In this document: positions 1 through 64,000 of the stretch, in pieces
Layout of the letters: every line of letters starts with the position of its first letter
How positions within the stretch are numbered: the stretch's first letter is position 1
Sequence record: MN445185.1
Length of the DNA stretch: 64,000 nucleotides
From: Escherichia phage vB_EcoM_EC001
Direction: 5' to 3' (one strand)
Made by a program: the position numbers and the translations under genes
The notes under the pieces: generated by a model
Database searches by the model: none
The model's input: only the letters and a program-made list of their open reading frames with translations
Told to the model about the DNA's origin: nothing

Positions 1-634
1 GCCTGATTGGAGTAAACCGCCGTCAATCACCTCTATCCTGTCACTGACCAGCAAATTGGGGTCGGTGAACGTATATGGGGAGTGGGGAACTCTTAGCACG
101 ACTGATGCTAACTTCCTGGATTACGTGTGGTTACGACACCAGTTCGGTGCCGACCAAGCGTATTACCAGTCTATCAGTGGGAGCTATCGTTCATACACCT
201 ACATCTACACCTCTTCTGGCTTTTGGCCAATCCTGGAGATGTTTGATGTTGCCAATGAACCTGTGCCGTTGATTGACGAAGGTGCAGAACTGACATGGGC
301 ACCGTCCGTGGTTACTCTGACGGACATCTACCAAAATGAATCGCTTCGTGTGGTGCCTATTACGGAAACCTCCGCTGCAGCGAATCCACGTCCGTTAGTT
401 TTCAACACCGACAACACCGAAACTGCCACCCCTGCCTGGCTGCGGGAAGCGTCATCAGACTCACCACGTCCTCTGCTTGCCACGACGGACAATGATGAAC
501 GTGCATATTCCGTCGCGGTAACAGGCATGGCTAGCGTTAAGATTAGACCGATTATTCTCACGACTGACCAAATCGCCCAACCTTCAAAAATTACTCTGGG
601 CGATACTAACGGTGAGTTGGATGGATTCCAATAA
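1..634 (+). CDS. Hypothetical structural protein, 5'-truncated (reading frame open to window start)
   Basis: Frame 2 has no stop from position 2 to 634; the track start at 56 is a TTG. C-terminal motif TNGELDGF is shared with the 9033..9581 product. Confidence 0.5.
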   Translation, partial: PDWSKPPSITSILSLTSKLGSVNVYGEWGTLSTTDANFLDYVWLRHQFGADQAYYQSISGSYRSYTYIYTSSGFWPILEMFDVANEPVPLIDEGAELTWAPSVVTLTDIYQNESLRVVPITETSAAANPRPLVFNTDNTETATPAWLREASSDSPRPLLATTDNDERAYSVAVTGMASVKIRPIILTTDQIAQPSKITLGDTNGELDGFQ

Positions 635-646
635 GAGGTAACGACA

Positions 647-1636
647 ATGGCTTTTACAATTCGTTGGACGAACAATAACCCTGGGGCTTCGACCGTGAAG
701 CTGTACCGCGACACCAAACCTCTGGTGCGTACAGCATTACCTGAACCTCTGGCAACGTTCACTAACGGGGAAACTGAGTATACTGACCGAACAGCGATAC
801 TGGGGACAACGTATTACTACATGACCACTGTGACAGTGGGAAGCCGAACACTGTTCAGTCCGCAGAAATCAATTCTGATTCAGAACCGTCGCGGTATCGG
901 CATCGTGGCTCCACAGTACGGTGATGACCGCTTTGCGTATTACGGGTACGTGGCGTACGGTGAATTACCTAGCGCGGGTGATTATCCGCCAGGGTTTATG
1001 GCCCTTTCTGGATATGACCCAACTGTTAAGCCGGGCTTGATGAAGTTCCAGCTAGACGGTAAAATTCTGTATCTGTTTAGTGGTCTTCGTGTGAACGGCA
1101 ACACACCGTATAGCCGTGATGCGATTTATAACGCGTGTTTGCTGTACGGTGTGGCGGGACCTGGTCCGGAAGGCGGTCATGGCGATTTACCTGACGTTGA
1201 CCAGGCTGGGGAGTTTACGTGGTTGGGTGACCGCTATCGGATGCGCCTGCTGCGCGGTTTAACACTCGACAGTGAAAGCCCGGTCATGACACTCGACGCA
1301 CAGTGGAACGGTAAACTCCATGACGAGTCGCCGTATACTGCCGATAGCGAATACAACCGACTCATCTATGGGATAAGTAGCTGGTTCCCAGAAAAGAAAA
1401 AAGTGATGTCCCTGATAAAGTGGTCGAACACCAGCATATTCGGAAGTGGATCGCTGGTGGCAGGCCGTGGGGCGCATTGTCAGGAGTTTGACCCAGACAG
1501 TAAGTTGGGGCTGACGCGCGGATGGGCGGCGGCGGATTCCACTGATACCGTGGATAACCTCCAGCGTATACAACATGTCCCTGGTGCGACCGTGGGCGGT
1601 ATTTGGATTCCAGTAATCGAGCTTATCGAGGATTAA
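647..1636 (+). CDS. Hypothetical virion protein with FN3-like N-terminal domain
   Basis: RBS GAGGT before ATG 647. N-terminus (STVKLYRDTKP...TEYTD...GTTYYY) has an FN3/Ig-like pattern and is paralogous to the next gene. Confidence 0.55.
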   Translation: MAFTIRWTNNNPGASTVKLYRDTKPLVRTALPEPLATFTNGETEYTDRTAILGTTYYYMTTVTVGSRTLFSPQKSILIQNRRGIGIVAPQYGDDRFAYYGYVAYGELPSAGDYPPGFMALSGYDPTVKPGLMKFQLDGKILYLFSGLRVNGNTPYSRDAIYNACLLYGVAGPGPEGGHGDLPDVDQAGEFTWLGDRYRMRLLRGLTLDSESPVMTLDAQWNGKLHDESPYTADSEYNRLIYGISSWFPEKKKVMSLIKWSNTSIFGSGSLVAGRGAHCQEFDPDSKLGLTRGWAAADSTDTVDNLQRIQHVPGATVGGIWIPVIELIED

Positions 1637-1638
1637 TC

Positions 1639-2538
1639 ATGCCTATTACATTACACTTTGCACAACGGAAGCCACAGGCGCTCGATAACATCGAAATCTA
1701 TCGCAAGACGCCGGGCAACGCCACCATTGATGTTAATGCACCGGGAACGCCTCTGGCAACCCTTCCGGGTGACGCTACATCGTACGAAGACAACGCTGTG
1801 GAAAACAACACCACTTACCGTTATTGGATAGCTGCGGTTAAAGACGGTGAGCGTGTCTTCAACACCCCTACCGCCCAAGGGTTCTTTTTAGACACCGGGC
1901 CTGGCCCCCAGAAGCTGTTATACGGCGACTGGCACGCTGGATACTTTGGAACAGTAACGCCAGCAGAGTTATTCACTAACACGGAACTGAACAGCCTCGT
2001 GGTGAATATGTTCAGTTCCGCCGTTGGTGCCTGGCATAAGTTCATTTACAAAAACCGTATTCTGTTTATGTCCGATAACTCGATAATATACGCTAGCCCG
2101 CAGTTCATTTATAACCAGGGGCTGATGTACGGCCAGGATGGCAACGGATATGTACCGGGCTGGGCTACTGCACGTAACCAACGCCGCACGGTGACGAAAA
2201 ACGGTTACGAATACGTGGTGCGCTTGCCGTATTTGTTCGACTACAAATTCTGGACGTCTTACGTTGGAAGCGGTAACACTGAGTTGTATCTCGACGGTGA
2301 GTGGTTTAACACCTTCGCGCGCCTGTACAACTACAGTGGGCAGTTTCCGCGCTTTGACGACATTCCGGTCGGTCCAATCGATTCGGTTACTGCCCAACAA
2401 TCTGCATTCTTTGCGGCTATGAATAACACGTCCAGTCAGTGGTACAACCGTCCACCTTACCCTGAGTCGCCGTCGTGGAGTAACTACGGTACCACTACAA
2501 TACGCTCCATTGCGGTACTTGAACTCGTTCTGCCTTAA
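1639..2538 (+). CDS. Hypothetical virion protein, paralog of 647..1636
   Basis: ATG 1639 preceded by GAGGA chosen over the overlapping track start 1603. Same N-terminal pattern (IEIYRKTPG...TSYEDNAVENNTTYRYW). Followed by terminator 2590..2617. Confidence 0.55.
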   Translation: MPITLHFAQRKPQALDNIEIYRKTPGNATIDVNAPGTPLATLPGDATSYEDNAVENNTTYRYWIAAVKDGERVFNTPTAQGFFLDTGPGPQKLLYGDWHAGYFGTVTPAELFTNTELNSLVVNMFSSAVGAWHKFIYKNRILFMSDNSIIYASPQFIYNQGLMYGQDGNGYVPGWATARNQRRTVTKNGYEYVVRLPYLFDYKFWTSYVGSGNTELYLDGEWFNTFARLYNYSGQFPRFDDIPVGPIDSVTAQQSAFFAAMNNTSSQWYNRPPYPESPSWSNYGTTTIRSIAVLELVLP

Positions 2539-2589
2539 CAGGAGACTTCATGGGGTTGTATAGCGCACTTTACCATAACAGCTAAAAAT

Positions 2590-2617
2590 AGGCCCTTCGG
2601 GGCCTATTTTCTTTTTT
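2590..2617 (+). terminator. Intrinsic terminator (hairpin AGGCCC-TTCG-GGGCCT plus T-run)
   Basis: Perfect 6-bp GC stem, TTCG loop, followed by ATTTTCTTTTTT. Confidence 0.7.
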
Positions 2618-2628
2618 AGGACGTTGCA

Positions 2629-3948
2629 ATGATCAACTATAACAAACCTGTCATGCAACTGGTTTGGGATCAGATTAATCGTGATAACCCGCAGCTCAAG
2701 AAACCGCTCAACGCAACCAACGTGGCGTTATTACAAGGTCCTTTAACCAATGCCTTGCGCGATGGCCGCAACAGCCGTATCGTGGTAAACGGATTACAGG
2801 GTGGTGGTTACAGCGGTAAGATGGACATCTACTACGACCGCTTAAACCTTTCGCAGTATTTTAAAGGCGTCAGCGTACCGGTTAAAGTACCTTATCGGGC
2901 GACGGTCTACCGCGACATCATCGACCGAATTTCCGCAGCTTGTGGGTTGGTGCTTACTGCTGACGATTTAACGTATCCTGACAGCCAGTTTGCAATGATC
3001 ACTGTGGCAACGGGCGATCGGACGGTGGCGATTAAATCGGATAACCCCGCATTCACGGGTTACATTCCTATTAGCTTTATTCGTGAAGAGCCCAGCTTCG
3101 CCGACTTGTACCACATCACCGAAACTGGGGCTTGGGAACCCATGGATGTTTACAGCACGGTCTATCGACTCGACTGGAGCATGTACACCCAACAGATAAT
3201 CAATATCCCAATGGGTACCCCGCTGCGACTAAACAGTAACTCGTACATGACCCAGTTTATCGCGGCGCTGTCGGCATGGTCGGGCATCCCGTTCACTATC
3301 GGTAATGCTGCTACTGATAACCCGTATGACCTCTATGGGTATGTCGCTACACGCAATAACAACCCAGGCTTAGACCCTGATATGCGTGGGGAGTACAAAT
3401 ACTGCGTGAAGTTGACGCCGCCTGAGGATATGGGTAATCTCCGCCGTCCGTTCTTCTTGCACTTTGGTCCGAAAAATAACGTGGCCTATTTGGCGCAGGA
3501 AGAGGACGTCGAACGTTATGCGCGTTACATGAGGTTCCGGGAAACCAGCCCAAATTCGATGAGCGTCACGTTGTATCAAAACGAGTACGTGTTGACTCGG
3601 GCAGAATCGCCTGAAACAGCGGATGATTTAACGGGTTCCCCGTATGGCACTCGATACTGTACCGGGAGTATTCGACGGCTGATGCAACACGCGTTTCCGA
3701 CCGAAGAGATGTTCCAAGAAAGTATTGCTAACCGGCGTCGGGTACTGTACCACACTGCTTACACCACCACGACATCAGCTACTACTTACCAGGGACTATA
3801 CCGTAACGGATACCAATCCAAACAAATGACGAGCCTCTACTCGAATTACTGTAACTATTTCATCTATTACGACCCAAGCAAAGGCGGCTATATGGTCTAC
3901 AGTCCATATAGCAAAACTGCCCCGGTCCCTTGGTATCCAGCGCTATAG
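2629..3948 (+). CDS. Hypothetical structural protein (tail-fibre-like)
   Basis: 439 aa ORF. C-terminal motif YYDPSKGGYMVYSPYSKTAPVPW is shared with the C-terminus of the 3963..6131 product. Confidence 0.5.
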   Translation: MINYNKPVMQLVWDQINRDNPQLKKPLNATNVALLQGPLTNALRDGRNSRIVVNGLQGGGYSGKMDIYYDRLNLSQYFKGVSVPVKVPYRATVYRDIIDRISAACGLVLTADDLTYPDSQFAMITVATGDRTVAIKSDNPAFTGYIPISFIREEPSFADLYHITETGAWEPMDVYSTVYRLDWSMYTQQIINIPMGTPLRLNSNSYMTQFIAALSAWSGIPFTIGNAATDNPYDLYGYVATRNNNPGLDPDMRGEYKYCVKLTPPEDMGNLRRPFFLHFGPKNNVAYLAQEEDVERYARYMRFRETSPNSMSVTLYQNEYVLTRAESPETADDLTGSPYGTRYCTGSIRRLMQHAFPTEEMFQESIANRRRVLYHTAYTTTTSATTYQGLYRNGYQSKQMTSLYSNYCNYFIYYDPSKGGYMVYSPYSKTAPVPWYPAL

Positions 3949-3962
3949 ACTAAGGTGTCACC

Positions 3963-6131
3963 ATGTCATACACTCCCGATTTAGTGGCGACCGTGATTCG
4001 GTCGCTCAACCGTAAAAACGCGGTCGCCAAAGCAGTAGACCCCGCTAACGTACGCCTGGTGTCCGTGGCGCATCGTGACGAAAAAACCCTAGACGTCACA
4101 CTGACAGGGGGTCCGGGGTATTCAAGTTACGGTCAAATTACGGCCCAAGTCACGAAGCAAAATATTGCTGATTATTTCGCCAAGGTTAAGTTGGATGCCA
4201 TTCCCACTTGTGCGTCCATCCACGAACTGTTGCCGCATTTAGACACTCTACTAGGGATTACCTTTTTAACCGACGACTTTGAAGACCTGCCTATCACTTG
4301 GACAAACAATGCTGCGCGCGTCACGTTCCAGGCGAAACAGACAAGTCTTATCTGGTACGGCAGCCAAACGCTAGATGTGATAAACGGTGACGTGGATATC
4401 AACACTGTCTACACTGTTACCAATATCATTCTCACGCTAAAGGCTGCGAATAAACAGCAGTGGATTAACTTCTACTCTAATGCAACCAAACGGATCGTGG
4501 ATCTTGATAAAGTCGATGTCAGCGCCCCGATGTCCCCGGAGGATATAGGCCAAACCTCTGCGTATAACAGCGTCGTAGCATTGACCGCTAGACCGGGGAG
4601 CGGGATGTTTGGAACGAAGTATGTGTTCTTCTCACGTAACAAACTCGAGACATATGCAGGCAAAACCACATACGTCCCGGATGATTTCACCGGTAGCCTG
4701 CACGATGCTCTGGCCATCGAGACACTCGGCATTCGGAGCGTTTTTGATGTAAACGAAATTGCTCCTGTAGAGAACCTGGCAGGCGAGTGGCCAAGACAAG
4801 TGCAATTGGCACCCGTAGAGGGTTCGTACAAAGTCATGGGCAACGCCACGTTGAATGTGGCACGCTATCAAGATAACGAGCAAACCCTTAACCTGAACTA
4901 CACAACTACGTCGCAACTTTCGGACAGCTACTGGGCCACAACGTTGATCAACCATGCGGCGTGCGGGCGTTTGTTTGTTAACGTGACCGTAGATGCAGGG
5001 GCTTTCGTTTATCGCGACAGCAACCTGAAACCGACGTTCGTTATCGACGAATTGCCGCAAATTGGCGAGGTGGTTTGGAACTTCGTTAACCGGGGAACCA
5101 TTCTTGGTCGTGGTGGTTCTGGTATGGTCTACTCTATGCCTGCGAACACATCAGCGGACGGAGCTGACGCAATCCACATTAGCGATACCTTCCGTGGCAA
5201 AGTCACCATCGAAAACTACGGCACCATCGCCGGTGGTGGGGGTGGGGGCGACTACTATGCGTTTAGCACCACCAAGATCGGTGGAGCTGGTGGTGCGCCT
5301 CTCGGGCCAGGCGCGGCGGTGCCCAGCGGCACCAATAACCGTAACGGCTTAGCTGGGTCCCGTGACAAAGGCGGTGCTACCCAGTTAGTCGTCGAGCAAT
5401 TTACCGGCTACCAGAGTCGCTACTATGGCGGTCCGGGTGGGGATTGGGGCCAGCCGGGACGATATACAGCGTTCGAGCAATGGAACACCCCGGCTACCGG
5501 CTCGCCAGTCTATGTCTACGGTCGTGAAGACGGGATGTCATGGACTCGCCCTGGGATGGCAGGCGAAGCTGTCGGTGGGAATAAAAGTATCGTCAACTGG
5601 GTATCCGTCGGAACGGTGAAACCGAATGTTACCGACGAGTACCAAGAGTTCCTCGACTACCTCGCAGTTTTAGATGCCAATCGACTGGCCAGTGCGGATG
5701 GGATAGATAAAGTCACCGACCCAACCAAGCCTGTAGTTGTGGAGTTCTTAGGTACGATTATTTCAGGTACGCTGTTCAAAAAGCAAAACATACCCGGCGG
5801 TTTGGTGGGAACACCATACGGCGATGCTATAGCCAATTTACCGAGCACCACATTGTTTGGTATCATGGCACACAGTGTATCTGAGTTTGATATTGTGCAC
5901 GACACTTGGCGTTACAACCGTGCGGTAATGTTCACGCTAAAACCCGCGCCTACCGGGACGATTAACCTCGCTGTGGAACGCAACCGGGTGAAATCGGCTA
6001 CCAGTAGTGCACCGGTGGAGAAGTTCTATGTCGATCGCTTCGTGTATTACGATGCGTATCTCGGTAAGATGATGGAATGTAATCCGTATACCAAATCCGC
6101 CCCTAAACCGTGGGTGCGGCCAAAGAAATAG
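3963..6131 (+). CDS. Putative tail fibre/adhesin-like protein with Gly-rich segment
   Basis: 722 aa; GGGGGGDYY...GGAGGAPLGPGAA glycine-rich region; C-terminal PYTKSAPKPW motif paralogous to the previous gene; followed by terminator 6187..6218. Confidence 0.5.
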   Translation: MSYTPDLVATVIRSLNRKNAVAKAVDPANVRLVSVAHRDEKTLDVTLTGGPGYSSYGQITAQVTKQNIADYFAKVKLDAIPTCASIHELLPHLDTLLGITFLTDDFEDLPITWTNNAARVTFQAKQTSLIWYGSQTLDVINGDVDINTVYTVTNIILTLKAANKQQWINFYSNATKRIVDLDKVDVSAPMSPEDIGQTSAYNSVVALTARPGSGMFGTKYVFFSRNKLETYAGKTTYVPDDFTGSLHDALAIETLGIRSVFDVNEIAPVENLAGEWPRQVQLAPVEGSYKVMGNATLNVARYQDNEQTLNLNYTTTSQLSDSYWATTLINHAACGRLFVNVTVDAGAFVYRDSNLKPTFVIDELPQIGEVVWNFVNRGTILGRGGSGMVYSMPANTSADGADAIHISDTFRGKVTIENYGTIAGGGGGGDYYAFSTTKIGGAGGAPLGPGAAVPSGTNNRNGLAGSRDKGGATQLVVEQFTGYQSRYYGGPGGDWGQPGRYTAFEQWNTPATGSPVYVYGREDGMSWTRPGMAGEAVGGNKSIVNWVSVGTVKPNVTDEYQEFLDYLAVLDANRLASADGIDKVTDPTKPVVVEFLGTIISGTLFKKQNIPGGLVGTPYGDAIANLPSTTLFGIMAHSVSEFDIVHDTWRYNRAVMFTLKPAPTGTINLAVERNRVKSATSSAPVEKFYVDRFVYYDAYLGKMMECNPYTKSAPKPWVRPKK

Positions 6132-6186
6132 TTATCATAATTTAACGAGGAACTTGACGGGGTTAAAGCCTGAGAATAACCCATGC

Positions 6187-6218
6187 CCTCTTCCCCACGG
6201 GGAAGAGGCTTTCTTTTT
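6187..6218 (+). terminator. Intrinsic terminator after 3963..6131
   Basis: CCTCTTCCCC / GGGGAAGAGG stem followed by CTTTCTTTTT. Confidence 0.65.
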
Positions 6219-6245
6219 ATGACCCTATCAACGCAGGAGGTTATC

Positions 6246-6836
6246 GTGGTCGATCGTTGGAGTAAAGAGGGCATTATTCGTGCCAAAGTAAACATCGAAG
6301 CCGGTTACGTTAATAACCCGAAAGATTTGGGCAAAGCAACGAACCGCGGTGTCACTGAACTCACAGCGCGTGAATATGGCTATAAAGGGGATATGCGTGA
6401 CCTGAGCCTAGAAACCGCGTTAGACATTTACAACAAGCTCTGGTGGCAGCGGATGCGCTTAGACCAGATTATGAAAATGAATGTCCTGCTAGCTGACCGG
6501 ATGTTTGATTTCGGCATCAACGCAGGTCGCGGTAACTGTATCAAGTCCCTGCAGCGCATTCTGAACGTATTAAACCGTCAGGGTAAACTGTACGACGACA
6601 TCGAAGCAGATGGCGGTATTGGGCCACGTACGTTAACAGCGTTAGAAGGCTTTATCAAAGCCCGTGGGGAAGAGGGCCTGAATCGACTGATATTCGCTTT
6701 AACCTGTCATCAGGTTGCGTACTACACGGAAATCAGTGAAGGGCGTGAGGATAACGAAGAGTTTACTTACGGCTGGTATGGCCGCGTCTATCAGGAAATG
6801 CCAGACTACGTGGCTAAGTTGGGGATGTGTAAATGA
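6246..6836 (+). CDS. Endolysin, GH108-like muramidase with C-terminal peptidoglycan-binding domain
   Basis: EAGYVNNPKDLGKATNRGVT matches the GH108 N-terminal EGGYVNDP.DPGG.T..G signature; DGGIGPRTL and GWYGRVY match the PG_binding_3 pattern. GTG 6246 follows RBS AGGAGG (6235-6240); track start 6183 and ATG 6219 lie inside the upstream terminator hairpin. Confidence 0.75.
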   Translation: MVDRWSKEGIIRAKVNIEAGYVNNPKDLGKATNRGVTELTAREYGYKGDMRDLSLETALDIYNKLWWQRMRLDQIMKMNVLLADRMFDFGINAGRGNCIKSLQRILNVLNRQGKLYDDIEADGGIGPRTLTALEGFIKARGEEGLNRLIFALTCHQVAYYTEISEGREDNEEFTYGWYGRVYQEMPDYVAKLGMCK

Positions 6837-7124
6837 AACAGAATTGGTTTGCTGCCTTAATGAAAGCTATCTGGCGCGCCCTTGTTTTTGCCGCAAGGAG
6901 AAAACGTAATGACCCACCGTCCAACTCCGCCTAAGTTCCCCGAAGTACAAACCGTTCCGGAAACGTATTACGATTCTGGGTTCTTCAAACTATTACGCGC
7001 GATTTTGTGTCGGAGAGTAAAGCCATGCAATACGACAACGACGACTGGCCGAAAGGCTTAATGCCCATTTTACTGGGATTAATGGTCCTCACGATGTTCG
7101 TGCGTTATATGACGTGAGGCCAGT

Positions 7125-7766
7125 ATGGAAGCACTTAAGTATAAGTTGTTAGAGAAGCCGTGGTTTATTCTCACGGATGATTTCCATTTCGAGTTTACGT
7201 TGCGCAGCCTCTATCGTGAACAGACCGGAATGGATGCGATGGTAGCATTATCAGGTGTACATCCGGATACTCCGTTATGGGTAACGGTGCCGAAAGGATT
7301 TGTAACGGACCTGGCAAGCATTCCAGAAGCGTTACGTCCTATCCTGCATCCGGATGGCCCTTGGGCTGCTGCCGCTTGTGTGCATGATTTGTTTTACCAG
7401 AAACGTTCATCGGTAGGCTTTTACCCTGACACCGTTGAAGGTAATCTATCTCGTGCTTGCGACAAAACATTCGCTGACTTGATGTTCTTACGCATCATGG
7501 AGGCATTAGGCGTTGACACCTTTATTCGTAAGTCCTTCTACCATGCCGTTCACGAGTTTGGTTGGCCGTCCTATGTAGACGATAACTCTAAGGTGGTTTA
7601 TAGCCGGCCGGTAGAAAAGACGTTGTCCTATAATCGCAACTACCTGTTCTTTAGAACGTCGCGTACGTTAGCGATTCCTGAACACGAACGTGTTGACATC
7701 ACTAATGGGCAACCGGTAAACGTGCAGTATTTGAATATCAAACGTGCGTTCCTGACTGCCCCTTAA
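7125..7766 (+). CDS. Hypothetical protein
   Basis: 213 aa ORF with RBS GAGG before ATG; no motif recognised with confidence. Confidence 0.5.
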   Translation: MEALKYKLLEKPWFILTDDFHFEFTLRSLYREQTGMDAMVALSGVHPDTPLWVTVPKGFVTDLASIPEALRPILHPDGPWAAAACVHDLFYQKRSSVGFYPDTVEGNLSRACDKTFADLMFLRIMEALGVDTFIRKSFYHAVHEFGWPSYVDDNSKVVYSRPVEKTLSYNRNYLFFRTSRTLAIPEHERVDITNGQPVNVQYLNIKRAFLTAP

Positions 7767-7775
7767 GGAGAGAAA

Positions 7776-8291
7776 ATGTTTCATCCGAATCCTGCCAACT
7801 TCGCGTTAAAAGAGTTGATGCCGCAGGAGTACATCGCGAAATACGGTGAAGGTGCTATTCGTTTCCTTAATCCGTTACTGCTAATCTCGCTCCAACAGAT
7901 TCGTAATCGTTTTGGGCGGATGGTGATTTTAACCAGTTCCCAGCAACAGCGTAGTCTGCGTACCCTGCAGTTCTTTATTAATCAAGAGAAACCAAAGGGT
8001 GGAGATTGGCAAACTCGTGCAAACAAACTGTACGCCGAATCAGGCAGTATGCATAAATTCGGTAATGCGTTTGATGCAACAATGCTCGATACTCCGTTGC
8101 AGAAAGTGCACGATTATATTGCCGCGAACCCTGACGAGTTTCCATTTATTCACTTTATCGAGTGCGATATTACCTGGCTACATGTTGACGTACGCAACCA
8201 ACCTGATATCACCTTCTGGTCACCAACACGTGGTACCGTTAAAGTGGTAAAACAACAACCCATCGATTGGAGCAAGCTAGTTAAAATCTAA
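7776..8291 (+). CDS. Peptidase M15-family peptidoglycan hydrolase (T5-endolysin-like L-alanyl-D-glutamate peptidase)
   Basis: RBS AAGGAG; zinc-ligand motifs H-x6-D (SMHKFGNAFD) and downstream LHVDV closely resemble the T5 endolysin/VanY pattern (HITGDAID ... HVEL). Confidence 0.65.
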   Translation: MFHPNPANFALKELMPQEYIAKYGEGAIRFLNPLLLISLQQIRNRFGRMVILTSSQQQRSLRTLQFFINQEKPKGGDWQTRANKLYAESGSMHKFGNAFDATMLDTPLQKVHDYIAANPDEFPFIHFIECDITWLHVDVRNQPDITFWSPTRGTVKVVKQQPIDWSKLVKI

Positions 8292-8370
8292 GCCACTTTA
8301 ATCAAAAGTAATATCATTTATCATTTGATACGTTTAATGCGCTTAGAGAGCGTTACAGAGCGTTTTAGAG

Positions 8371-8430
8371 GGTAAATAAAGCCCTTACCCACTCCCCTTA
8401 CGGGAGTGGGTAAGCACTATTTATTTTCTT
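8371..8430. terminator. Bidirectional intrinsic terminator between convergent genes
   Basis: 13-bp stem CTTACCCACTCCC / GGGAGTGGGTAAG (8384-8396, 8402-8414), A-rich upstream and T-rich downstream. Confidence 0.7.
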
Positions 8431-8908
8431 CTAACGGAACAATCGTAACCGGGGTAGGAACTTCGTCAATAAAGCCGCCGCTGCAGCGAAAGAACGTCAT
8501 CCCTTTACCTTCCCCGGTATGCGGGTTCACATCCGAAAAAGAGTAAGTGGGGCCATCGTTTACGGTTTTATTAATACGGTAATAACGCTCACCTGTGGTG
8601 GTGTTAACATTCCCGTCGATTTTGCCAATTGTATCTTTAAACATCATCGGTGACTCAAGTTTGCCACCGTCCCACGTTGCTACCCAGTTTGCACCCACAT
8701 CCATTACTGTTACTGACCGCGGCATCATTTGTAGGTTGTCCAGTACCGGACGGTAGTCTATAAACTTCTCCTGTGTCCCTGTGCATGTATAAATCACCAA
8801 GTCGCGATTCTTTACCGGTGTGCTGCTAAATTGTCCGATGTTGCTTGGTGACTGGACGCAACCGGTCAACAGGCTTATAAACGCGAATACGATAAATAGA
8901 CGTTTCAT
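8417..8908 (-). CDS. Lipoprotein (signal peptide with lipobox LTGC)
   Basis: N-terminus MKRLFIVFAFISLLTGC; isolated minus-strand gene between a bidirectional terminator and a divergent intergenic region. Confidence 0.65.
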   Translation of the reverse strand: MKRLFIVFAFISLLTGCVQSPSNIGQFSSTPVKNRDLVIYTCTGTQEKFIDYRPVLDNLQMMPRSVTVMDVGANWVATWDGGKLESPMMFKDTIGKIDGNVNTTTGERYYRINKTVNDGPTYSFSDVNPHTGEGKGMTFFRCSGGFIDEVPTPVTIVPLEENK

Positions 8909-9032
8909 AAGGTATCCTTTCAGTGGTAAAAACTTTCTCGTTTAACAGCCAACTTTACTGTCATATTAAGCCCACTATGTATTTTTTAGAATGATTTAGT
9001 ATGCACCACAAACCTACTATAAGGAAACAACC

Positions 9033-9581
9033 ATGGCAGTCATCTCTGCAAAAGACCAACTCGTCGCGCTGTTTAATGCCGCAAACAGCGGACTGCCTAG
9101 TCCGTTAACTGCTGCTGACGTTACATTCGGCGCTGTTGCTGACTATTCACCAGCTGATTCTGGAGACACTCGCAACTCCAAACTCACCATCACCGCCACC
9201 GCGGAATCCGCTAACTTTACTGGCGAGAAAGAGCTGCATTATACCCGCCTCAATTTATCGGACTTCATCGGTGCGAAAGCAGTGACCGCTGACCAGGCAG
9301 AATGGGATACCGATGAAGAAGTGCTTGCTTTTGTCAACGCAGAACTATTTGGCGACGGTGAAACGGAAGATCCGTTTGCGTTGTCTGAACTCACCATTTC
9401 ACGCGAAGACGGCAGCAGTGGTGAGAAAGTCATCACTGTTATGGTGAAAGAAGGCCACATTAAATTCCAACCTGTCAGCCTTGGAGTTTATACTGTAACG
9501 CAGCCAATCGTTAAAACTGACCTGAGCACCACCAACGGTGAACTGGGCGGATTCGGCGGCGAAGGTCACGCTGGCATGTAA
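9033..9581 (+). CDS. Hypothetical protein
   Basis: RBS AAGGAA; C-terminal TTNGELGGF motif resembles the C-terminus of the 1..634 product. Confidence 0.5.
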   Translation: MAVISAKDQLVALFNAANSGLPSPLTAADVTFGAVADYSPADSGDTRNSKLTITATAESANFTGEKELHYTRLNLSDFIGAKAVTADQAEWDTDEEVLAFVNAELFGDGETEDPFALSELTISREDGSSGEKVITVMVKEGHIKFQPVSLGVYTVTQPIVKTDLSTTNGELGGFGGEGHAGM

Positions 9582-9610
9582 CAGAGCAATTAGTAGTTTC
9601 TAAGAAATAA

Positions 9611-9657
9611 ATAAAAGGTACCTACCTCCCTTCGGGGAGGTAGGGCCTTTATTTTCT
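9611..9657. terminator. Bidirectional intrinsic terminator (end of minus-strand operon and of 9033..9581)
   Basis: CCTACCTCCC-TTCG-GGGAGGTAGG hairpin flanked by A-run and T-run. Confidence 0.7.
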
Positions 9658-9661
9658 TTGC

Positions 9662-10333
9662 TTACATGCCGAGTGATTCGGACAATGTTTTTAATCCAGT
9701 GTAATCGCGCTTTTCAGCTAACTCACGGATTTGGCGTTTGTTATCTGCCATTGCTGAGTGCAACACCTGGTCGCGTGCAACAATAGCGGCCAACAACGCT
9801 TTACATTGGTCTACTGTAAACGGACTGTGCTTCGTATTCAGCGTATCGAGCCAGTATTCTGGTGCGGTATCTGCCTGAATGTATTGACCGAGGATGGTAC
9901 GCGACGATTCATCGGCTTGAAAGTGACTACCTTCAAACTCGATATAACCATGACGCTCATCTTCGTAGCGATGGTCAAGTTCCAACAGCATCTTCTGCAC
10001 GTCTTCGTAAATGTAACGTGCGGTAGATTTCAGATTCCCGCGAATTTCGTCGAGGTCAATCTCCAGCACATTAGCAATAAACTCTTTCGTGCGTTTCAAT
10101 GTGAATTTAGCTTCAATCTCCGACATCTCATACAGCTTCATGCGTGCCAGGGCTTCTTTATCAGACATCCCTTCGATGAGATGATAATGGAGCAGAGCGC
10201 AAAAGCCTGTACGGCCCTGATCCTGCGCACCGATTCGTTCCATGAAATTACCGTGACGATCAATCGGCAAATCACGCTGGAAATAACGGGCGCGGATCTC
10301 TTCGTTCGTTAAGCTTTTGTCAGTAACAGACAT
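9662..10333 (-). CDS. Hypothetical protein (last gene of the minus-strand operon)
   Basis: 223 aa ORF ending just before bidirectional terminator 9611..9657; no recognisable motif. Confidence 0.5.
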   Translation of the reverse strand: MSVTDKSLTNEEIRARYFQRDLPIDRHGNFMERIGAQDQGRTGFCALLHYHLIEGMSDKEALARMKLYEMSEIEAKFTLKRTKEFIANVLEIDLDEIRGNLKSTARYIYEDVQKMLLELDHRYEDERHGYIEFEGSHFQADESSRTILGQYIQADTAPEYWLDTLNTKHSPFTVDQCKALLAAIVARDQVLHSAMADNKRQIRELAEKRDYTGLKTLSESLGM

Positions 10334-10875
10334 TCGTCCTCCTCAATCAGGCCAAGTTCTAACAACAAACCGAAGTCCAGCATCTGGAAGTCCTGATCGA
10401 GGTTACCGGCCCACAACAGAGAAATGTTGTGTTGCTCTTCTTCTTCCAACTGCGGGAGCAGGTGTTCTTCGAAGATTTGACGTTCTGTGTAATAAGCGTC
10501 AACCGGGTTATTGGAGCGTAAGTTACGAATACGCATCCGCGGGAAAGACAAGCCCAAAGCCACTAAACTTTCAGGACTGGCTTCATCGATGGAATGACGT
10601 AGCAGTTCGATTTTGTGGCGTGGGTATGCGAGCAGTCGCTTCTCAAAGCCAGGGTTGCGCTTTTCGATTTCCGCGACAGACTCGTGTCCTTTCTCAACGC
10701 AGTAGACCGGGATCATCACATTCAGCCCGTATTTAATCAACAGGCTTTGGATTTCATCAGTGAAGTCTTCCCCTGCCACAATTGCGTGCACATTGTACAG
10801 CTTGCTTTTGCGCAGGAAGCGATCGACCAAGTGCAGTTTACGCTTCGTAAAATTGTGAATCAGTATTGACTTCAT
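10309..10875 (-). CDS. Hypothetical protein
   Basis: Start moved to the internal ATG (MKSILIHNF...) which has GGAG 7 nt upstream; overlaps the upstream rSAM gene by about 38 nt. Confidence 0.5.
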   Translation of the reverse strand: MKSILIHNFTKRKLHLVDRFLRKSKLYNVHAIVAGEDFTDEIQSLLIKYGLNVMIPVYCVEKGHESVAEIEKRNPGFEKRLLAYPRHKIELLRHSIDEASPESLVALGLSFPRMRIRNLRSNNPVDAYYTERQIFEEHLLPQLEEEEQHNISLLWAGNLDQDFQMLDFGLLLELGLIEEDECLLLTKA

Positions 10876-12166
10876 TCTGGGCTCCGTTTTGTAATTTTTC
10901 TGCTTCGGCACGTTGGCGTACACAACGTGAACAATAGCACATGGATTTATCATGCAAATCTGATGCGCGGGTCGTACCAGTTTTCTGATACCAATATTCC
11001 GCCGCCATCAGTTTCGCAGTAGTCCAACCACACTGACGACGCTCGGCGTGATACGCTTTACGGTCTTCCAGTGTACCTTCACCGTTTTCGTACGATGCTG
11101 CTGCGCAGCTACCGCAACTGTGTTTCATCGGACACCCTAAACAGGTTTCTGGGTAGTTGGTGTACTGCGTTTGAATCTCTTCTAACAGCTTACCACCGTC
11201 CAGGCTCACAAACTCACGACCGACCAGTTCTGCTACAGCAGAGCGGGAAGTTACCGTGGACATGAAACGGTTACAACCGTAAATCTTGCGATCAAAGCCG
11301 AGACAGGTCATGTGCGTCAACGTACCGCAGTACGGTTTCAGGCGTTCTGGGTCGAGACGAACAGAGTCGTCATGTAAGAGTTTGTCACGCCAATCCGGGT
11401 CCCAAGTTGCCATAAAGTTCAGGCCATCCGGGATGATGTGCGTAATCGTGTTACGCGGGTTGGTGTGCAGACCCTTCTCAATCCAGTAGTCCATCACGTC
11501 CATCATCTGGTTCGCGATATCCAACGCCATATGGCGCGGCAGGATATCTTCGTACGTTACATTACCAGAAATGGTACCACCGCCGGACATGTCAATTAAC
11601 GATTTCATGCTGGCGGCATAGTGCGGCAATGTATCGATCGTGAACGTCGCCTTTACGCCCAGCTCAGCGATGCCGACACTCTTCAGATAATTGTAACCGC
11701 GTACCGCAGCTTCGTACGACCCTTCACGCGTCGTGGTAAAGATACGATATTTGTCATGGACTTCAGGTAAACCATCGATGGAGACCCCAATAGACAGTTT
11801 GTCTTTCCAGCGCTCGATAATTTCTTTGTTCAGCGGACGGTCCAGAAGTGTACCGTTCGTGGAGATACTGAACATATACGGGCGATTGTGTTCTGCGCAT
11901 AACTTCTCTGCGGTTTCAAAGGCCGCCAAAAGAAGTTTAGGCTGCATGAACGGCTCACCACCAATGATATCGATGATGACTTCAACGTTCGGGATATCTT
12001 TATCGCGCTCGAAACAAGCGTGGATAAAATCAATCACGTCTGCTACTTTGTTGTTACGAGGATATTTACGCTCGTAGCAGTATTCGCAGTCCAGGTTACA
12101 TGACAGGTTAGTCACAACCTGATACGTGCGTGGTGTGTACTGGATTTGCTGTTCGCTGTTACTCAT
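10838..12166 (-). CDS. Radical SAM enzyme with C-terminal Cys-rich (SPASM/twitch-like) auxiliary cluster domain
   Basis: CNLDCEYC (CxxxCxxC) near the N-terminus and GGEP SAM-binding motif; C-terminal clusters CGTLTHMTC, CLGCPMKHSCGSC (Cx2Cx5Cx2C) and CYCSRC. Start overlaps the upstream gene stop (ATGAGTAA). Confidence 0.8.
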   Translation of the reverse strand: MSNSEQQIQYTPRTYQVVTNLSCNLDCEYCYERKYPRNNKVADVIDFIHACFERDKDIPNVEVIIDIIGGEPFMQPKLLLAAFETAEKLCAEHNRPYMFSISTNGTLLDRPLNKEIIERWKDKLSIGVSIDGLPEVHDKYRIFTTTREGSYEAAVRGYNYLKSVGIAELGVKATFTIDTLPHYAASMKSLIDMSGGGTISGNVTYEDILPRHMALDIANQMMDVMDYWIEKGLHTNPRNTITHIIPDGLNFMATWDPDWRDKLLHDDSVRLDPERLKPYCGTLTHMTCLGFDRKIYGCNRFMSTVTSRSAVAELVGREFVSLDGGKLLEEIQTQYTNYPETCLGCPMKHSCGSCAAASYENGEGTLEDRKAYHAERRQCGWTTAKLMAAEYWYQKTGTTRASDLHDKSMCYCSRCVRQRAEAEKLQNGAQNEVNTDSQFYEA

Positions 12167-13073
12167 TGTTCGCCGCCCGTTTACGCTTAGCAGAAATTAC
12201 ACGGTTGATGTAGTTATACGCATCAACGCCGATAGAACGCGCCAGGCGATTACAGCCGACTTCCAATATCTCTGGGGCGTTCTGAATTTGCTCCTGCGTA
12301 CCGTCGGCGTTAAGCCACAGCACTTCACTGCACGTGTTGCACTCGGTATCGAACATTTTACTGATCGCAAGCCCACACTCAGAATCGTTCTGCATGTTAA
12401 GGCGTTCGATATTGTCGAGTATTTTCCAATACCCGTACATGAAGTTCATGACGTGGTCTGGCGATAACGGTTTCGGCATCATCGCATCAAACAGCAACGA
12501 CATACCACCTGGACGGTAATGATAGATTGCTCGGTGCAGCTCGATGAAATCTTCGTACCAGCGTTTATCGCCTAACTGGTCACGCGTCATCACACCCCAG
12601 GTGTAATAGTTGTCCAGCTCGTACAGCACTTCCAGCGCTTCGTGATTACCACCGTTTACAAAGTTCATAAACGGACGTTCCGACTTCTTGTAGCCGTCAA
12701 TGGACACAAAGATAAGGTCGAACTGTTTCAGCAACGGCAGATGTGATTTACGCATCTTTAAACCGTTGGTGTACATGTGATGACGGAGGTTCGGATGAGA
12801 CTCCTTCAACTCGTTCACGAAGTCTTCAATCTTACGCTGCGCTAACAGCGGCTCACCGCCCGTCCAATGAATCTCACCGATATCCGGATTCTTCTCTAAA
12901 ATCGAGAGAATCTCTTCACGTTGAAACTCACGAGAAGTATCTTCTCTATCCATGTAATAAGCCCCTCCACAGAAGCTACAGTCTAAGTTACACTTAGAAG
13001 TTGCGACAACCGACAGAATTGACGGTTTGTCGTACAGTTCAGACGAGATCCTGGATTCTACTTGATCTGTCAT
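12159..13073 (-). CDS. Radical SAM enzyme (second, shorter)
   Basis: CNLDCSFCGG (CxxxCxxC), GGEP motif, and C-terminal cysteines (ECGLAISKMFDTECNTC...GC) suggesting an auxiliary cluster. Confidence 0.75.
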   Translation of the reverse strand: MTDQVESRISSELYDKPSILSVVATSKCNLDCSFCGGAYYMDREDTSREFQREEILSILEKNPDIGEIHWTGGEPLLAQRKIEDFVNELKESHPNLRHHMYTNGLKMRKSHLPLLKQFDLIFVSIDGYKKSERPFMNFVNGGNHEALEVLYELDNYYTWGVMTRDQLGDKRWYEDFIELHRAIYHYRPGGMSLLFDAMMPKPLSPDHVMNFMYGYWKILDNIERLNMQNDSECGLAISKMFDTECNTCSEVLWLNADGTQEQIQNAPEILEVGCNRLARSIGVDAYNYINRVISAKRKRAANNE

Positions 13074-13094
13074 TGCAGGTTGCTCCAGTATTTT

Positions 13095-13982
13095 TTAAAT
13101 ATAATCAATGGCGAATAAAGGATCTTCGTCTACATTAGCGCCAGGCACCAGTAACATCGGGTCGTGATAGGCAGCTAAAATTTTGTTCAGGTCGGCGTGT
13201 CTTTCGTTCAGACGTTTCAAATCGGCCAACGTTACCGAACGACTACGAATCTCAGAAACAGCTTCTGCTTCTTCTTTCGTTAAATCCACCTTCGTTAAGA
13301 GGAAGCTTACCAGCTTACTCAAATCCGCTTCTGTCGCCGGGTAATCCCCATATCGAGTTTGAACCAGGTGTTGCATCCACGGCTTACGAATACGTTTGGT
13401 GATTTCAAAATCGTCAGTCAGCGCATACCAGACAGAACGCTTTTTATCCCACACGAACTTATAGCTATACGCCATCATGTCCGCTAAACGGGTGATGCCG
13501 AGTTCTTTATATCCCTCGATATCGATGTACGGTTCGGTGTCGAAATACGTTTCCGTATCGGCAGGTACCAGTACAAAGTAGTAAGGGAATGAGCCCAGAT
13601 AGTCCGGACTCCACCAACGGCGCGCCATCGGTTTTGCTTCGAGTTCGTCAAACGGTGTAAACATCAGTTCTAAATCGACACTGTTGTTCAGAATCCCTTC
13701 ACTGAAGAAATACTTACCGTCAACCAACACGCCGCGAGAGTTACCATCGCCGTTAAAGATAACGATGGCCTCTGCAACCATATCACGGATCTTAAACGTA
13801 TTTTCTACGGTGTAGTTCTTCTTGTCGGTCAAGAAGCGACCACGAACCTTTGGCCACTCACCAGGAATCTGTGCAATCAGTCTGACTTTGTCAGCGAGGT
13901 GTGCACGCACCGAATCTGGGGAAGATAGATGCAGCGGGTGGTTGAATGTGGTTTTATACGCAAGATGCAAATCGTTTTTCAT
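13095..13982 (-). CDS. Hypothetical protein between the Cys-rich genes and the rSAM genes
   Basis: 295 aa ORF in operon context; no recognisable motif. Confidence 0.55.
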   Translation of the reverse strand: MKNDLHLAYKTTFNHPLHLSSPDSVRAHLADKVRLIAQIPGEWPKVRGRFLTDKKNYTVENTFKIRDMVAEAIVIFNGDGNSRGVLVDGKYFFSEGILNNSVDLELMFTPFDELEAKPMARRWWSPDYLGSFPYYFVLVPADTETYFDTEPYIDIEGYKELGITRLADMMAYSYKFVWDKKRSVWYALTDDFEITKRIRKPWMQHLVQTRYGDYPATEADLSKLVSFLLTKVDLTKEEAEAVSEIRSRSVTLADLKRLNERHADLNKILAAYHDPMLLVPGANVDEDPLFAIDYI

Positions 13983-14004
13983 TTAATACTCCGAACGTTT
14001 TCTG

Positions 14005-14211
14005 TTATCGATTCCCCGCTCCACGGCTACAGCTTCCGCTGCAGGACCAGCTACACCCACCATTACAATTATAGTGAGAAAGCGGTAAGCCAGCCAGGTT
14101 ATTTGTGGTCGACACGGTGCCCTGGTTAGCGATATAGTTGTTTGCCTGTGCGGTTGTAATGTAACCTTCTGCCGTAACGAGACGGTTTCGAATAGTCTTG
14201 AGACTGATCAC
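14005..14211 (-). CDS. Cys-rich small protein, short paralog (precursor-peptide-like)
   Basis: 68 aa. N-terminal MISLKTIRNRL... resembles the other two; core HYNCNGGCSWSCSGSC. Confidence 0.55.
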   Translation of the reverse strand: MISLKTIRNRLVTAEGYITTAQANNYIANQGTVSTTNNLAGLPLSHYNCNGGCSWSCSGSCSRGAGNR

Positions 14212-14226
14212 ATAAGCCTCCGTCAG

Positions 14227-14631
14227 TTAGGAGTTAGGACCTGAACAACCACCAGAGCACGCACCTGAGCAGTTTGCGGAGCAGGATTTACCACAACCCC
14301 CAGAACAGCTGCCTGTGCACGTGCCGCTACAACCACCAGAGCACGAAGAGCTACAGCCCGTGCAGCTGCTGCTACAGCCCGATACACAGTTTGCGGAACA
14401 AGTCGACCCACAACCACCCGTAGCAGACCCAGTACACCCGCCAGAACAACTCGAGCAACTAAAAGAGCATGTGCCACCACAGTCATAGTGCGAACGGCCT
14501 TGACCTGCGAACAAGTCGGCGTTATTCGTAGCTTTATTGCGAATGTAGTTTTGCACATTCGTGGTGTTCTTTAAAGCGTTTGCATCGATCGTGTTTAATC
14601 GGTTATTCAGTTCTTTTAATCCAATTGCCAT
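14227..14631 (-). CDS. Cys/Ser/Gly-rich protein (precursor-peptide-like, about 20 Cys at C-x3-C periodicity)
   Basis: 134 aa. Conserved N-terminal segment MAIGLKELNNRL...; core DCGGTCSFSCSSCSGGC...CSANCSGACSGGCSG. Confidence 0.65.
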   Translation of the reverse strand: MAIGLKELNNRLNTIDANALKNTTNVQNYIRNKATNNADLFAGQGRSHYDCGGTCSFSCSSCSGGCTGSATGGCGSTCSANCVSGCSSSCTGCSSSCSGGCSGTCTGSCSGGCGKSCSANCSGACSGGCSGPNS

Positions 14632-14641
14632 TTAATCCCCC

Positions 14642-15034
14642 TTAGCGACCTGAACAGCCACCGGAGCAGGCTCCGGAACAATTGGAAGAACAAGAGCCCC
14701 CGCAACCACCTGTGCAGTTACCGGTACAGCTACTACTGCAACCACCAGAACAACCAGAGCAACCAGAACAGTTACCGCCACACGTCGAAGAACAGCTACC
14801 GATACAAGAAGCAGAACAGCTTCCTGAACAGCTCGAACAGCCATGCGAGCAACCGTTAGAGCACGTCCAAGAACATGTCCCGCCGCAATCTAGCTGTGCT
14901 TTCGTCCAACCCCCAAATCGGTCTGCCGCATTATGGGCTTTAGAGGCCACTTGCGCGTCGACGCGGGGGCCTGTCGCCATGTTAGCTTCGACTATCTGGA
15001 CGCGGTTTCTGACGTCTTTAATAGATATCGCCAT
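14642..15034 (-). CDS. Cys/Ser/Gly-rich protein (precursor-peptide-like), paralog of 14227..14631
   Basis: 130 aa. MAISIKDVRNRV... N-terminus; core DCGGTCSWTCSNGCSHGC...CSSNCSGACSGGCSG. RBS AAGGAA upstream. Confidence 0.65.
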   Translation of the reverse strand: MAISIKDVRNRVQIVEANMATGPRVDAQVASKAHNAADRFGGWTKAQLDCGGTCSWTCSNGCSHGCSSCSGSCSASCIGSCSSTCGGNCSGCSGCSGGCSSSCTGNCTGGCGGSCSSNCSGACSGGCSGR

Positions 15035-15040
15035 TACGCT

Positions 15041-15090
15041 TCCTTAAAAAGTAGAACGAGCGGACTATGTCCATAAACATAGTCCGGCTC
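15041..15090 (-). terminator. Hairpin (possible partial terminator/attenuator) between tail-fibre gene and Cys-rich genes
   Basis: CGGACTATG...CATAGTCCG 9-bp stem (15061-15069, 15078-15086); a short T-run follows on the minus strand and overlaps the RBS of 14642..15034. Confidence 0.35.
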
Positions 15091-15099
15091 GTAAACAAG

Positions 15100-16302
15100 T
15101 TACTTAGTACCCGCTTCAGCTTGAACATCGTCGCGCGAGGTGAGGTTGTTGTTGACGTGAACAGCAGCCTGCACAACACCGCCATACTGTTTATGGAGGT
15201 AATTCGGGTGTGGGTTATCCGCAGCCGCATGGTTCGCCAGATTCTGGTTTGCCTGCGAAATTGCGTTGGTGTTGTTTACAACCTGAGTTTTAAGACTGTT
15301 GATTTGTCCTTGCAGGTTATCAATTTGCTGTTGGAAGTCTTTGCCCTGATTCTCAAGATCCGTGACGCGCTGATTTGTTTTATTCAGTGCAGACTGAAGA
15401 TCGTTAACCATCTTCTGTAATTGCAACACCAGAGAATTAAGGTTAGCTAATGCTAACGACATTTTCTGGTAATTTTGAGCAACCACGTTAAGCTGGTCGT
15501 TCCACGCGGCTAACGAAGCCACAATTGCATCGATGCGTTGCCCCAACGCTGTGTCTGCTGCTCTTAAGTCGCCGATATCTTTGATAGTGGCGTCAATGGC
15601 AGTCTGTACACTTTGAATCAGGGCACGAATCTCCGTCTCCGTCAGGCCATTAACCTGATGAATGTCGAGATTGTGTACGTTACCTTCGGCGTTGATGTGG
15701 GTATTTAAGGCGTCGAGGAAGTCGTTTTTCAGACCACCCAGAATACCTTTAATTTCTTCCAGCTGTACTGCAGAGCCGGAGTTAATCGCATCTTTAATCC
15801 CCGCGAGTACGGTAATGATATACTCAAAACCGTAGATATCGCCAAGGTCTTTATACGTCGGGGCGGATGGGAACGTATCGGGTACGTTTCGAAGATCCTT
15901 GAAGTCCACCACGCGGTCTTCAATTTTCAACGACGCAATCGCTTGTCGGATGCCTTCGACGTTCGCGGACTGAAAACCACCAACGACTTGCGCAGAGACT
16001 TCGATATCAGTAGGAATGGCCGAGTTAGTTACCACCACACCCATGACCACTTCGCGGTTCTTGGTCATTTTCTGATATGCAGTATGTGCAAAAATCAGTT
16101 CGTAGTCTGTACCACGTTTGTACGGGTAGACACCTGGTTTATTCGCAGCCGCCAAGCGGAAGGTATCCGCGTAGAAAGCTCCGTCAGGAAATGCAAAAGC
16201 CCGGTTAACTTTACCAGAACCTAACGTAATACGCCGCGTAACGGCGTTCGACGTTAATGTCCCGGTAAGGTCGAGCGGGTACTGATAAATGATTTCGGCC
16301 AT
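15100..16302 (-). CDS. Tail-fibre-like protein with coiled-coil region
   Basis: Start at MAEIIYQYPLDL with AAGGAG upstream (track start 16338 is a 12-codon extension). N-terminal RGTDYEL domain shared with the three large proteins; heptad-like Q/L/N-rich segment. Confidence 0.6.
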   Translation of the reverse strand: MAEIIYQYPLDLTGTLTSNAVTRRITLGSGKVNRAFAFPDGAFYADTFRLAAANKPGVYPYKRGTDYELIFAHTAYQKMTKNREVVMGVVVTNSAIPTDIEVSAQVVGGFQSANVEGIRQAIASLKIEDRVVDFKDLRNVPDTFPSAPTYKDLGDIYGFEYIITVLAGIKDAINSGSAVQLEEIKGILGGLKNDFLDALNTHINAEGNVHNLDIHQVNGLTETEIRALIQSVQTAIDATIKDIGDLRAADTALGQRIDAIVASLAAWNDQLNVVAQNYQKMSLALANLNSLVLQLQKMVNDLQSALNKTNQRVTDLENQGKDFQQQIDNLQGQINSLKTQVVNNTNAISQANQNLANHAAADNPHPNYLHKQYGGVVQAAVHVNNNLTSRDDVQAEAGTK

Positions 16303-16349
16303 TGCCAAACTCCTTTGATTGGGGCTTCCTTGCCCCATAGCGCTATCTG

Positions 16350-19300
16350 TTAGGTACGGAACATAAGATTGACCTGGATAATATCAGGCTGTTGCCATCC
16401 TCTCTCGTTCACCCAATCGTGCGCAATCGTTAACGTAAGATCATCGCCATCCCACGCCACGATCGGTGGTGGGAATAAACCCTGAGCGCCCGTGGTAACA
16501 ACCGGAATTGCACCCGCCACATCCACAAACGTGTAGCTACGGCTGTTCAAAACAACTGGTGTGCCGTAGGTCTCTCCCCCCAATGGTAAGATTTGAATCT
16601 TACTATCCGAAAGATCGGTGGTGATTGGTAGTCCCCCCGCGTCCGTGAAAAGCCAAGAGCAAATATGCTGGTTGGCCATCTCAAGCGCTGGGGAACTCAA
16701 CACAGCAGCGAAAGTAAACGTACATGGCACGCCTGCGGGCAGAGAATGCTGTTTGTGATACACGGTATGTGGTGTCGGCATTAACACTTCTGGATTTTCA
16801 TCAATGTTAACATCCTTACCTTCCGCCTCGACGTTGTAGAGAAATCTATCTACCGTATCCCATGGGGCGATGTTGACATTAAAGGTCGTTTCTACTCCCG
16901 GTGTACCTGGGACGACGAATTTACTTTGTATCACCACTATCATCATTCCTGAGGTCGGAGAGAAAGCAGGCGTAGGGATACCCACCCACTCCATTCCCAA
17001 CGATGCCGCTTCACCGTTCTCATCGGCCGTTACCGTCGCAATTGTTGTAGGATGTTTCCAAAACGCCCCCGACTTGTTTGCCTGAGTAAACGCCGGCAAA
17101 GTTTTCAAGCCTTCGAAACGTTTGGAGACCATCGGTTTACCGCGACGCTGTGCGTCAGATACGGTATAAAGCAACTGACTATCCAGATAGCCTTTCGTAG
17201 CATCGATCGACAAAGGACCCATCGCTTCTTTACGCAATGGTGCCAGTCTGCCCGTTGCCGCATCCCTTCCCACTTCCACATCATGCTTATTCTCAACCGC
17301 CGCATGTTCCAACAGTTGTTTCACCGCACCCAATCGCTTAGCATGTTCGACGTTAGTCTCGACGACTCGCGACGAGCCCGTTTTAACATACCCGATATAG
17401 AGTTCCGTTTCAGTGTCTGGATGTTGAACCACGTCCATTACGTACTTCGGTGTACCATTTTCTACCTTGGCGTGCAGGTAGAATGTCCGGTTCTGATGGT
17501 TTGTTGGAAATGCTGCGCTGAGGTCAATATACCACGTAGGCAGCTTATAAGTGCTCGAGCCGAAACGCAGGTCAACTTCCTCAGTCACATATACCAGCCA
17601 ACCTTCAGCTGTTTCCACACCAGCAATGACGACCGATTCAGTCGGGCCACTAAAATTAGGAGCCGCGACAAAATCTCTCGACGACGTTGCGATACCACCA
17701 CAATAGACGTAGTCGAGAGATGAGTTGTGTAACATCACTTGATCGCGATGTGCCAGATAAGCTGGACTGACTGGAGTGTGTGACGGTGCCATACGTCCAA
17801 CGCCGTGTGCGGCAGAAGAACGCGTCCAAGTACCATTAGACAGCGTAAGACCAACAGCGTAGTTAAGCGCACCCAAGTCGCCAATCAGGCGCAAGGTTAA
17901 CGTGTGTGGAAGATACAACCCGAACTGCGTACCATCTACCGACACCATGGTAGGTTGTCCCGGCCGGCGTGTTTTTCCTCCCGTTATCTCTCCCAACGTA
18001 GCATAGTTCAAGCCATAGTCGAGGTTGTTATAGAAGTCAAACAATGCCAATATCGCTGCCGGGAATGTTACCTGCCCGTTGCTGATTGTTGGTTTCAGTG
18101 TAAAGTAGTAGATATCCAACACGTTAACGTTGTTCACAGTACGCGTACATGCTACTTGTGCTAACGTGAGCGGTGTGGCCGTACCAATGCCGATGAACCA
18201 AACAGAGAACAGTGCCTTTCCTGCGTTATTTGCGGCAAGGATATATTCCGAAGCATAACCATTCGCAGCGCCTGCCGGTGCTCCGTCGATGATCATCTGC
18301 TTCATCTTATTCCATTCAGCTTGTGACAGCGTCAACCGATCGGCATGAATCGTGAAAGTGCCAGAAACGTTGTGGTAAGGGAATGTTTCTGGCCCTGTGC
18401 AATACCAGCCGTTTAACTCTGTACCAGGCGACGCCGGTGTAACAATGTGGCACATCTGCGACAGATTCTCGTACGTGGTAGAATCCACTACACGACGATT
18501 GTTAGTTGGTCCATACCCCACTTTACCTGAGTAAGTGGTGTTCGGATCAAACTCAACCTCAATTGCCAAACGGGAACGTGGCTGTGACAACCAGATAAGT
18601 CTGGAATTCGCTCCCAGAGTCAGTGGATACGCCATACCCAGCTCGTAGATAGAACCACGACCTTGGTTTAACGTTACCGCACTAAACCTTCTGGCAGTGA
18701 AGTTGTAGTCGCACGACAGGTACTCGTACCAACTCACACCGTCGTCTAACGTGGTAATCGTGACAATTGGCATTAGGTCACGATCGCTGGCATGTCCTTG
18801 CGAAACGATATATTTGTCTTGCGATGTTGCAAAGGTTTGGTTATTAGCTTGACCTTCGCCCCACTTCCGGCTCGGAATCCCAATCTCAGCACCACCGTTA
18901 TAACGAACCGCGGTAAGATCAGCCACAATAGGGAATCGATCAGCCCCTTCCAGCGTTACCGTCATTGAACTGCAATCAACAACAAAGCTTGACACCCATT
19001 GTTTAAAGCTAATCGTCTGCCCTGTGCTGGAGGCAAACCAGACTGTTGGCGTTAAACCAACACGAAAGTTCAGCCCATCAACACCAATCGCGTGATTACA
19101 CTCAGGACCATGTACAAAGTTAGTTGCATTGTTCCACTTCGCTAACGCGTCTGCGTAGATCTGTGTAACTGGTGCTGGGAGCGCATCGGAAGGTGCACGT
19201 TTCTGTCCCTGTCGCAGATAAACGTTTTCACCCGACGTTAATATCCCGCCTGTTAACGCATCCGCCACAAACGTGTTGCTACCACCCGGATTAAGTTCGT

Positions 19301-21533
19301 TGAGTGCGATGCTACGCATACTCACGAAATAGTTACCGGAGGTAAGCACCGTACGCAACAGGTAGACACGTTCATTACAAACAATCAAATCGTCTGTAGA
19401 AGCGTTTGGAGCCCACGGTGCTGTCGTTACTGTGCCCGCACCATTACCGTTCTTGTAATCACCCAACACCACTTTAACAACACGATGATGTTTTGCATGG
19501 TCAATCGTCCCATCGAAGATGACCAGGTAGTACGCACCGTCACTGCCTAAGCAGATCATTGCATCGGTACCGGTAATCACAATAGCAACCAGATTCACCC
19601 CAGGATACGCCGACATTCCAGCGGGTCGATAGCGTACGGACGTCTGCTGCATATTTTCCAGCGTATTGCTTGGCGACACATCAGCATAGGCGTAATAGAT
19701 AGCCCAGTCACCTGGTGGATTCCCGTTAGAACCGTTACGGAGCGAGTAAACCTTACCAGACTCGTAACGCGCCAAACCTTTCTGCCAGGTTTGGTTTTTG
19801 GTGTACCCTTCGTAGTTCCCCTGGACAGGTATAGGCAAGAAGTTATTGTTGCCGTACGATGATCCGCCAACGGTCCATGCTGGCAACAACGTAGCAATCT
19901 TGTCGTTCAGTGTACCGATTTTCTGTTCGAGCAAGAAACCCTGGCGGGCAGTAACCATCTTATCTGTTGTGGTGTCAATAGCGTCCCACAGTTTAGCCAA
20001 ACCTGTAACAGACGTGGATGCGTACGGCACGTTATCGAGATCGGCAATGGTGTGGGTGTGCGTTGAGAGTGCCTTGCCTGATAGCACGGTGCGCAACGCA
20101 TTAGTAACCGGTTTCTCCAGCGGTCCGGTATTGTTCATCTTCTCAATACCGAAATCCGACGCGGTTAAGGTTAAATGCATTTGCCCGTTTTCGTCTAACA
20201 CAAACCCTTTACCATTGACCGTATACGTGTCGTCCACATATCCGTCGAGTTTGTTCTTCAAGTCAGTAACAGCTTTTTGGGAAATCGCTGTGGACGCCGC
20301 GGCGGACGCCGAAAGGTTAGTAATCGCAAACAAGCCCTGCACAGTTGTGGTTGCTGCAGGCAGCTCCGCATTCATGTAAACTTTGTTTGTTTCTTTACCA
20401 GAGCCGTAAATCTTCAACGTGTCGCTGGATTTGAAGTAGGCGTTTGCTGGAAGTATCTTCACCGAGGTCAAGTACATCTTAACCATATCCGGTGTAACGA
20501 GATACACGCCGTTATACACAGGTGCAAGCACACCCGCATCATAATCGCCCCATTTGTCACCTGCTTTACCCGAGTGAACCCAAAGCGTGTTCAGACCAGC
20601 GCTGAACTCCGTAGCGATACCCGGTTCGTTGTTATCCTGATCAGCTTTTAATACCAGCGGTTTTGTCGAGGTGATAATGAACTTCTCACCTTTCATGCTG
20701 ATAACGTGACCGGATGTTGTTTGGAACGTAATCGCGTCGTTATTCAGAACACGCATACGGCCCAGTAAATCACCCAGGGTATTATCCAGAAGCATGTCAA
20801 CGTGTTTTTGTTGGATGCCGCTGGTAGACATTAACGTCACTAACTCTGCCAGGGTACGTCCAAACGCCTTGGTCGCATCTACGGCCTTGCCGAGTACCGG
20901 GAGTGCGCCAATGTCACCGCAGGTGTAACCATGTGCATTTTTAATCAGATGGTGTTGATACATTTCGTCATCAAACACCTGCTTACCGTTCTGATAAATC
21001 AAATCGGTAACTTCGGCAAATGCCTCATCCAGTTCGTGGGCACGTTCTAAAATGCCCAGTCGGATATCTTCCAGCGCCTTTACAATCTCATCGCGAAGGA
21101 TGGCTTCTTCGAGATCTTTTGGCGGATCGATTGGTGAAATGATCGGCGGATATTTCATCAACTCAGACCAATCGCAGTTACGCGGGTCTTTCATATCCGT
21201 CTTAACCAGATACTTGCCGATTTCAGAAGCAGGGATGCGATACTGTCGACCAACCGACAACAACTCGTATTCTAGCTCTGTGGCGTTCAGCAGCATTATG
21301 CTGCCGTATATTGCATCGTTCTCAGCCTCGGCTAATTCCTGGAAGTAATGTCCTAAGAAATAATCAAGACCTTCTATTAACTTGCGTTTGGTTCCGGTTG
21401 TTTTATCGGTAACGGTTAACGTTAACCCGATGCGATAGAACGGTGCTTCGACGGGAATGACCGTCGAATAACGGTTCGGGTAAGTAGCGGTACTGAGGGT
21501 ACCGTTAAACTGCGCCGCATCTTCTCTCGGCAT
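16350..21533 (-). CDS. Very large virion protein (tail fibre/tailspike-like), about 1727 aa
   Basis: Start at MPREDAAQ with AGGAG upstream; N-terminal domain paralogous to those of 21629..25759, 25772..29485 and 15100..16302. Confidence 0.7.
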   Translation of the reverse strand: MPREDAAQFNGTLSTATYPNRYSTVIPVEAPFYRIGLTLTVTDKTTGTKRKLIEGLDYFLGHYFQELAEAENDAIYGSIMLLNATELEYELLSVGRQYRIPASEIGKYLVKTDMKDPRNCDWSELMKYPPIISPIDPPKDLEEAILRDEIVKALEDIRLGILERAHELDEAFAEVTDLIYQNGKQVFDDEMYQHHLIKNAHGYTCGDIGALPVLGKAVDATKAFGRTLAELVTLMSTSGIQQKHVDMLLDNTLGDLLGRMRVLNNDAITFQTTSGHVISMKGEKFIITSTKPLVLKADQDNNEPGIATEFSAGLNTLWVHSGKAGDKWGDYDAGVLAPVYNGVYLVTPDMVKMYLTSVKILPANAYFKSSDTLKIYGSGKETNKVYMNAELPAATTTVQGLFAITNLSASAAASTAISQKAVTDLKNKLDGYVDDTYTVNGKGFVLDENGQMHLTLTASDFGIEKMNNTGPLEKPVTNALRTVLSGKALSTHTHTIADLDNVPYASTSVTGLAKLWDAIDTTTDKMVTARQGFLLEQKIGTLNDKIATLLPAWTVGGSSYGNNNFLPIPVQGNYEGYTKNQTWQKGLARYESGKVYSLRNGSNGNPPGDWAIYYAYADVSPSNTLENMQQTSVRYRPAGMSAYPGVNLVAIVITGTDAMICLGSDGAYYLVIFDGTIDHAKHHRVVKVVLGDYKNGNGAGTVTTAPWAPNASTDDLIVCNERVYLLRTVLTSGNYFVSMRSIALNELNPGGSNTFVADALTGGILTSGENVYLRQGQKRAPSDALPAPVTQIYADALAKWNNATNFVHGPECNHAIGVDGLNFRVGLTPTVWFASSTGQTISFKQWVSSFVVDCSSMTVTLEGADRFPIVADLTAVRYNGGAEIGIPSRKWGEGQANNQTFATSQDKYIVSQGHASDRDLMPIVTITTLDDGVSWYEYLSCDYNFTARRFSAVTLNQGRGSIYELGMAYPLTLGANSRLIWLSQPRSRLAIEVEFDPNTTYSGKVGYGPTNNRRVVDSTTYENLSQMCHIVTPASPGTELNGWYCTGPETFPYHNVSGTFTIHADRLTLSQAEWNKMKQMIIDGAPAGAANGYASEYILAANNAGKALFSVWFIGIGTATPLTLAQVACTRTVNNVNVLDIYYFTLKPTISNGQVTFPAAILALFDFYNNLDYGLNYATLGEITGGKTRRPGQPTMVSVDGTQFGLYLPHTLTLRLIGDLGALNYAVGLTLSNGTWTRSSAAHGVGRMAPSHTPVSPAYLAHRDQVMLHNSSLDYVYCGGIATSSRDFVAAPNFSGPTESVVIAGVETAEGWLVYVTEEVDLRFGSSTYKLPTWYIDLSAAFPTNHQNRTFYLHAKVENGTPKYVMDVVQHPDTETELYIGYVKTGSSRVVETNVEHAKRLGAVKQLLEHAAVENKHDVEVGRDAATGRLAPLRKEAMGPLSIDATKGYLDSQLLYTVSDAQRRGKPMVSKRFEGLKTLPAFTQANKSGAFWKHPTTIATVTADENGEAASLGMEWVGIPTPAFSPTSGMMIVVIQSKFVVPGTPGVETTFNVNIAPWDTVDRFLYNVEAEGKDVNIDENPEVLMPTPHTVYHKQHSLPAGVPCTFTFAAVLSSPALEMANQHICSWLFTDAGGLPITTDLSDSKIQILPLGGETYGTPVVLNSRSYTFVDVAGAIPVVTTGAQGLFPPPIVAWDGDDLTLTIAHDWVNERGWQQPDIIQVNLMFRT

Positions 21534-21567
21534 TGCAAACACTCCTAATCTGTAATAAAACGGAGAC

Positions 21568-21625
21568 CGCCCTCCCAATAACGGAAGGGCGGTTTACCTA
21601 CGGACTACCCGCCCGTAGGCAGTCC
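21568..21625 (-). terminator. Hairpin region between two large minus-strand genes (possible attenuator)
   Basis: ACCGCCCT...AGGGCGGT stem (21568-21575, 21589-21596) followed on the minus strand by CTCCGTTTTATTAC. Confidence 0.4.
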
Positions 21626-21628
21626 GTC

Positions 21629-24600
21629 CTAAGAGGCCCACTCACCCGAGTTGTTGCCTTCGTTTCTACGTTCAGTATCCAACGTTTGTAAAATCCAATC
21701 CCATGTCCTGGTGGGGATGTGGAATGGATTACGCTTCTCAATGAGAATCGTCTCGCCACCCGTGCGAAGTTCCACCGGTGTCGTTTCAGTAATCACGAAC
21801 ATCGGATTACCACTACTACCCACACCGTTAATAGTGAACTTCGCTTGTAGCGGCGGCACAGAACCTTCCGGAGGCACGAACACGATGTGAATTGGCTGCA
21901 TCGGTTTCGTGCGGGCAAGAGTCCCAGATATCTGAACAGCTGTTGTCGATGCACTGAAAGGTATAACATTACCCGGAATTTTCTCACTACCCACGACGAT
22001 ATATCCAGGGTAGTTAGAGAGCATTGTCCCATTTACCGACACAAAACGCTCAGTTTGAGTTGGGCGATAAGCCCGCATAAAGCCGTACTTCCATTCACCA
22101 CCGTTAGACGTATAGTCTGCAGGAGCCGACTCAAGTAGCGGAGCACCACGTTTCTGCAGCCCTTTATAAAACGGCGCTGGGAGTTTACCGTTCGGTGCAA
22201 GTTCCGGATAACCCTCACTTGCAGCAGACATCGTGATGTATTCCGTAACCGGGTGATCAACGTTATCTCCAAATGACGCAAAAGGTACCGTTGTTACTGT
22301 CATCTCCTCGTGGCCGGAAGACTGTCTATCTGGTGTCCTTTCAATATACGACTCAAACAGTGAACGTAAATAATGGAAACGATTTATATCCACATCTGAG
22401 ATGATCGGCTGCATCAAACCGTGGTTAATAGTCACGTTGTCTCCAGTTTCAATACCGGAAACGTGGATGGCTAGCGCCCCACCTTTAAAGTAATCGATCG
22501 CATCAAACGGAATGTCGTATTCCATTTCGTAAACCTGCACCAGCGGATTGGCTATCAACTTAGAAACCATTGAGATGCGCAGTACCTGCGTATCAACAAT
22601 GTATCGATAACGTACAAGCCAACGATCTCCAAGCGGCGCAAGCTCACTATCGGTATGAACCGAAAGAAAATCTAAACACTCGGTAGATTGGCTCGTCAGG
22701 TTTTTAATTACCCTCGGATTTTCAAGCACCTTATTTGTAACACTGCCCTGCGTGGTCGAGATGATGCCTCCAGTTGCTTGGTTATAAGGAGACGTGATGA
22801 AGCCACAATTCAATTCTGGACGATTGCCACTCCATCTCAGTACCCTAGTCTTGCTTTTATCATCTGCAGACGGGGCCATGAAGTTTAATGTGATATCGCG
22901 ATCGCGAACAGTTTGCGCTTCCGACAAATCAACATCGACCACCACAGAACCTTCAAACGTCGCCATCCCTTTTTCTTTCGGGTTGCTTGGTGTAAACCAG
23001 CAGTACGGTGATGCGCTTTCTGTGGAGACAACCGCTCCAACAAACACTAGGCTTGAAATGGTGCTATCAAATTTATAATCGAATAACCCTCGGTCTAATC
23101 GAATATAGTGGTTACCAGAAACTGGACTATTAGGGTACGCATAAAGCCACTGTTTAGGCAACGGATCGACTTTGTTTAGCGGTAACATTTTTGGGTTATC
23201 CGTCAACGACCAGTCGGCATTACTCACTCCGTGTGCCAGACGTGTTTCGAAGTGCCGTTTAAGTTCGGACGCCATGCCAAAATCAAACGTCGTTTCAAAC
23301 TCGTAAGTCGTACCTGCAACCAATCCCGTCTCTGGTACATCAATATGTCCGATATAGCCGCGTTCCAAGTTAATACCTTCCGTGTCCACAATAGGTTCGG
23401 CGCGCGAATATAACGCATCGGTTATCATGTTCACATAGAGGTAATGCCTTAAACCATTCGGCGTCTTAACAAACTCCTGCAGGCGGGCAACTTTGGTGTT
23501 TTTATCCGAGGCCCCAACCGCAAAGTCACCGTCGTAAATTGTGAAACGAATTGCGGCTGCTTTAGCGCTATCGTTACACTCGGCACGGAATGCTAAGCAG
23601 TGTTGCTTCCACCCCTCCTTGACAGTCGCCTCCAGATACCCCGCTTCTGTAATACCCGCACCGATAATTTCACCGTCCAGATAAACAGAAACAGCACCAC
23701 CGCCACGAACCCAAATCCGCAGCTTACCAGAGTCGCAACGAACCCACGTTTTCGCCAAGAGGTTAACGACTGACAAATCACCCATTCCGGTTGTCGTTAA
23801 ACCAATCTGCGCACCGTAGTTCGTTTCCGGGACGGCAACCTCAAACCCACTAAAATCAATACCGGCACCGGTATTAATTACCGCGTTCTGCCACGTTCTT
23901 TCCATACGGTTATCTGGAGAGAACCACTGGAACATCGGTGTGGTTTGCAGGTCTATCGAACCAGATACCGTCCCCTCTTTACGTGCGCCATTTAACAGAT
24001 AGAAATAATTCAAATCCGTTATGGCGAGTGTGGTACGTGCTGACCCCACAGTCCAAGTCTTACCACGCACAGCGGCAAAATCGGTCACGGAATCCTCTTT
24101 CGCGTTTGCTAGCGCAGCTGCAACTACGTCTAAACGTTTTGACAAATCGTTCAGAACGTTCGGGGTAACGCCGCGATTACCCGACAAGCCGTTTAGGTTG
24201 GTAGAATATCGAGCGATACCGGGAACTGTTTGAGAAGCCGTTGGGATCTGTAAATCGGCGAAGTTGTGATGATGGCCTTTATCGCTAAGACCGGTAACTG
24301 CTTCTGCCAACGCATCAGAAAGTGGTTTATCGACGTCAGCTGTGTTATCAGCCAAGTCCAGACCCAAATCCTTTTTCGTTAGCGTTCGGCTACCAGTGTC
24401 CATCGGCTGGTTATTCAGCAGCGTTGTCTTCCTGACGTACGAAGACAGATCACCCTCGTACGGTAAGAGCGAAGCTGGGGTGGCTGCTTGTCCTTTGACT
24501 ACATCGCTCGGCTTATCAGTCAGCGTCACAACGCCGGGTTCAGAGGTCGTGGCGGGTTTGGCTGTAACCTTCCCGGTGACGGGATCGGCTTTTGACCCTT

Positions 24601-25759
24601 TGCCCGTGAAAGTAATACCGTTCACCCCGCTAATGTACAGTTTGTTGTCATCCGGGTCAACGGTACCGCCGCCGGTACCAGGGTCTTGTTGATAGCCCAT
24701 GAGAGCGGTGGTGGTCAGCAACGTTGTTCCGTTAAGTGTCAGCTTATCCATCCCCAAGGCACTGCCGGTTGACTCAATACGTAACGTATTGATGCCTGCT
24801 TTCCACTCCATAAACCGGACGGTTCCAGTAGTGTCAGCATACCCACACGCCAGCACGACAGAGCCATTAGATTTAAGAGTGAATGCCTCAGCAGAGAACA
24901 CAATTTCGGATTCGCCAGCAGGAGAACGGAACAGGGCACGAGTACCAGATATCGTCGCGTTAAACACCCCTTTGGATTCTTTCGATACCCATTTAGAAAT
25001 GTACTTGTCGATATCCGATTGTTGCAGGCCCAGTGCACGGACCTCGCTGGTTAATTGACGCAACGTCTTTCCATACGCCAGGAAAGTATCTGGCGTTTTC
25101 AGGTTGACAGGATGCGCCCCGGCCTGCGCCGCGGTAGTCCCATGAGGGTTAGTGGACGCAATGTGTCCGGGGTAGTTAAATGTGGCGATTTCAGTTCCTA
25201 AGCCCAGAACCGTATCTTTCAGCTCGGTAAGCTTTTCACGAATCTGCTCGTTGGCCGCCCCGGCATCTAACTCCACATCATGCACTGCAGAGGCAACATA
25301 CTTTTTATTCAGCATGTCTGACCAAGCTACCGCTGCGGGGGTGGCTGGGTACAGGGAAGGTCGATTACCTAAAAGCAGCCAATCTGCAGCCGTTGGATTG
25401 TTGAGAGCCTTAATTAACTCATCCAACATCTCAATCAGACCACTGTAAAACGTACCCCCGAGCATCTGGCCTTCAAAGACCACTGCACCACGCAGTTTAG
25501 GGTTAATAAGATGCACCCCACAGAACACCGGGGTCGTCACCGAGTCGTCCAACGGCGTTAAAGCATACTCCAGCTCATAGTCCGTCCCGCGGGTAAGCGG
25601 TATGGTCGAGCCGGCGAGCATTACCACCAATCCTTCGAAAAATGGGCGATGATCTAGCATCACCACCCGATCGTTAGGATTGTCGGAGTCGATGATACGT
25701 TCCTCGATGAAGTGACACTCGGGATTTACACCCCGAGGATCGTAAGGATACGTTTTCAT
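21629..25759 (-). CDS. Very large virion protein (tail fibre/tailspike-like), 1376 aa
   Basis: RBS AAGGAG; N-terminal LTRGTDYELEYALTP shared domain. Confidence 0.7.
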   Translation of the reverse strand: MKTYPYDPRGVNPECHFIEERIIDSDNPNDRVVMLDHRPFFEGLVVMLAGSTIPLTRGTDYELEYALTPLDDSVTTPVFCGVHLINPKLRGAVVFEGQMLGGTFYSGLIEMLDELIKALNNPTAADWLLLGNRPSLYPATPAAVAWSDMLNKKYVASAVHDVELDAGAANEQIREKLTELKDTVLGLGTEIATFNYPGHIASTNPHGTTAAQAGAHPVNLKTPDTFLAYGKTLRQLTSEVRALGLQQSDIDKYISKWVSKESKGVFNATISGTRALFRSPAGESEIVFSAEAFTLKSNGSVVLACGYADTTGTVRFMEWKAGINTLRIESTGSALGMDKLTLNGTTLLTTTALMGYQQDPGTGGGTVDPDDNKLYISGVNGITFTGKGSKADPVTGKVTAKPATTSEPGVVTLTDKPSDVVKGQAATPASLLPYEGDLSSYVRKTTLLNNQPMDTGSRTLTKKDLGLDLADNTADVDKPLSDALAEAVTGLSDKGHHHNFADLQIPTASQTVPGIARYSTNLNGLSGNRGVTPNVLNDLSKRLDVVAAALANAKEDSVTDFAAVRGKTWTVGSARTTLAITDLNYFYLLNGARKEGTVSGSIDLQTTPMFQWFSPDNRMERTWQNAVINTGAGIDFSGFEVAVPETNYGAQIGLTTTGMGDLSVVNLLAKTWVRCDSGKLRIWVRGGGAVSVYLDGEIIGAGITEAGYLEATVKEGWKQHCLAFRAECNDSAKAAAIRFTIYDGDFAVGASDKNTKVARLQEFVKTPNGLRHYLYVNMITDALYSRAEPIVDTEGINLERGYIGHIDVPETGLVAGTTYEFETTFDFGMASELKRHFETRLAHGVSNADWSLTDNPKMLPLNKVDPLPKQWLYAYPNSPVSGNHYIRLDRGLFDYKFDSTISSLVFVGAVVSTESASPYCWFTPSNPKEKGMATFEGSVVVDVDLSEAQTVRDRDITLNFMAPSADDKSKTRVLRWSGNRPELNCGFITSPYNQATGGIISTTQGSVTNKVLENPRVIKNLTSQSTECLDFLSVHTDSELAPLGDRWLVRYRYIVDTQVLRISMVSKLIANPLVQVYEMEYDIPFDAIDYFKGGALAIHVSGIETGDNVTINHGLMQPIISDVDINRFHYLRSLFESYIERTPDRQSSGHEEMTVTTVPFASFGDNVDHPVTEYITMSAASEGYPELAPNGKLPAPFYKGLQKRGAPLLESAPADYTSNGGEWKYGFMRAYRPTQTERFVSVNGTMLSNYPGYIVVGSEKIPGNVIPFSASTTAVQISGTLARTKPMQPIHIVFVPPEGSVPPLQAKFTINGVGSSGNPMFVITETTPVELRTGGETILIEKRNPFHIPTRTWDWILQTLDTERRNEGNNSGEWAS

Positions 25760-25771
25760 TCAAAAATCTCC

Positions 25772-28700
25772 TTAATCACGAATAATAAGTGTTCGACCTG
25801 ACGTGTTTTGCGGATTGAACGTCATCATCTTGGATGGGTGTGTCGCCAGCGGAATTTTACCTGTATCCACTGGTCGGAACGAACTGTATGAATAGTTGCA
25901 CATCGCGCTGTTCATCTCATTAATCGTTGAACCTGCTTCCACCACGCCAGTAAAGAATCTTGCGCGGTTTAAGCCGGAATAGTTAATCGCATAGTCAAGG
26001 AACGTGGCGTAATAACGATTCTTTATCGGCATCGTGTTCAGGTTAGCGTAAGTCAAACGCGCTTCTGTGTCGGAACTAAACAAACCACCCGCGCCGTGAT
26101 AAATCGGCGTACTCGGATCGGTAATCAGTTTCGTCAAGTCGATATAATCAGGACGGAGACGGGTAGACAAATCCTCAGTCCACGACTCGCCGGTCGACTG
26201 CAAGGTGTATCTCAGCGTCTTTGTTGTCGCGGTTAGCGTCAGCTCAAAGTTGATCGTTTTGGAATCGATGTTAATCGTTCCCTCGAACGAAATACCGTCC
26301 GCTGTTCGCGTGTGGCTGAAACGCACCGACGGATTAAGTGCCGTCCAGTCATGGCCGGAACCAGTAACACCATTCAAGCCAATAACAACCTGCGCAGCAC
26401 GTCCGTAGTTAACCGCGATTCCCGCATACGTGCTCACGCCGCCTGGAGTGGTAATACGCCCTGCGGTGCGTGCGACGAGTACAGAAATACGGTGCATGAA
26501 CGTGGCCGAGTGATGGCAACACCCAATTACCGTTTCTAGCACACTGTCCGCTGTTGCGGTTAAAGGTGTCCACGTTGCGGTAATGCCGTTATTCTGGAAC
26601 ATCGGGAATGTGTTGTGGACAAAACGATAATCGGTTACAGATAAACTGGTTGTTTTAAACGTCCATTTATCAGCAGCCGGATCGTAGTCCGCTTTCAACA
26701 TAGGCGTATAGCTGCTAGCCTGCGCGTAACGCCAATCAGCATCTATACGTTTTGTACCCGGTGCGCCCGTGGACCACACAGGCCCGCCTGTACCGTAAGT
26801 AAATCCGAATTCAGCTTGCGTCATGCTCCGTCGAATATGGGCGTTATCATCCTCGATATGCTCGCCTAATTCACGAAACTCACCTAAACGCGTCACGTTG
26901 CGGATTTCTACAAAAACCACACCGGTTTCACTGGTGATGATGGAACCTATTTTGGTCATCGTCTCAGTTTCTGCCGTGTTTGGATTTTCGTAGATAATGT
27001 ACTTGCCATCATCGCCCGCCGCGTCAACATACACGCCAAACTCAGCATCTTCGTGCGTCGCTGGGAATAGCTCCGCCAAGTTAAATGTGGAGAGAGGTAC
27101 TTTGTACTCGCGACCAACGAAATAATCGTTCGCTTTAATAGTAACCATCCAGTCGGTGTAAGTGATGCCGTTTTCAATGATATCCGTGCCGGGTAAACCG
27201 TAACGAATAATGTTGATTGAAGCACCAGAGTCGACTGTCTTCGCAACCTTCTCTATCTCTGTGATAGCGTCCGCCTGTCGGATGACCACACCGCCGTCTA
27301 ATGCCAGCGTGGCATCGTCAACCACGGTGCCGAACTGTACTAAACCGAACTCCGTCGTTGTTGCACGCTTAATCCCGAACGCAGCAGAAGTGTGTTTGTG
27401 ACCGACGACTGCATACTTGTCCAGCTCAGCTTGTTGGAGCGGGGAAATCGGCAATTGCACATCTGGGATGTTCTGTACGTTCGATAAGCCGAAGTTAGTT
27501 TTATCGATGTAAATAGAACTCGTCAGTGGCATGTCGTTGATGTACGATTTAACGGCAACCAACTTGCCCGTAAACTGCTGATCCAATTTCTTGATGAGTG
27601 CCGGCGTTGCGGCCAAGTCCTCACGATCACCGAATTCAGTAGCCAACAAACGGACAGCCATCAGGCCAAGGTCGTCGGACTCCGGTGGAACAAAAGTACA
27701 AATGAACGGAACAGACTGAATACCGTTACCGTTAATAGTTACAGTAGCTGTGGATGTTCCGTAAAACAGTCCATCACCACCTGACTCGTTACCCGGCAAA
27801 TACGGCCCGACCGTAGTAGGGTCCAACAGTTTCTTACCGTTGAACTCCAATCCACGGGAATCCGGATAAAGGATGAGTTGGTTAGCACCGCCTTGCCATG
27901 TGATCGGGTTGTTCCCGGCGTTAACGGTTTGCGAATCGCGTCCAATAAAACGGATAACCCTCGGGTCAACCGTGAATTGTGCACCCACGCCTTCAGACTC
28001 ATCGGTACCCACTGCCGACGTTATCGAAGTCAGGCCAGGCTTCATACCGAACGTGCCGTTGATAGACTGTGCAGCCGCCGGTAAACGTAAAAGCTTATTC
28101 GCCAGCGTTGACAGTTTCGGCAACAGATTGTTAACGTAATCTGTCAGCTGCGGTTGCGTTTTTCCGTATACCAGTGTCGCGTCCGAAGCAATACCGTTAT
28201 TCTCCAAAGCACGGATTGCGCCCCACGAATCGCGATGTGGGTTATCCTTGCGCGGCACGTGCGCATGTGCCGGCGCATCACGGTACAGTTTATCGACAAT
28301 CTGGTGATATTTTACCAGCAGCTGGTACACGTCATTGTTAACGTCAGGTGCCGGTGCGCCTGGTAATGAACGAATCTGGACGTAATCGTTCTCACCTGCC
28401 CACCAGTTTAGGTTGACGCCCGATTTAAACTTCAACCATTTTGCGACATCAGTTTTCTGATACCCTGGTGCAAATTCGCTCGGTGGGTTGTCAACGTTAA
28501 AGCTGTAGTTAACGGTTTGCTTACTTGTTTTAACGATAATGTCGTAAACGCCGTTACCTTCGCGTCTGACCACGCTAAGCTCAATATCACCCGCCAACTC
28601 GGTATCGGTCAGGCCAGTCGTCAACGTATAGCTGTAATTAGACGAACCAGAACCAATCGCCGTCGTTAAGGTAAGATAAATCGCGCGTTGCTTCAACTGA

Positions 28701-29485
28701 AGACGCAGGATACTTGTCCCACCGTTTGCGTAACAGAGCATCCAATCGATCAACTCGCCTGGGTTTAACGTTGTTTCCGGTGGAATGCTCGGTAAACGGT
28801 ATTTTACCGCTAACGAATACGCATCGAATGTCGTATTCTGGTAAGATAACGAATAACGACGACGTGACGCGTTATACGTGTAGCCGCCAGTACCGTCGTA
28901 CGTCGCATACTGCTCGGATGTGATAAGCGTGACGCCGGCGCGATATTGAAGGTCTAACGTGTTACGAGCAATCGGGTCAACGCGACTGATCGCTTCACCG
29001 AGCTTAGCACCAACCGCAACAATGGCTTCCATCAACTCAGATTCGCCACGCCAGTTTTCCCAATCGAACTTAATATCGACCGGTGGGAAATATAAATCCC
29101 CAATGACATTATCCCATTGGCAGTCTACGGGATAGCGATCTTTATTCGCTTCTCGTTCTGCGGCGATCATTTCTGCAGTGGCTTCACCGATACCAATTGC
29201 ATGGTAATCGAGTGTAAAGCCACTCTGATATTTCGGGTTGGTAATCCACACGCCGCCGTGACAAACATGGCCAGTGCGTGCCATGCCCGTAACGTACGCA
29301 TGGGTGATGACGTAATCATCACCTAATGTTAATTTCTTGCCGCCACTCTTGACCACCAGGGATGTGGTATAAAAGGGGGCGTGTGCGGGGAACAGCATCC
29401 GGTACTTAGTACCGATCGGCGTTACCGCTTCACCGGTCTGCATATTCCCCGGTTCTTGATAGTGCGGGTCAGGGACGACAGCCAT
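25772..29485 (-). CDS. Very large virion protein (tail fibre/tailspike-like), 1237 aa
   Basis: RBS AAGGAG; first gene of the minus-strand operon; shared N-terminal domain (PFYTTSLVV...LGDDYVITHAY). Confidence 0.7.
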   Translation of the reverse strand: MAVVPDPHYQEPGNMQTGEAVTPIGTKYRMLFPAHAPFYTTSLVVKSGGKKLTLGDDYVITHAYVTGMARTGHVCHGGVWITNPKYQSGFTLDYHAIGIGEATAEMIAAEREANKDRYPVDCQWDNVIGDLYFPPVDIKFDWENWRGESELMEAIVAVGAKLGEAISRVDPIARNTLDLQYRAGVTLITSEQYATYDGTGGYTYNASRRRYSLSYQNTTFDAYSLAVKYRLPSIPPETTLNPGELIDWMLCYANGGTSILRLQLKQRAIYLTLTTAIGSGSSNYSYTLTTGLTDTELAGDIELSVVRREGNGVYDIIVKTSKQTVNYSFNVDNPPSEFAPGYQKTDVAKWLKFKSGVNLNWWAGENDYVQIRSLPGAPAPDVNNDVYQLLVKYHQIVDKLYRDAPAHAHVPRKDNPHRDSWGAIRALENNGIASDATLVYGKTQPQLTDYVNNLLPKLSTLANKLLRLPAAAQSINGTFGMKPGLTSITSAVGTDESEGVGAQFTVDPRVIRFIGRDSQTVNAGNNPITWQGGANQLILYPDSRGLEFNGKKLLDPTTVGPYLPGNESGGDGLFYGTSTATVTINGNGIQSVPFICTFVPPESDDLGLMAVRLLATEFGDREDLAATPALIKKLDQQFTGKLVAVKSYINDMPLTSSIYIDKTNFGLSNVQNIPDVQLPISPLQQAELDKYAVVGHKHTSAAFGIKRATTTEFGLVQFGTVVDDATLALDGGVVIRQADAITEIEKVAKTVDSGASINIIRYGLPGTDIIENGITYTDWMVTIKANDYFVGREYKVPLSTFNLAELFPATHEDAEFGVYVDAAGDDGKYIIYENPNTAETETMTKIGSIITSETGVVFVEIRNVTRLGEFRELGEHIEDDNAHIRRSMTQAEFGFTYGTGGPVWSTGAPGTKRIDADWRYAQASSYTPMLKADYDPAADKWTFKTTSLSVTDYRFVHNTFPMFQNNGITATWTPLTATADSVLETVIGCCHHSATFMHRISVLVARTAGRITTPGGVSTYAGIAVNYGRAAQVVIGLNGVTGSGHDWTALNPSVRFSHTRTADGISFEGTINIDSKTINFELTLTATTKTLRYTLQSTGESWTEDLSTRLRPDYIDLTKLITDPSTPIYHGAGGLFSSDTEARLTYANLNTMPIKNRYYATFLDYAINYSGLNRARFFTGVVEAGSTINEMNSAMCNYSYSSFRPVDTGKIPLATHPSKMMTFNPQNTSGRTLIIRD

Positions 29486-29552
29486 TTTACACTCCTTTTC
29501 TCTGAGGGCGTCGAGTTCATACTATGACCCGAATCCTTAGAGGAAACAGCCA

Positions 29553-30815
29553 GTGACTACTGCTTATCAAGTGCGGGCCGACAGCGCTTTTGGCTTCTCT
29601 CGAGACACCCGAACTTGGGGAACCATCGATGTCACGCAGCCCTTAAATACCCTTTGTGCTAACTACCACCTTTTCGAAGTAGGACTAGAAGCACTAGGTG
29701 CTGAATATACCTTCTATAGCCAGTATCACCTGGCTGATTTACAAAACCGTACGGACACGTTGCAAGATTGGTTAAACACCAAGTCAGGAATCGCGATTCC
29801 AACGCTTGGGAAGGGCCTACCGAAGCTCGAATTCGTTGAGGCACACTACCAGTCTATTAATGCAGATGTGCCCGTAGAAACGCACCTGTGCCCTCCTGGT
29901 TACCATTACACTCAGGACTTCAATCCCGATGATGCACACGACGTTGTTGTAGTCTGCGACGATGAGTGGAAAGAGAAATACCGTACCGGGGTACTGTACA
30001 ACATCAACGGTCAATGGGTACCTCACCAATCTGACCCAGTGGGTGTTCGCTTAACCGGCGCTGGTAACATCGTGCGGCGTGCCAATACGCCAGACATTGG
30101 CTGTCTGGTGATGGCAAACATCGGTAAAGTAAAGACCTACCCCATATCCGGTTTAACGATGAACAAACTCGATACTACGCGAGATTACTATTCTTCGTTA
30201 ATGTTGACCTTACCCGATTCCATTACAGGGAAAACCGTTGGGTTCGTCATCGGGGGTATTCTGCATTGGTTGCCACCGCAGGGCTATTTCAGCGACCGTG
30301 CGATTATGCTGAGTCTGCCAAACCTTAGCGTGGCGAAGATTGTATTGGAAACCCGTCGCTATTACGATTGGGACGCCATCGGTGTAGGTGATTTAAGTAC
30401 GCCTACGTCCGTTCAACGTATTCGTAACTCAGAAACGTTAAAAGCGCTGCTGACGCACGAATCCTCGTTTATCTTTACGATAGACAACCCGTATCTCGAA
30501 AAAGAGATTCACGGAATAAGCCACAACGCTATCTGGGGCCGGTTCTATTTAAAAGACCCGACTGACCCAGATGGGAAGAAGACGCTAGGTCCTATCTTTA
30601 ACCGTATTGGTAAATGTGTAGGGTACTGGCCGACCTGGGAAGAAGGGGAGTGGGTCTTTAATACCACATTCTTCGACCGGGAAAACTTTTTGTTGGGGAA
30701 CGCGCGTTGGTATAACCAGAATTTGGTAAACGACGCGCAGGCAATCGTCGGGCCTTTCGGGGCTTGGGGTAAGCCGTTTGTTGAAATGCATCGCTACAAA
30801 GCACGAAAAAAATAA
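29553..30815 (+). CDS. Hypothetical protein
   Basis: 420 aa, GTG start after RBS AGAGGA; divergent from the minus-strand operon; followed by terminator 30821..30864. Confidence 0.55.
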   Translation: MTTAYQVRADSAFGFSRDTRTWGTIDVTQPLNTLCANYHLFEVGLEALGAEYTFYSQYHLADLQNRTDTLQDWLNTKSGIAIPTLGKGLPKLEFVEAHYQSINADVPVETHLCPPGYHYTQDFNPDDAHDVVVVCDDEWKEKYRTGVLYNINGQWVPHQSDPVGVRLTGAGNIVRRANTPDIGCLVMANIGKVKTYPISGLTMNKLDTTRDYYSSLMLTLPDSITGKTVGFVIGGILHWLPPQGYFSDRAIMLSLPNLSVAKIVLETRRYYDWDAIGVGDLSTPTSVQRIRNSETLKALLTHESSFIFTIDNPYLEKEIHGISHNAIWGRFYLKDPTDPDGKKTLGPIFNRIGKCVGYWPTWEEGEWVFNTTFFDRENFLLGNARWYNQNLVNDAQAIVGPFGAWGKPFVEMHRYKARKK

Positions 30816-30820
30816 AAGGT

Positions 30821-30864
30821 AAACCCTACTCCCGTTGGGAGTAGGGTACCTATATCTTTTTTTT
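30821..30864. terminator. Bidirectional intrinsic terminator
   Basis: CCCTACTCCC-GTT-GGGAGTAGGG hairpin followed by TTTTTTTT; A-run upstream. Confidence 0.7.
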
Positions 30865-30877
30865 GCCTGCAGGCCGA

Positions 30878-31087
30878 TTACGCGTTTACGTAATAGATGG
30901 CGTTGCCGAACATTTTGTTGTTGCCGCCACAAGCGGTAACTTTAAATGCTACGCCGCCTTCAGCTTCGGCTTTCTTAGCCAGCGCTTCGGTAACTTCGGT
31001 AACGGTGCTCAGTCCAGAAACCTGAACGGTGCCTGCTTCTACCAGACCAGAAACGTCGCTGCCTGCGGTGATTTCACGAATGCTCAT
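30878..31087 (-). CDS. Small DUF1471-like (YdgH/BhsA/McbA-type) domain protein without signal peptide
   Basis: GTVQVSGLSTVTEVTEALAKKAEAEGGVAFKVTACGGNNKMFGNAIYYV follows the pattern of enterobacterial BhsA-family C-terminal domains; RBS GGAG upstream. Confidence 0.55.
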   Translation of the reverse strand: MSIREITAGSDVSGLVEAGTVQVSGLSTVTEVTEALAKKAEAEGGVAFKVTACGGNNKMFGNAIYYVNA

Positions 31088-31180
31088 TTACTTATCTCCA
31101 TTAACAAATGATAGCAGAAGAACCCTATGTTCAACTACTTGTACTTCGAGGCATATTAACTGCCCCGACTCGTAAATTAG

Positions 31181-31269
31181 TTGACAATAAACCGGCTTTT
31201 GTGCGAAAAAAGTGGCTAACTGTGCACAAGCGATTCGGGTTATCGTTACAGTTAGGAGGTTTATTGTCA
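31181..31269. repeat. Inverted repeat TTGACAATAAACC ... GGTTTATTGTCA in an intergenic region
   Basis: 12-bp arms at 31181-31193 and 31258-31269 separated by about 64 nt, upstream (minus-strand sense) of the DUF1471-like gene. Confidence 0.4.
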
Positions 31270-31295
31270 CAATATACAGCTCACACGTAATTAAA

Positions 31296-32228
31296 TTAGT
31301 GCGGTGTGCTAGTGTCGTTGCCCGGACCATGGCCAGTATGTACGTGAAGAGTAAAGGTGATGCCGCCGATAACCGATTCGGTAACTGTGAAAGTGCCCTT
31401 ACCTTCACCCTTGCCGTTATAGAGGAAATCTTTACCTACTTCCAGGTTACCGGTAAATAGATTCGTTGGGCATGTGGTCTTCCAGTCTTCAGTCGTCCAT
31501 GCCACGTTTTTCGACGCTGTAGAGTTGCGAGTTTCGCACTTCTCGTTAATCGTTTTTGTCTCGAGATTAATAGAACGTTTAGCATAAATGAAAGCGTCCT
31601 CTTTATTGATATTAATCTTCGACCGGCAGGCGTTTTCAAACCCTAAGTCATCCTCCGGAGAATTGAGGTAGAACTTACGCCCTTCGTCATCCACTAACTG
31701 GCAAAACCCGTCACGGGTATTCAGCTGGAGCAAATACGCGTTTTTCTCACCGTTAGTCATACTGGTACGTAGAGTAATGTGACCATCCATCGGGGAGATA
31801 TTCAGTACGTAGGCGTTAGAGAGGTCATCGGCCATCTGGTTTACTGGGTCAGCAGACCAGGCGTATACCCCATCTTCCAGTCGCTTAACGTTACTGTTGT
31901 TTAAATCTTCCCAGAAGTACATATCGGTTTCACCGATACGCCAGATTCTTACGTAGTCTTCTTTTTTCACATCCGGAGGGTTAACCCGGTTGCTGTTGGA
32001 CTTCATCCATTTTGCAGTGATGGCATTACCTTGCTTTACAGTAAGGTTGTCAGCACCACTTAAACTGTTGTGTTGCTTCTCTACAGGTGTCTCTGTTGCA
32101 TCGACAGCTGTAGGATTAATAAAGTTAACTTCGATAGGGATGACTTTAACTCGAGTGGCACCACGAGGTTTATCTTCCGCGACGATACCTATCGAGAAGA
32201 TGTGCAACCCTGACTTAGATTTATTCAT
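31296..32228 (-). CDS. Hypothetical protein with His/Gly-rich C-terminus (possible structural protein)
   Basis: 310 aa; C-terminus ...ITFTLHVHTGHGPGNDTSTPH. Confidence 0.5.
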   Translation of the reverse strand: MNKSKSGLHIFSIGIVAEDKPRGATRVKVIPIEVNFINPTAVDATETPVEKQHNSLSGADNLTVKQGNAITAKWMKSNSNRVNPPDVKKEDYVRIWRIGETDMYFWEDLNNSNVKRLEDGVYAWSADPVNQMADDLSNAYVLNISPMDGHITLRTSMTNGEKNAYLLQLNTRDGFCQLVDDEGRKFYLNSPEDDLGFENACRSKININKEDAFIYAKRSINLETKTINEKCETRNSTASKNVAWTTEDWKTTCPTNLFTGNLEVGKDFLYNGKGEGKGTFTVTESVIGGITFTLHVHTGHGPGNDTSTPH

Positions 32229-32408
32229 ACCACCCTCCTCTCATACTACACTTTTTTACGTTTCGATCTCATCGTTTGACAATCGAGGAGTGTACGGGGG
32301 TAAGGGGGTTTATGTATTGGATGCGAACATAAACGGAGGTATCCGTAGGATACCGACATCCTTTTTGTAGTTGACCTTGACTTTTAACCTAACGAGGAGT
32401 GCAGTACC

Positions 32409-32726
32409 ATGTCTTTATTTCAAACCATTAAAAGTGCATTAGAGCGTAATGATGCAGACAGTGCCTTTACTGCGTTACAGAAAGCCAGTAACGGGAAGCT
32501 AGATAGCGTCTTTGCTAACAATCAAAGAATGCGCTTTTACAAAGTCGGGGAAGTAGACCAGTTCTACAACGAACTGTTTACAGGGGTAGTGCAAAGCGCG
32601 GTATACGCCATGCCGACTGAACAACTAAGTCAGTTTGAAAAAGGGATGCGTTACCAGCGGTTAAGTAACGACTACTCATTACTGAATCTGGCTATCGATG
32701 ACTGCGTCGTACTGGTTGTATACTAA
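32409..32726 (+). CDS. Hypothetical protein
   Basis: 105 aa ORF. Confidence 0.4.
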   Translation: MSLFQTIKSALERNDADSAFTALQKASNGKLDSVFANNQRMRFYKVGEVDQFYNELFTGVVQSAVYAMPTEQLSQFEKGMRYQRLSNDYSLLNLAIDDCVVLVVY

Positions 32727-32846
32727 GTTTTTACAGATAGATGTCATCTTAGTGAGCAATGTGTATAAACCCACAGTCGCTTAAACACCAACTGTTCTTT
32801 AGTAACAGTTTTTGGTCACTTTAGTGTACTTTAAAGGAAATACCAA

Positions 32847-34085
32847 ATGTATAACGAATACGAATTAGTTTACCAGACACCGAAAGAAGCATTCTTTAAT
32901 GCAGTAATTACTAACTCAATTGTACTGTTGGGAATGCAGTTCAATATTCGGAGTATGGCTTACAGCGACGTAACGTGGCAGGATTGTGCGTGCCTGCCAC
33001 AAAAGCTCTCAACCGTTGTCGAAAAGCGGCTGCTTGACAAAGGGGAAGTAAAGTGCCGTTTAGGCCACCACGTCTCTGACTTAGCGCCGTGGGTTGAATT
33101 AACCATGACATTCGAAGGGGATTCGCGGGTAGCTTACCTATCGGGTAATCAAAACATCGGACGCGCCATTGCTGAGGGTAACACAATGTGGGTGCACTAC
33201 ATTCTTACTCTGCTGATCGATAAACCGGTGTTCGAGTTAACACCAGACATGCCTACACTAAGCGATAGCAACTGGTGGATTGGCGGAGAGCTGAATACAG
33301 GGTTTAATGAGAAATTACAAAACTTTAATTCAGAGCGACTCGATGTTGATGCGGAAGTGTTGGTGCAGCAGTTCCCCGAATTCACTGCGTACCAAATTAC
33401 TACCGTATGGAATAGAGCGGTAAGCAAGCGCAGATTCTACACGAAAAACGCACCGCGTGAAGCAGCCAAACCTGTGGAAATTGACGAAGACACCAAGGAA
33501 GCACTGCGTGATCTAGTCACCATAGCCAATGATAGCAATATGATGTTCTGGACATCTGATGAAAACGCTAACCATTATTTCGGTGAGATGTTAGACGCCG
33601 ATGTTTGGTCAGTAATGCCGATAACAGAGCCAGGAAACCTTAAAGATTACTATAAGGTCGAAAAGGATGAGGTGGTTAATGAGAAAGTCCTCACTCTTCT
33701 TGCTGTTTTCCGCGAAGTTATCCAGTCAGAAATACTGTTAAGCATCTATAAACGTAAGACCCCGGCCAGTGAAAATGACACGGCGTGGGTATTTGACTGT
33801 CGACCGACAAATACAATATCGCCTGCGTTCTGGATACAGGTGACAGGAAAGCTGCAGCGTGTGAACAGTTATGTTGTTTCTCGCCTGCCAGATTCTGAAA
33901 TGCGCTCCGTTGCCGAACCTGCTTATTTGATGTCGGCGAAGGCGGTACAGGATGCGTGGCGTACCAACGAACTGAAACAATGGCATTACGACGCTATCAT
34001 CAAATGGGGTGTTAACAATGGCTGGAAAGAAGTGACTAAGTACGGCCGTCAACTGTTGTTTGTCGCTGATTTGCGTTTACTGTAA
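32847..34085 (+). CDS. Hypothetical protein
   Basis: 412 aa ORF, RBS AAGGAAA; followed by terminator 34093..34126. Confidence 0.55.
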   Translation: MYNEYELVYQTPKEAFFNAVITNSIVLLGMQFNIRSMAYSDVTWQDCACLPQKLSTVVEKRLLDKGEVKCRLGHHVSDLAPWVELTMTFEGDSRVAYLSGNQNIGRAIAEGNTMWVHYILTLLIDKPVFELTPDMPTLSDSNWWIGGELNTGFNEKLQNFNSERLDVDAEVLVQQFPEFTAYQITTVWNRAVSKRRFYTKNAPREAAKPVEIDEDTKEALRDLVTIANDSNMMFWTSDENANHYFGEMLDADVWSVMPITEPGNLKDYYKVEKDEVVNEKVLTLLAVFREVIQSEILLSIYKRKTPASENDTAWVFDCRPTNTISPAFWIQVTGKLQRVNSYVVSRLPDSEMRSVAEPAYLMSAKAVQDAWRTNELKQWHYDAIIKWGVNNGWKEVTKYGRQLLFVADLRLL

Positions 34086-34092
34086 TCTCGTC

Positions 34093-34126
34093 ATCGGGGG
34101 TCTTGTACCCCCTTCTTATTTTTTAA
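34093..34126 (+). terminator. Intrinsic terminator
   Basis: GGGGG...CCCCC stem followed by TTCTTATTTTTT. Confidence 0.55.
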
Positions 34127-34145
34127 CCGTAAAGAGTATTTAACC

Positions 34146-34727
34146 ATGCCACAACCAATTATTGAACAACATGAAATGAACTACGAAGAACTGACCCGCC
34201 GCTATCGCGTGAAAGCCCCACGGGTAGTAGAAGGTTGCGAGAAATACAAAGAAGCAGACTTCGTGGTATTCCAACGCGAAGGTGTTCCGATGATGGTGTT
34301 CGTAAAACACGTCAGCAGCGATAACGACGACCGCCTAGTGATGCTGTATAACTTGATGGCTACCGTACTAGATACCGATATTGGACTGTTACGTCGTTAT
34401 AAATCATCCTACGAACAGAAAGCGAAGGTGGTTGCTTTTGACTTACCACGCACGGTACTAGTAGATGGTTCCCGTCCGGCTATTCTTCGTTTTACGAAAA
34501 GCGAAAGCGACAGTAACCCAGCGCATATCGTTCAGCCACTAACGCTGTCGCAAGATACGTTACAGCAGAACGGCGGGATGGATTGGCTAAACGTCATGTT
34601 ACCGGGCCTAGCTGAAGGTCAGGAACTGCATCTGGTTTGCTACACCCCATCCGTTGAGCACACCTATGCGCGTTACCTTACCGAAGAACACGGTTTCCGT
34701 AACCACCGTGGTATTTACATTGCGTAA
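34146..34727 (+). CDS. Hypothetical protein
   Basis: 193 aa ORF. Confidence 0.5.
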   Translation: MPQPIIEQHEMNYEELTRRYRVKAPRVVEGCEKYKEADFVVFQREGVPMMVFVKHVSSDNDDRLVMLYNLMATVLDTDIGLLRRYKSSYEQKAKVVAFDLPRTVLVDGSRPAILRFTKSESDSNPAHIVQPLTLSQDTLQQNGGMDWLNVMLPGLAEGQELHLVCYTPSVEHTYARYLTEEHGFRNHRGIYIA

Positions 34728-34736
34728 GGTGAGTGT

Positions 34737-35300
34737 ATGTCCCGTTTACTAGAAATTCGAAACGATATCTGGCAAGAGCAGATCCACAACGATCCAGAGT
34801 GGGAAGGAGTTGAAAGTGATTTACCGGATAACCCCGACCAGCTGTTGGTGTTCCTTTATAGCGATAAAGCCAAACAGATCAAGGGGATATTTGAACGCAA
34901 AACGACAAGCTTGTCGACCTTACTGAGCTGCATTTGCTGTGGCATCAGTGAGCTTGATCCCAATCTATTCACCAACTATCTTGCGCGTAAAGTCCGTACA
35001 CCACTACTAGAAGTTACACTCCCGCCAGATATTCGTATCAGTAAAACTGTACCGACTGTTTTGCGTTTACAGGATGTGTCTGGTAGTAGCGACGATGGGG
35101 AAACAACGATTACTCTTTCCTCGTCAGAGAGTGAACTCGCAACCAAATCGTTTCTTAGCGAAGTCGAGGCCGGATTAAAGCAGGACGTAATCGTCTATAA
35201 TCTCGGCAGTGTGCCCATTGAGCCCATTTTACACTTCTTTGAAAGCCAAACCTGCCATCTTGTAGAAAGCTTAACATACCACTTTAAAGGAGCTTTATGA
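34737..35300 (+). CDS. Hypothetical protein
   Basis: 187 aa ORF; stop overlaps the next start. Confidence 0.5.
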   Translation: MSRLLEIRNDIWQEQIHNDPEWEGVESDLPDNPDQLLVFLYSDKAKQIKGIFERKTTSLSTLLSCICCGISELDPNLFTNYLARKVRTPLLEVTLPPDIRISKTVPTVLRLQDVSGSSDDGETTITLSSSESELATKSFLSEVEAGLKQDVIVYNLGSVPIEPILHFFESQTCHLVESLTYHFKGAL

Positions 35301-35584
35301 TGAAACTCGAAGGCTACGTTGTTACTGATAAACCTTTTGCTGAAGCCAACCTGTCGCGTTCACAGGTTGTTTATAAAGACATCGATGTGCCTGCCGAAAT
35401 CGTTAAAGCGAATCCCAGCTGGCTAATCAACCACGTTTCTTTGGAAATCACCAATCCGTTTATCAACGATCCAACCGACCCATTTGTCGACATGGGTAAT
35501 TTCCGCGATATTCTTTCCCCGCATCAATACCAGACAGTGGCACAGAAGAAAGGGAAGCTGCTCATCGAAACGTTGAGTGTGTAG
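35297..35584 (+). CDS. Hypothetical protein
   Basis: 95 aa ORF; followed by terminator 35590..35630. Confidence 0.45.
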   Translation: MMKLEGYVVTDKPFAEANLSRSQVVYKDIDVPAEIVKANPSWLINHVSLEITNPFINDPTDPFVDMGNFRDILSPHQYQTVAQKKGKLLIETLSV

Positions 35585-35589
35585 TTTAT

Positions 35590-35630
35590 CTCCAGTAACC
35601 ACGAGGGTTACTGGAGTCCTCTTATTTTTT
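35590..35630 (+). terminator. Intrinsic terminator
   Basis: CTCCAGTAACC / GGTTACTGGAG 11-bp stem followed by CTTATTTTTT. Confidence 0.65.
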
Positions 35631-35663
35631 ACACTTAACTCAAATTAATTTGAGGTGTGGTAT

Positions 35664-36251
35664 ATGACAGAACGTATTTTACGACTGCAAGAGAACAGGT
35701 TAGAAGACCTGCACGTAATGCGTAGTCGCGGCTTGTTCCCAGTGGGGCTTGATGTAAGTGGGTTAATAACTTCTGCGCAGCACGGGGACAGGGTCATTAC
35801 AATGCATTCGCGTGGGAACGAAGTGGTCTCTGCGATTTTCATCGATAAGGTTATTCCGGACTCGGAAAGTGGTAAGGTAGCGGGACACATCATTTACGAA
35901 TACTTTCGCAGCATTCTATACGAGGAAAAGATAAACGTCAAAACTTTTATGGAGTACGCTAAGCGAAATAACTACATCGATGCGCGACTGATGGTCACGG
36001 AAGGCACCCCAACTATAAACGGTAAAGTCCACCATCGTTTACTTGGGGCGCAGTTGCCGAGACTGGGTGAGTTACCGACGACGATAGAGCTACACCAAAA
36101 AACAGATTGGCGACACAAAATCGAAGTGCTTCACAAGCTTTACGATTTATCGATCGTTCAAATCAAACTGGTGGACTTCACGCCTGCAAATATGCAAATC
36201 GCTAAGCGCGCATTGGGTTTTCGTATTCTTAACACAACGTTCACATTGTAA
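35664..36251 (+). CDS. Hypothetical protein
   Basis: ATG 35664 after RBS GAGGTG (the track start 35655 is a GTG inside the RBS). Confidence 0.5.
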   Translation: MTERILRLQENRLEDLHVMRSRGLFPVGLDVSGLITSAQHGDRVITMHSRGNEVVSAIFIDKVIPDSESGKVAGHIIYEYFRSILYEEKINVKTFMEYAKRNNYIDARLMVTEGTPTINGKVHHRLLGAQLPRLGELPTTIELHQKTDWRHKIEVLHKLYDLSIVQIKLVDFTPANMQIAKRALGFRILNTTFTL

Positions 36252-36302
36252 AATATCTCAGATATATATTACTTAGGTGAGAGTTAAGAGATTAACTCAA
36301 CT

Positions 36303-36332
36303 GGCTACCCTCGGGTAGCCTATTCTTTTTTA
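36303..36332 (+). terminator. Intrinsic terminator
   Basis: GGCTACC-CTCG-GGTAGCC hairpin followed by TATTCTTTTTT. Confidence 0.65.
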
Positions 36333-36356
36333 AACCAATCGACTGTAGAGCAAAAC

Positions 36357-36758
36357 ATGACTATCAAGAAGTTCTTACAAACAGTAGTAGTTCTGGCCGC
36401 ATGTGGTATCGCAGCAACTTATGCTTTCGATAAGCCAGACGTGACTGAATACGTATCAGCGGATTCCGATTACGGTATTGCACCGAATGAAAAACCGGAA
36501 CTGATGCGTGAGGTCGAACAGTTACAAATCTACAAACTGACGGATGGTAAGAACTGCACAGGGCTGGTTATCGCTGATAAGAAACTGAAAATGTATCAGC
36601 GGTTAATCGACATATCGTGCGATCAACCAAAAGTCACCTCGGTCAGTGTATCGCCGTTGGAATTGCCAGATCTGGTTGCTGTGAGTTTTTATCACAACGA
36701 TGTGCTCGTTGGTCGCATCACCCTCAATCGTGGAGATATCAAAAATGAAATGCAATAA
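36357..36758 (+). CDS. Secreted/lipoprotein-like small protein, first of a four-gene exported array
   Basis: N-terminal signal peptide with possible lipobox LAAC; two Cys in the mature part. Confidence 0.55.
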   Translation: MTIKKFLQTVVVLAACGIAATYAFDKPDVTEYVSADSDYGIAPNEKPELMREVEQLQIYKLTDGKNCTGLVIADKKLKMYQRLIDISCDQPKVTSVSVSPLELPDLVAVSFYHNDVLVGRITLNRGDIKNEMQ

Positions 36759-37236
36759 CGTTAATCGCCACTTGGCCAAAGTGGTGCTTTTTACTGTGCT
36801 GTTGATGGCACTTGTTGTTGGGCTACGGATTTCTAAGGCACACGCTGACGAATTCAGCGGGTTCCAGGGCAGTATTAACGGCAGCATTCCAGCATATACC
36901 CGCACCATCAATCTTAATGATAAGCCGTTCTGGTGCAATGCGCGTAAGCTGCTTAAGAAACAGTGTCGTGTAGTTGACATATCCTTCAACGGTCGTGTCG
37001 CTATCGTACACCGTCCGGGCGATAAAGATTGCCCAGGTGGTTGGTGGGGTGCAGTCGACCGTCACAACGGTGACGCGTTATGGCTTATCCCTAATCGTGA
37101 TGAACTATCAGTGGAGAAAATTTGCAGCAAAGATTTCAGGGCCGGTTTTGTACAGCGACCGGATACCAAAACTCTGGCCTCCATCGCTATGTACTACGGT
37201 ATGGAAACCATCAAAACAATCGACTATTCAGAATAA
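36745..37236 (+). CDS. Secreted small Cys-containing protein (paralog family)
   Basis: Start at internal ATG after GGAG; signal peptide MKCNNVNRHLAKVVLFTVLLMALVVGLRISKAHA; FWC...C...CPGG motif. Confidence 0.55.
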   Translation: MKCNNVNRHLAKVVLFTVLLMALVVGLRISKAHADEFSGFQGSINGSIPAYTRTINLNDKPFWCNARKLLKKQCRVVDISFNGRVAIVHRPGDKDCPGGWWGAVDRHNGDALWLIPNRDELSVEKICSKDFRAGFVQRPDTKTLASIAMYYGMETIKTIDYSE

Positions 37237-37258
37237 CTCAAAAAATTGAGGTGCTATT

Positions 37259-37669
37259 ATGAAACATTTTTTATTACCAGTTTTACTTGCTACTCTGGCC
37301 ATTAGCTTCTTCGCTCGCGCTGGAAGTATCGAGTTACCAAAAGTTGTTAACGATCACGAATACGGCGGACAGTTCTGGTGCCAGAACTCTGACGTACAAG
37401 GCGGTAGCTGCCAGATCGTTGCGATGTCCGATAACAACCGTTACCTGTTAGTGAAAACGATGGGCGGTGTCGCATGTGGCGACCCTGAATACGGGGTTAT
37501 TAACATGGCAACCGGGCAAGCCGAATCCATGAACTACAATGATAACCAAGCCTGTAGCGGTGAAGCCGTTGCTGAGTTTACACGCGACCCAGGCGACAAT
37601 GCCCTGACGGTTATCATGTACGACCCTACGATTAAGAAAAACGTAGGCATCAATAAACTCGACTTTTAA
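37259..37669 (+). CDS. Secreted small Cys-containing protein (paralog family)
   Basis: Signal peptide MKHFLLPVLLATLAISFFARA; FWCQ...C...CGD motif similar to the previous gene. Confidence 0.6.
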   Translation: MKHFLLPVLLATLAISFFARAGSIELPKVVNDHEYGGQFWCQNSDVQGGSCQIVAMSDNNRYLLVKTMGGVACGDPEYGVINMATGQAESMNYNDNQACSGEAVAEFTRDPGDNALTVIMYDPTIKKNVGINKLDF

Positions 37670-37682
37670 GTAAGGAAACAAC

Positions 37683-38066
37683 ATGCGTGGATTTATGGGT
37701 ATTATCGCGGCGGTGTTCTTGACCGCTTCCGCTTCAGCTACAACCAGCGTAGAAGATTTACTGCCAGGCACACCGTATCAGTACAACCCGCCTTCATTCG
37801 AAGTCTGTACTGGCGACGATGGCAGATGTGAAGAAGTCAGCCGTCACGACGAGTATATCCTGGTCCACGCAAAGGGCGAAGAAACTTGTCCTGCAGGTTA
37901 CTACTTTCTGTTGAACTCAAAGGCACAAGAGATTGTGCCGGTAGAGACAATAACGTGCGACCCGACGCTTCGCGCGTCGCTCGCTTACAATACGAAAACC
38001 AAACAGCGCCTCCTGGTTATTGAACAACAAGGCGAAGTGCGTGGTTCAATAGCGCTCGACCAGTAA
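37683..38066 (+). CDS. Secreted small Cys-containing protein (paralog family)
   Basis: Signal peptide MRGFMGIIAAVFLTASASA; C...C...CPAG...C pattern. Confidence 0.6.
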   Translation: MRGFMGIIAAVFLTASASATTSVEDLLPGTPYQYNPPSFEVCTGDDGRCEEVSRHDEYILVHAKGEETCPAGYYFLLNSKAQEIVPVETITCDPTLRASLAYNTKTKQRLLVIEQQGEVRGSIALDQ

Positions 38067-38078
38067 CCGAAAAGTTTT

Positions 38079-38096
38079 CAGACAGATGTTATAACG
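38079..38096 (+). promoter_or_regulatory. Recurrent intergenic motif CAGACAGATGTTATAACG followed by a hairpin
   Basis: Motif copy 34 nt upstream of GTG 38130; hairpin GTGAGATG...CATCTCAC immediately downstream. Confidence 0.25.
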
Positions 38097-38195
38097 TGAG
38101 ATGACGACCCATCTCACTTTGGCCCTGCGGTGATTTCCCCAACACTTAGCCGCAGGGTCCTTTTTAATCGACTATTACTCGTAAGGATTAAGCAA

Positions 38196-38696
38196 ATGAA
38201 CATGAACATTCTCGACGATACCCGTTCTTCTTTCTTTACTCAGATGAACGTTAACCCTGAACGTACCCGTGCTATTCTTTCTACTGGTTGGAAGTTGAAG
38301 TTGTTAGGCGAGTTAACCCTCAATCGCACCGACTGGCCAGCAGAAGCAACCGTACTGATTAACAGCATCCACAGCGAATGGTTAGATGCTGCGTTGAATG
38401 CCCCACAGCTACGTCCGTACTACCGGATGCTTCACGCGGGATATGAAGTATACCGCAAAGGTTGGTACGATGCAGCCACTTATTGCAAAACCCCTGAAGG
38501 TCGTGAAGACAACACTGTCGACCACGTATTAGTGAATAACTTCTGGGGAGACCAAATTGAGGTCTTACAACTCTCTACCGGTGACCGTATTCCGGCCTGT
38601 GAGTTATTCGAAACTAACGCACAAATGTACGAACCGTATGCAATGATTCGTGGCCATAAGGTCCCAATCATTTCCCTTATGCATATGGGGCTGTAA
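38196..38696 (+). CDS. Hypothetical protein
   Basis: ATG 38196 after RBS AAGGA; the in-frame GTG 38130 (track start) is an alternative. Confidence 0.5.
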   Translation: MNMNILDDTRSSFFTQMNVNPERTRAILSTGWKLKLLGELTLNRTDWPAEATVLINSIHSEWLDAALNAPQLRPYYRMLHAGYEVYRKGWYDAATYCKTPEGREDNTVDHVLVNNFWGDQIEVLQLSTGDRIPACELFETNAQMYEPYAMIRGHKVPIISLMHMGL

Positions 38697-38702
38697 ATAC
38701 GA

Positions 38703-38733
38703 GAGGTAGCCTACGGGCTACCTTCTTTTTTTG
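38703..38733 (+). terminator. Intrinsic terminator
   Basis: GGTAGCC-TACG-GGCTACC hairpin followed by TTCTTTTTTT. Confidence 0.65.
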
Positions 38734-38750
38734 TTGAAGAAGGATTAAAC

Positions 38751-39377
38751 ATGAACGAGATTACCCTGATTCGTTTCATCGACGATATGGTGACGTGTCA
38801 GAAAGCGAATCGTCAGGATACCAAACTGCGTATCAATCTGATGGAAGAAGAGGTAGAAGGGTTTCTGGAATACCCGCGATTGGTGAAGTGGTTTAAAGAA
38901 GCACTGCCGCGTAGCTGGGAACAGCTAGAAGCGTGGTTTGCTCTACCTATTGCAGAACGTAATCCCAATAATACGATCTTCACCGGAACTACTGCATTAG
39001 ATTTGGCTGGTTCGGTGGAGCAACCTAAACGTTTAGTTTTCTTCTACGTCAATGGCGATTCAATAATGGCTGATACAGTTAACTGGATTTCTGATGAGTT
39101 AACTGTAAACACCACATTGGTCGGTAGCGCTGCTGATGCCTGGGTTGTTGGTCAGCACCAATCGCAGCCGTACGAAGAAATCAAAACCGGTTATTTAATC
39201 CCGATATATCTCGACGGCGTGGCACCGGGTCGTAGTGCCGAACTGTTCAAATTCCTGCTTACTGAAACGTTAAAGGTTGTCGATTCTGATGCTGGTCGGG
39301 CGTGGTATGAATTAACCAAAGAGCGCACCGACAGTTTCTGGGAATCACTCGGCCACCGTAAGTTTACTCCGCAATAA
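38751..39377 (+). CDS. Hypothetical protein
   Basis: 208 aa ORF with RBS AAGGA; no phosphoesterase (Mre11/SbcD) motifs seen. Confidence 0.5.
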   Translation: MNEITLIRFIDDMVTCQKANRQDTKLRINLMEEEVEGFLEYPRLVKWFKEALPRSWEQLEAWFALPIAERNPNNTIFTGTTALDLAGSVEQPKRLVFFYVNGDSIMADTVNWISDELTVNTTLVGSAADAWVVGQHQSQPYEEIKTGYLIPIYLDGVAPGRSAELFKFLLTETLKVVDSDAGRAWYELTKERTDSFWESLGHRKFTPQ

Positions 39378-39388
39378 CTCTCCTCTCT

Positions 39389-39421
39389 GGAACCCTTCGG
39401 GGTTCCATTTCTTCTTTTTTA
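39389..39421 (+). terminator. Intrinsic terminator
   Basis: GGAACCC-TTCG-GGGTTCC hairpin followed by ATTTCTTCTTTTTT. Confidence 0.7.
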
Positions 39422-39473
39422 CGCATGACCTTTTGGATATGAACGACTAATACTTTCTCATTAGAAGGCAAAC

Positions 39474-41984
39474 ATGCTCAAGGTCGAACGTATCATTTTG
39501 AAAGGATTTACCGGCATGGGGTTACATGAAATCGAAACGTTTGATTTCACCCTCAAGTCCACCGTTACCATCATCCTCGGCGGTAACGGCTGCGGTAAAA
39601 CAAGCCTCCTATCTGTTTTTCTCCCCATAGCTCCAGCAAAATCTGAATTCCGTGAAGGTGGTTCTTACACTAACTACGCGTTAGTCGGGGACGACCGTCT
39701 TAAGTTTGAAGTCCTGCGTCGTGGGTCTTCTCTGTCTTGTAGTATCTTCAACATCACTAAAGGTGTTTCCGTCGTAGACTCGGTAAACGCCAAAGTTTAC
39801 AACTCCATGGTGGAGCAATTAACCGGAATCACCAAAGAAATCAAAGAGTTAATTAATGGTGAGACCTTATTAACTGACGCCACTACCGAAGTTCGTCGTA
39901 AATGGTTTACGTTAATGTCAGAATCTGATCTGACGTACGTTGTTGGTTGTTATCGTCGTCTGCGTAAACTCGCTTCCAGTTTAAGTGGGGCCATTGAGCA
40001 CACCGGCCGTAAAATCGGTGAGGCAAAAATGCGCGTGGTGGACGATGAAGAAGATCGTGCACGTTTGGAAGTTCGTTTGAAAGAACTGGACGTTGAGCTT
40101 CAGGAACTAAACCGCACCATTGAAGCGAGACCCGGTTTAGATAACGCCGTTTCGGTTGATAGTATCCGGAAACGCATTGCTTCGTTGCAACCGGCTGTAA
40201 AACTCATTATGGAGCGTTATGGTGTTCTGCCTTCTGACGAACTGATTAACGAGTTTCAAAGTCGTGTAGTTGCCTGGCGTGAGCAAGCTGCCTCTGCTGA
40301 AACTGAATGCAACATGTACAATAAAGAGTTGTCACAGCTACTGGATGAGGAGTCGCGTCAAGCGTATCTGATGCGCAACCATACCGGTCTAAAACAAACA
40401 ATCGACAGCTTAAAACAGGAACTGGCAACGTTCCAACAGAACTGGATGTTCCCGGCTCTGTTTGAAGGTACCCGCATCGATGTGGATAGCATTCAGAACG
40501 CGTTAAACGATGCCTGTAACTGGAATTTACCGTTGTCCATGCATCTGGACCAGTTAAAGACAACAGAGCGCCTGGGAGCGTTAGAGAAGCGTTTACAGGG
40601 TATGGATTTAACCTCTGCGGGTCTATCTGAAAAGCTGCAACGTTGTGAGAATGTGCTACACGGTTTATACCACGACCGTCAACACTTCTTAGAAACTGCA
40701 GAAGTTGATTGTCCACAGTGTAACCACCGTTTCCGTCCTGGGATTCGTAAGTCGTTACCTGAAATTGAAAAGGCCATCAACGATAATGAAGGTTGGAAGA
40801 AGCAGCTGAAAGACGAAATGGATAGTCTTTTGCGTGACCGCAAAGAGATTGAAGAGGACGTCCGTAGCTTACGTACGATTCGCGAAATCGTCATGTCGTA
40901 TTCCAATCATCCCGTTGTCGGTTTGTTTTTCCGTAAACTGCAGGAGCTGGATATCTTCACCACGGCGCGGGATCGTTACGGTGCCATTGCACGTGCCTTT
41001 ACTGAAGAGTTAGATTCGGCCATGATGTATCTGCGTCAATCGGCGAAGCTTGCAACAGCGGAACGGGAATGGCAAGAGGCTGTTGCCGCAGTAGGTAACG
41101 TTGATGGTGCGCTGAGCCAGAAAATTGAACATATCCGTTCACAACTGGATGGGGCTAACCGTCGACTGATAGAATACCGCAGACAAGCCAATGAGCTGGA
41201 ACGCGAAACCACCCAACTGCAACAAACCAAAGAAGCAATCGAACGTTTCCAAAAGGGCTACGAACATCTGGTATCGGAAATGAACATCTCCGTTAACAAC
41301 GTCGTGGTTCGCGAGTTGTTAAACCGACGCGAAGCGAAGCTCGATGCGTATACTTCCGCTCGTGAACGGTTTCGTCAAATGGAAGGGGCTATTGCACGTT
41401 TAGCGGAACTGGAAAAAGAGCAAGCTGAATTGCTTAAAGAGCATCACCATGCCAGATTGATTATCAATGCCGTCTCACCCGAAAAAGGATTATTGCGTCG
41501 TTACTTTTATGCTGCGATTACCCGCATCATGGATTTAATGAATCGGTATATCGAAATGGTGTGGGCATATCCGATGCAGGTTATTCCATGCGATCTAACC
41601 GACGGGGATTTGGATTATACTTTCCCGGTACGATTAAAAGACCATGAAGAACTGGTGCCGGATGTGAAGAAAGGTTCGAAGGCACAGCGTATTATCTTTA
41701 ACATGATGTTTCGTTTAACGGCGTATAAAGCGCTTGGTTTACAAAACTATCCTTTGTTATTGGATGAACCCTCTGAAGGCATGGATGAGGAACACAAAAA
41801 TCGACTGGTCAACTTCATTAAATCGTTGGCGTTGTCGGGAGAGTTTTCTCAATTGCTGGTCGTTTCGCATGAAGCGGAAGTTCATTCTAAACTTAACGAA
41901 GCCACCTACTGTGTCGTGGAGCCAGAAGGTGTAACGCTTCCACCGGTTTATAACGAAGGGGTAATAATCAAATATGCATCATAA
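39474..41984 (+). CDS. Rad50/SbcC-family ATPase with coiled coil and central CxxC zinc hook
   Basis: N-terminal Walker A GGNGCGKTS; central CPQC in the middle of a long coiled-coil-like region; C-terminal Walker B LLLDEPSEGMD and H-loop VVSHE. Confidence 0.8.
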   Translation: MLKVERIILKGFTGMGLHEIETFDFTLKSTVTIILGGNGCGKTSLLSVFLPIAPAKSEFREGGSYTNYALVGDDRLKFEVLRRGSSLSCSIFNITKGVSVVDSVNAKVYNSMVEQLTGITKEIKELINGETLLTDATTEVRRKWFTLMSESDLTYVVGCYRRLRKLASSLSGAIEHTGRKIGEAKMRVVDDEEDRARLEVRLKELDVELQELNRTIEARPGLDNAVSVDSIRKRIASLQPAVKLIMERYGVLPSDELINEFQSRVVAWREQAASAETECNMYNKELSQLLDEESRQAYLMRNHTGLKQTIDSLKQELATFQQNWMFPALFEGTRIDVDSIQNALNDACNWNLPLSMHLDQLKTTERLGALEKRLQGMDLTSAGLSEKLQRCENVLHGLYHDRQHFLETAEVDCPQCNHRFRPGIRKSLPEIEKAINDNEGWKKQLKDEMDSLLRDRKEIEEDVRSLRTIREIVMSYSNHPVVGLFFRKLQELDIFTTARDRYGAIARAFTEELDSAMMYLRQSAKLATAEREWQEAVAAVGNVDGALSQKIEHIRSQLDGANRRLIEYRRQANELERETTQLQQTKEAIERFQKGYEHLVSEMNISVNNVVVRELLNRREAKLDAYTSARERFRQMEGAIARLAELEKEQAELLKEHHHARLIINAVSPEKGLLRRYFYAAITRIMDLMNRYIEMVWAYPMQVIPCDLTDGDLDYTFPVRLKDHEELVPDVKKGSKAQRIIFNMMFRLTAYKALGLQNYPLLLDEPSEGMDEEHKNRLVNFIKSLALSGEFSQLLVVSHEAEVHSKLNEATYCVVEPEGVTLPPVYNEGVIIKYAS

Positions 41985-42165
41985 AGGTTGGCGCTTATGG
42001 GCTTGGTGGGGTTTTCAGTTCCTTCAGTTTGTTGTGATGGTACTGTACCTCTCCTTTTGTGCAACCGTAGTGGTTATCGCTGCGGTCGTTTATTTAGCTG
42101 CTGCTCTTAAAGAACGTCTGTTCGACACGCGTTGTGAGTGGCGAGATATAGGAGAACGGACATGA
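41974..42165 (+). CDS. Small hydrophobic membrane protein
   Basis: 63 aa; hydrophobic stretch FQFLQFVVMVLYLSFCATVVVIAAVVYLAAAL. Confidence 0.4.
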   Translation: MHHKGWRLWAWWGFQFLQFVVMVLYLSFCATVVVIAAVVYLAAALKERLFDTRCEWRDIGERT

Positions 42166-42266
42166 TTGAAGGTATCGTATTAACCGGTATTGCACTGTGG
42201 TTGATTCGTGGTGCCTGGGGTTGGATTATCCGCACGAAAGGATGGGCATTCCATGGCAAGACGTAA
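42162..42266 (+). CDS. Small hydrophobic peptide (34 aa)
   Basis: ATG preceded by GGAGAA; MIEGIVLTGIALWLIRGAWGWII...; below the ORF-track length cutoff, my own translation. Confidence 0.35.
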   Translation: MIEGIVLTGIALWLIRGAWGWIIRTKGWAFHGKT

Positions 42267-42444
42267 ACCTGGTCGTTTAAAGTTTTGGGCAGTTGTGGTA
42301 ATGCACACTGTGGTGCTACTCGGTATTTTCATGTCTCGCGCTACGCCTGCCTTTTGGGGCTTAGTTGTTTTGGTGTTCTTAGAAGGGGTTTACTTCGGTA
42401 ATCTGTGGAGCAAGCCCCCCGCGTTTAAGGGACCCGGCTTATGA
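42253..42444 (+). CDS. Small hydrophobic membrane protein
   Basis: Start at internal ATG (MARRKPGRLKFWAVVVMHTVVLLGIFM...); one or two TM-like segments. Confidence 0.4.
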   Translation: MARRKPGRLKFWAVVVMHTVVLLGIFMSRATPAFWGLVVLVFLEGVYFGNLWSKPPAFKGPGL

Positions 42445-42572
42445 CAGTCGTGAATAGTGTCAACGCAGCCATGATTGCAACAGGTGCGTATGATGGTGCC
42501 ACCTGGACAGACCTTGGCATTACGATTATCATCTGTGCAATCGGAGCATTTCTGGCATCATGGTTATTTTAG
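42441..42572 (+). CDS. Small hydrophobic peptide (43 aa)
   Basis: ATGA start/stop overlap with the previous gene; ...LGITIIICAIGAFLASWLF; my own translation. Confidence 0.35.
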   Translation: MTVVNSVNAAMIATGAYDGATWTDLGITIIICAIGAFLASWLF

Positions 42573-43110
42573 TGAAGTGGGTTGGGTGTATCATCTGTAG
42601 CCTGGTACTAGGAGCAGGCGCATACGCCCTAGGCGCAATCCTTGCATTGACGCAAGGTTGGTTTTAACAGGAGGGTAATTACGAAGTGGGAGAAGTATCA
42701 TGTAACAGTGAAACAGTCTCTGATCCCGTGGTCGTGGGTTCAGGGGCGGCCGTGCCAACCCGGCGTATCGTTCTTTCGAGCGCGGGGATGGCTATAGGGT
42801 CTTCAAAGAACCTTCTAGCAGACATCGCGGAAGTCTGCGGGCCGGATGATTTTGCAGTTTCACGTACAGTCGGGGAAGACTGGCGTGGTAATCAGAAGCG
42901 CCATGAGCGAATGTGGCGACGGAAGGTTACCTCAGCATCGCAGCGTTTTCAACGACGTTGTTGATCAAAGACACGGTTCCGATAGAGAACTGGTCTTTAC
43001 CTGCAGCGGTATACACCGCTTAAGTTTACCGGTAAACTTAAGAAAACACAAACGCAATTCTTCGTTACTCGCTTTCATCGCAGGTGAAAGCTCACTTAGG
43101 AATTCAGCTC

Positions 43111-43599
43111 ATGGCCGAAATTGTCATTCTTTCCTCATCCTCAGATTTAACGGAAGCACAAAATAAACAGCTGTTGGGGCTGCATTATAAATTTCTGAAC
43201 CACCAACGTACCATACTCCATATCGAAAAAGGTGAGATTCCGAACCTCACTCTGGAGAAACTGTTGGCGGGGAACCGTGCTTGTGTTGCTCTGGAAGGGG
43301 GTACCCCTGTTGGTTACTGTTTGTATCGCGTAATCGCTGGGGTTCTGAAGATTCGTACGATGTTCGTGTCTGAAATGGCACGCCGTCGTAAAACGATGAC
43401 GCAGATTTTTGATGCGCTTGATGTGAATGAACGGTTCACCAGTGCGCATGGGGGAATATACGCTTGCCAGGAAGCTGGTATTGCGTTCTTTACCGCTCGC
43501 GGTTTTGACAAGACCGTCTCTACAGACGGACAATGGCTTGAATTTAAGAAGCAGGTTCCTGCGGAAGCAGATGAACCTTTAAGGACTGCGGTAGCGTAG
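43111..43599 (+). CDS. Hypothetical protein, weakly GNAT-acetyltransferase-like
   Basis: Start at MAEIVILSS; C-terminal ...AGIAFFTARGFDKT resembles a GNAT motif B; the Q/RxxGxG motif A is not convincing. Confidence 0.3.
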   Translation: MAEIVILSSSSDLTEAQNKQLLGLHYKFLNHQRTILHIEKGEIPNLTLEKLLAGNRACVALEGGTPVGYCLYRVIAGVLKIRTMFVSEMARRRKTMTQIFDALDVNERFTSAHGGIYACQEAGIAFFTARGFDKTVSTDGQWLEFKKQVPAEADEPLRTAVA

Positions 43600-43670
43600 T
43601 CCTGTTTTAGCACTCCTTACGATTATGCCTCACTATGAGTGGGGTATTTTTTACGCGAGGAGTGCTATTT

Positions 43671-43880
43671 ATGTTTCACCGTCCTGGGTTTTCAGCTTTA
43701 AACACCGATGTCTGTTGGGCTGAGTACGAACGGGCGAAGGAGTTCTTACCCGTAAATCCAAAACACATCAACGTGGGTACTATCGGGCGTGTTGCGTTTG
43801 ATGATACTCCGCTGAGTACGTGTATTAAAGCAGCGCTTGGTACGCTGCCGGCGTCTATAGTTATTGAGGAATTAAAATGA
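43671..43880 (+). CDS. Hypothetical small protein
   Basis: ATG after RBS GAGGAG; stop overlaps the next start. Confidence 0.4.
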   Translation: MFHRPGFSALNTDVCWAEYERAKEFLPVNPKHINVGTIGRVAFDDTPLSTCIKAALGTLPASIVIEELK

Positions 43881-44395
43881 CGGACATTCGTGTTGACATA
43901 TATGGGGAAATTCATACCACGGCCGATCGTAATCGTGTTGAATGGGCGATCATCGATAACCATCGGAAAAAACCATACGATTTTTTACTGTGTGAAGAAC
44001 TGGGGCCGTATGAATATCACACTGCAAAAGCGCAAGATAAGGCATTAAAGGAGAAGATGTACTCTATTGGGCCCATGGGGCTGGAGTTGGCTAAGAAACT
44101 CGGCATCCCTGCTATTGGGATCGATGACTGGAGCGATGCAACCTACGCTAAAGATATCAAGGATAAAAAGGGAAGGGCTGTAAACTTTAGCCGTTCTTTT
44201 TATATTCGTGAAGCTAAAATGGTTGAAAAAATTAAAAAGTATATGGCAAAAGGACGTTGTGCTGTTATGCTCGGCGACTCACACTTGCGCACCACGAAAA
44301 CCAAAGAGCTTGGTGGTGCGTCCCTTATCTGGGAAACATTTAAGGATAATCCTGAAGTGAAGTTTCACAGGAGCCCTAAACGCGAGATTGATTAA
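43877..44395 (+). CDS. Hypothetical protein
   Basis: 172 aa ORF. Confidence 0.5.
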   Translation: MTDIRVDIYGEIHTTADRNRVEWAIIDNHRKKPYDFLLCEELGPYEYHTAKAQDKALKEKMYSIGPMGLELAKKLGIPAIGIDDWSDATYAKDIKDKKGRAVNFSRSFYIREAKMVEKIKKYMAKGRCAVMLGDSHLRTTKTKELGGASLIWETFKDNPEVKFHRSPKREID

Positions 44396-44413
44396 ATCTA
44401 AAGGAGCATTAAA

Positions 44414-44836
44414 ATGGTTACCGCTATTCGCGAAACAAAATCACTATACGATCATTTATCAGAAGAAGAAACAGCCTTATTCTACGACCTGTTACCTGAA
44501 ACCAAAGCAAACGTTCAGTGGTGGTTACGTTTAGCGTTACGTGATAAAGTTGGGGAAACGCCGGTTAGTATTCTCGCGCACACGTTGGACATGACGCCCA
44601 TGATTGAAATCGCGATTACCCGCCCTAAATTCTGGCGGCCTGGTATGGTGCGTGAGGCGTATCTACTCCAACGCTTAGGTGTTGACCCGGAGAAGTGTTG
44701 GCGTAAGATGGACGACCATCGCTACCGTGAAGAAATTACGAATAGCCTCAACACTATGTTGGCAATGAAACGACTCGGTATCGAACACGAAGGTTTCGAG
44801 TCAGCGGTACAAACCTGGGTGAAAAGGAATAGCTAA
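44414..44836 (+). CDS. Hypothetical protein
   Basis: 140 aa ORF with RBS AAGGAG. Confidence 0.5.
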   Translation: MVTAIRETKSLYDHLSEEETALFYDLLPETKANVQWWLRLALRDKVGETPVSILAHTLDMTPMIEIAITRPKFWRPGMVREAYLLQRLGVDPEKCWRKMDDHRYREEITNSLNTMLAMKRLGIEHEGFESAVQTWVKRNS

Positions 44837-45035
44837 ATGCAAAAAACAATCATCGGAATAACAGTTAGTTCTTTCTGTGGCTTCCCTACCCCACAAACAG
44901 AACCCCAATATTTAGGCGCAGGTAAACCCGATCCGGAAGTCCGTAAGTTGCGCGAAGAAGCAAAAGCCAGAGTTCTTACTGAGCTGGAATCGTTGCTTCA
45001 GTCTCCGGTTATTTCACAATGGGGTATGGCAATAG

Positions 45036-45536
45036 ATGTCACTAGAACTGATCGACGAGGCCGTTATCTCCCACGACCTGTTTAACGCGCCTGAGCGCTT
45101 CAAGGTCGTTACAGTTAACTGTGTTGGTGCAATGGGAAGGGGCATTGCTTTGGCGTGCCGAGAACGCTTCCCATCGCTTTATAATGACTATCGCCAGAAA
45201 TGTCGTAAAGAGCAAATCGTTATCGGTGAGGTCTATTGTTATCCTGAGGAAGGGGTAATACTCCTTCCTACTAAAACCCATTTTCGCTATAAATCGCAGA
45301 TTTACTATGTCACGTCCGGCATTGATGCGCTGGCGCGACTAGGGGAAGACTTAGAAGGAGGGATTGCGATACCGCCCCTAGGGATGGCTAACGGTTGGTT
45401 ACGTTACCATGAGCGATTGGAAATCTTTATACACTTACAGAAACGACTACAGCACACGGAGCAGACTTATCGATTCTATTTACCGGACACATTGCTAAGG
45501 GAAGCAGAGAAAATCATCCCAAAAAGTTTCAAATAG
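45036..45536 (+). CDS. Macro-domain-like protein (putative ADP-ribose binding/hydrolase)
   Basis: FKVVTVNCVGAMGRGIALACRERFP resembles the macro-domain core V(V)NAAN..L.GGGV.GAI followed by a basic/aromatic segment; by-eye only. Confidence 0.45.
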   Translation: MSLELIDEAVISHDLFNAPERFKVVTVNCVGAMGRGIALACRERFPSLYNDYRQKCRKEQIVIGEVYCYPEEGVILLPTKTHFRYKSQIYYVTSGIDALARLGEDLEGGIAIPPLGMANGWLRYHERLEIFIHLQKRLQHTEQTYRFYLPDTLLREAEKIIPKSFK

Positions 45537-45635
45537 ATATTATCATCAGGGCACATTACAAAGGAGCACAATGCCGTCCGCGCCGTCTTCCCGGATTGGG
45601 AACGGAAAAGTATAAATCCGTTTGGAGATACATCC

Positions 45636-46358
45636 ATGTTTCGCACCATTTTATTTCTTCTGGTAGCAGTGACCACATTCAACAGCAACGCTTCTTACCA
45701 GTCCACCAGTAACAAACATCAAAAAGAATTTGTCCTTATCCAGGACCAGTTCAATGAGATTAAACCTCTCATCGTCTCTGCATCTCGAAAACAAGGCGTA
45801 CATGCCGGGATGCTTGCGACCACCATTTACCGCGAATCCCGTTTTAATAAAAACGTGGGTAAGAATAAATCGAGCAGTGCTAGTAGTGTTGTCCAAATGA
45901 CGACAGGTACTAAACGCTCCATGATACGTCTGTATGGGAAACAACTTAACATCCCAAAGAACGCAGACCTTAATAAACCGAAATATGCTGTACAGCTTGC
46001 TGCTGTTTACATGAAACACATCGAGGATCATCTGACAAAACAACTCAAACGCAAGCCGAGCACAGCCGAAATTGCATTAGGCTACCGCTTCGGTGAGAGC
46101 GCTGCTGTTGCGATGATTAAAAAGAAATCATCGGTCGGGAAACGCTGGATGGACAGCTACCGAAAAGACGCAGCATTCTACGGTGCGAAAATGACGCCAC
46201 CGAAAGCTGAAACACGTCAGCTTGCTTTTGCGAAGGAAGACCGCGACCAACGCGTCGCTGAGCTTCAGAAAATCTGGGATACGCTGTACACCAAAATATC
46301 ACCTGCGGCCGGTACACTACTGGCAAATAACACTATCATGAAAGGAGCATTGCTTTGA
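45636..46358 (+). CDS. Secreted lytic-transglycosylase-like (SLT domain) protein
   Basis: Signal peptide MFRTILFLLVAVTTFNSNA; YRESRFN...SSSASSVVQMTTGT fits the SLT pattern ES....S.A.GLMQ..T. Confidence 0.45.
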   Translation: MFRTILFLLVAVTTFNSNASYQSTSNKHQKEFVLIQDQFNEIKPLIVSASRKQGVHAGMLATTIYRESRFNKNVGKNKSSSASSVVQMTTGTKRSMIRLYGKQLNIPKNADLNKPKYAVQLAAVYMKHIEDHLTKQLKRKPSTAEIALGYRFGESAAVAMIKKKSSVGKRWMDSYRKDAAFYGAKMTPPKAETRQLAFAKEDRDQRVAELQKIWDTLYTKISPAAGTLLANNTIMKGALL

Positions 46359-46948
46359 CACTCGTAACACGCCCCTGGTATCCAGGTCTTAAAACAGCCG
46401 CACAAATCACCGCCAAAGATGTCTACGAATTAATTCGCGCGGGTGCGGAACACGTTCAAACCAACCCGAACTATGTAGAGCGTCCTATCGGTGAAGTCGA
46501 TGGGGAAGCTGTCGAAGCACCGGTCTACGTTGAGTACGGCGAATGGTTCGCAGAGAACCACGGTTTCTACGACGCGTTAAACGCGGCGTTTGGTGATGAC
46601 GAAGACGAAGGTATCGAATTCGACTGGAACGTTAATCTGGCGCTGATGTGGATTTGTGGTTTACGTCCAGCAATTAACGAAACCGAAGCAGGTTTCGTGC
46701 TGACCTGGCGACAGTCGGCAGGTTACGATAAAGGTCTCGACTTCAAACAGGCGTATATGGATGTGTCGATTGCACTGCAGAAACTGTTCTTCGGCGACCG
46801 TGCTTTCTGCCAGCTCAGCTGGTTGACCATCCTGGAAAAACTGGCAACGTGTCACAAACTGTGGCGAGCAGAAGATGCCCCAGAACATCTGTTCGTGCTC
46901 GAATACGCAGTGGTACCAAACCAGCCGTTCTTTGAGGCCGAAGCGTAA
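46355..46948 (+). CDS. Hypothetical protein
   Basis: 197 aa acidic protein; followed by terminator 46954..46988. Confidence 0.5.
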   Translation: MTLVTRPWYPGLKTAAQITAKDVYELIRAGAEHVQTNPNYVERPIGEVDGEAVEAPVYVEYGEWFAENHGFYDALNAAFGDDEDEGIEFDWNVNLALMWICGLRPAINETEAGFVLTWRQSAGYDKGLDFKQAYMDVSIALQKLFFGDRAFCQLSWLTILEKLATCHKLWRAEDAPEHLFVLEYAVVPNQPFFEAEA

Positions 46949-46953
46949 TTAAC

Positions 46954-46988
46954 GGTCAGACCTTCGGGTCTGACCACCTTTTATTTAA
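46954..46988 (+). terminator. Intrinsic terminator
   Basis: GGTCAGACC-TTCG-GGTCTGACC hairpin followed by TTTTATTT. Confidence 0.65.
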
Positions 46989-46999
46989 TTCTTGGATGT

Positions 47000-47266
47000 G
47001 TGTTCGTGAAACGTTTAATAAATTTTCTCTACTGGATGGAGAAACGCTATAGCCACAACATTCCGATGATGTATAGTTTGTTATTCTCCACGGTAATGTT
47101 GGTAATCGGTGCGATAGTCGCGCATTTGATGGAACTCACCACTCCATGGGCGCAGCTTTTTCTCACCATCTGGATGTTGTTCTCAGGCTACCACATACGT
47201 GGTTTCATAACCCGATTCTTTCGCTGGCGTAGTACCTGGCATGTCTTTAATTCCGACCGTAACTAG
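47000..47266 (+). CDS. Small membrane protein (two predicted TM helices)
   Basis: 88 aa; LLFSTVMLVIGAIVAHLM and LFLTIWMLFSGY hydrophobic segments. Confidence 0.45.
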   Translation: MFVKRLINFLYWMEKRYSHNIPMMYSLLFSTVMLVIGAIVAHLMELTTPWAQLFLTIWMLFSGYHIRGFITRFFRWRSTWHVFNSDRN

Positions 47267-47326
47267 TTTTTTACAGCAGTAACTAATCATCTGAAAATAC
47301 CATTGACTTTTATAAGGACTATTAAC

Positions 47327-48460
47327 ATGAAATTTCCAATTTCCGTAATCGAAGATATGGCTCGTGTAGTACGTGACCGTGCGTATGTGCTTAGCTACGA
47401 AGGTATTCGTGCATATTCAGAAGCTCTGATTGCACAACACGTCACTGGCACCGGTGTTATCAACCCGGATCTTTACAATGCGCTGGTCGATAACAATGTG
47501 GAGGCTTATCTGCCGCTGCCGCACCTGCGTAATAAGTTGTGCCTTTCTTCTCAAACTCTTCAGTTTGATAACCTGCCACCACTGAAATATTCGCCAGATG
47601 ACCGTTGGGGAAGTATGCTGGGCATGGCTTTCCAAAATTGCCACGCGCCTTATAACTGGTCTATTCTCGTTGAAGGTGTTGATGGTGTCTGGTATGCCAT
47701 TGCACATTCTGACGAATTCTTCTTCGAGCCAGGTGAACTGATTAAACCCGTAAGTGCTCCACATGGTCGTGTTAAGGTTGGGCATTGTTACATTGAATTG
47801 ACTCATGTCCAGTGGACTATCGAAGACTGGCGTGCTGCCTCCGTTATCTTCGGTGACGGTAAACCACACTCAGTTACTTTCGAGCGTTGCGAAGCAGTGC
47901 ATGTTGAAGAGCCTGACAATGACGAAGTGGGAGATCGTTACGCGCCGCTGGAAGAGTGTCGTAACATCGCGAACATCGACTGGGTGAAAGTCTTTACGGC
48001 CAACCCCGGTTTCCGTGGTCAGACTATCAACCCCGGCGAAGTAACCTGGGAAGGTTTCGTACAACTCGCAGATAAACTCGGTTATGACGTGTGGGATTAC
48101 ACCTACAAACGTCCATACCCGAATGCGTCAGAAGATGAAGACCACGATGAAATCATTCTGGAAAACTTGGCTGATATCGAAAATGTGTTTATTGACGACG
48201 AAATCTTTGTTACCCTCGGTATCGAACGTCCAAAATCAACAGCTTATCCGGTATCGGTTGCCAGTGTGATTCAGGAACTGGGCAAAATGCAGGAGCAGAC
48301 TGTCGAAGTGAAAATCGACGAAGAGCAAATGCAGATTGTTGCGCAGGTACAGAAAACTCTGAACCTGGATAAACTGTACGCTGAAATCCGCAAGCTGCCG
48401 AAAAAGAAACGTACTGCTGCCACAATCAAAGCAATGGTCCGCGACATCATCGGCAAATAA
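47327..48460 (+). CDS. Hypothetical protein
   Basis: ATG 47327 after RBS AAGGA (track start 47303 is a TTG); followed by bidirectional terminator 48465..48518. Confidence 0.55.
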   Translation: MKFPISVIEDMARVVRDRAYVLSYEGIRAYSEALIAQHVTGTGVINPDLYNALVDNNVEAYLPLPHLRNKLCLSSQTLQFDNLPPLKYSPDDRWGSMLGMAFQNCHAPYNWSILVEGVDGVWYAIAHSDEFFFEPGELIKPVSAPHGRVKVGHCYIELTHVQWTIEDWRAASVIFGDGKPHSVTFERCEAVHVEEPDNDEVGDRYAPLEECRNIANIDWVKVFTANPGFRGQTINPGEVTWEGFVQLADKLGYDVWDYTYKRPYPNASEDEDHDEIILENLADIENVFIDDEIFVTLGIERPKSTAYPVSVASVIQELGKMQEQTVEVKIDEEQMQIVAQVQKTLNLDKLYAEIRKLPKKKRTAATIKAMVRDIIGK

Positions 48461-48464
48461 TGCG

Positions 48465-48518
48465 ATAAAAAATAAAAGCCTACCTACTCCCTTGGGAGTA
48501 GGTAGTTCTTTTTTTCTT
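48465..48518. terminator. Bidirectional intrinsic terminator
   Basis: CTACCTACTCCC / GGGAGTAGGTAG stem, A-run upstream and TTCTTTTTTTCT downstream. Confidence 0.7.
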
Positions 48519-49141
48519 TAATTTGTTAACCCGTTATCTTTCAGGATTTTCAACATCGCATCATTCAACGCCTGCAGTTCTTGATTCTGCTTAGTGAGTG
48601 TTGCAACTTGTTCTGTCAGAGGAACCTGCTCACGGATTTTGGCTTTACGCACCGCTTCCATTTGCAAGTGTTCTTCTTCCGTCACCGTCCCTTCGTAATC
48701 CATCGATGTGATGTCCACACGTGCATCGATTCCTAAACCGCGTTCTAAGATGCTTTTCAGGTCGTTCGTTAGCAGTGTGACATCGACGTATTCGGGTATT
48801 AATGCCAGGTCAATAACCACCACATTGCGTCTATAATTTAACCCGTTCAGTCCAGGATACGTCTCAATGTACGTATCAGGCAACTCGTAGACTTGACCGT
48901 CCCTCGACTTTAATGTTACAATCGAGGCTTCGACATTAGCGTCGCTGATATAGTCGTCACGAGTTAGGCCGACAGGTTTATAATACTTGTTATAAACGTC
49001 AATATTATTACGTTGGAGTTTCGGAAAGTTCTGTACCGCGTCAACACGGTAAATCACTTTATCTGGCAACGTATAAGGTGCCTTAACCTTGAACAACCCC
49101 TCAAGGTTAACCTGAGGCGTGTTAGGCAACAGTTGTGCCAT
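48518..49141 (-). CDS. Hypothetical protein
   Basis: 207 aa; second gene of a two-gene minus-strand cassette. Confidence 0.55.
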   Translation of the reverse strand: MAQLLPNTPQVNLEGLFKVKAPYTLPDKVIYRVDAVQNFPKLQRNNIDVYNKYYKPVGLTRDDYISDANVEASIVTLKSRDGQVYELPDTYIETYPGLNGLNYRRNVVVIDLALIPEYVDVTLLTNDLKSILERGLGIDARVDITSMDYEGTVTEEEHLQMEAVRKAKIREQVPLTEQVATLTKQNQELQALNDAMLKILKDNGLTN

Positions 49142-49151
49142 TTAACCCTCC

Positions 49152-50531
49152 TTAGGCTTTTGGCTCTGCCGCAGGAACATCCCAAATGGCCTTACGGGCC
49201 AAGACACGATATTCCACGTTATCGAATTCGAAGACGTAGAAGTAAACGTTAGGATCAACGTCGTCTACGAGCTTCACGATATCCAACGGGGTGGAGTGCG
49301 GATGGTACTCTTCGGCTGCAATTAACGCCTGGAAGAACAGATCCAACCACTCGGTGGTTTTCTTCGACATTCTCGCAATATCCGCATTATTAGTGCCGAT
49401 TAATGCGTAGTCAGGAATTGTGTCATGCAGGGTCGTTTTGCGTGAATCGTTTTCAGGGCCAGCGATAACCACGGCGTTCAACGATTTATAGATGGACGGT
49501 AAATCCGTTACATCGGTAGTTGGAATCGAGATCGCTCCACTATTTTTTTCCGTAATGGTTTGAACAGTCCACTCCCCAAATCGGGAGATTGCTTTGACCC
49601 AGAAATCATATGGGAGAATCGGCGAGTATAATGCCGCAACATCTTCCTCATTTGGAATCCCACGAATTGACCAACCGGGAACAATTGTGAACTTGGTGGT
49701 CGTAAAGATTTCTGGGAACACTTTGACACCCAACGCCACAGTAAAACTGGAGTTTGCCAAAATGTAATCACGTAACGCTTGTTTAATCCTGCTCGGGTTA
49801 CGACCCGCGCGTCCGTAGATGATAGCCGACATCGGTATCGGTAAGGTGGAGTCAAAGTCTTCCTGGTCGTGCCAAGTATAGATGTTAGTAATCAGGCTAG
49901 TGTACGGATAACCGTCAGCTAATTCGTTAATCTTATTATGGTGATCCGGAAGGTTGAACCCTTCCATTGCCTTTTCGACTACAGATTTCACAGCCAAGAA
50001 AGTATCAACCGGTAATATCGGCATTTGGACTTCAATTTCAAATCCAGTATAGTCCTGATTGAAATCTTCATCAGCAAACCAGAGAATAATCTGGTTATTT
50101 ACATCAGACGGGTCTTCGACTTTATCTGCTGTGGTTTCAAGTTTCCAACTGACCCAACGTGGGAACCAGTTACTGTTAGTCTGAATCATCGCGCCAGACT
50201 GAACACCGCTGATGACACTATTAAATTGCCCCAACAGCAAACGCTGGAATTCAACTTCGTCGTTTCTTAAGTTGCCCAGGATAGACTGTTGGTAGATCCA
50301 TTGGGAAACAGTAAGAACGTGGTCGCTAAAGACGGCCGGGGTCTTAATAGGCAACTCGTCACGTTTAGAAGTAAAAGCAACCAGTTCCACCTGCAGATTT
50401 TCTTTAGTAAAATACTGCTTGCTTTTAGCGAACGAATATGACAGCTCAGACAACTCACCTACCGGAGCGGTGTTGCCAGGGCCATTATCAATCAGAGCCG
50501 CTATTTGAATAAAGCCTTGTAAATCATACAT
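49152..50531 (-). CDS. Hypothetical protein
   Basis: 459 aa ORF with RBS GGAG upstream; divergent from 50550. Confidence 0.6.
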   Translation of the reverse strand: MYDLQGFIQIAALIDNGPGNTAPVGELSELSYSFAKSKQYFTKENLQVELVAFTSKRDELPIKTPAVFSDHVLTVSQWIYQQSILGNLRNDEVEFQRLLLGQFNSVISGVQSGAMIQTNSNWFPRWVSWKLETTADKVEDPSDVNNQIILWFADEDFNQDYTGFEIEVQMPILPVDTFLAVKSVVEKAMEGFNLPDHHNKINELADGYPYTSLITNIYTWHDQEDFDSTLPIPMSAIIYGRAGRNPSRIKQALRDYILANSSFTVALGVKVFPEIFTTTKFTIVPGWSIRGIPNEEDVAALYSPILPYDFWVKAISRFGEWTVQTITEKNSGAISIPTTDVTDLPSIYKSLNAVVIAGPENDSRKTTLHDTIPDYALIGTNNADIARMSKKTTEWLDLFFQALIAAEEYHPHSTPLDIVKLVDDVDPNVYFYVFEFDNVEYRVLARKAIWDVPAAEPKA

Positions 50532-50549
50532 AATTAAAAACTCTCCGAG

Positions 50550-51065
50550 GTGAGCATGATAGCATCAGTTTTCAAACTGCTTCCATTCTTACAGATGCTG
50601 TGGGAAGCATTTAAACCGGGCGAGGGGGAGAAAGTAACACGAGCCGGGAAGATAGTGACACTAGTGATAGTGGCACTGGTCGCGTTCTCTGCATTTGTCT
50701 CATATGCCTATATTGTTCAATACCACACACTGGTTAGCGTCCAATCGCGTACTCAGTATCTGGAGATATCCTATAAGGAGCTAAAAGAGAAGTCCGATCA
50801 TGGCGAAGTGGAGAACAATAAGCTGTACGATCGTCTCTTCACATGCCTGGGTTCTCGATCGCCATATGATGGTACCAAATCTCCAACAGGGACAGGCACT
50901 GGGGCCGCGGTTCCGCCTGAAGAACTCAAGCCGGTAACACCACAGGCACCGTTAAATCCGTCTAGCCCGCCTGCCAAGAAACACCAGGCGGCTTCTCGCC
51001 CAGTGGGGTCGCAGGCGGCAAACGATTTCCGACAGGAGATTATCAAGACGCTTAATAATCCATGA
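50550..51065 (+). CDS. Membrane-anchored protein with Pro-rich periplasmic tail (i-spanin-like candidate)
   Basis: Single N-terminal TM (IVTLVIVALVAFSAFVSYAYIV), then a charged helical segment and a Pro-rich C-terminus. Confidence 0.4.
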   Translation: MSMIASVFKLLPFLQMLWEAFKPGEGEKVTRAGKIVTLVIVALVAFSAFVSYAYIVQYHTLVSVQSRTQYLEISYKELKEKSDHGEVENNKLYDRLFTCLGSRSPYDGTKSPTGTGTGAAVPPEELKPVTPQAPLNPSSPPAKKHQAASRPVGSQAANDFRQEIIKTLNNP

Positions 51066-51074
51066 GGAGCATAC

Positions 51075-51554
51075 ATGAAGTTATTTTTGGTGGCGATACT
51101 GGTGCTATTGTTGACAGGATGCCCTGGGGTCATCCGTCACGTAGACCCAGATTACTCCTCAACCGGAGATTGGCCTTTTCGTCCTTTAGAACACCCACCA
51201 GTATATAACGGTGGGAACAGTCCTGAGGCGAAAAAGCTGGCAGGGAAAATGTTTGTTGCGGATGTGAACGCTTATGCTTATTACGTTTATCTGTACGCTA
51301 AGTCAGTAAACAACTATGCAGAAGCTAAAGGGTGGCACACCCCGATGACCGCACCGCTTTGTGAAGAGTTTATTCGCCCCACTCTTCATGGTATACCCTC
51401 CGGGATATATCTCGACCCTGGTTCTCGTAGCCCTCAAGACATTAGTCGTGATTTGTCACGACAGATTAAGTCTCTCATTCGCAGCTATCGCGAAGACAGA
51501 GAGTCTTTTAATCGTGCCTACGAACGGCACAAAAGTAGTTGCCTTGTGCAATGA
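51075..51554 (+). CDS. Lipoprotein (lipobox LTGC)
   Basis: MKLFLVAILVLLLTGC signal/lipobox; immediately downstream of the membrane-anchored gene; followed by terminator 51558..51597. Confidence 0.6.
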   Translation: MKLFLVAILVLLLTGCPGVIRHVDPDYSSTGDWPFRPLEHPPVYNGGNSPEAKKLAGKMFVADVNAYAYYVYLYAKSVNNYAEAKGWHTPMTAPLCEEFIRPTLHGIPSGIYLDPGSRSPQDISRDLSRQIKSLIRSYREDRESFNRAYERHKSSCLVQ

Positions 51555-51557
51555 AAA

Positions 51558-51597
51558 CTCCCTCTTACCTTCGGGTAAGAGGGGATTTCCTTTTTTA
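51558..51597 (+). terminator. Intrinsic terminator
   Basis: CCCTCTTACC-TTCG-GGTAAGAGGG hairpin followed by T-run. Confidence 0.7.
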
Positions 51598-51642
51598 CGT
51601 TAATAGTCAATAGTGTGATATATAATCTCGTGGAGAGTTGAA

Positions 51643-52362
51643 ATGACCTATCCTAAAATTCTGCCTGTTTTAACGCCCACCGTTGTTGTTGGGACGGACT
51701 TAGAGACCCTGGCTTTACGTCCAGATGCCTACATCTTAACGTTGGCAAACGTGGCATTCGATGTTCCGACAATGAAAATGATCGGTTCATGTTACCACAA
51801 AATCGACCCCAATGATGCAAAAGCAAAAGAAATCTTCTACATCGATCCACAAACGGTCGGTTATTGGGAAGGTAAAGGCGACCCCGAATACGCACCGAGC
51901 GAGAAAGCACGTATTGAAGCGTTTTCTGGGACCACACCACTGCCAGAAGCACTGTGGGCGGCCAAAAAATGGTTGGATGATCTGGGCAACGTGAAAATGG
52001 TTATCACCATGCGCGGTCCCGATTTCGATGCTCCAATTCTGATGAACGCATTTGCACAGTGCGATATCCCGCCGGGCAAGTACCGCAAGTTTTCTATTTT
52101 GGACTCTGACCGGACTGCAGAACGTATTGCATATGCGTTTGGCTTGGAACCTAACTGGCACGCAGAAGCCCACCACTGGACCCGTGGCAAAGAAGCGTAC
52201 GAGCATAACGCTAACTTTGATGCTGCGAAGGAAGCGTATTCTACGGCACGCATCTATCATTTGGCCCTGGTCGCGCGTACGTACGGCTTCGAACGCATGT
52301 TAGAAGCCCACCGCGAAATGTGCACAGGTGAATACATTCCACCGCAGTTGCGAGGAGAATAA
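51643..52362 (+). CDS. DEDDh-family 3'-5' exonuclease (DnaQ-like)
   Basis: Exo I GTDLET, Exo II GPDFDAPIL, Exo III HNANFDAAKEAY (H-x4-D); stop overlaps the RNase H start. Confidence 0.65.
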   Translation: MTYPKILPVLTPTVVVGTDLETLALRPDAYILTLANVAFDVPTMKMIGSCYHKIDPNDAKAKEIFYIDPQTVGYWEGKGDPEYAPSEKARIEAFSGTTPLPEALWAAKKWLDDLGNVKMVITMRGPDFDAPILMNAFAQCDIPPGKYRKFSILDSDRTAERIAYAFGLEPNWHAEAHHWTRGKEAYEHNANFDAAKEAYSTARIYHLALVARTYGFERMLEAHREMCTGEYIPPQLRGE

Positions 52363-53876
52363 TGAAAGACGTCGACGTAGCGGTTATTTATACCGATGGT
52401 AGTCATACTGAGTCCCCGAAAGGTTCGGGGGCTGGTATTCATGGTTATTTATTCAACAACGGAGATTTGGAAGACAGTCAGGCTTATAGCCATCCGGGTG
52501 TTTCAGAACGGATTACCACTGTTGGATACAAAAAAGTGCCGCAGGATGTGAAGTGTCCGGAGTTGCCGGACACCGTTCAATTTGTCGACGCCGTTATTCC
52601 CGTTCCGAAAGAGTTCTACTCAGATGTGGGCGAGTTAATCGCCTTCATCACGTTGTTTGAGAACGCACCCTTCCGCGCGAAGAACTATATTATCTACGTG
52701 GATGCCAGTTATGTTGTAAACACTTTTAACGAGTGGATAGACGGCTGGCATAAACGTGGTTGGGTTCGTGCTGACGGTACTCCGCTGGCGAACAAAGAAC
52801 TTATTGTTCGTATCTGGGAAATCAAACAGCAGATGAAAAAAGAAGGACGGGGTGTTAAGGTTATCAAAATCAAAGGACACTCCGGCCACTACGGTAACGA
52901 CCGGGCGGACGAATTGGCTAGAAAAGGTTCAGCTATCACAGCGACCAACGACGGCGTTCCATATCAGCCGTACTGGTCGAAGGATGAGTTGCCTGCATCC
53001 GCGGAACCCGAGCCCATCGCCGCTGGGATGAACCTTGCGGCATATCCGCCGATTTGTACGGTTAAATATTGCTATCCGTTGGTGAACGAGGACCATCCTA
53101 CTGTAAAAGTGAAAGATGAAACTTTCTATTACATGTTTGGTGGCAACCATGCAAAGAACAAGGACGACTTGGTGTTTATTGGGAAAATGATTCCTGATGC
53201 ACACTTTTCCGTAATGTTCACTAAACAACCGTGGGATAACATCTACACGATTGTAAACAACCACGCCGCCCTGGCATGGAAAGATACACCGAAGATGCGG
53301 CAGTATGATCCAATCGGCGTTGTTAACAATGAGTTCGTTAAACGTAAGAAGTTCGTTGACGTGGCAGGTGATGGATTACCAGCAGACAAGATGCATTTCA
53401 GTGGAGAAGATTCCAACGTCTGGTTCTTTGAAGACCTGGCCATCTCCAGAATGCTTCGCCCACCCTTATTGTCGTACCGTGCGCTGGATATTCGTGACGA
53501 ACTCGCTACAACGTTGCGTGATGTTCTGCATCAGGAAAAGGGTTATGTCTTAAACGATATTACCGACTTGCTATTCGACGACAAAGGTAAACCTGTCAAG
53601 GAATACTACCGCAGCGTCGATAAGTCAATAACGTTAAAGATTGACTTTCCGATGGGTAAACGACCTGTCTCGGTTATTTTGACGCGTGGTATCGATATTC
53701 CATCGCGTACGGAAATCAACCGTATTAAAGAACCGGAAGGCCGTTATTACATCGCGGTGTGTCGTCCTGAAAAATACTACATCCGTTACTTCTTAATCTA
53801 TATCGGTAAAGAGTATCATGGGTTGTGGTGTGCGTATTACGCAAACCGTCGCATACTGCGAGAAGAAGAGGTGTAA
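52362..53876 (+). CDS. RNase HI-like ribonuclease fused to an uncharacterised C-terminal domain of about 300 aa
   Basis: AVIYTDGS, YVDASYV, KGHSGHYGNDRADELA correspond to the RNase HI catalytic signature (D, E, D, H, D positions). Confidence 0.75.
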   Translation: MKDVDVAVIYTDGSHTESPKGSGAGIHGYLFNNGDLEDSQAYSHPGVSERITTVGYKKVPQDVKCPELPDTVQFVDAVIPVPKEFYSDVGELIAFITLFENAPFRAKNYIIYVDASYVVNTFNEWIDGWHKRGWVRADGTPLANKELIVRIWEIKQQMKKEGRGVKVIKIKGHSGHYGNDRADELARKGSAITATNDGVPYQPYWSKDELPASAEPEPIAAGMNLAAYPPICTVKYCYPLVNEDHPTVKVKDETFYYMFGGNHAKNKDDLVFIGKMIPDAHFSVMFTKQPWDNIYTIVNNHAALAWKDTPKMRQYDPIGVVNNEFVKRKKFVDVAGDGLPADKMHFSGEDSNVWFFEDLAISRMLRPPLLSYRALDIRDELATTLRDVLHQEKGYVLNDITDLLFDDKGKPVKEYYRSVDKSITLKIDFPMGKRPVSVILTRGIDIPSRTEINRIKEPEGRYYIAVCRPEKYYIRYFLIYIGKEYHGLWCAYYANRRILREEEV

Positions 53877-53877
53877 C

Positions 53878-54618
53878 ATGTTGCGAGTCGTGAGTGAATC
53901 GCTCACGCTCCACACACAAAGTCTGATTAACTGTGTGGAGCAATACGGATGGATGTCATGGATGGCAACGAACCGTGAGTTCGGTGCTGCGCCCATGGAA
54001 GATTACGACGTGTTGTACAAGTGGGGATTTGAAGCGGCTTGTGATGTTGTGGCAGAGCTGGTTACTGAAACAATTGCGCGTTACAATGCAAGATGTGATG
54101 AACCGATGCCTAAACAAGTCCCGCCGCAAATACCTCCGCTACCGACAATCGATCGTGAGCAGTGTCGAATCTGGACAATGGAAGAGTTGTACGACGAACA
54201 CGTTAGAATGCTGAAACCGAACGAGCTAATAACCGGTGCGTTGAACTGGTTCTTACATCGTTTCTGGACAGAGTTGGTCGATGTGGCGGGTGACGAAGAT
54301 AATTGTTCTCAGGTTATTTGGTACGATCGAGCGATGTTTCATCGCAGTCTTAAAGATCGCAGTCTCTGCAACCTGTATATTGTTGACCCGTGTGAAGACA
54401 TTGTAAGGGTGGCAGAAGGTAACTCTTATTCGGACTTGGTGATGCCTGTGGTAGAAAAACCGATGGGTATTTTCCTGCAGGGAGACGCTTGGGTTTTAAC
54501 GGATGATATCTCGGGCTACCTGCTGGACCCGGATGACATTCACTCGGACGAACCTGACACCATCGAGTATTTTCACTTTACAGAACAGGCAGCACGCTTC
54601 TTGCATCTCTTAAAGTAA
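53878..54618 (+). CDS. Hypothetical protein
   Basis: Start at MLRVVSE after RBS GAGGTG (track start 53818 overlaps the previous gene). Confidence 0.5.
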   Translation: MLRVVSESLTLHTQSLINCVEQYGWMSWMATNREFGAAPMEDYDVLYKWGFEAACDVVAELVTETIARYNARCDEPMPKQVPPQIPPLPTIDREQCRIWTMEELYDEHVRMLKPNELITGALNWFLHRFWTELVDVAGDEDNCSQVIWYDRAMFHRSLKDRSLCNLYIVDPCEDIVRVAEGNSYSDLVMPVVEKPMGIFLQGDAWVLTDDISGYLLDPDDIHSDEPDTIEYFHFTEQAARFLHLLK

Positions 54619-54622
54619 TCTG

Positions 54623-54638
54623 AGATAGATATTATCTA
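54623..54638 (+). promoter_or_regulatory. Recurrent intergenic motif AGATAGATATTATCTA (candidate phage promoter element)
   Basis: One of at least five plus-strand intergenic copies of AGAYAGATRTTATC; 34 nt upstream of the 54672 start. Confidence 0.3.
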
Positions 54639-54671
54639 CAGGGACGTAACCTTAAGGAGAATTTATTCACG

Positions 54672-55406
54672 ATGCTTAAAGTCGAAGTGCCAGTGCTTTT
54701 AAACCTCACGCCCCAGTTCTTTGAAGCGTTGTTCGAAAAGCATTGGCCCGCGTTCGCGAAGAACGAACTAAAGGATAACCCACAGTGGTATCCTCTGCGC
54801 GATGAATTCAAGTATACAGCCATCAACGTCTGTATAGAAGTCTTCACTGCGTGGTTACAAGAGATGTACGACTGCATCAACACCGAACGGCTGTTCACGC
54901 TAGAACATGTAGAGATTAATGTTGTTGACGTCTACGAAGGTTACTCCTACGAAGAAGGCATTACTGCCACGGGGTTAAGCCAGCAAGACGTTGAAGAACA
55001 AATCTTTGCGTGGATCGAGTGGTTCACGGAAAAGTTGATGCTGGCTGATTTTGTCACGCAGGTGGAAGATGTATTCATCCCAATGTACGAGCGGTTAGCT
55101 GAGATACGTCGTAACCATCGACTGCTCGGTTACTGGTATGACACTTATACCACCTCCTCAACACTGTGGTCTTCCGCTACTGCCGCTTTTGGCATAACTG
55201 AAGGCGATTACGATGTCGTTCATTCTGGCCCTTGGCAGTACGGTTTCGGCACACTGTGGCACGAACTGACCGATGTCATGTGTCTGGACTTTTATCTCTG
55301 TGAAGGTAAGTTTTACACGGATAACTGCGTGAGCCAAATTCCGAATGGTGCGACGGTGGTGATGTGTCGCATCCGTAAAGAAGTCTCTAAGAAACTAAAC
55401 TACTGA
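54672..55406 (+). CDS. Hypothetical protein
   Basis: 244 aa ORF, RBS AAGGAG; the recurrent upstream motif lies 34 nt before the start. Confidence 0.5.
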   Translation: MLKVEVPVLLNLTPQFFEALFEKHWPAFAKNELKDNPQWYPLRDEFKYTAINVCIEVFTAWLQEMYDCINTERLFTLEHVEINVVDVYEGYSYEEGITATGLSQQDVEEQIFAWIEWFTEKLMLADFVTQVEDVFIPMYERLAEIRRNHRLLGYWYDTYTTSSTLWSSATAAFGITEGDYDVVHSGPWQYGFGTLWHELTDVMCLDFYLCEGKFYTDNCVSQIPNGATVVMCRIRKEVSKKLNY

Positions 55407-55419
55407 AGGAGTATTTAAC

Positions 55420-55791
55420 ATGACGCAAGACGAATTTGAAACACTGGTTAAACAATACTTTAAAGAAGGGACTATTCTGTACATAGTCGCACCCGAGAGC
55501 GAAAACTGGTTGACGTTATCGTCGCGGGTAACCACCCTACGCGGCCCAGTTTCTCAAGAAATAAGACAGATGGCTCGTATAGTTCGAGATACCGCCATCC
55601 AGGGCGGTAAAGTCGTCAGCTTCTCCCACCTCTCTCCGATCGGCCACTCTAACTTAGAAACCGAAGTTGATGTGGTTGCAACCGTCGGTTTCGATTTAGA
55701 CGGCTCCCCAGGCACTAGCCTTGTTGCCATTAAGAAATGGCGTGGATACGATGCGATTCCATCGCCGGGGGTTTGGCCAGCTACCAGCTAA
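55420..55791 (+). CDS. Hypothetical protein
   Basis: 123 aa ORF with RBS AAGGAG. Confidence 0.5.
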   Translation: MTQDEFETLVKQYFKEGTILYIVAPESENWLTLSSRVTTLRGPVSQEIRQMARIVRDTAIQGGKVVSFSHLSPIGHSNLETEVDVVATVGFDLDGSPGTSLVAIKKWRGYDAIPSPGVWPATS

Positions 55792-55801
55792 TGGGGGCGG
55801 T

Positions 55802-56209
55802 ATGTTAAAGGTGTATAGCGAGTCATTGATGGACTTGCAAGAGTATCTAAAGCATGTGGAAATTAACGGCAACCGAGGAATGATATACTCCATGGTTGTC
55901 GAGATTTTAATTAAAATCGTGCTTGTTTCATTCCACGTGGCAGAAAATGGCACTGCTGTACCAGGCGATGTTTATAAAGGTGTTATTAAACATCTTAGCG
56001 ACCGCTACAGTTGTTTACGTGAACCGGATATCTTTAATGAGGTGCAACGTGTTGTGTTGCTTATCCTCGACAACCGTGGAGACTTGGCGTTCAAGCTTGC
56101 GCGTGAATTGGCAGACACGTCACAGCACGGTGGACAACTGAAATATAACGTTGTGGATCTCGTAGCGTGCAGATACTGGTATACGCAGCCCGAGTTAAGT
56201 AACTTTTAA
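55802..56209 (+). CDS. Hypothetical protein
   Basis: Start at internal ATG (MLKVYSESL); upstream part of the track ORF overlaps the previous gene. Confidence 0.45.
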   Translation: MLKVYSESLMDLQEYLKHVEINGNRGMIYSMVVEILIKIVLVSFHVAENGTAVPGDVYKGVIKHLSDRYSCLREPDIFNEVQRVVLLILDNRGDLAFKLARELADTSQHGGQLKYNVVDLVACRYWYTQPELSNF

Positions 56210-56219
56210 GGAGCATTAG

Positions 56220-56759
56220 ATGCAAATCGTAATTGACTTCGCTCTGTCGGAGTCGAGACGTCAGCTAGATGAAATTCTGTTAGGATTAAAACGTGACGTG
56301 GAATTTGAACTTCACGATGCGTTGGCCGTCCACGAAAATCGTTTGTCTGACGAAATAGGTTCGGGTGTAGATGTGACTATCTGTGACACTGGGGATATGG
56401 TAAATCAGCTTATTGAACGTATGTTCACGCGGCTGCGTAACATTCTGAACTATCCCCATCGTTTTGAACTGGTAGAAGGGACGGACCAAATCACCGACTT
56501 ATTGAGTGAAGCCTTTGATAAGGTCGGTGAGTCTCTGGCGGGGTTACATCAAGAGAACCTGGGCGAGACATACGTTGCTGTGGTCATTAACGGGCAATCA
56601 TCGAACGTCACGGACACGGTAACATGGTCTGATATCGTTGACCAGCCAATCATTGACAAAATCACCAAGTTGTATCGTGATGCGGAAATGAAGGTGCTGG
56701 CTATCTGTCGTCGTGAACTACTGTATCTCGGCGAGAAATATGGGAAACCTGCTGAATGA
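56220..56759 (+). CDS. Hypothetical protein
   Basis: 179 aa ORF with RBS AAGGAG. Confidence 0.5.
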   Translation: MQIVIDFALSESRRQLDEILLGLKRDVEFELHDALAVHENRLSDEIGSGVDVTICDTGDMVNQLIERMFTRLRNILNYPHRFELVEGTDQITDLLSEAFDKVGESLAGLHQENLGETYVAVVINGQSSNVTDTVTWSDIVDQPIIDKITKLYRDAEMKVLAICRRELLYLGEKYGKPAE

Positions 56760-57298
56760 AAATATTCATTGATTTACTCGATGACGAATTTCGCGAAATA
56801 TTTCCAGCGGCGTTGTTCGAGTTTAAACGCAAGTGTGAAGACTATCTAATACCGAAGAATATCGATCGTCAGCACCTCGCCGGGCTTATCTCTGCGGCGT
56901 ACGTCAACATCGCGGTAAATGAAGTTCATCAACTCGCCCAGCGTATTGCGTGTTTCGAATACAACGACGAAGACATTGAAGACGGCTTCCTGCAGTCTAA
57001 GATGGGTCGCTTCTCACTCGAACTCAAGACCGATGAAGTTATTGATAAGGTCGGTAAAGCGTTTGATGAAATGAAAGACATCGAAATGATGATTAAAATG
57101 TCTGGACCGGAAGCTGGGCCGTTGAAAGAAGCGTGGGAAAATCTCAACCGCGAAGGGTATAAAAAGATGTATATGGAGGAGTTCACCACTATGCTACGTC
57201 ATCTCGAAGCGCAGATCTGGGAGCATATCGTTTCACGTCTGAAAGAAATACTGATTGTGGTCGAACCAATGCAGCCCATCACTATTGGCAATTTCTAG
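56756..57298 (+). CDS. Hypothetical protein
   Basis: 180 aa ORF; ATGA overlap with the previous gene; followed by terminator 57303..57337. Confidence 0.5.
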   Translation: MKIFIDLLDDEFREIFPAALFEFKRKCEDYLIPKNIDRQHLAGLISAAYVNIAVNEVHQLAQRIACFEYNDEDIEDGFLQSKMGRFSLELKTDEVIDKVGKAFDEMKDIEMMIKMSGPEAGPLKEAWENLNREGYKKMYMEEFTTMLRHLEAQIWEHIVSRLKEILIVVEPMQPITIGNF

Positions 57299-57302
57299 TT
57301 AA

Positions 57303-57337
57303 ACGGACACTCTTCGGGGTGTCCGTAGTTTTATTTT
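57303..57337 (+). terminator. Intrinsic terminator
   Basis: ACGGACAC...GTGTCCGT hairpin followed by AGTTTTATTTT. Confidence 0.6.

Positions 57338-64000: not shown

What the first reader, a model, noticed from the sequence alone, without database searches (positions are those of the whole stretch)
15100..29485. Four fibre-like proteins (about 400, 1727, 1376 and 1237 aa) sharing one N-terminal domain
All four consecutive minus-strand products share an N-terminal segment (PFY/FF ... L.V ... G(T)DYEL/DYFL/DYVI ... H.Y) and then diverge completely. This is the modular pattern of multiple receptor-binding fibres or spikes that dock to one virion site through a common anchor domain. Three proteins over 1200 aa in a row is an unusually large adsorption apparatus and suggests a broad or complex host range.
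Basis: seen in the sequence. Interest (0 to 1): 0.45.

Follow-up and report, generated by a model that had tools for sequence, protein, structure and literature searches.

The report
Jumbo-phage baseplate fibre paralogs, shared anchor
These four genes are the already described tail-fibre paralogs (gp167-gp170) of an SPN3US-like giant Salmonella/E. coli phage, and their common N-terminal domain is the anchor that fixes the fibres to the edge of the baseplate, probably as one mixed six-chain complex rather than as four separate fibres.

Summary
Four consecutive minus-strand genes (400, 1727, 1376 and 1237 aa) share an N-terminal domain plus a helix, and all six pairwise profile comparisons are significant. 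The claim that they "then diverge completely" is wrong. The three giants are collinear over about 565 residues, with a roughly 200-residue insertion in the 1237-aa protein. Two of them share a further 125-residue module.

The window is a Seoulvirus, 95-97% identical to SPN3US and Lh1B, and the genes are SPN3US gp167-gp170. Published proteomics places all four in the virion. gp168-170 are already described as "paralog family C", absent from tailless particles and related to phiKZ gp131. I confirmed homology of the shared domain to phiKZ gp131/133/134/135 (E 6e-25 to 8e-12). I also confirmed conserved divergent synteny with the gp130 homologue (gp171).

In phiKZ cryo-EM, six such N-domains and a six-helix bundle sit beneath each of 12 gp130 copies. 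The paralogs therefore probably co-assemble, possibly as gp167 trimer + gp168 + gp169 + gp170, rather than acting as alternative fibres. Re-analysed spectral counts fit roughly 3:1:1:1.

The gp169 C-terminal half models as lectin-like beta-sandwiches and carries a variable cassette. Verdict: real, mostly already known, moderate-to-low interest.

A CXXX-repeat peptide/radical-SAM cluster immediately downstream deserves separate attention.

The parts
15100..16302 (-). Protein A, the SPN3US gp167 orthologue (400 aa). It has the N-terminal anchor domain, a helix, and a helix of about 139 residues (coiled-coil stalk).
   Evidence: 99% aa identity to SPN3US gp167. phrog_2163 E 1e-107. AF2 mean pLDDT 82.7: beta domain 1-125, helices 160-204 and 222-360. 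Detected in SPN3US virions, SC/M 1.90.
16350..21533 (-). Protein B, the SPN3US gp168 orthologue (1727 aa). Order of parts: anchor domain, helix, fibre-shaft module to about aa 565, central module (phrog_3573), module X (aa 1302-1428), C-terminal part.
   Evidence: SPN3US gp168 is a tail protein and 'expected essential'.
21629..25759 (-). Protein C, the SPN3US gp169 orthologue (1376 aa). It has the anchor domain, helix and shaft to about aa 569, then an all-beta, lectin-like C-terminal half.
25772..29485 (-). Protein D, the SPN3US gp170 orthologue (1237 aa). Order of parts: anchor domain, helix, insertion of about 200 aa, shaft, module X (aa 769-894), C-terminal part.
15913..16302 (-). N-terminal anchor domain of A (aa 1-130).
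   Evidence: Alignments A1-A3. AF2 pLDDT above 90.
21159..21533 (-). N-terminal anchor domain of B (aa 1-125).
   Evidence: BLASTP to phiKZ gp131 E 2.5e-8.
25370..25759 (-). N-terminal anchor domain of C (aa 1-130).
   Evidence: BLASTP to phiKZ gp131 E 8.5e-7.
29111..29485 (-). N-terminal anchor domain of D (aa 1-125).
   Evidence: BLASTP to phiKZ gp131 E 7e-9.
15691..15825 (-). Helix of A (aa 160-204) that follows the anchor domain. It is the candidate contribution to the six-helix bundle.
   Evidence: AF2. It aligns with the helix-rich segment of B, C and D and of phiKZ gp131/135. The six-helix bundle itself is seen in phiKZ.
15223..15639 (-). Long helix of A (aa 222-360), a probable trimeric coiled-coil stalk.
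   Evidence: AF2 single helix, pLDDT 88-96. Only coiled-coil-type weak matches in Pfam and PDB.
19839..21533 (-). Stem of B (aa 1-565), collinear with the stems of C and D.
   Evidence: hhalign B-C E 2e-51 over 1-565/1-569. Landmark spacing NxH to HxH is 293 aa.
24053..25759 (-). Stem of C (aa 1-569), collinear with the stems of B and D.
   Evidence: Landmark spacing 292 aa.
27191..29473 (-). Stem of D (aa 5-765), collinear with the stems of B and C apart from the insertion.
   Evidence: hhalign C-D E 3e-28, B-D E 1.7e-21. Landmark spacing 281 aa.
28286..28903 (-). Insertion in D (about aa 195-400), between the helix and the shaft.
   Evidence: Offset of about 205 aa in the B-D and C-D alignments. 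One D orthologue (P0019, 1021 aa) lacks it.
17250..17630 (-). Module X in B (aa 1302-1428).
   Evidence: Homologous to D 769-894: BLASTP 2.7e-9, hhalign 1.2e-14.
26804..27181 (-). Module X in D (aa 769-894).
22280..23152 (-). Variable cassette in C (about aa 870-1160). It lies inside the lectin-like beta region.
   Evidence: 63-73% nt identity and 73% aa identity to SPN3US, against at least 95% in the flanks. At least three alleles exist among Seoulviruses. The window allele equals Lh1B (100%), SaP7 and JN03.
29553..30815 (+). SPN3US gp171 orthologue (420 aa), homologue of phiKZ gp130. It is the baseplate-periphery protein under which the fibres attach, and it is transcribed divergently from gene D.
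   Evidence: BLASTP to phiKZ gp130 E 4.6e-15 over the full length. The homologue lies directly next to and divergent from the paralog array in all 10 phage loci examined. SPN3US gp171 is an essential tail protein. For the role of phiKZ gp130.
21566..21593 (-). Strong terminator-like hairpin (12-bp stem, 8 GC pairs) followed by a T-rich tail (5 T in the 8 bases after the stem), between genes C and B.
   Evidence: Function not tested.

Best explanation
The four genes encode the peripheral baseplate fibre set of an SPN3US-like (Seoulvirus, Chimalliviridae) jumbo phage. They are the counterparts of SPN3US gp167-gp170 and members of the phiKZ gp131-like paralog family.

Shown here:
- Each protein starts with the same beta domain of about 125 residues, followed by a linker and a helix.
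- This module is homologous to the N-termini of phiKZ gp131, gp133, gp134 and gp135.
- In every relative found, the module sits at the extreme N-terminus of proteins of very different lengths.
- The gene array always lies next to, and divergent from, the gp130/gp171 homologue.

Taken from the literature:
- The SPN3US orthologues are virion proteins. gp168-170 are stated to be absent from tailless particles.
- In phiKZ, six such N-domains and a six-helix bundle sit under each of the 12 gp130 copies at the baseplate periphery.

Inferred:
- In this phage the N-domain plus helix of the four paralogs likewise co-assemble into a six-chain anchor under gp171, at 12 sites.
- The most economical composition is a gp167 homotrimer, held together by its 139-residue coiled coil, plus one chain each of gp168, gp169 and gp170.
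- The collinear 565-residue stems of the three giants would form a heterotrimeric shaft, after which the three chains diverge into different distal arms.
- The distal arms, at least that of gp169 with its lectin-like beta-sandwich domains and variable cassette, contact the host surface. Flagella are reported as the SPN3US receptor.

My probabilities: identity and anchor role about 0.9. Co-assembly of different paralogs in one anchor about 0.6. The specific 3:1:1:1 composition about 0.4.
For: Identity: 94-97% nt identity to Seoulviruses over the whole 14.4 kb, with gene-for-gene correspondence to SPN3US gp167-170.

Shared module.

Homology to phiKZ: a profile built only from the four window proteins hits gp131 (6e-25), gp135 (1e-23), gp134 (6e-13) and gp133 (8e-12) at their N-termini. 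The enlarged profile gives 1e-48 to 2e-23.

Distribution of the family:
- 3171 representative clusters, always with the module at residues 1 to about 200, in proteins of 159-1860 aa.
- 288 isolate records, all listed ones jumbo phages of 210-320 kb apart from a single 17-kb bin.

Synteny with the gp130/gp171 homologue in 10 of 10 loci, with 2-4 paralogs per array.

Virion location and abundance in SPN3US.

phiKZ cryo-EM attachment site, hetero-hexamer proposal and 12 fibres.

Non-redundancy: phiKZ gp131-135 all lack transposon insertions. SPN3US amber mutations were found in genes 168 and 169.

Stoichiometry: I calibrated published spectral counts per mass on four proteins of known copy number. 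This gives about 24 copies of gp167 against 8-14 of gp168-170. The gp167/giant ratio is 1.45-2.44 in four data sets, against 1.9 predicted for 3:1.

In-register stems: the spacing between landmark motifs is 293, 292 and 281 aa.

Variable cassette in gp169.
Against: - No structure or interaction data exist for this phage or for SPN3US at the fibre sites.
- The phiKZ composition itself is a 'candidate' model. Predicted N-domains were docked into maps of 4.4-4.6 A or lower resolution. The figure legend in that paper speaks of three N-terminal segments while its text speaks of six.
- The number of paralogs per genome varies from 2 to 4, so a 3+1+1+1 arrangement cannot be universal.
- Spectral counting is crude. 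The same calibration gives about 5 copies for gp171, where 12 are expected.
- Equal stem lengths follow from homology alone.
- The N-domain model has no significant match among solved structures, so its docking mode could not be checked.
- The lectin-like similarity is at fold level only (7-14% identity). No sugar-binding residues were examined.
Confidence: 0.6

Rival explanations
1. The four proteins are four independent homotrimeric fibres or spikes. Each docks on its own to equivalent baseplate sites through the common anchor domain, giving the phage several alternative receptor-binding proteins and a broad host range.
For: - The N-terminus is conserved and the C-termini differ.
- The same anchor is found on proteins of very varied length and C-terminal content across thousands of relatives.
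- The central module of B occurs fused or unfused in other phages, showing modular exchange.
- Phages with only two paralogs could fill a six-chain site with two homotrimers.
Against: - phiKZ sites contain six N-domains with a six-helix bundle, interpreted as mixed.
- All phiKZ paralogs are individually essential. SPN3US amber mutations in genes 168 and 169 came from conditional-lethal screens.
- Spectral counts suggest gp168-170 are near portal-like copy number (about 8-14), below what homotrimers at 6 or 12 sites would give (18 or 36), and that gp167 is more abundant.
- The giants share 565 collinear residues rather than only an anchor.
Confidence: 0.25
2. Each site holds two homotrimers, and different pairs occupy the two kinds of site. 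For example, gp167 trimer with gp168 trimer at unit-1 sites, and gp169 trimer with gp170 trimer at unit-2 sites. That would give 18 copies of each protein.
For: - phiKZ has two classes of attachment site, unit1 and unit2, six of each.
- Relatives with two paralogs fit a 3+3 arrangement.
- Trimer formation is the norm for phage fibres (general knowledge).
Against: - The two phiKZ sites look almost indistinguishable.
- gp167 is consistently 1.5-2.4 times more abundant per unit mass than the giants.
- The three giants resemble one another far more than any of them resembles gp167, which this pairing does not explain.
Confidence: 0.15
3. The giants are mainly architectural baseplate proteins (braces of the very wide outer baseplate) and not receptor-binding fibres. 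Host recognition would lie elsewhere.
For: - SPN3US papers call them only 'baseplate/tail fiber candidates'.
- No receptor-binding assay exists.
- Other candidate host-recognition filaments (the DUF7941 family) were proposed for the related phage Goslar.
Against: - The stems contain motifs and weak profile matches typical of tail fibres: PF12789, phrog_35419, phrog_23595, and the W..P..FPP..H.H repeat shared with the R2 pyocin fibre and a tail collar fibre.
- The gp169 C-terminal half has lectin-like domains and an allele-variable cassette, the usual mark of a surface-contacting part.
- The phiKZ density shows fibres emanating from these anchors.
Confidence: 0.1

Closest known systems
SPN3US 'Paralog family C' (gp168, gp169, gp170) plus gp167 (Ali et al. 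2017, PMC5694885; Thomas et al. 2016, PMC5105663)
   Same: These are orthologues: 96-99% aa identity outside the gp169 cassette, with the same order and strand. They are virion proteins. gp168-170 are absent from tailless particles and are called baseplate/tail-fibre candidates related to phiKZ gp131.
   Different: - The publications list three members. gp167 carries no paralog-family label, yet it clearly has the same N-terminal module.
- The window carries a different allele of the gp169 cassette from SPN3US, identical to that of E. coli phage Lh1B.
phiKZ gp131/gp133/gp134/gp135 fibre complex under gp130 (Sycheva et al. [quoted passage not shown]
   Same: - Homologous N-terminal domain plus helix.
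- Four paralogs in an array divergent from the gp130 homologue.
- One paralog class differs from three mutually similar ones: phiKZ has one 771-aa and three of about 460 aa; here there is one 400-aa and three giants with collinear stems.
   Different: - No detectable similarity beyond the N-terminal region.
- The seven-bladed propeller of gp131 is not found (no PDB hit).
- The size relation is inverted. Here the three similar chains are the giants (1237-1727 aa) and the odd one is the short coiled-coil protein.
- By BLASTP, A is closest to gp135/gp134, and B, C and D are closest to gp131.
Multi-RBP phages with shared N-terminal adaptor domains (for example the CBA120 tailspikes TSP1-4, the G7C gp63.1/gp66 branching, and Klebsiella jumbo phage PhiK64-1). 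This comparison is from my own knowledge and was not tested here.
   Same: A conserved N-terminal attachment module with divergent C-terminal receptor-binding parts.
   Different: - Those systems use homotrimeric spikes attached to one another in a branched tree.
- Here the evidence points to a six-chain mixed bundle.
T4 short tail fibre gp12 and other trimeric fibre shafts
   Same: The phiKZ authors regard the twelve fibres as functional analogues of the T4 short tail fibres. The stems share short fibre motifs. The Moabite annotation reports an HHpred match of its paralog to gp12.
   Different: There is no significant sequence match to gp12 in my PDB searches. The attachment protein and the anchor fold are different.

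Membership tests
phiKZ gp131-like baseplate fibre paralog family (equivalent to SPN3US paralog family C) | N-terminal beta domain homologous to the gp131 N-terminus, located at the extreme N-terminus | tested here: met
   The four-sequence profile hits gp131/135/134/133 with E 6e-25 to 8e-12. BLASTP: A-gp135 7e-13, B-gp131 2.5e-8, C-gp131 8.5e-7, D-gp131 7e-9.
phiKZ gp131-like baseplate fibre paralog family (equivalent to SPN3US paralog family C) | A helix after the N-domain that can contribute to the six-helix bundle | tested here: inconclusive
   AF2 predicts helices 160-204 in gp167, and the segment aligns in all four proteins and in phiKZ gp131/135. No model was made for B, C or D, and bundle formation cannot be tested with these tools.
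phiKZ gp131-like baseplate fibre paralog family (equivalent to SPN3US paralog family C) | Gene array adjacent to and divergent from the gp130 homologue | tested here: met
   gp171 at 29553-30815 (+) against gene D ending at 29485 (-). gp171-gp130 BLASTP E 4.6e-15. The same arrangement is found in 10 of 10 loci.
phiKZ gp131-like baseplate fibre paralog family (equivalent to SPN3US paralog family C) | Presence in the virion tail, at the baseplate periphery | not testable with these tools
   Literature only. SPN3US gp167-170 were detected by MS, with gp168-170 absent from tailless particles. Immunogold and cryo-EM location exist for phiKZ.
phiKZ gp131-like baseplate fibre paralog family (equivalent to SPN3US paralog family C) | C-terminal seven-bladed beta-propeller (specific to gp131 itself) | tested here: not met
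   No sequence match of A-D to any PDB chain, including the gp131 C-domain. The gp169 C-terminal model consists of beta-sandwich domains. This feature is not shared by the phiKZ paralogs either, so it does not define the family.
Tailspike/depolymerase (right-handed beta-helix) receptor-binding proteins | Parallel beta-helix or glycosidase catalytic domain | tested here: not met
Lectin-like / carbohydrate-binding beta-sandwich domains | Jelly-roll or ConA/galectin-like beta-sandwich fold | tested here: met
Lectin-like / carbohydrate-binding beta-sandwich domains | Demonstrated or conserved sugar-binding site | not tested
   Sequence identity to the matched structures is 6-14%. Binding residues were not compared.

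The most novel reading that the evidence does not exclude
The three giant proteins gp168, gp169 and gp170 form one heterotrimeric fibre. Their collinear 565-residue stems make a single shaft that splits into three different distal arms. At each of the 12 baseplate sites this fibre is paired with a gp167 coiled-coil homotrimer in a six-chain anchor. A genetically encoded heterotrimeric, three-armed receptor-binding fibre would be unusual among tailed phages, where fibres are almost always homotrimers.
Probability: 0.35. Interest if true: 0.6.

Novelty: already known. Interest (0 to 1): 0.25.

Why it matters
The fibres at the baseplate edge are the host-recognition end of nucleus-forming jumbo phages, which are being developed for therapy and biocontrol. 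SPN3US is the genetic model of the group.

Knowing that the shared N-terminal module is a co-assembly anchor has a practical consequence. A host range cannot be re-engineered by simply adding or removing one gene. The whole set has to be kept compatible. The gp169 cassette is the obvious place to look for specificity.

The paralog family and its baseplate location were already published. What this analysis adds is:
- gp167 as a fourth member;
- the extent of the shared stems;
- the variable cassette and the lectin-like folds;
- a stoichiometry argument for a mixed complex.

Tried and rejected
- Single-sequence searches of A-D against PDB sequences gave nothing, or only coiled-coil noise.
- A 33-sequence profile of the N-module matched only the short 'W..P..FPP..H.H' fibre repeat (tail collar fibre 9d93, R2 pyocin fibre 6ct8), not the domain itself.
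- No Pfam family covers the N-module.
- A leave-one-out HMM built from only three window sequences failed to recover B. I replaced it with orthologue-enriched profile comparison.
- An ungapped comparison suggested 3-20% aa identity in the gp169 cassette. This was an artefact of two compensating 1-residue indels. The gapped alignment gives 73%.
- A search with the gp169 C-terminal half found only full-length orthologues and no Pfam domains. There is therefore no evidence that this part is exchanged with other protein contexts.
- The sigma-70 promoter scan is uninformative for a phage with its own RNA polymerases: 7 sites were found against 22 expected.
Only two models could be made, so the C-terminal parts of B and D and any multimer were not modelled.
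- I considered chance similarity or low-complexity artefact for the N-terminal motif and rejected it.
Full report
**What is there.** The region holds four consecutive minus-strand ORFs with only short gaps between them. I call them A to D.
- A: 15100-16338 (annotated start 16302, 400 aa).
- B: 16350-21578 (ATG start 21533, 1727 aa).
- C: 21629-25759 (1376 aa).
- D: 25772-29485 (1237 aa).

The 14.4-kb stretch is 94-97% identical to Seoulvirus genomes. The best match is Escherichia phage vB_EcoM_Lh1B at 97%, and Salmonella phage SPN3US is at 94.8%. The four genes correspond one to one to SPN3US gp167, gp168, gp169 and gp170. The window therefore comes from an SPN3US-like, nucleus-forming jumbo phage.

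**Check of the observation.** The shared N-terminal segment is real.
- BLASTP gives B-C 1e-23, A-C 3e-8 and B-D 6e-7. phmmer agrees.
- All four match the N-terminal part of phrog_2163, with E from 1e-107 to 2e-14.
- A-B and A-D are not significant by BLASTP. A three-sequence leave-one-out HMM recovered A, C and D (E 7e-6, 3e-4, 3e-6) but not B.
- With orthologue-enriched profiles, all six pairs are significant: A-B 8.8e-14, A-C 8.8e-25, A-D 2.4e-10, B-C 2e-51, B-D 1.7e-21, C-D 3e-28.
- No other ORF of the window carries the domain.

The second half of the observation, that the proteins 'then diverge completely', is wrong for the three giants.
- They stay collinear to about residue 565: B 1-565, C 1-569, D 5-765.
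- D carries an insertion of about 200 residues right after the helix. One D orthologue lacks this insertion.
- B 1302-1428 is homologous to D 769-894 (E 1e-14) and weakly to C 760-846.
- Two landmark motifs (N.H..T and H.H) are 293, 292 and 281 residues apart in B, C and D.
- A shares only the first 210-250 residues or so.

**What the shared module is.** A profile made from the four window proteins alone finds 3171 representative clusters in the 1.84-billion-protein library. In every one of the 150 best hits listed, the match covers residues 1 to about 200, in proteins from 159 to 1860 aa long. Among isolate genomes, tblastn finds it in 288 records. All listed ones are jumbo phages of 210-320 kb apart from a single 17-kb bin, from Pseudomonas, Erwinia, Salmonella, Vibrio, Serratia, Aeromonas, Klebsiella, Ralstonia and others.

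The same four-sequence profile hits the N-termini of phiKZ gp131 (6e-25), gp135 (1e-23), gp134 (6e-13) and gp133 (8e-12), but not gp132. The enlarged profile gives 1e-48 to 2e-23.

The gene next to D on the other strand (29553-30815, SPN3US gp171) is homologous over its full length to phiKZ gp130 (4.6e-15). In phiKZ, gp130 is likewise divergent from gp131-135. I fetched eight further diverse loci: Xoo-sp14, RsoM3USA, Moabite, Deimos-Minion, pTD1, PCH45, OBP and Aeromonas D9. In all ten phages the gp130/gp171 homologue lies directly beside, and divergent from, an array of two to four proteins carrying the module.

No Pfam family covers the module. The only PDB sequence match of the profile is the short 'W..P..FPP..H.H' fibre repeat that follows the domain.

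- bacterial lectin-type adhesins;

No beta-helix or catalytic domain was matched.

**What is already published.**
- Thomas et al. 2016 list gp168 as a tail protein, 'expected essential', and a member of a paralog family related to phiKZ gp131. They list gp171 as an essential tail protein homologous to phiKZ ORF130.
- Ali et al. 2017 define 'Paralog family C' as gp168, gp169 and gp170. These are low-abundance virion proteins, absent from tailless particles, and described as 'baseplate/tail fiber candidates'.
- Their supplementary table also lists gp167 as a virion protein: 85 spectra, 70% coverage, no 'Head' label and no paralog label.
- The 2026 cryo-EM atlas of phiKZ reports fibre-attachment sites beneath each of the 12 gp130 copies. 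[quoted passage not shown] The authors propose a 'candidate' hetero-hexamer of gp131 x3 + gp133 + gp134 + gp135, and twelve fibres in all.
- A phiKZ transposon screen found no insertions in gp131-135.
- Amber mutations in SPN3US genes 168, 169 and 171 were present in pools of conditional-lethal mutants.
- SPN3US is reported to use flagella as its receptor.

**How it most likely works.** The N-domain plus helix is the anchor. By homology, synteny and the phiKZ structure, it docks under gp171 at the baseplate periphery. Because each phiKZ site contains six such chains, and because the paralogs are individually required, the four proteins are more likely parts of one complex than four alternative fibres.

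The anatomy suggests a natural division. gp167 has the long coiled coil expected of a homotrimer. The three giants have collinear, equally long stems rich in fibre motifs (weak PF12789, phrog_35419 and phrog_23595 matches). This is what three chains of one heterotrimeric shaft would look like.

I re-analysed the published spectral counts.
- I calibrated on the major capsid protein (1560 copies), sheath and tube (264 each) and portal (12). Counts per mass scale as copy number to the power 0.585.
- On that scale, gp167 is about 24 copies, gp168 about 9, gp169 about 14 and gp170 about 8.
- The gp167/giant ratio is 1.45-2.44 in four independent samples. The prediction is 1.9 for 3:1 and 1.0 for 1:1.

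This fits 36:12:12:12 better than 18 each. The method is rough, however: it gives about 5 for gp171, where 12 are expected. The composition is therefore an inference, which I put at about 0.4. Co-assembly of different paralogs I put at about 0.6. Identity and anchor role I put at about 0.9.

The variable number of paralogs (2-4) across the family shows that the composition must differ between phages. A 3+3 arrangement of homotrimers is possible in the two-paralog phages.

**Host-contact parts.** Against SPN3US, the four genes are 96-99% identical in protein. The exception is one cassette in gp169 (about aa 870-1160, window about 22280-23152), which is 63-73% identical in DNA and 73% in protein.
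- At least three alleles of this cassette circulate among otherwise near-identical Seoulviruses.
- The window allele is 100% identical to that of E. coli phage Lh1B and 98.6-98.7% to Salmonella phages SaP7 and JN03.
- SPN3US and most other phages carry a second allele. A group of SPFM phages carries a third.
- The cassette falls inside the lectin-like beta domains.

This localized divergence is what one expects of a receptor-contacting surface. The last 200 residues or so of B are also more variable than the rest. The central part of B (phrog_3573, aa about 547-1405) occurs in Xoo-sp14 and Aeromonas D9 as a separate protein without the anchor, and in Deimos-Minion fused to it. Modules have therefore been fused to and split from the anchor during evolution.

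**Comparison and novelty.** These genes are members of a described family in a described phage genus. The paralogy, the virion location and, since 2026, the anchor role of the N-domain are all in the literature. What is added here:
- gp167 as a fourth member in Seoulviruses;
- the 565-residue collinear stems and module X;
- the conserved gp130/gp171 synteny across ten genera-level lineages;
- the gp169 cassette and its lectin-like folds;
- the stoichiometry argument.

An array of proteins over 1200 aa is normal for this family: OBP has 1246 and 1274 aa, D9 has 1243, pTD1 has 1081, and Deimos-Minion has 1163. It is not an outlier. I rate the finding as already known and of modest interest. The heterotrimeric three-armed fibre reading is the part that would be interesting if shown.

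**Seen in passing.** Immediately downstream of gp167, on the same strand, lie two paralogous small ORFs: 14642-15034 (130 aa) and 14227-14631 (134 aa). Each has a leader-like N-terminal part of about 50 residues and a C-terminal run of about 80 residues made of C-x-x-x repeats rich in Ser, Gly and Thr.
- SPN3US records annotate neither ORF. Their 'gp166' is a different reading frame over the second one, with an implausible Ala/Val/Arg-rich translation.
- Both ORFs give near-threshold matches to TIGR04114, 'Cys-rich repeat-containing protein', the target of a radical SAM maturase (18.9 and 17.1 bits against a cut-off of 20).
- The radical-SAM protein two genes further on (10838-12166) has as its best match TIGR04115, 'radical SAM peptide maturase, CXXX-repeat target family' (3e-36). 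Its next match is the ranthipeptide maturase PapB (1e-32).
- A second radical-SAM gene (12159-13073) and an unknown 295-aa gene lie between them.
- Homologues of the small ORFs are few and mostly sit on contigs of jumbo-phage size, for example Erwinia phage Stratton.

This looks like a phage-borne CXXX-repeat peptide modification system placed at the end of the fibre operon. I found no paper describing it. It deserves its own evaluation.

Noticed in passing
window 14227-15034 (-), with 10838-13982 (-): Two paralogous small ORFs (14642-15034, 130 aa; 14227-14631, 134 aa) lie just downstream of gp167. Each has a leader-like N-terminus and about 80 residues of Cys-x-x-x repeats. Next come an unknown 295-aa gene and two radical-SAM genes. 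The ORFs are near-threshold matches to TIGR04114 (CXXX-repeat radical-SAM target). The 442-aa radical-SAM protein best matches TIGR04115 (CXXX-repeat peptide maturase, 3e-36) and PapB. This looks like a RiPP-like peptide modification system in a jumbo phage, next to the fibre genes. No paper describing it was found.
   Followed up: partly
window 14223-14558 (-), equivalent to SPN3US gp166: The SPN3US annotation 'gp166' (111 aa) is a different frame over the second CXXX-repeat ORF and translates to an Ala/Val/Arg-rich sequence. It is probably a mis-annotation. The first CXXX-repeat ORF (phrog_6085, E 1e-40) is not annotated at all in the SPN3US or Proteus phage 7 records.
   Followed up: partly
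window 22280-23152 (-), gp169 aa ~870-1160: An allele-variable cassette: 73% aa identity to SPN3US, against at least 96% elsewhere. At least three alleles exist among near-identical Seoulviruses. The window allele is identical to that of E. coli phage Lh1B.
   Followed up: yes
window 21566-21593 (-): A strong terminator-like hairpin (12-bp stem, 8 GC pairs) followed by a T-rich tail (5 T in the 8 bases after the stem), in the 95-nt gap between gp169 and gp168. It might attenuate or process the fibre transcript.
   Followed up: no
proteins P0160-P0269 (homologues of gp169): A large set of 1392-1394-aa proteins only 35% identical to gp169 sits on contigs of 200-227 kb in assemblies labelled Salmonella enterica, E. 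coli and Shigella flexneri. This suggests that a second, related jumbo-phage lineage is frequently co-sequenced with enterobacterial isolates.
   Followed up: no
L005 26332-29268, L012 21877-24633, L008 20553-24044: The central module of gp168 (phrog_3573, aa ~547-1405) occurs as a separate protein without the anchor domain in Xoo-sp14 and Aeromonas D9. In Deimos-Minion it is fused to the anchor. This indicates gene fusion or fission within the fibre cluster.
   Followed up: partly
L006 (Ralstonia phage RsoM3USA) 23725-34343: Radical-SAM genes (a moaA-like gene and two 'radical SAM domain' genes) and a 2OG-Fe(II) oxygenase also follow the fibre paralogs in this distant jumbo phage. No Cys-repeat ORF was found there.
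   Followed up: no
window 9662-10333 (-): The SPN3US gp161 orthologue carries DUF4376 (E 2e-9), at the far end of the same minus-strand gene block.
   Followed up: no
records LR535902-LR535921 (SPFM phages): Automated annotation names members of this array 'YomR' and, in SPFM2, 'Chromosome partition protein Smc'. Which gene carries each label was not checked. I suspect the Smc label is the coiled-coil gp167 and is misleading.
   Followed up: no

What the first reader, a model, noticed from the sequence alone, without database searches (positions are those of the whole stretch)
30878..31087. BhsA/YdgH-like (DUF1471-type) domain protein lacking a signal peptide
The 69-aa product matches the C-terminal signature of enterobacterial DUF1471 stress/biofilm proteins (GT.x.SG ... 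KKAEAEGG.AFKVT..GG.N...G.A.YYV). Those host proteins are exported, whereas this one begins directly with the domain. It may be a host-derived accessory gene repurposed for a cytoplasmic role or as a decoy.
Basis: partly seen in the sequence, partly recalled or inferred. Interest (0 to 1): 0.45.

Follow-up and report, generated by a model that had tools for sequence, protein, structure and literature searches.

The report
Abundant signal-less DUF1471 jumbo-phage protein
A giant Salmonella phage carries a copy of a bacterial periplasmic stress-protein domain that has lost its export signal and appears to be made in very large amounts inside infected cells; what it does there is unknown.

Summary

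RefSeq already names the domain. New here:
- It is a conserved family (65 phage records, about five genera of SPN3US-like jumbo phages of Enterobacterales), always between the central-spike gene and a baseplate gene.
- It is its own transcription unit, with a phage promoter-like motif, a Shine-Dalgarno sequence and a strong terminator.
- Its codon usage matches the most abundant phage proteins: first of 202 ORFs when scored against major capsid, internal head and scaffold genes.

Published SPN3US proteomics fits this. gp172 is flagged "unusually high abundance in cell". It appears only erratically in virion preparations, is highest in the crude one, and does not follow the tail proteins.

It is therefore most likely an abundant non-structural protein, not BhsA and not a spike tip. 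Its molecular function remains unresolved.

The parts
30878..31087 (-). CDS of the 69-aa signal-less DUF1471 protein (= SPN3US gp172 / SPN3US_0172 / YP_009153466), stop codon included
   Evidence: ORF list. Pfam PF07338 E 3.3e-11. phrog_8068. 100% aa identity to SPN3US and 27 other Seoulvirus records. dN/dS 0.07-0.25 between closer orthologues.
31088..31099 (-). Translation start region: Shine-Dalgarno GGAG (31099-31096), 8-nt spacer, in-frame TAA (31090-31088) immediately before the ATG
   Evidence: Read directly from the sequence. GGAG/GAGG is conserved in eight orthologous loci (alignment A3).
31152..31176 (-). Candidate phage promoter: TTTAC (31176-31172), 16 nt, TATG (31155-31152). The predicted start is G 31152, giving a 65-nt leader
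   Evidence: TTTAC-N14-17-TATG occurs 19 times in 204 kb. Twelve matches are in non-coding DNA, against 1.26 +/- 1.17 in shuffles. The gp172 copy would be a 13th; I infer it was masked by a spurious ORF, because it does not appear in the list. The element is conserved upstream of the orthologues in Caitlin, Asesino, SPAsTU and Wellington. It resembles the phiKZ middle-promoter architecture, AAanTTACc at about -24 plus TATG at the start site (PMC4666361). The start site has not been mapped experimentally.
30806..30862 (.). Bidirectional intrinsic terminator between the convergent genes gp172 and gp171. The stem is 30823-30847, with an A-tract on one side and a T-tract on the other
   Evidence: Terminator scan. 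RNA fold -30.7 kcal/mol, z -6.15, 0 of 200 shuffles as stable.
31296..32228 (-). Upstream neighbour gp173: central spike (cell-puncturing device) of the baseplate. It is a homologue of phiKZ gp164 and carries a Mu gp45-like C-terminal apex
   Evidence: PDB sequence search: 6orj/9xph PHIKZ164 E 3e-27 (residues 6-223); Mu gp45 E 2e-3 (residues 243-304). phrog_3216 'baseplate assembly protein'. Tail protein by mass spectrometry.
29553..30815 (+). Convergent downstream neighbour gp171: peripheral baseplate protein, homologue of phiKZ gp130. It is an essential tail protein in SPN3US
   Evidence: PDB 9xqd PHIKZ130 E 1.3e-10. Essential and tail-associated (PMC5105663). Role of phiKZ gp130 (PMC13250141).
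31266..31276 (-). Distal conserved element TATATTGTGAC, just after the spike stop codon. Its function is unknown; it may or may not belong to the gp172 unit
   Evidence: Similar ACGYKT-N6-TATATTGTG sites lie in three other SPN3US regions. Two are intergenic by my ORF calls. The third was called coding, but by the RefSeq gene table it is intergenic, upstream of thymidylate kinase. The element is not significant within the window alone. In Asesino, SPAsTU and Wellington a hairpin plus T-run lies between it and the gene, so it is probably not the gp172 promoter.

Best explanation
The gene encodes gp172 of an SPN3US-like jumbo phage. It is a single DUF1471 domain derived from the enterobacterial family of small exported stress and biofilm proteins, but without the signal peptide, so it is made and stays in the cytoplasm of the infected cell.

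It is a self-contained expression unit inserted in the baseplate gene cluster, directly after the central-spike gene. The unit has a phage promoter-like element, a good ribosome-binding site, the most expression-adapted codon usage of any non-reference gene examined, and a strong terminator. The protein accumulates to very high levels.

It is not a stoichiometric part of the virion. The few peptides seen in some virion preparations are best read as carry-over or loose binding of a very abundant soluble protein.

What is shown: domain identity, absence of an export signal, conservation and synteny, purifying selection, extreme codon adaptation, and the published abundance and purification behaviour.

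What is inferred, with low confidence (about 0.25 for this step alone): it acts as a high-copy monomeric binder that does, outside the periplasm, what DUF1471 domains do inside it, namely bind an envelope-related partner. It would act either in the cytoplasm late in infection or after release at lysis, when envelope debris and neighbouring cells are exposed to it. Its fixed place in the host-contact (spike/baseplate/fibre) module suggests the target relates to the cell envelope or to adsorption.

The confidence value given (0.55) is for the descriptive core: an abundant, non-exported, non-structural phage protein of DUF1471 origin.
For: Domain and fold.

No signal peptide. Its N-terminus (MSIREITAG...) aligns with the mature N-termini of bacterial relatives such as P0021 (AAQEITADD...).

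Family and synteny: 65 phage records, all 197-251 kb jumbo phages of Salmonella, Erwinia, Cronobacter, E. coli and Proteus. The order is always spike, then a 208-316 nt gap, then the DUF1471 gene, then a convergent gp171-like gene. dN/dS is 0.07-0.25 for the closer pairs.

Codon usage:
- E. coli CAI is 0.683, rank 3 of 206 ORFs. Only MCP gp75 (0.716) and gp53 (0.693) are higher; tail tube scores 0.566 and sheath 0.461.
- With weights taken from the phage's own MCP, gp53, gp54 and gp22 genes, gp172 is rank 1 of 202 (0.719 versus mean 0.320, sd 0.091). None of 20,000 random 69-codon windows reach that value.
- Orthologues in seven other phages score 0.53-0.68, against 0.18-0.51 for their neighbours.

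Published proteomics:
- Reilly et al. 2020, Table S2, carries the comment 'Unusually high abundance in cell' for gp172.
- Spectrum counts are 6 and 3 in CsCl-step virions, 0 in virions purified by step plus buoyant-density gradients, 2 in heads, 13 in a crude differential-centrifugation sample, and 0 in the three gradient-purified prohead+tail samples (a fourth, less pure tail-containing sample also gave 0), where gp171 gives 23-39 and gp173 gives 3-27.
- gp172 is absent from the 2016 tables.
- It has no row in the held text of the 2023 supplement, which does list trace non-virion proteins such as gp174.

Own transcription unit.
Against: Ali et al. 2017 list gp172 among 86 virion proteins (4 peptides, 81% coverage). 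Its spectra-per-mass value (0.86) is similar to that of the 12-copy portal.

A 7-kDa protein can be lost from gels, so its absence in other runs is weak evidence, as the authors themselves caution.

I could not read the primary infected-cell proteomics paper (Weintraub 2019). The abundance claim therefore rests on a one-line comment in a supplement plus codon usage.

Codon adaptation is an indirect proxy, and the gene has only 69 codons.

Nothing tested here identifies a ligand or partner. Bacterial DUF1471 proteins themselves have no defined biochemical activity.
Confidence: 0.55

Rival explanations
1. gp172 is a genuine but loosely bound virion component, on the baseplate/spike or as a decoration. 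It would ride on the particle and reach the host envelope or periplasm by tail contraction, so it needs no Sec signal. High salt (CsCl) would strip it off.
For: It was detected in CsCl-step purified virions with 81% sequence coverage. The gene sits between the spike and baseplate genes in every member of the clade. In phiKZ the gene right after the spike gene encodes the spike tip gp163.1. Loss on further purification is what a weakly bound protein would show. Delivery by the tail would explain the missing signal peptide.
Against: It does not co-vary with tail proteins. It is 0 in the three gradient-purified prohead+tail samples (a fourth, less pure tail-containing sample also gave 0) and in the most purified tailed virions, and it has no row in the held 2023 supplement. 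The 2 spectra in tailless heads argue against a tail location. The SPN3US spike already has its own Mu gp45-like apex. The phiKZ tip is a PAAR protein with no similarity to gp172. Capsid-level codon adaptation is far more than a few copies per baseplate would need. If it were a high-copy decoration, many more spectra would be expected.
Confidence: 0.2
2. gp172 is a non-structural assembly factor (chaperone or catalyst) for the spike, baseplate or fibre network. It would be encoded next to its client, as tail-fibre assembly proteins are, and be absent from finished particles.
For: It has a conserved position directly downstream of the spike gene, inside the gp167-173 tail module. It is absent from stringently purified virions but present in crude assembly mixtures. 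It has a phage promoter of a class also found before structural genes.
Against: No known phage chaperone family has this fold. The BFVD search found only orthologues. Chaperones are usually not expressed at capsid-protein level. Related jumbo phages with homologous spikes (phiKZ, RAY, Goslar-type; 293 records) lack the gene, so the spike does not generally need it. It was not among the essential genes found in the SPN3US amber screen, although that screen was not saturating.
Confidence: 0.12
3. gp172 is a high-copy cytoplasmic sponge or decoy that sequesters a small molecule or a host defence or stress factor. It would use the ligand-binding potential of the DUF1471/YbjQ/dodecin-like fold.
Against: Isolated DUF1471 domains are monomeric. 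An AF2 tandem construct gave no confident dimer (pTM 0.43). Dodecin and YbjQ ligand sites are formed between subunits. The single Cys is not conserved. No ligand-binding residues are known for DUF1471. Net charge is only about -2, so it is not a DNA mimic.
Confidence: 0.1
4. gp172 is an orthologue of the host stress protein BhsA (as some GenBank records annotate it) and gives the infected cell 'multiple stress resistance'.
For: The best NCBIfam matches are McbA and BhsA. Kwan, Stratton, Wellington and SPAsTU records carry that name.
Against: The scores are 39-41 bits against equivalog cutoffs of 90-110. There is no signal peptide, whereas all family members are predicted to be exported, and YdgH without its signal does not complement. 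Identity to the nearest bacterial relatives is only 40-47% over the domain.
Confidence: 0.03

Closest known systems
Enterobacterial DUF1471 (PF07338) proteins: BhsA/YcfR, McbA/YbiM, YbiJ, YhcN, YahO, SrfN, and the three domains of YdgH
   Different: It has no Sec signal peptide and is encoded by a virulent jumbo phage. It falls far below every named equivalog cutoff, so it is not BhsA or McbA. It is expressed from a phage promoter with capsid-level codon adaptation. The bacterial proteins work in the periplasm or at the outer membrane, and that location was shown to be required for YdgH function.
RcsF (outer-membrane lipoprotein sensor of the Rcs envelope-stress system; PDB 2y1b, 9biy)
   Different: Sequence identity is only 11%. 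RcsF is a lipoprotein with disulfides that acts in the envelope. No sequence-level relationship or shared functional residues were shown, so this is a fold resemblance only.
phiKZ gp163.1 spike-tip protein (PAAR)
   Same: It is a small protein encoded immediately downstream of the homologous central-spike gene.
   Different: gp163.1 homologues carry a PAAR motif (Pfam E 1.6e-6) and follow the spike gene after 10 nt. gp172 has no similarity to them (BLASTP finds nothing). It is separated from the spike gene by 208 nt with its own promoter-like element. The SPN3US spike has its own Mu gp45-like apex.
Phage 'morons' / host-derived accessory genes inserted as autonomous promoter-gene-terminator units in structural modules
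   Same: It is a compact, self-contained expression unit of apparent host origin, placed between structural genes.
   Different: Classical morons are in temperate phages and are expressed from the prophage. This one is in a virulent jumbo phage, uses a phage-type promoter motif, and is conserved across about five genera.

Membership tests
DUF1471 / YdgH_BhsA-like (Pfam PF07338) | Significant match to the family HMM above the curated gathering score | tested here: met
   43.5 bits against a cutoff of 27, E 3.3e-11, profile positions 2-54 of 55.
DUF1471 / YdgH_BhsA-like (Pfam PF07338) | Compact beta-alpha-beta-beta DUF1471 fold, as in the solved YdgH, SrfN and YahO domains | tested here: met
DUF1471 / YdgH_BhsA-like (Pfam PF07338) | N-terminal Sec signal peptide and periplasmic or outer-membrane location (stated for all family members in PMC11705850) | tested here: not met
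   An in-frame stop precedes the ATG. There is no hydrophobic N-terminal segment: KD maximum 1.24 against a bacterial mean of 2.37. Localisation itself was not measured.
DUF1471 / YdgH_BhsA-like (Pfam PF07338) | Restriction to Enterobacterales | tested here: met
   All 65 phage records with the gene infect Salmonella, Erwinia, Cronobacter, E. coli or Proteus. Homologous spikes in jumbo phages of Pseudomonas, Vibrio and Aeromonas are not accompanied by it.
BhsA (NCBIfam NF047859) / McbA (NF040473) equivalogs | Score above the curated equivalog cutoff | tested here: not met
   BhsA 39.4 bits against 90. McbA 40.9 against 110. YbiJ 29.6 against 110.
Virion (tail/baseplate) structural protein of SPN3US | Reproducible presence in purified virions, co-varying with other tail proteins and absent from tailless heads | tested here: not met
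   Literature data: 6 and 3 spectra in step-gradient virions, 0 in the most purified virions, 2 in heads, 13 in the crude pellet, 0 in the three gradient-purified prohead+tail samples (a fourth, less pure tail-containing sample also gave 0). It is absent from the 2016 tables and has no row in the held 2023 supplement. Caveat: small proteins can be lost from gels.
PAAR spike-tip proteins (phiKZ gp163.1, T4 gp5.4) | PAAR motif / conical tip fold binding the blunt end of the spike beta-helix | tested here: not met
   The phiKZ-type tip protein (SL2 homologue) hits Pfam PAAR_motif; gp172 does not. BLASTP finds no similarity. The spike gp173 carries its own Mu gp45-like apex.
YbjQ (DUF74) / dodecin-type oligomeric small-ligand binders | Homo-oligomer with ligand sites between subunits | tested here: inconclusive

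The most novel reading that the evidence does not exclude
gp172 is a viral mimic of the host's mature periplasmic DUF1471 stress proteins that is deliberately kept out of the periplasm and made in capsid-like amounts. It would act as a high-copy binder or decoy towards an envelope-derived or defence-related partner. It could do this in the cytoplasm, or after lysis by coating envelope debris or neighbouring cells so that giant progeny virions are not wasted or trapped. This would be the first assigned role of a DUF1471 domain outside the periplasm, and would give a handle on what the whole enigmatic family binds.
Probability: 0.12. Interest if true: 0.75.

Novelty: new variant of a known kind. 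Interest (0 to 1): 0.45.

Why it matters
DUF1471 proteins are among the most strongly stress-induced small proteins of E. coli and Salmonella, and no biochemical activity is known for any of them.

Here a clade of nucleus-forming-type jumbo phages has kept one for a long time. The phages have removed its export signal and tuned it to the expression level of capsid proteins. That implies a strong, selectable activity of the bare domain in a different compartment.

SPN3US has a working genetic system and extensive proteomics. The gene is therefore a tractable entry point into two questions: what DUF1471 domains bind, and what abundant non-structural proteins do in jumbo-phage infection.

Practically, the 'BhsA multiple stress resistance protein' labels in several phage GenBank records are over-annotations. 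The 'virion protein' label for gp172 should be treated with caution.

Tried and rejected
- **Apparent gene disruption in SPFM phages.** tblastn gave split or partial hits in eight SPFM phages. The three records I aligned carry this region as 60-nt blocks in reversed order, a database artefact.
- **Phylogeny against bacterial homologues.** 55 aligned columns cannot resolve phage monophyly (6/200 bootstraps). Within-phage identity (minimum 41%) overlaps phage-to-bacterium identity (40-47%).
- **Spike-tip hypothesis.** Rejected, because the phiKZ tip is a PAAR protein and the SPN3US spike has its own apex.
- **Homodimer test.** An AF2 tandem construct gave pTM 0.43, which is uninformative or negative.
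- **Rfam scan of 30700-31400.** No known RNA family.
- **Sigma-70 promoter scan.** No hits.
- **Distal TATATTGTGAC motif.** Suggestive across loci, but not significant in the window, and separated from the gene by a terminator in some relatives.
- **Structural search of viral proteins (BFVD).** It found only orthologues and the Wellington paralogue.
- **Word-indexed protein search.** It returned only phage-type proteins. The exhaustive HMM search was needed to reach bacterial relatives. Two of its top hits (P0012, P0016) are long repeat proteins matched in 20-24 stretches; P0012, on inspection, is a false positive, and P0016 was not inspected.
- **The 617-aa high-CAI protein.** I first took it for the nuclear-shell protein. 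By size and numbering it is gp22, the scaffold candidate. It has no PDB sequence match.
- **The infected-cell proteomics paper (Weintraub 2019).** Not available in the library.

Full report
**What the window is.** The region 29500-32500 is 98.6% identical to Salmonella jumbo phage SPN3US (Seoulvirus, 240 kb). The ORF at 30878-31087 lies on the minus strand. It is 100% identical in protein to SPN3US_0172 (gp172), which RefSeq names 'DUF1471 domain-containing protein'.

**Checking the observation.**
- The 69-aa product matches Pfam PF07338 (YdgH/BhsA/McbA-like) above the curated threshold: 43.5 bits against 27, E 3.3e-11. It matches phrog_8068 end to end.
- NCBIfam models for McbA, BhsA and YbiJ align only through their mature parts (positions 29-85 of 86). 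Their scores are far below the equivalog cutoffs: 41, 39 and 30 bits against 110, 90 and 110.
- The ATG (31087-31085) is preceded by a GGAG Shine-Dalgarno sequence and, immediately, by an in-frame TAA. No longer form exists.
- The N-terminal region has no hydrophobic core.
- An exhaustive profile search of 1.84 billion representatives found four or five signal-less phage-type clusters (E below 1e-24). After those came bacterial proteins of 78-92 aa. Their match begins near residue 27-31, after an obvious Sec signal peptide.
- The phage N-terminus (MSIREITAG) lines up with the mature N-termini of bacterial relatives (for example AAQEITADD). The phage protein therefore corresponds to the processed form.

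**Distribution and selection.**
- tblastn finds the gene in 65 of 50,697 phage records. All are 197-251 kb jumbo phages of Salmonella, Erwinia, Cronobacter, E. coli or Proteus, from Seoulvirus, Machinavirus, Erskinevirus, Wellingtonvirus and Derbicusvirus.
- In eight loci examined the order is invariant: central-spike gene, a 208-316 nt gap, the 67-73 aa DUF1471 gene, a short spacer, and a convergent gp171-like gene.
- Closer pairs have dN/dS of 0.07-0.25. Twenty-eight Seoulvirus records have an identical protein, although the surrounding DNA differs by 1.4-3%.
- Homologous spikes occur in 293 jumbo-phage records from many host genera, and most lack the gene. It is therefore an addition specific to the Enterobacterales-infecting clade. 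This matches the taxonomic limits of DUF1471 itself (PMC11705850).
- A tree on 55 columns cannot show phage monophyly. Single acquisition is inferred from synteny only.

**Neighbours.**
- gp173 (31296-32228, minus strand) is the central spike. Its residues 6-223 match phiKZ gp164 (PDB 6orj/9xph, E 3e-27). Its residues 243-304 match the apex domain of the Mu gp45 spike.
- gp171 (29553-30815, plus strand) matches phiKZ gp130, a peripheral baseplate connector. It is an essential tail protein in SPN3US.
- In phiKZ the gene just after the spike gene encodes the monomeric spike tip gp163.1. In a phiKZ-like genome that gene follows the spike gene after 10 nt. It is a PAAR protein with no similarity to gp172. 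phiKZ-type spikes also lack the Mu-like apex that gp173 has.

The positional analogy with a spike tip therefore does not hold.

**Expression signals.**
- A hairpin at 30823-30847, flanked by A- and T-tracts, is a strong bidirectional terminator (-30.7 kcal/mol, z -6.15).
- Sixty-five nucleotides upstream of the ATG lies TTTAC-N16-TATG (31176-31152, minus strand).
- This bipartite pattern occurs 19 times in 204 kb of SPN3US sequence. Twelve matches are in non-coding DNA, against 1.26 +/- 1.17 in shuffles. Most of these lie 25-99 nt upstream of an ORF on the same strand. The gp172 copy is an inferred thirteenth, masked by a spurious ORF.
- The pattern is conserved before the orthologues in Caitlin, Asesino, SPAsTU and Wellington.
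- It resembles the phiKZ middle-promoter layout, a TTAC motif near -24 with TATG at the start site. TATG alone marks phiKZ late promoters read by the non-virion RNA polymerase (PMC4666361).

gp172 thus looks like an autonomous, phage-transcribed, monocistronic unit. The start site is predicted, not mapped.

**Codon usage.**
- With E. coli high-expression weights (Sharp and Li values recalled from memory), gp172 has CAI 0.683. The mean over 206 ORFs is 0.32. It ranks third, after the major capsid protein gp75 (0.716) and the internal head protein gp53 (0.693). It ranks above gp22, gp54, the tail tube (0.566) and the sheath (0.461).
- A second test does not depend on memory. Weights were derived from the phage's own gp75, gp53, gp54 and gp22 genes. 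gp172 is then first of 202 remaining ORFs (0.719; mean 0.320, sd 0.091). None of 20,000 random 69-codon windows from other genes reaches it.
- Orthologues in seven other phages, down to 48% protein identity, are each the top-scoring gene of their neighbourhood (0.53-0.68 against 0.18-0.51).

The bias is therefore maintained by selection and is not a remnant of recent transfer.

**Published experiments.**
- Ali et al. 2017 listed gp172 as the smallest of 86 virion proteins: 6 spectra, 4 peptides, 81% coverage. They noted it was missing from a gp47 mutant.
- It is absent from the four samples of Thomas et al. 2016. In those, gp167-171 and gp173 behave as tail proteins.
- In Reilly et al. 2020, Table S2, its counts are as follows:

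| Sample | gp172 spectra |
|---|---|
| Two CsCl-step virion preparations | 6 and 3 |
| Tailed virions purified by step plus buoyant-density gradients | 0 |
| Heads | 2 |
| Pellet from differential centrifugation only | 13 |
| Three gradient-purified prohead+tail preparations (gp171 gives 23-39, gp173 gives 3-27), plus a fourth, less pure tail-containing sample | 0 |

[quoted passage not shown] - In the held text of the 2023 supplement (triplicate virion and tailless-particle data), gp171, gp173 and even trace non-virion proteins such as gp174 are listed. gp172 has no row.
- The primary infected-cell proteomics paper could not be read.

**Interpretation.** The evidence converges on an abundant, cytoplasmically made, non-structural protein. 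Its occasional appearance in virion preparations reflects carry-over or loose binding.
- The lack of a signal peptide means it cannot do the periplasmic job of its bacterial relatives from where it is made. For YdgH, removing the signal abolishes function.
- Isolated DUF1471 domains are monomeric. An AF2 tandem construct gave no confident dimer (pTM 0.43). Both points weaken dodecin- or YbjQ-style oligomeric 'sponge' models.
- What it binds is unknown.
- My preferred reading, held with low confidence, is a high-copy monomeric binder of an envelope-related partner. It would act late in infection or after lysis. This rests on its fixed place in the host-contact module and its restriction to phages of the bacteria that own the family.
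- The rivals are a loosely bound virion or periplasm-delivered cargo protein, a spike or baseplate assembly factor, and a cytoplasmic sponge or decoy. 'BhsA orthologue' is rejected.

**Novelty and verdict.** The domain assignment is already in RefSeq, and the protein is mentioned in two papers. It is not a new discovery as such. As far as the searchable literature shows, the following have not been described:
- the missing export signal as a clade-wide feature;
- the conserved synteny;
- the autonomous expression unit;
- the capsid-level codon adaptation;
- the re-reading of the proteomics as evidence against true virion membership.

It is a new variant of a known family with an open function. 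Interest is moderate.

Noticed in passing
L006 (LR535911 SPFM12), L007 (LR535904 SPFM7), L008 (LR535908 SPFM10), all at the gp172 region; by hit pattern also SPFM5, 6, 9, 14 and 15: These GenBank records carry the region as 60-nt blocks in the correct orientation but in reversed order, as if FASTA lines had been reversed. This produces fake truncated 61-aa 'hypothetical proteins' (P0009-P0011) and inflated gene counts. It is a database artefact, not gene disruption.
   Followed up: partly
window 36258-36282 (+); also L014 about 6299, 15418 and 44244; L015 about 23282: A 25-nt element, TCAGATATATATTACYTAGGTGAGA, is repeated almost exactly at five places in front of genes (0 expected by chance in the window). 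It contains a TATATTAC core, which I recall (from memory, not checked here) as the phiKZ early-promoter core. It is probably the SPN3US early (virion RNA polymerase) promoter.
   Followed up: partly
window 8979, 15072(-), 34739, 39441, 59167; L013 1161; L014 14412, 22661, 42595, 44211 (predicted start sites): A bipartite promoter-like class, TTTAC-N14-17-TATG, is strongly enriched in non-coding DNA (12 observed against 1.3 expected). Most copies lie 25-99 nt upstream of an ORF on the same strand. It resembles phiKZ middle promoters.
   Followed up: partly
L003 3242-3802 (Erwinia phage Wellington gp189), directly downstream of the Wellington DUF1471 gene: This is a second signal-less DUF1471 gene: an N-terminal domain (Pfam E 6.5e-7) followed by a roughly 120-aa acidic, apparently disordered tail. 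Its codon adaptation is also raised (0.50). A 52-aa ORF (gp191) sits between the spike and the first copy. The locus is evolutionarily dynamic.
   Followed up: partly
window 31296-32228 (-) compared with L016 1947-3104 (phiKZ-like SL2) and L017 (RAY): Spike architecture differs within the phiKZ-like phages. SPN3US-type and RAY-type spikes carry a Mu gp45-like C-terminal apex and have no PAAR gene after them. phiKZ-type spikes stop at about residue 222 of the alignment and are followed after 10 nt by an 88-aa PAAR tip gene.
   Followed up: partly
L010 5001-5210 (Salmonella phage SPAsTU, classified as Seoulvirus): SPAsTU carries the Erskinevirus-type (Asesino-like) allele of the DUF1471 gene, differing from it at only a few residues. 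By eye it is much less like the SPN3US-type allele. This suggests allele exchange at this locus between phage genera, or a mosaic genome.
   Followed up: no
window 31266-31290 (-); L013 about 35395; L014 about 43476 and 45810: An ACGYKT-N6-TATATTGTG(A/T)C element is found in or near gene-upstream regions before gp172, gp38, thymidylate kinase (gp100) and a GNAT gene. Two sites are intergenic by my ORF calls and a third by the RefSeq table. There are too few copies for statistics. It could be another promoter or regulatory class.
   Followed up: partly
L013 15768-17621 (SPN3US gp22), L015 24924-25412 (gp252), L013 40674-41174 (gp43), window 59196-59495: Besides known abundant structural proteins, a few ORFs of unknown function also show raised codon adaptation (0.47-0.66 on the E. 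coli scale). They may be further highly expressed non-structural proteins worth a look.
   Followed up: no

What the first reader, a model, noticed from the sequence alone, without database searches (positions are those of the whole stretch)
31181..31269. Inverted repeat with embedded TTGACA in the region upstream of the DUF1471-like gene
TTGACAATAAACC (31181-31193) and its complement GGTTTATTGTCA (31258-31269) form 12-bp inverted arms about 64 nt apart in the 31088-31295 intergenic region. This could be paired operator sites, a long-range RNA hairpin, or overlapping divergent -35 elements.
Basis: seen in the sequence. Interest (0 to 1): 0.3.

Follow-up and report, generated by a model that had tools for sequence, protein, structure and literature searches.

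The report
Stem of a jumbo-phage noncoding RNA
The inverted repeat is real and most likely forms the closing stem of a folded, non-coding RNA segment between a baseplate gene and a small DUF1471 gene of an SPN3US-like giant Salmonella phage; it is not a bacterial promoter or a pair of operator sites.

Summary
The window is an SPN3US-like jumbo phage (Seoulvirus). The 12-bp perfect inverted repeat (31182-31193 / 31258-31269, 64 nt apart) is confirmed, and a second 8-bp repeat is nested inside it. Repeats of this kind are about 12 times more frequent in the window than in shuffles. The 12-mer occurs nowhere else in the 240-kb SPN3US genome.

TTGACA has no -10 partner and is not conserved in relatives. 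These phages encode their own RNA polymerases.

The spacer is non-coding and holds two copies of a phage promoter-like motif, TTTAC-N15-T(A/G)TG. This motif occurs 26 times in SPN3US against 5 expected. The first copy puts a predicted start at G31268, the second base of the upstream arm. From there 86 nt fold with both helices at probability of about 1.

STsAS, pEa_SNUABM_29 and phiEaH2 keep both helices with compensatory and wobble changes around conserved unpaired motifs (CCACUUUUUUCGC, UCGCUUG). Erwinia-phage relatives add a canonical terminator that the SPN3US clade lacks.

Best reading: an RNA helix of a conserved structured leader or small RNA. Its function is unproven, there are no expression data, and only about four lineages are informative.

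The parts
31258..31269 (-). P1 5' strand. This is the upstream arm on the sense strand, 5'-UGACAAUAAACC. The predicted +1 is G31268, so 11 of its 12 nt would be the first bases of the RNA.
   Evidence: Perfect inverted repeat. Pair probabilities 0.97-1.0. Invariant in the SPN3US clade except A31267>G in phage 1252, which gives a G-U pair.
31182..31193 (-). P1 3' strand (sense 5'-GGUUUAUUGUCA), followed by AACUAAUUUACG.
   Evidence: It occupies the place where Erwinia-phage relatives carry a canonical terminator hairpin.
31248..31255 (-). P2 5' strand (sense CUAACUGU), nested inside P1.
   Evidence: probability 0.89-0.98. Covaries in relatives.
31216..31223 (-). P2 3' strand (sense ACAGUUAG), directly abutting motif M2.
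   Evidence: The sense change A31221>G in four relatives gives U-G. STsAS has C-G and pEa29 has G-C at the same pair.
31203..31215 (-). M2, a conserved unpaired motif CCACUUUUUUCGC in the junction between the P2 and P1 3' strands.
   Evidence: Nearly invariant across Seoulvirus, Machinavirus, Wellingtonvirus, phiEaH2 and metagenomic lineages. Unique in the window.
31227..31233 (-). M3, a conserved motif UCGCUUG in the apical region of P2.
   Evidence: Alignments A1, A3 and A4.
31268..31291 (-). M1, a phage promoter-like motif ATTAC-N15-TGTG directly after the baseplate stop codon. Predicted +1 = G31268. The upstream element is TTTAC in SPN3US itself, so this window has one mismatch.
   Evidence: Motif class enriched in SPN3US: 26 observed against 5.2 expected, specific to the N15 spacing, and mostly upstream of genes. 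The SPN3US copy is one of the 26 hits (minus strand, 160475).
31152..31176 (-). Site 2, a promoter-like motif TTTACG-N16-TATG. Predicted +1 = G31152, giving a 64-nt leader for the DUF1471 gene.
   Evidence: TATGC is invariant in all five lineages of alignment A1 and present in every relative. It matches the phiKZ late consensus T-3ATG+1 (PMC7598289).
30878..31087 (-). 69-aa DUF1471 (YdgH/BhsA/McbA-like) gene. The domain spans residues 16-66, leaving no room for a signal peptide.
31296..32228 (-). 310-aa baseplate assembly / puncture protein gene upstream.
30823..30847 (.). GC-rich hairpin with T and A runs between convergent genes. It is the first canonical terminator downstream of the baseplate gene in this phage.
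31181..31186 (+). No function is attributed to it. It is the complement of the end of the P1 3' strand.
   Evidence: No -10 partner. Not conserved in STsAS, pEa29 or phiEaH2.

Best explanation
The two arms pair in RNA made from the minus (gene-sense) strand. They form an 11-12-bp closing helix, P1, around a nested 8-bp helix, P2. Together these fold an 86-nt non-coding domain (31268 to 31183) that displays two conserved unpaired motifs, UCGCUUG and CCACUUUUUUCGC.

The domain belongs to a conserved non-coding element that lies between the baseplate gene and the DUF1471 gene in SPN3US-like and related Erwinia jumbo phages. It sits directly downstream of a phage-RNA-polymerase-type promoter-like motif whose predicted start (G31268) is the second base of the upstream arm. 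P1 would therefore sequester the 5' end of that transcript.

In Erwinia-phage relatives the element ends at a canonical terminator, which would make it a discrete small RNA of about 110-180 nt. The SPN3US clade has lost that terminator and lengthened P1. There the domain would be the 5'-terminal, or in read-through baseplate mRNA the intercistronic, structured module of the DUF1471 transcript. Its most likely roles are as a stabilising or scaffolding helix.

- **Shown:** the repeat, the nested helix, the non-coding status, the motif enrichment, and conservation and covariation of the helices.
- **Inferred:** that the promoter motif is active, the exact 5' end, the strand, and the function (stability, scaffold or regulation).
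For: - **Fold.** The 86-nt RNA has an MFE of -22.1 kcal/mol against -11.3 +/- 2.8 for shuffles (z = -3.9, 0 of 300 shuffles as stable). P1 pair probabilities are 0.97-1.0 and P2 0.89-0.98, and they persist in a 209-nt transcript.
- **Natural variants in close relatives.** Only two substitutions fall in the helices. Both are A>G on the sense strand, which leaves G-U pairs on the sense strand. Both variants cost the antisense fold more than the sense fold.
- **Diverged relatives.**
  - P1 is kept from the predicted +1 in STsAS (7 + 5 bp), pEa29 (6 bp) and phiEaH2 (7 bp, GCAACAU/AUGUUGC), with a U-A to C-G change.
  - The 5'-end to post-M2 duplex is better than shuffled controls in each (p = 0.009, 0.010, 0.006; Fisher 6e-5).
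  - P2 pair 19-58 runs U-A, U-G, C-G, G-C.
- **Formal pair count on alignment A4.** 90.1% of cells are paired against 84.3 +/- 1.3 in shuffles (0 of 500 reach it). The covariation score is 0.198 against 0.122 (0 of 500). Slid controls give 26-45% paired.
- **Non-coding.** A 1-nt deletion in SPN3US at 31257, and non-triplet indels between lineages, break every long ORF across the spacer.
- **Promoter context.**
  - TTTAC-N15-TATG occurs 16 times against 1.7 expected, and the TGTG variant 10 times against 2.7. N13, N14 and N16 spacings are not enriched.
  - 16 of the 26 copies lie 5-150 nt upstream of an RBS plus ORF start, against 15% of random positions.
  - The motif combines a 'TAC near -21' and 'TATG at +1', as in phiKZ middle and late promoters (PMC8244752, PMC7598289).
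- **Conserved synteny.** The order baseplate, 200-400-nt spacer, DUF1471 is kept in at least 9 lineages.
Against: - There are no expression data, so the start site, the strand and even transcription of a discrete RNA are predictions.
- In this window the M1 upstream element is ATTAC, not TTTAC, and one-mismatch variants of that element are not enriched genome-wide (13 observed, 12 expected).
- Only about four independent lineages inform P1 and P2. They share ancestry, and the structure was derived from these same sequences, so the shuffle statistics are optimistic.
- P1 is not found in the Machinavirus, Wellingtonvirus or L008-type lineages.
- In pEa29 a local hairpin (CGUAAG/CUUACG) competes with P1.
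- The antisense strand folds even more stably (-28.8 against -22.1 kcal/mol).
- The fold z-score is biased, because the region was picked for its repeat.
- 5'-end pairing is not a general feature of predicted starts of this promoter class (0.51 against 0.51). The stabiliser role is therefore an analogy, not a pattern.
Confidence: 0.55

Rival explanations
1. The repeat acts in RNA but as a 3'-end or processing signal. Either it is a substitute terminator for the phage RNA polymerase, replacing the canonical terminator of relatives, or it is an intercistronic double-stranded target (RNase III-like) in read-through baseplate mRNA that leaves a protective hairpin.
For: - The 3' arm lies exactly where relatives have a GC-rich terminator hairpin, and it is followed by the same ...UUUAC(G) sequence.
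- The SPN3US clade and STsAS lack a terminator with a U-tract in this spacer.
- In read-through RNA the helix extends by 4 + 4 more pairs, to about 20 bp with small bulges.
Against: - The stem closes a 64-nt insert, is AU-rich (4 G-C pairs of 12) and is followed only by AACUAAUUU. The terminator scan does not call it.
- No termination or cleavage signals are known for these polymerases.
- P1 coexists with a canonical terminator in pEa29 and phiEaH2, so it is not merely a replacement.
Confidence: 0.15
2. The repeat is a chance or neutral repeat specific to the SPN3US lineage. It sits inside a conserved spacer whose real functional parts are the promoter-like motifs and the M2/M3 sequence motifs.
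For: - 22% of shuffled windows contain at least one such repeat.
- All SPN3US-clade genomes are 97-99.5% identical here, so invariance of the arms says little.
- P1 is absent from four related lineages.
Against: - The repeat falls in non-coding sequence, which makes up only about 7% of the window.
- It is nested with a second perfect helix.
- It begins at a predicted start site.
- Its pairing is retained with compensatory changes in three diverged lineages.
Confidence: 0.17
3. The repeat works at the DNA level. Either two inverted binding sites bind a phage regulator that loops 76 bp of DNA over the M1 start region, or the arms are divergent host-type -35 elements.
For: - The upstream arm overlaps the predicted start of M1.
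- TTGACA is a perfect sigma-70 -35 hexamer.
- The phage encodes HTH proteins.
Against: - No other copy exists in 240 kb.
- No -10 partner exists on either strand.
- Arm sequence and spacing vary between relatives while complementarity is kept.
- Natural variants create G-U pairs, which are DNA mismatches.
- phiKZ-type phages transcribe independently of host RNA polymerase (PMC7598289).
- There is no similarity to E. coli DNA.
Confidence: 0.06
4. The repeat consists of the terminal inverted repeats of a miniature mobile element, or the ends of an invertible segment.
For: Two 12-bp inverted ends flank a short 64-bp segment.
Against: - It is single-copy in the genome.
- There is no target-site duplication.
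- The interior (M2, M3) and the upstream arm are homologous across genera.
- The orientation is identical in all relatives.
Confidence: 0.02

Closest known systems
5'-terminal stem-loop stabilisers of bacterial and phage mRNAs (for example the ompA 5' UTR hairpin). Recalled from general knowledge, not tested here.
   Same: The helix begins at, or within one base of, the predicted 5' end, leaving no single-stranded 5' tail. It lies in a long leader upstream of an ordinary RBS.
   Different: The 5' end is only predicted. The helix closes a 64-nt two-motif domain rather than a simple hairpin. Other predicted starts of the same promoter class do not show 5' pairing.
Small non-coding RNAs of virulent phages (predicted for phiKZ, PA5oct and others; PMC8244752).
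   Same: In the Erwinia-phage relatives the layout is promoter-like motif, structured conserved non-coding body of 110-180 nt, then intrinsic terminator. There are unpaired conserved motifs that could act as seeds or binding sites.
   Different: No terminator exists in this window's clade. No target was identified: the best phage hit is only the locus's own antisense. No expression evidence exists. The element is not in Rfam.
phiKZ middle and late promoters for the non-virion RNA polymerase (TACT near -22; T-3ATG+1) (PMC8244752, PMC7598289).
   Same: There is a TAC at about -21/-19 and T(A/G)TG ending at the start, at fixed spacing. The motif is enriched upstream of genes in SPN3US.
   Different: The two elements occur together in one motif. 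The copy at the repeat has TGTG, and in this window ATTAC. None has been mapped experimentally in Seoulvirus.
Riboswitch- or attenuator-type leaders (conserved folded domain with closing helix P1, followed by a terminator, upstream of a gene).
   Same: In pEa29 and phiEaH2, covarying helices surround conserved unpaired nucleotides, the P1 3' strand lies next to a terminator hairpin, and the element is always upstream of the same gene family.
   Different: A second conserved promoter-like motif lies between the terminator and the gene. The terminator is absent here. No ligand or alternative antiterminator pairing was identified. There is no Rfam match.
Intercistronic RNase III hairpins of T7-like phages. 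Recalled from general knowledge.
   Same: It is a long irregular helix in a spacer between two co-oriented genes.
   Different: Contiguous duplex is only 12 bp (about 20 bp with bulges). No cleavage data exist.

Membership tests
   TTGACA at 31181-31186 on the + strand.
   The scan of 30500-31700 found 0 promoter-like sites on either strand. The hexamers at spacers 16-18 are GCGAAA, CGAAAA and GAAAAA.
   TTGACA is absent at the homologous place in STsAS, pEa29 and phiEaH2. The phage encodes multisubunit RNA polymerase subunits, and phiKZ-type phages are independent of host RNA polymerase (PMC7598289).
phiKZ-type non-virion RNA polymerase promoter | T-3ATG+1 at the start site | tested here: inconclusive
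   Site 2 has TATG (31155-31152). M1 has TGTG (31271-31268). TGTG at the same spacing is also enriched in SPN3US, 10 observed against 2.7 expected.
phiKZ-type non-virion RNA polymerase promoter | Upstream TAC element near -21 at fixed spacing | tested here: inconclusive
   Site 2 has TTTACG but at N16. M1 has N15 but ATTAC in this window (TTTAC in SPN3US). One-mismatch variants are not enriched.
phiKZ-type non-virion RNA polymerase promoter | Experimentally mapped primary 5' end or in-vitro transcription | not testable with these tools
   No Seoulvirus start-site map was found in the paper library.
Intrinsic (rho-independent) terminator | Compact GC-rich stem, 3-8-nt loop, U-tract directly after the stem | tested here: not met
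   The loop is 64 nt, the stem has 4 G-C pairs of 12, and the tail is AACUAAUUU. The scan does not call it, although it does call 30823-30847.
Known RNA families (Rfam 15) | Covariance-model match | tested here: not met
   Only chance-level hits with E > 6 in the window region. No hits with E <= 1 in nine related loci.
Structured non-coding RNA (small RNA or leader) | No conserved reading frame | tested here: met
   A 1-nt indel between the window and SPN3US at 31257, and non-triplet indels between lineages.
Structured non-coding RNA (small RNA or leader) | Helices supported by compensatory changes | tested here: met
   5 of 19 pairs change on both sides. 90% of cells are paired against 84% in shuffles and 26-45% in slid controls. 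Caveat: only about four lineages, and the structure was derived from them.
Structured non-coding RNA (small RNA or leader) | Own promoter and terminator defining a discrete transcript | tested here: inconclusive
   A promoter-like motif is present. A canonical terminator is present in pEa29, phiEaH2, Kwan, Caitlin and Machina but absent in this window and in STsAS.
Structured non-coding RNA (small RNA or leader) | Detected transcript | not testable with these tools
   No RNA data are available.
Palindromic operator pair | Conserved half-site sequence, fixed spacing, and usually further copies in the regulon | tested here: not met
   Only two copies in 240 kb. Half-site sequence and spacing vary.
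Miniature inverted-repeat element | Multiple copies, target-site duplication, and presence/absence polymorphism | tested here: not met
   Single copy. The interior is homologous in all relatives.

The most novel reading that the evidence does not exclude
The baseplate-DUF1471 spacer of Seoulvirus, phiEaH2-like, Machinavirus and Wellingtonvirus jumbo phages encodes a previously undescribed structured RNA. It would be transcribed by the phage's own non-virion RNA polymerase late in infection. It would have conserved unpaired motifs (CCACUUUUUUCGC, UCGCUUG) presented by covarying helices. It would act either as a trans-acting small RNA or as a ligand- or protein-sensing leader for the DUF1471 gene. 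The SPN3US inverted repeat would be its closing helix.
Probability: 0.3. Interest if true: 0.55.

Novelty: new member of a known kind. Interest (0 to 1): 0.35.

Why it matters
Regulatory RNA is almost unexplored in nucleus-forming jumbo phages. For phiKZ only one small RNA was predicted, and it was not confirmed (PMC8244752). No promoters have been mapped for Seoulvirus.

If the element is a real RNA, it would be a conserved, experimentally tractable non-coding RNA made by a phage multisubunit polymerase. It would also be a handle on expression of a host-like DUF1471 stress-protein homologue that sits among baseplate genes.

The by-product of this work may be more useful than the repeat itself. 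Two genome-wide promoter-like motifs of SPN3US were found, TTTAC-N15-T(A/G)TG and TTTCAGATAGATATTATCTA. If they are confirmed, they would let transcription units be annotated across this phage group.

Tried and rejected
- **Sigma-70 promoter.** No -10 partner.
- **Host-derived upstream region.** No blastn match in 5,426 E. coli genomes.
- **Small ORF in the spacer.** Two ORFs span it in the window: 106 aa on the sense strand and 60 aa on the antisense strand. Both are broken by a 1-nt deletion in SPN3US and by non-triplet indels in other lineages.
- **Repeated operator.** The 12-mer is unique in 240 kb. The motifs GTATAWTGTGAC and CCACTTTTTTCGC are also locus-specific in the window.
- **Rfam.** Nothing found.
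- **Antisense promoter of the phage class.** The + strand has only TTGAC-N14-TGTG, with the wrong spacing and a mismatch (read). The N14 spacing is not enriched.
- **A general '5' hairpin' rule for this promoter class.** Not found.
- **Trans target of the unpaired junction in the phage genome.** The only strong hit is the locus's own antisense. A weaker hit upstream of the helicase gene was not evaluated further.
- **Widening the comparison.**
  - DNA-pattern scans of IMG/VR with the M2 14-mer, the M2 17-mer and the 5'-arm pattern returned mostly chance hits, and only Kwan-like or SPN3US copies in the right context.
  - The single metagenome scan returned two more SPN3US-clade contigs with identical arms.
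- **Strand assignment by folding energy.** This failed, because the antisense strand is more stable.

Full report
**What the window is.** The region 30700-31500 is 94.6-98.4% identical across its full length to 22 SPN3US-like jumbo phages of Salmonella, E. coli and Proteus (genus Seoulvirus). Eleven more records match only 64-82% of it. In SPN3US the finding lies between gp093 (baseplate assembly protein) and gp094 (DUF1471 domain protein), both on the minus strand of the window. The 69-aa protein matches Pfam PF07338 (YdgH/BhsA/McbA-like) at E = 3.3e-11. The genome encodes several RNA-polymerase beta-like subunits. These are typical of phiKZ-related phages, which transcribe with a virion and a non-virion multisubunit polymerase, independently of the host enzyme (PMC7598289).

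**The observation.** The arms are TGACAATAAACC at 31182-31193 and GGTTTATTGTCA at 31258-31269. They are perfect 12-mers, 64 nt apart.

- A second perfect 8-bp repeat, CTAACTGT/ACAGTTAG (31216-31223 / 31248-31255), is nested inside.
- The window holds 3 perfect inverted repeats of at least 12 bp with loops of at most 100 nt, against 0.25 in dinucleotide shuffles. 22% of shuffles have at least one.
- The 12-mer has no other copy in the window with fewer than one mismatch, and no other exact copy in the complete 240,413-bp SPN3US genome.

**Host-type promoter or operator?**

- No sigma-70-like site is found on either strand of 30500-31700.
- TTGACA is followed at the proper distance by CGAAAA-type hexamers.
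- It is not kept in STsAS, pEa_SNUABM_29 or phiEaH2.
- The spacer plus gene has no blastn match in E. coli genomes.
- A single-copy pair of sites whose sequence and spacing drift between relatives does not look like an operator.

**Coding?** Two ORFs run through the spacer in the window: 106 aa on the sense strand and 60 aa on the antisense strand. SPN3US, JN03 and two metagenomic contigs carry a 1-nt deletion at 31257. More distant relatives differ by many non-triplet indels. The spacer is therefore non-coding.

**A phage promoter motif.** While reading the window's intergenic regions I saw TTTAC(G) about 20 nt upstream of TATG.

- In the window, TTTAC-N14-18-TATG occurs 10 times against 2.6 expected, mostly upstream of genes.
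- In the whole SPN3US genome, TTTAC-N15-TATG occurs 16 times against 1.7 +/- 1.2 expected, and TTTAC-N15-TGTG 10 times against 2.7.
- Spacings of 13, 14 and 16 are not enriched.
- 16 of the 26 copies lie 5-150 nt upstream of an RBS plus ORF start, against 15% of random positions.
- TTTACG is preferred (18 of 26), and one-mismatch variants of TTTAC are not enriched.
- The motif combines a TAC near -21, like the phiKZ middle promoter 'TACT centred at -22' (PMC8244752), with the phiKZ late consensus T-3ATG+1 (PMC7598289).

The spacer holds two copies.

- **Site 2** (31176 to 31152, TTTACG-N16-TATG) gives the DUF1471 gene a 64-nt leader. Its TATGC is invariant in every relative.
- **M1** starts right after the baseplate stop codon. 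It reads ATTAC-N15-TGTG in the window and TTTAC-N15-TGTG in SPN3US, where it is one of the 26 genome hits. It is a canonical TTTAC-N15-TATG in Caitlin and L009, and TTAC-N15-TATG in Machina.
- Its predicted +1 is G31268, so the RNA would begin 5'-GACAAUAAACC. That is the upstream arm of the repeat minus its first base.

**The fold.** From G31268 to C31183 (86 nt) the sense RNA folds at -22.1 kcal/mol. Shuffles give -11.3 +/- 2.8 (z = -3.9, 0 of 300 as stable).

- P1 (11 bp) has pair probabilities of 0.97-1.0 and P2 (8 bp) of 0.89-0.98.
- The same helices persist when the transcript is extended into the DUF1471 gene.
- In read-through RNA from the baseplate gene the outer helix gains 4 + 4 further pairs.
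- The z-score is biased by how the region was chosen. The antisense strand folds even better (-28.8 kcal/mol), so energy does not assign the strand.

**Comparative evidence.** Within the SPN3US clade the spacer has 14 variable columns.

- Only two fall in the helices, and both are A>G on the sense strand: 31267 in phage 1252, and 31221 in Proteus phage 7, MET_P1, 1252 and Lh1B.
- Both turn A-U into G-U on the sense strand. Both variants cost the antisense fold more than the sense fold.

Beyond the clade, the synteny baseplate, 200-400-nt spacer, DUF1471 is kept in STsAS/SPAsTU, pEa_SNUABM_29, phiEaH2 and a relative, five metagenomic contigs (L008 type), Caitlin/L009, Machina/Huxley, Kwan-like phages and CR5/EarlPhillipIV. 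All but the CR5 group share the motifs UCGCUUG (M3) and GCCACUUUUUUCGC (M2).

Folding each predicted transcript from its own +1, without constraints, gives the same architecture in four lineages. That architecture is P1 from +1, a nested P2 whose 3' strand abuts M2, and M2 left unpaired in the junction. The four lineages are SPN3US, STsAS, pEa29 and phiEaH2.

| Lineage | P1 | P2 |
|---|---|---|
| Window | GACAAUAAACC / GGUUUAUUGUC | CUAACUGU / ACAGUUAG |
| Proteus phage 7 type | as window | as window, with one U-G |
| STsAS | GACAACA / UGUUGUU plus CCCUU / AAGGG | UUAACC / GGUUAG |
| pEa29 | GACAAC / GUUGUC | CUAAUGU / GCAUUGG |
| phiEaH2 | GCAACAU / AUGUUGC | UAAUGC / GCGUUG |

- The duplex between the first 12 nt and the segment after M2 beats shuffled 5' ends in STsAS, pEa29 and phiEaH2 (p = 0.009, 0.010, 0.006; Fisher 6e-5). 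It does not in Caitlin, L009, Machina or Kwan.
- On MAFFT alignment A4 (10 sequences), 90.1% of cells pair, against 84.3 +/- 1.3 in column shuffles (0 of 500).
- The covariation score is 0.198 against 0.122 (0 of 500).
- 5 of 19 pairs change on both sides (31 of 500 shuffles reach this).
- Slid controls pair 26-45%.
- Pair 6-92 is U-A in the SPN3US clade and C-G in the other three lineages.
- Pair 19-58 runs U-A, U-G, C-G, G-C.

These numbers are encouraging but rest on about four related lineages, and the structure was derived from them.

**What differs in this clade.** In pEa29, phiEaH2, Kwan, Caitlin/L009 and Machina the conserved block is followed by a canonical GC-rich terminator with a U-tract, and then by site 2. 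From M1 to that terminator there would be a discrete RNA of about 110-180 nt. SPN3US-type phages and STsAS have no such terminator. The 3' arm of the repeat sits at that place and is followed by the same ...UUUACG. In this clade P1 has grown from 6-7 to 11-12 bp, and an internal hairpin present in the other lineages (GUCGA/UCGAC and covarying equivalents) has been lost.

**Interpretation.** The best-supported reading is an RNA helix. The repeat is the closing stem of a conserved structured non-coding domain that begins at, or lies just downstream of, a phage-polymerase promoter-like motif.

- **Shown:** the repeat, the nested helix, the absence of coding, motif enrichment, conservation of unpaired motifs, and compensatory changes.
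- **Inferred:** activity of M1 (weakened by the ATTAC variant in this window), the 5' end, the strand, and the function.

By analogy with 5'-terminal stem-loops (general knowledge), sequestering the 5' end would stabilise the transcript. The conserved unpaired M2 and M3 suggest a binding or seed function.

A terminator-substitute or RNase III-type processing role is a serious variant (0.15). A neutral, lineage-specific repeat cannot be excluded (0.17). DNA-level operator or -35 readings are unlikely (0.06), and a mobile element is excluded.

**Known families.** No Rfam family matches the window region or nine related loci. The paper library holds no start-site or RNA map for Seoulvirus. For phiKZ one small RNA was predicted and not confirmed (PMC8244752).

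**Verdict.** This is a real, probably functional RNA helix in an ordinary-looking spacer. It is of modest interest in itself and somewhat more as the entry point to a conserved candidate non-coding RNA and to promoter motifs of SPN3US-like jumbo phages.

Noticed in passing
window + strand 32734, 36259, 38079, 45530, 54622, 63160 (17-nt matches); SPN3US genome, 21 copies on the + strand: A second recurrent intergenic motif, TTTCAGAYAGATRTTATCTA(nn)GTGAG, distinct from the TTTAC-N15-TRTG class. It is probably the early (virion RNA polymerase) promoter of Seoulvirus: an AT-rich block near -10, as described for phiKZ-type phages.
   Followed up: partly
window, for example 39418-39445 (+), 43650-43677 (+), 59144-59171 (+), 15095-15068 (-), 31176-31148 (-); genome-wide in SPN3US: The promoter-like motif TTTAC(G)-N15-T(A/G)TG occurs 26 times in SPN3US against 5.2 expected. 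It is strictly spacing-specific and mostly upstream of genes, and it often follows directly on the T-run of a terminator.
   Followed up: yes
window 30878-31087 and the homologous genes in L002-L026: The DUF1471 gene exists as two alleles of about 43% amino-acid identity. One is the SPN3US/pEa29/Caitlin type and the other the STsAS/phiEaH2/L008/L009/Machina type. Their distribution does not follow the baseplate or spacer phylogeny: Caitlin and L009 share the spacer but differ in allele. The protein is a bare domain with no room for a signal peptide, unlike what I recall for its bacterial homologues (not tested here).
   Followed up: partly
window 1982-1993 / 2009-2020: Another perfect 12-bp inverted repeat (CGGAACTGAACA, 15-nt loop) lies inside the ORF 1603-2538.
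   Followed up: no
window 41985-42845: An 861-nt stretch has no ORF of at least 90 aa in the gene list used. In SPN3US this stretch carries several very small annotated genes (gp076-gp079).
   Followed up: no
L024 (Kwan) 1836-1994; L147, L161: Kwan-like phages have an extra 52-aa annotated ORF between the baseplate gene and the M1 motif, which lengthens the spacer to about 400 nt.
   Followed up: no
SPN3US 33361-33410 (upstream of helicase gp230): This is the best non-self complementarity in the phage genome to the unpaired junction AGCCACUUUUUUCGCACAAAAGCC (duplex -23.5 kcal/mol). Its significance is unclear.
   Followed up: no
L025 (CR5) and L026 (EarlPhillipIV), spacer after the baseplate gene: The Derbicusvirus spacers lack M2 and M3. 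They do have a TATG promoter-like motif after the stop codon. They also have a long-range stem (CCCCCUA.GAC/GUC.UAGGGGG, about 46-nt insert) followed by AAUUCUAAUUUG, which is reminiscent of the SPN3US arrangement.
   Followed up: no

What the first reader, a model, noticed from the sequence alone, without database searches (positions are those of the whole stretch)
31296..32228. Protein with His/Gly-rich C-terminal tip (HVHTGHGPG)
The C-terminus ...GGITFTLHVHTGHGPGNDTSTPH resembles metal-binding apex regions of phage spike or fibre tips. Its placement next to the fibre operon makes a structural role plausible, but this is weak.
Basis: inference. Interest (0 to 1): 0.25.

Follow-up and report, generated by a model that had tools for sequence, protein, structure and literature searches.

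The report
Jumbo-phage tail spike with iron-binding tip

Summary
The ORF is real: 31296..32228, minus strand, 310 aa, ending ...GGITFTLHVHTGHGPGNDTSTPH. The window is about 98% identical to Salmonella jumbo phage SPN3US, and the ORF is the ortholog of SPN3US gp173. Residues 6-223 are homologous to the solved central spike of phiKZ (gp164; E 3e-27 by sequence, Foldseek E 1.9e-16). A profile of the C-terminal 70 residues hits the solved Mu gp45 spike domain (E 5.6e-8), with its HxH aligned to Mu's HIH. H295 and H297 are invariant in 25 homologs down to 43% identity and lie 13 residues from the C-terminus (12 in P2 gpV). Published proteomics place SPN3US gp173 in the tail at low abundance. It is therefore the trimeric baseplate spike with a built-in apex, expected to hold an Fe ion in a cage of six histidines. 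phiKZ differs: its spike lacks HxH and carries a separate tip protein, gp163.1, for which I found no homolog here or in SPN3US-type phages. Only HxH is conserved; the extra histidines (H300, H310) and the GHGPG loop are lineage-specific. Verdict: interpretation supported, already known, low interest.

The parts
31296..32228 (-). Central baseplate spike gene (ortholog of SPN3US gp173 / SPN3US_0173; 310 aa, 34.5 kDa)
   Evidence: ORF. About 98% nt identity to SPN3US-like phages, where it is annotated 'baseplate assembly protein' or 'baseplate puncture protein'. PHROG 3216 'baseplate assembly protein', E 1.4e-122, full length.
32234..32240 (-). Ribosome-binding site GAGGAGG, 5 nt upstream of the ATG (spacer GTGGT)
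   Evidence: Upstream 25 nt read AAGTGTAGTATGAGAGGAGGGTGGT.
31560..32213 (-). Residues 6-223: N-terminal OB-fold and central domains, homologous to the phiKZ gp164 spike
   Evidence: phmmer against PDB 6orj/9xph, E 3.2e-27 over residues 6-223. Foldseek of the AF2 model: 9xph_I E 1.9e-16, 6orj E 3.1e-15. pLDDT 83-91 over most of residues 70-240 (68-78 for residues 111-140). The phiKZ atlas describes the gp164 OB-fold docking on the hub gp101.
31317..31502 (-). Residues 243-304: C-terminal beta-helix end plus apex domain, homologous to the Mu gp45 C-terminal domain
   Evidence: phmmer against 3vto/3vtn/9ki1_V, E about 2e-3. A C-terminal-only profile (A2) gives E 5.6e-8. Three homologs reach or nearly reach Pfam PF18715 'Phage spike trimer' just upstream of HxH.
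31338..31346 (-). H295-V-H297: the HxH motif (predicted Fe-binding histidine cage in the trimer)
   Evidence: Invariant in 25 of 25 homologs. Aligns with HIH of Mu gp45. Lies 13 residues from the C-terminus, against 12 in P2 gpV (H197/H199 of 211).
31329..31331 (-). H300: an extra, lineage-specific histidine in the GHGPG loop that replaces the family consensus EQGDG
   Evidence: A comparable extra His is found in 4 other HxH-class sequences (6 of 68 in a listing that contains this protein twice). Function unknown.
30878..31087 (-). Downstream 69-aa gene (ortholog of SPN3US gp172; YdgH/BhsA/McbA-like domain). A neighbour that may be associated with the spike, but is not shown to be part of it
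   Evidence: Pfam PF07338, E 3.3e-11. Conserved directly downstream of the spike gene in Erwinia phage Huxley and Cronobacter phage CR5 (49% and 45% identity) but absent in RAY. Reported as the smallest SPN3US virion protein, but no entry for it in the 2023 dataset.
30823..30847 (-). Intrinsic-terminator-like hairpin (11 bp, 7 GC, then a T-run) that closes the short minus-strand spike/gp172 unit

Best explanation
The ORF encodes the central spike (cell-puncturing needle) of the contractile-tail baseplate of an SPN3US-type jumbo phage. By homology, three chains form one spike per virion. The N-terminal OB-fold docks under the trimeric hub, the chains then intertwine into a beta-helix, and the last ~25 residues form a pointed apex. 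In that apex, H295 and H297 from each chain (six histidines) are predicted to enclose one Fe ion, which stiffens and sharpens the tip. When the sheath contracts, the tube drives this spike through the Salmonella outer membrane, and the spike is probably then shed into the periplasm. The tip is part of the spike polypeptide, as in P2 gpV, phi92 gp138 and Mu gp45. phiKZ differs: its gp164 spike lacks HxH and carries a separate tip protein, gp163.1. Shown here: the homologies, the invariance and position of HxH, tail location and low copy number (from published proteomics), and no detectable gp163.1-type gene. Inferred: trimer formation, Fe binding, and the piercing mechanism.
For: Identity of the gene: about 98% nt identity to SPN3US, ortholog of gp173, and the computed mass of 34.5 kDa matches gp173's 34.6 kDa. 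Spike homology: phiKZ gp164 at E 3.2e-27; Foldseek 9xph_I E 1.9e-16 and 6orj E 3.1e-15, followed almost only by other contractile-injection-system spikes (Anabaena and Algoriphagus eCIS, PVC, P1, phi92 gp138, VgrG, Mu gp45, R2 pyocin); PHROG 3216 E 1.4e-122. The phiKZ cryo-EM atlas assigns gp164 as the trimeric spike under hub gp101. Apex: the C-terminal profile hits the Mu gp45 crystal structure at E 5.6e-8 with HxH aligned to HIH. H295 and H297 are invariant in 25 homologs and the motif persists in Erwinia phage RAY at 28% identity. HxH lies 13 residues from the C-terminus, against 12 in P2 gpV. Published rule: a C-terminal HxH identifies an Fe-loaded Apex domain, and such spikes are proposed to lack a tip protein; Fe and Ca densities are seen in the Mu gp45 apex. 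Virion data: gp173 is detected in SPN3US virions at low abundance, averages 13 PSMs in wild type against 0 in tailless particles, and is classed 'Tail'. No separate tip: the phiKZ-type spike ends ...TAPRYDFT without HxH and is followed by an 88-aa Cys/His-rich protein 100% identical to PHIKZ163.1, annotated as PAAR-motif in several records. Homologs of that protein occur in 78 phage records, 73 of them Pseudomonas and none Salmonella or Erwinia, and none is found in this window. The two flanking small genes are not PAAR by Pfam.
Against: Fe binding is inferred from motif and homology and was not measured. Only 64 kb of a ~240 kb genome was scanned for a tip gene, and only with the phiKZ gp163.1 sequence, so a divergent PAAR-like protein elsewhere is not excluded. 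Pfam gives no hit on this protein itself. The apex loop GHGPG departs from the family consensus EQGDG, so its metal content could differ. One table in the 2023 proteomics supplement labels gp173 'Non-virion', while two others label it 'Tail'. In P2 the Apex domain is dispensable in laboratory infections, so the functional importance of the motif is uncertain even in the model system.
Confidence: 0.88

Rival explanations
1. It is a phiKZ-style spike whose C-terminus is capped in the virion by a separate small tip protein. The cap could be the co-located 7-kDa gp172 ortholog or an undetected PAAR-like protein. In that case the HxH would only keep the three beta-helix chains in register and would not form the exposed apex.
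For: In phiKZ the tip gene gp163.1 lies directly downstream of the spike gene. Here a conserved 69-aa gene occupies the same position, and SPN3US gp172 was detected in virions. HxH cages also occur inside fibres away from their tips.
Against: The gp172 ortholog is a YdgH/BhsA-like domain and not PAAR. The HxH lies 13 residues from the C-terminus, the same geometry as the P2 gpV apex. The C-terminal domain is homologous to the Mu gp45 apex-bearing domain. No gp163.1 homolog occurs in any Salmonella or Erwinia phage record. gp172 has no entry in the 2023 proteome dataset.
Confidence: 0.06
2. It is a tail-fibre or tailspike component (receptor-binding fibre tip) of the adjacent gp168-170 fibre/baseplate cluster, and the HxH is an intra-fibre metal site.
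For: The gene lies next to the large paralog-family-C baseplate/fibre genes, and HxH iron sites are known in fibres.
Against: Full-length homology is to central spikes, with none to fibres. The N-terminal OB-fold region matches phiKZ gp164, which cryo-EM places on the baseplate axis. Abundance is very low, about 0.23 spectra per kDa against 1.0-1.4 for gp168-170, which fits 3 copies per virion and does not fit 18 or more.
Confidence: 0.03
3. The protein is mainly an assembly plug that nucleates the hub and baseplate. The His-rich tail would then be a dispensable remnant that binds no metal in this lineage, because the conserved acidic EQGD loop has been lost.
For: The P2 Apex domain and histidine cage are dispensable for infection in the laboratory, while the spike complex as a whole is essential for baseplate assembly. 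This lineage's apex loop diverges from the consensus.
Against: Both cage histidines are strictly retained here and in every homolog examined, which indicates selection on the metal site. The assembly and piercing roles are not mutually exclusive.
Confidence: 0.03

Closest known systems
phiKZ gp164 central spike (PDB 6ORJ, 9XPH)
   Same: Homologous over residues 6-223 (about 31% identity, E 3e-27) and the best structural match. Same role expected: a trimeric spike whose OB-fold docks on the hub of a jumbo-phage baseplate. Same PHROG (3216).
   Different: phiKZ gp164 ends ...TAPRYDFT with no HxH and is capped by a separate monomeric tip protein, gp163.1. This protein instead has a Mu gp45-like C-terminal domain with a built-in HxH apex, and no gp163.1 homolog was detected.
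Phage Mu gp45 central spike (PDB 3VTO, 3VTN, 9KI1)
   Same: The C-terminal ~60 residues are homologous (profile E 5.6e-8). The HxH aligns with Mu's HIH, and both have the OB-fold / beta-helix / apex layout. The Mu apex holds Fe and Ca.
   Different: Mu gp45 is much smaller (197 aa) and lacks the large central domain shared with phiKZ gp164. No significant similarity was found in the N-terminal part. After the HxH, Mu has RGDSGG where this protein has TGHGPG, so the Asp conserved in the family consensus (GDG) is replaced by Pro.
P2 gpV / phi92 gp138 / R2 pyocin PA0616 'iron-loaded' spikes
   Same: Same design principle: spike and tip fused in one chain, with HxH 12-13 residues from the C-terminus forming a six-histidine Fe cage. 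These appear among the weaker fold-search hits (3pqi, 4s37).
   Different: No significant sequence similarity was detected directly. Those spikes are about 200 aa and come from small-genome myophages or tailocins.
T4 gp5 + gp5.4 and T6SS VgrG + PAAR
   Same: Same overall machine and the same position on the tube tip.
   Different: Those spikes have a blunt beta-helix and need a separate PAAR-type tip. T4 gp5 also carries a lysozyme domain, which is absent here.

Membership tests
Jumbo-phage central spike family (phiKZ gp164-like; PHROG 3216) | Full-length sequence match to the family profile | tested here: met
   PHROG 3216, E 1.4e-122, residues 4-310 on profile positions 2-325 of 325. The family profile finds 1,512 representatives at 50% identity.
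Jumbo-phage central spike family (phiKZ gp164-like; PHROG 3216) | Homology and fold match to the solved gp164 spike (OB-fold plus central domain) | tested here: met
   phmmer E 3.2e-27. Foldseek 9xph_I E 1.9e-16 (TM 0.51/0.57) and 6orj E 3.1e-15.
Jumbo-phage central spike family (phiKZ gp164-like; PHROG 3216) | Located in the tail at low copy number (3 per virion) | tested here: met
   From the literature on the 99%-identical SPN3US gp173, not from this phage itself. It is low in abundance in virions (8 spectra). It gives 13 PSMs in wild type against 0 in tailless particles and is classed 'Tail'. The exact stoichiometry was not measured.
Jumbo-phage central spike family (phiKZ gp164-like; PHROG 3216) | Trimer on the baseplate three-fold axis under the hub | not testable with these tools
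   Only monomer prediction is available. No SPN3US baseplate structure was found in the library.
Apex-domain ('iron-loaded', HxH) spikes: P2 gpV, phi92 gp138, Mu gp45, PA0616 | [quoted passage not shown] | tested here: met
   H295-V-H297, 13 residues from the end; P2 gpV has H197/H199 of 211.
Apex-domain ('iron-loaded', HxH) spikes: P2 gpV, phi92 gp138, Mu gp45, PA0616 | Strict conservation of both histidines among homologs | tested here: met
   Invariant in 25 of 25 homologs at 43-75% identity. Present in RAY at 28% identity.
Apex-domain ('iron-loaded', HxH) spikes: P2 gpV, phi92 gp138, Mu gp45, PA0616 | Sequence homology of the C-terminal domain to a solved apex-bearing spike, with the HxH in register | tested here: met
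   Profile A2 against Mu gp45 3vto, E 5.6e-8, HvH aligned to HIH.
Apex-domain ('iron-loaded', HxH) spikes: P2 gpV, phi92 gp138, Mu gp45, PA0616 | Octahedral Fe ion bound by six histidines in the trimer | not testable with these tools
   Needs a trimer structure or metal analysis. The monomer model has pLDDT 60-70 in this region.
Apex-domain ('iron-loaded', HxH) spikes: P2 gpV, phi92 gp138, Mu gp45, PA0616 | No separate PAAR-type tip protein | tested here: inconclusive
   No gp163.1 homolog in the window or in any Salmonella or Erwinia phage record, and the flanking small genes are not PAAR. However, only one tip query was used, and the rest of the ~240 kb genome lies outside the window.
PAAR-capped blunt spikes (T4 gp5, phiKZ gp164 sensu stricto, VgrG) | Spike C-terminus lacks HxH and a PAAR-like gene is adjacent | tested here: not met
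   HxH is present. The adjacent gene is YdgH/BhsA-like and not PAAR.
Tail fibre / receptor-binding tip | Homology to fibre or tailspike proteins, and peripheral multi-copy location | tested here: not met
   No fibre proteins among the sequence or fold hits. Abundance is far below that of the gp168-170 fibre candidates.

The most novel reading that the evidence does not exclude
In the SPN3US genus the apex is not a standard one. The conserved acidic loop after the iron cage (HxH-x-EQGDG, whose Asp aligns with Mu gp45's GD) has been replaced by G-H-G-P-G. In the trimer this would put a second ring of three histidines (H300) just beyond the Fe cage, which could form a second metal site or change how the tip meets the membrane or LPS. 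The conserved, adjacent, virion-detected 7-kDa YdgH/BhsA-like protein (gp172) might be a new kind of spike-associated factor occupying the genomic slot that phiKZ uses for its tip protein.
Probability: 0.1. Interest if true: 0.35.

Novelty: already known. Interest (0 to 1): 0.12.

Why it matters
It matters little beyond annotation. The result turns a 'putative structural protein' or generically named 'baseplate assembly protein' of SPN3US-type phages into a specific part: the central membrane-piercing spike with an integral iron-binding apex. It also shows that phiKZ-related jumbo phages use interchangeable tip solutions on a shared spike body: a built-in HxH apex here, and a separate tip protein in phiKZ. 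That is useful for interpreting future SPN3US baseplate maps and for engineering, but the HxH rule, the phiKZ spike structure and the tail location of gp173 are all published.

Tried and rejected
- Pfam on the protein itself gave no family even at E <= 1. Only some homologs reach PF18715.
- Rfam on the locus (30700-32900) gave no match.
- The sigma-70 promoter scan found no more sites than chance. This is expected, because these phages use their own RNA polymerases.
- The AF2 monomer model was adequate for the N-terminal and central parts but gave only pLDDT 60-70 for the apex region, so I drew no conclusion about apex geometry from it. A trimer could not be submitted, because the tool takes one chain and only unmodified window or database sequences.
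It gave nothing significant and I do not rely on it.
- I tried to check which residues bind Ca in Mu gp45 (Harada et al. 2013, PMID 22922659). The paper is not held, so the idea that the family's conserved Asp is a Ca ligand remains unverified.
- Fibre-tip reading: rejected, because all homology is to central spikes.
- gp172 as a PAAR-like tip: rejected as a PAAR protein on Pfam evidence. Not excluded as some other spike-associated protein.
- Fragmentary, high-scoring hits in SPFM phage records (P0028, P0029, P0035, P0040-42) were left out of the alignments as probable frameshifted gene calls.

Full report
**1. The observation**

The ORF at 31296..32228 exists on the minus strand. It has a strong ribosome-binding site, GAGGAGG, 5 nt upstream of the ATG, and a computed mass of 34.5 kDa.

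Four of its seven histidines lie in the last 16 residues (hypergeometric P = 1.5e-4). So the histidine clustering is real and unlikely to be chance.

**2. Where the window comes from**

A 2-kb stretch around the gene is 96-98% identical to 33 phage records. Nearly all are Salmonella jumbo phages of the genus Seoulvirus (SPN3US, JN03, SEGD1, the SPFM series), plus 'Proteus phage 7' and an E. coli isolate.

The ORF is the ortholog of SPN3US_0173 (gp173). It is annotated 'putative structural protein' in the original record, 'baseplate assembly protein' in RefSeq, and 'baseplate puncture protein' in Proteus phage 7.

Its neighbours are:
- the three giant paralogous baseplate/fibre proteins gp168-170 (16350..29485, minus strand);
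- the essential tail protein gp171 (29553..30815, plus strand);
- a 69-aa gene, gp172 (30878..31087, minus strand);
- a run of plus-strand genes of unknown function starting at 32409.

**3. What the protein is**

PHROGs gives a full-length match to phrog_3216 'baseplate assembly protein' (E 1.4e-122). Pfam gives nothing on this sequence.

Against the sequences of solved structures there are two separate matches:
- Residues 6-223 match 'PHIKZ164' (6orj, 9xph) at E 3.2e-27.
- Residues 243-304 match the C-terminal domain of phage Mu gp45, the 'baseplate puncturing device' (3vto, 3vtn, 9ki1_V), at E about 2e-3. In that alignment HVHTGHGPGN lies against HIHRGDSGGT.

An AlphaFold2 monomer model built on 25 homologs has mean pLDDT 75. 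It is confident (83-91) over most of residues 70-240, with a dip to 68-78 at residues 111-140, and weak (60-70) over the last 70 residues. That weakness is expected for a region that folds only as an intertwined trimer.

Foldseek against the PDB returns the phiKZ baseplate central region (9xph_I, E 1.9e-16) and 'Central spike of phiKZ phage tail' (6orj, E 3.1e-15). The next hits are almost all central spikes of other contractile injection systems: Anabaena and Algoriphagus eCIS, PVC, phage P1, phi92 gp138, a T6SS VgrG, Mu gp45 and the R2 pyocin spike.

The 2026 phiKZ cryo-EM atlas identifies gp164 as the trimeric spike. [quoted passage not shown]

**4. The C-terminal motif**

In an alignment of 25 full-length homologs (43-75% identity), H295 and H297 are invariant.

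A profile built from only the last 70 residues of 15 of these proteins hits the Mu gp45 C-terminal crystal structure at E 5.6e-8. The family's HxH aligns to Mu's HIH.

The motif also persists in Erwinia phage RAY at 28% identity (...GHLHGGVQKGGSETGGPV).

The literature states the rule explicitly. In P2 gpV the Apex domain (residues 191-211) holds an Fe ion in an octahedral cage made by three copies of H197-x-H199. [quoted passage not shown] Spikes without it carry a PAAR-type tip. Mu gp45 and the Sf14 needle are described the same way.

Here the HxH ends 13 residues before the C-terminus. That is the commonest spacing in the family, and P2 gpV has 12.

Three close homologs reach or nearly reach Pfam PF18715 'Phage spike trimer' immediately upstream of the HxH.

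**5. A built-in tip here, a separate tip in phiKZ**

The phiKZ-type spike (phage SL2 gp177, the gp164 homolog of a close phiKZ relative) ends ...LFTAPRYDFT and has no HxH. It is followed by an 88-aa Cys/His-rich protein that is 100% identical to PHIKZ163.1 and is annotated 'PAAR motif' in several records.

A tblastn search with that tip protein finds 78 phage records. Seventy-three are Pseudomonas phages and none is a Salmonella or Erwinia phage. Nothing in this window matches it.

Consistently, tblastn hits of the window protein in Pseudomonas phiKZ-like phages stop at about residue 222. Hits in Salmonella, Erwinia, Cronobacter, Aeromonas and Klebsiella jumbo phages run to the C-terminus.

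An exhaustive profile search finds 1,512 family representatives at 50% identity. Of the best 150, 36 have a C-terminal HxH, against a chance expectation of about 1.5%. The rest end in other recurrent ways...APN[VI] (33)...SHGGPPCC (4)...SHGPH (3), and others.

So the spike body is shared and the tip is modular. This phage uses the P2/Mu-style fused apex. A jumbo-phage example of an HxH spike, OBP gp146, is already shown in the P2 paper.

**6.

SPN3US gp173 (34.6 kDa) was identified in purified virions at low abundance: 8 spectra, about 0.23 per kDa, against 1.0-1.4 for the fibre candidates gp168-170.

In the 2023 dataset it averaged 13 PSMs in wild-type virions and 0 in tailless 255(am107) particles, and was classed 'Tail'. 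One other table in the same supplement lists it as 'Non-virion'.

Low abundance plus tail location fits three copies per virion.

The probable docking partner is SPN3US gp64. It is the homolog of phiKZ ORF101, which the atlas shows to be the hub. The gp64 amber mutant is tailless.

**7. Mechanism**

The following steps are inferred from the solved homologs.
1. Three gp173 chains form one spike.
2. The OB-fold end plugs the hub at the tip of the tail tube.
3. The chains intertwine into a beta-helix that narrows into an apex.
4. Six histidines (H295 and H297 from each of the three chains) cage an Fe ion, which keeps the tip rigid and narrow.
5. On sheath contraction the tube drives the spike through the outer membrane.

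By analogy with P2, the spike ends up in the periplasm.

In P2 the apex is dispensable under laboratory conditions, and spike diameter is what matters. So the strict conservation of HxH probably reflects fitness on natural hosts more than an absolute requirement.

**8. What is particular to this lineage**

Only the HxH is conserved. Nearly all close relatives read HxH-x-E-Q-G-D-G-x-D-V-S-x-P-x, whereas SPN3US-type phages read HVH-T-G-H-G-P-G-N-D-T-S-T-P-H.

An extra histidine within six residues of the cage is found in 6 of the 68 HxH-class sequences listed. That listing includes this protein twice, as WINDOW and as its own cluster representative P0001, so 4 other sequences carry one. Examples include HFHDGVHGP and HTHTGVHGE.

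The Asp of the consensus GDG aligns with the Asp of Mu gp45's GDSGG. The Mu apex also contains a Ca ion thought to be involved in membrane binding. I could not verify which residues bind that Ca, because the paper is not held.

Whether H300 forms a second metal site is therefore open. This is the only mildly unusual element, and I rate it as unlikely to be important.

**9. Comparison and novelty**

The protein is a member of the phiKZ gp164-like spike family: the sequence, fold and virion-location criteria are met. It belongs to the functional class of apex-bearing, iron-loaded spikes: the motif, position, conservation and homology criteria are met. Fe binding and trimer geometry could not be tested here, and the absence of a tip protein was only partly tested.

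It is not a PAAR-capped blunt spike and not a fibre.

All the elements are already in the literature or in database annotation.

Noticed in passing
window 30878..31087 (-): A 69-aa gene directly downstream of the spike gene (ortholog of SPN3US gp172) is a bare YdgH/BhsA/McbA-like (DUF1471) domain (Pfam PF07338, E 3.3e-11), with no obvious hydrophobic N-terminal signal sequence on reading the sequence. It keeps this position in Erwinia phage Huxley and Cronobacter phage CR5 (49% and 45% identity) but is absent in RAY. SPN3US gp172 was reported as the smallest virion protein in 2017, but has no entry in the 2023 proteome tables. I do not know of this enterobacterial stress-protein domain being reported in a phage virion, and it sits where phiKZ has its spike-tip gene.
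   Followed up: partly
family representatives P0043-P0188, not in the window: The gp164-like spike family has modular C-termini. Of 150 representatives, 36 end in an HxH apex, 33 end in a conserved ...(I/V)xAPN(V/I), 4 in ...SHGGPPCC, 3 in ...SHGPH and 5 in ...GPSxTI. The Cys-Cys and His endings could be alternative metal-binding tips, and the APNV ending could be a docking site for a separate tip protein.
   Followed up: partly
window 31088..31295 (-): The spike gene and the 69-aa gene are separated by an unusually long 208-nt spacer (252 nt in Huxley, 310 nt in CR5). It has short conserved blocks (GCCACTTTTTTCGC, TAGGGTTCTT), a hairpin followed by a U-run, and a modest folding z-score of -2.5. 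There is no Rfam match. It probably holds a terminator and/or a phage promoter between the two genes.
   Followed up: partly
window 30823..30847 (-): A strong intrinsic-terminator-like hairpin (11 bp, 7 GC, T-run) lies right after the 69-aa gene, in the convergent gap with the gp171 ortholog. A near-identical stem sequence (CCCTACTC...GAGTAGGG) appears in the Huxley spacer.
   Followed up: no
SPN3US gp64 (outside this window); SPN3US gp64 was listed in 2016 as a 'head, possible neck protein' and as the homolog of phiKZ ORF101. The 2026 phiKZ atlas shows gp101 to be the baseplate hub (T4 gp27-like). That would explain why the gp64 amber mutant is tailless, and it makes gp64 the likely docking partner of this spike.
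   Followed up: no
PDB entry 36za chain qs: A 362-aa chain labelled 'Tail terminator gp51' matches this spike protein at E 3.8e-10 over residues 68-286. The deposited name looks inconsistent with a spike homolog, and the source phage was not identified.
   Followed up: no
P0001 and P0013 clusters: Proteins 99% and 63% identical to the spike are recorded as 'hypothetical protein [Salmonella enterica serovar Bareilly / Chester]' on contigs of 245 kb and 221 kb. These are whole jumbo-phage genomes sitting in bacterial assemblies, from a carrier state or from contamination.
   Followed up: no
SPFM phage records (P0028, P0029, P0035, P0040-P0042): Several SPFM Salmonella phage records carry fragmentary or aberrant versions of this gene (182-295 aa, high bit score but only 19-34% of the query covered). 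This suggests frameshift or assembly errors in those deposits.
   Followed up: no
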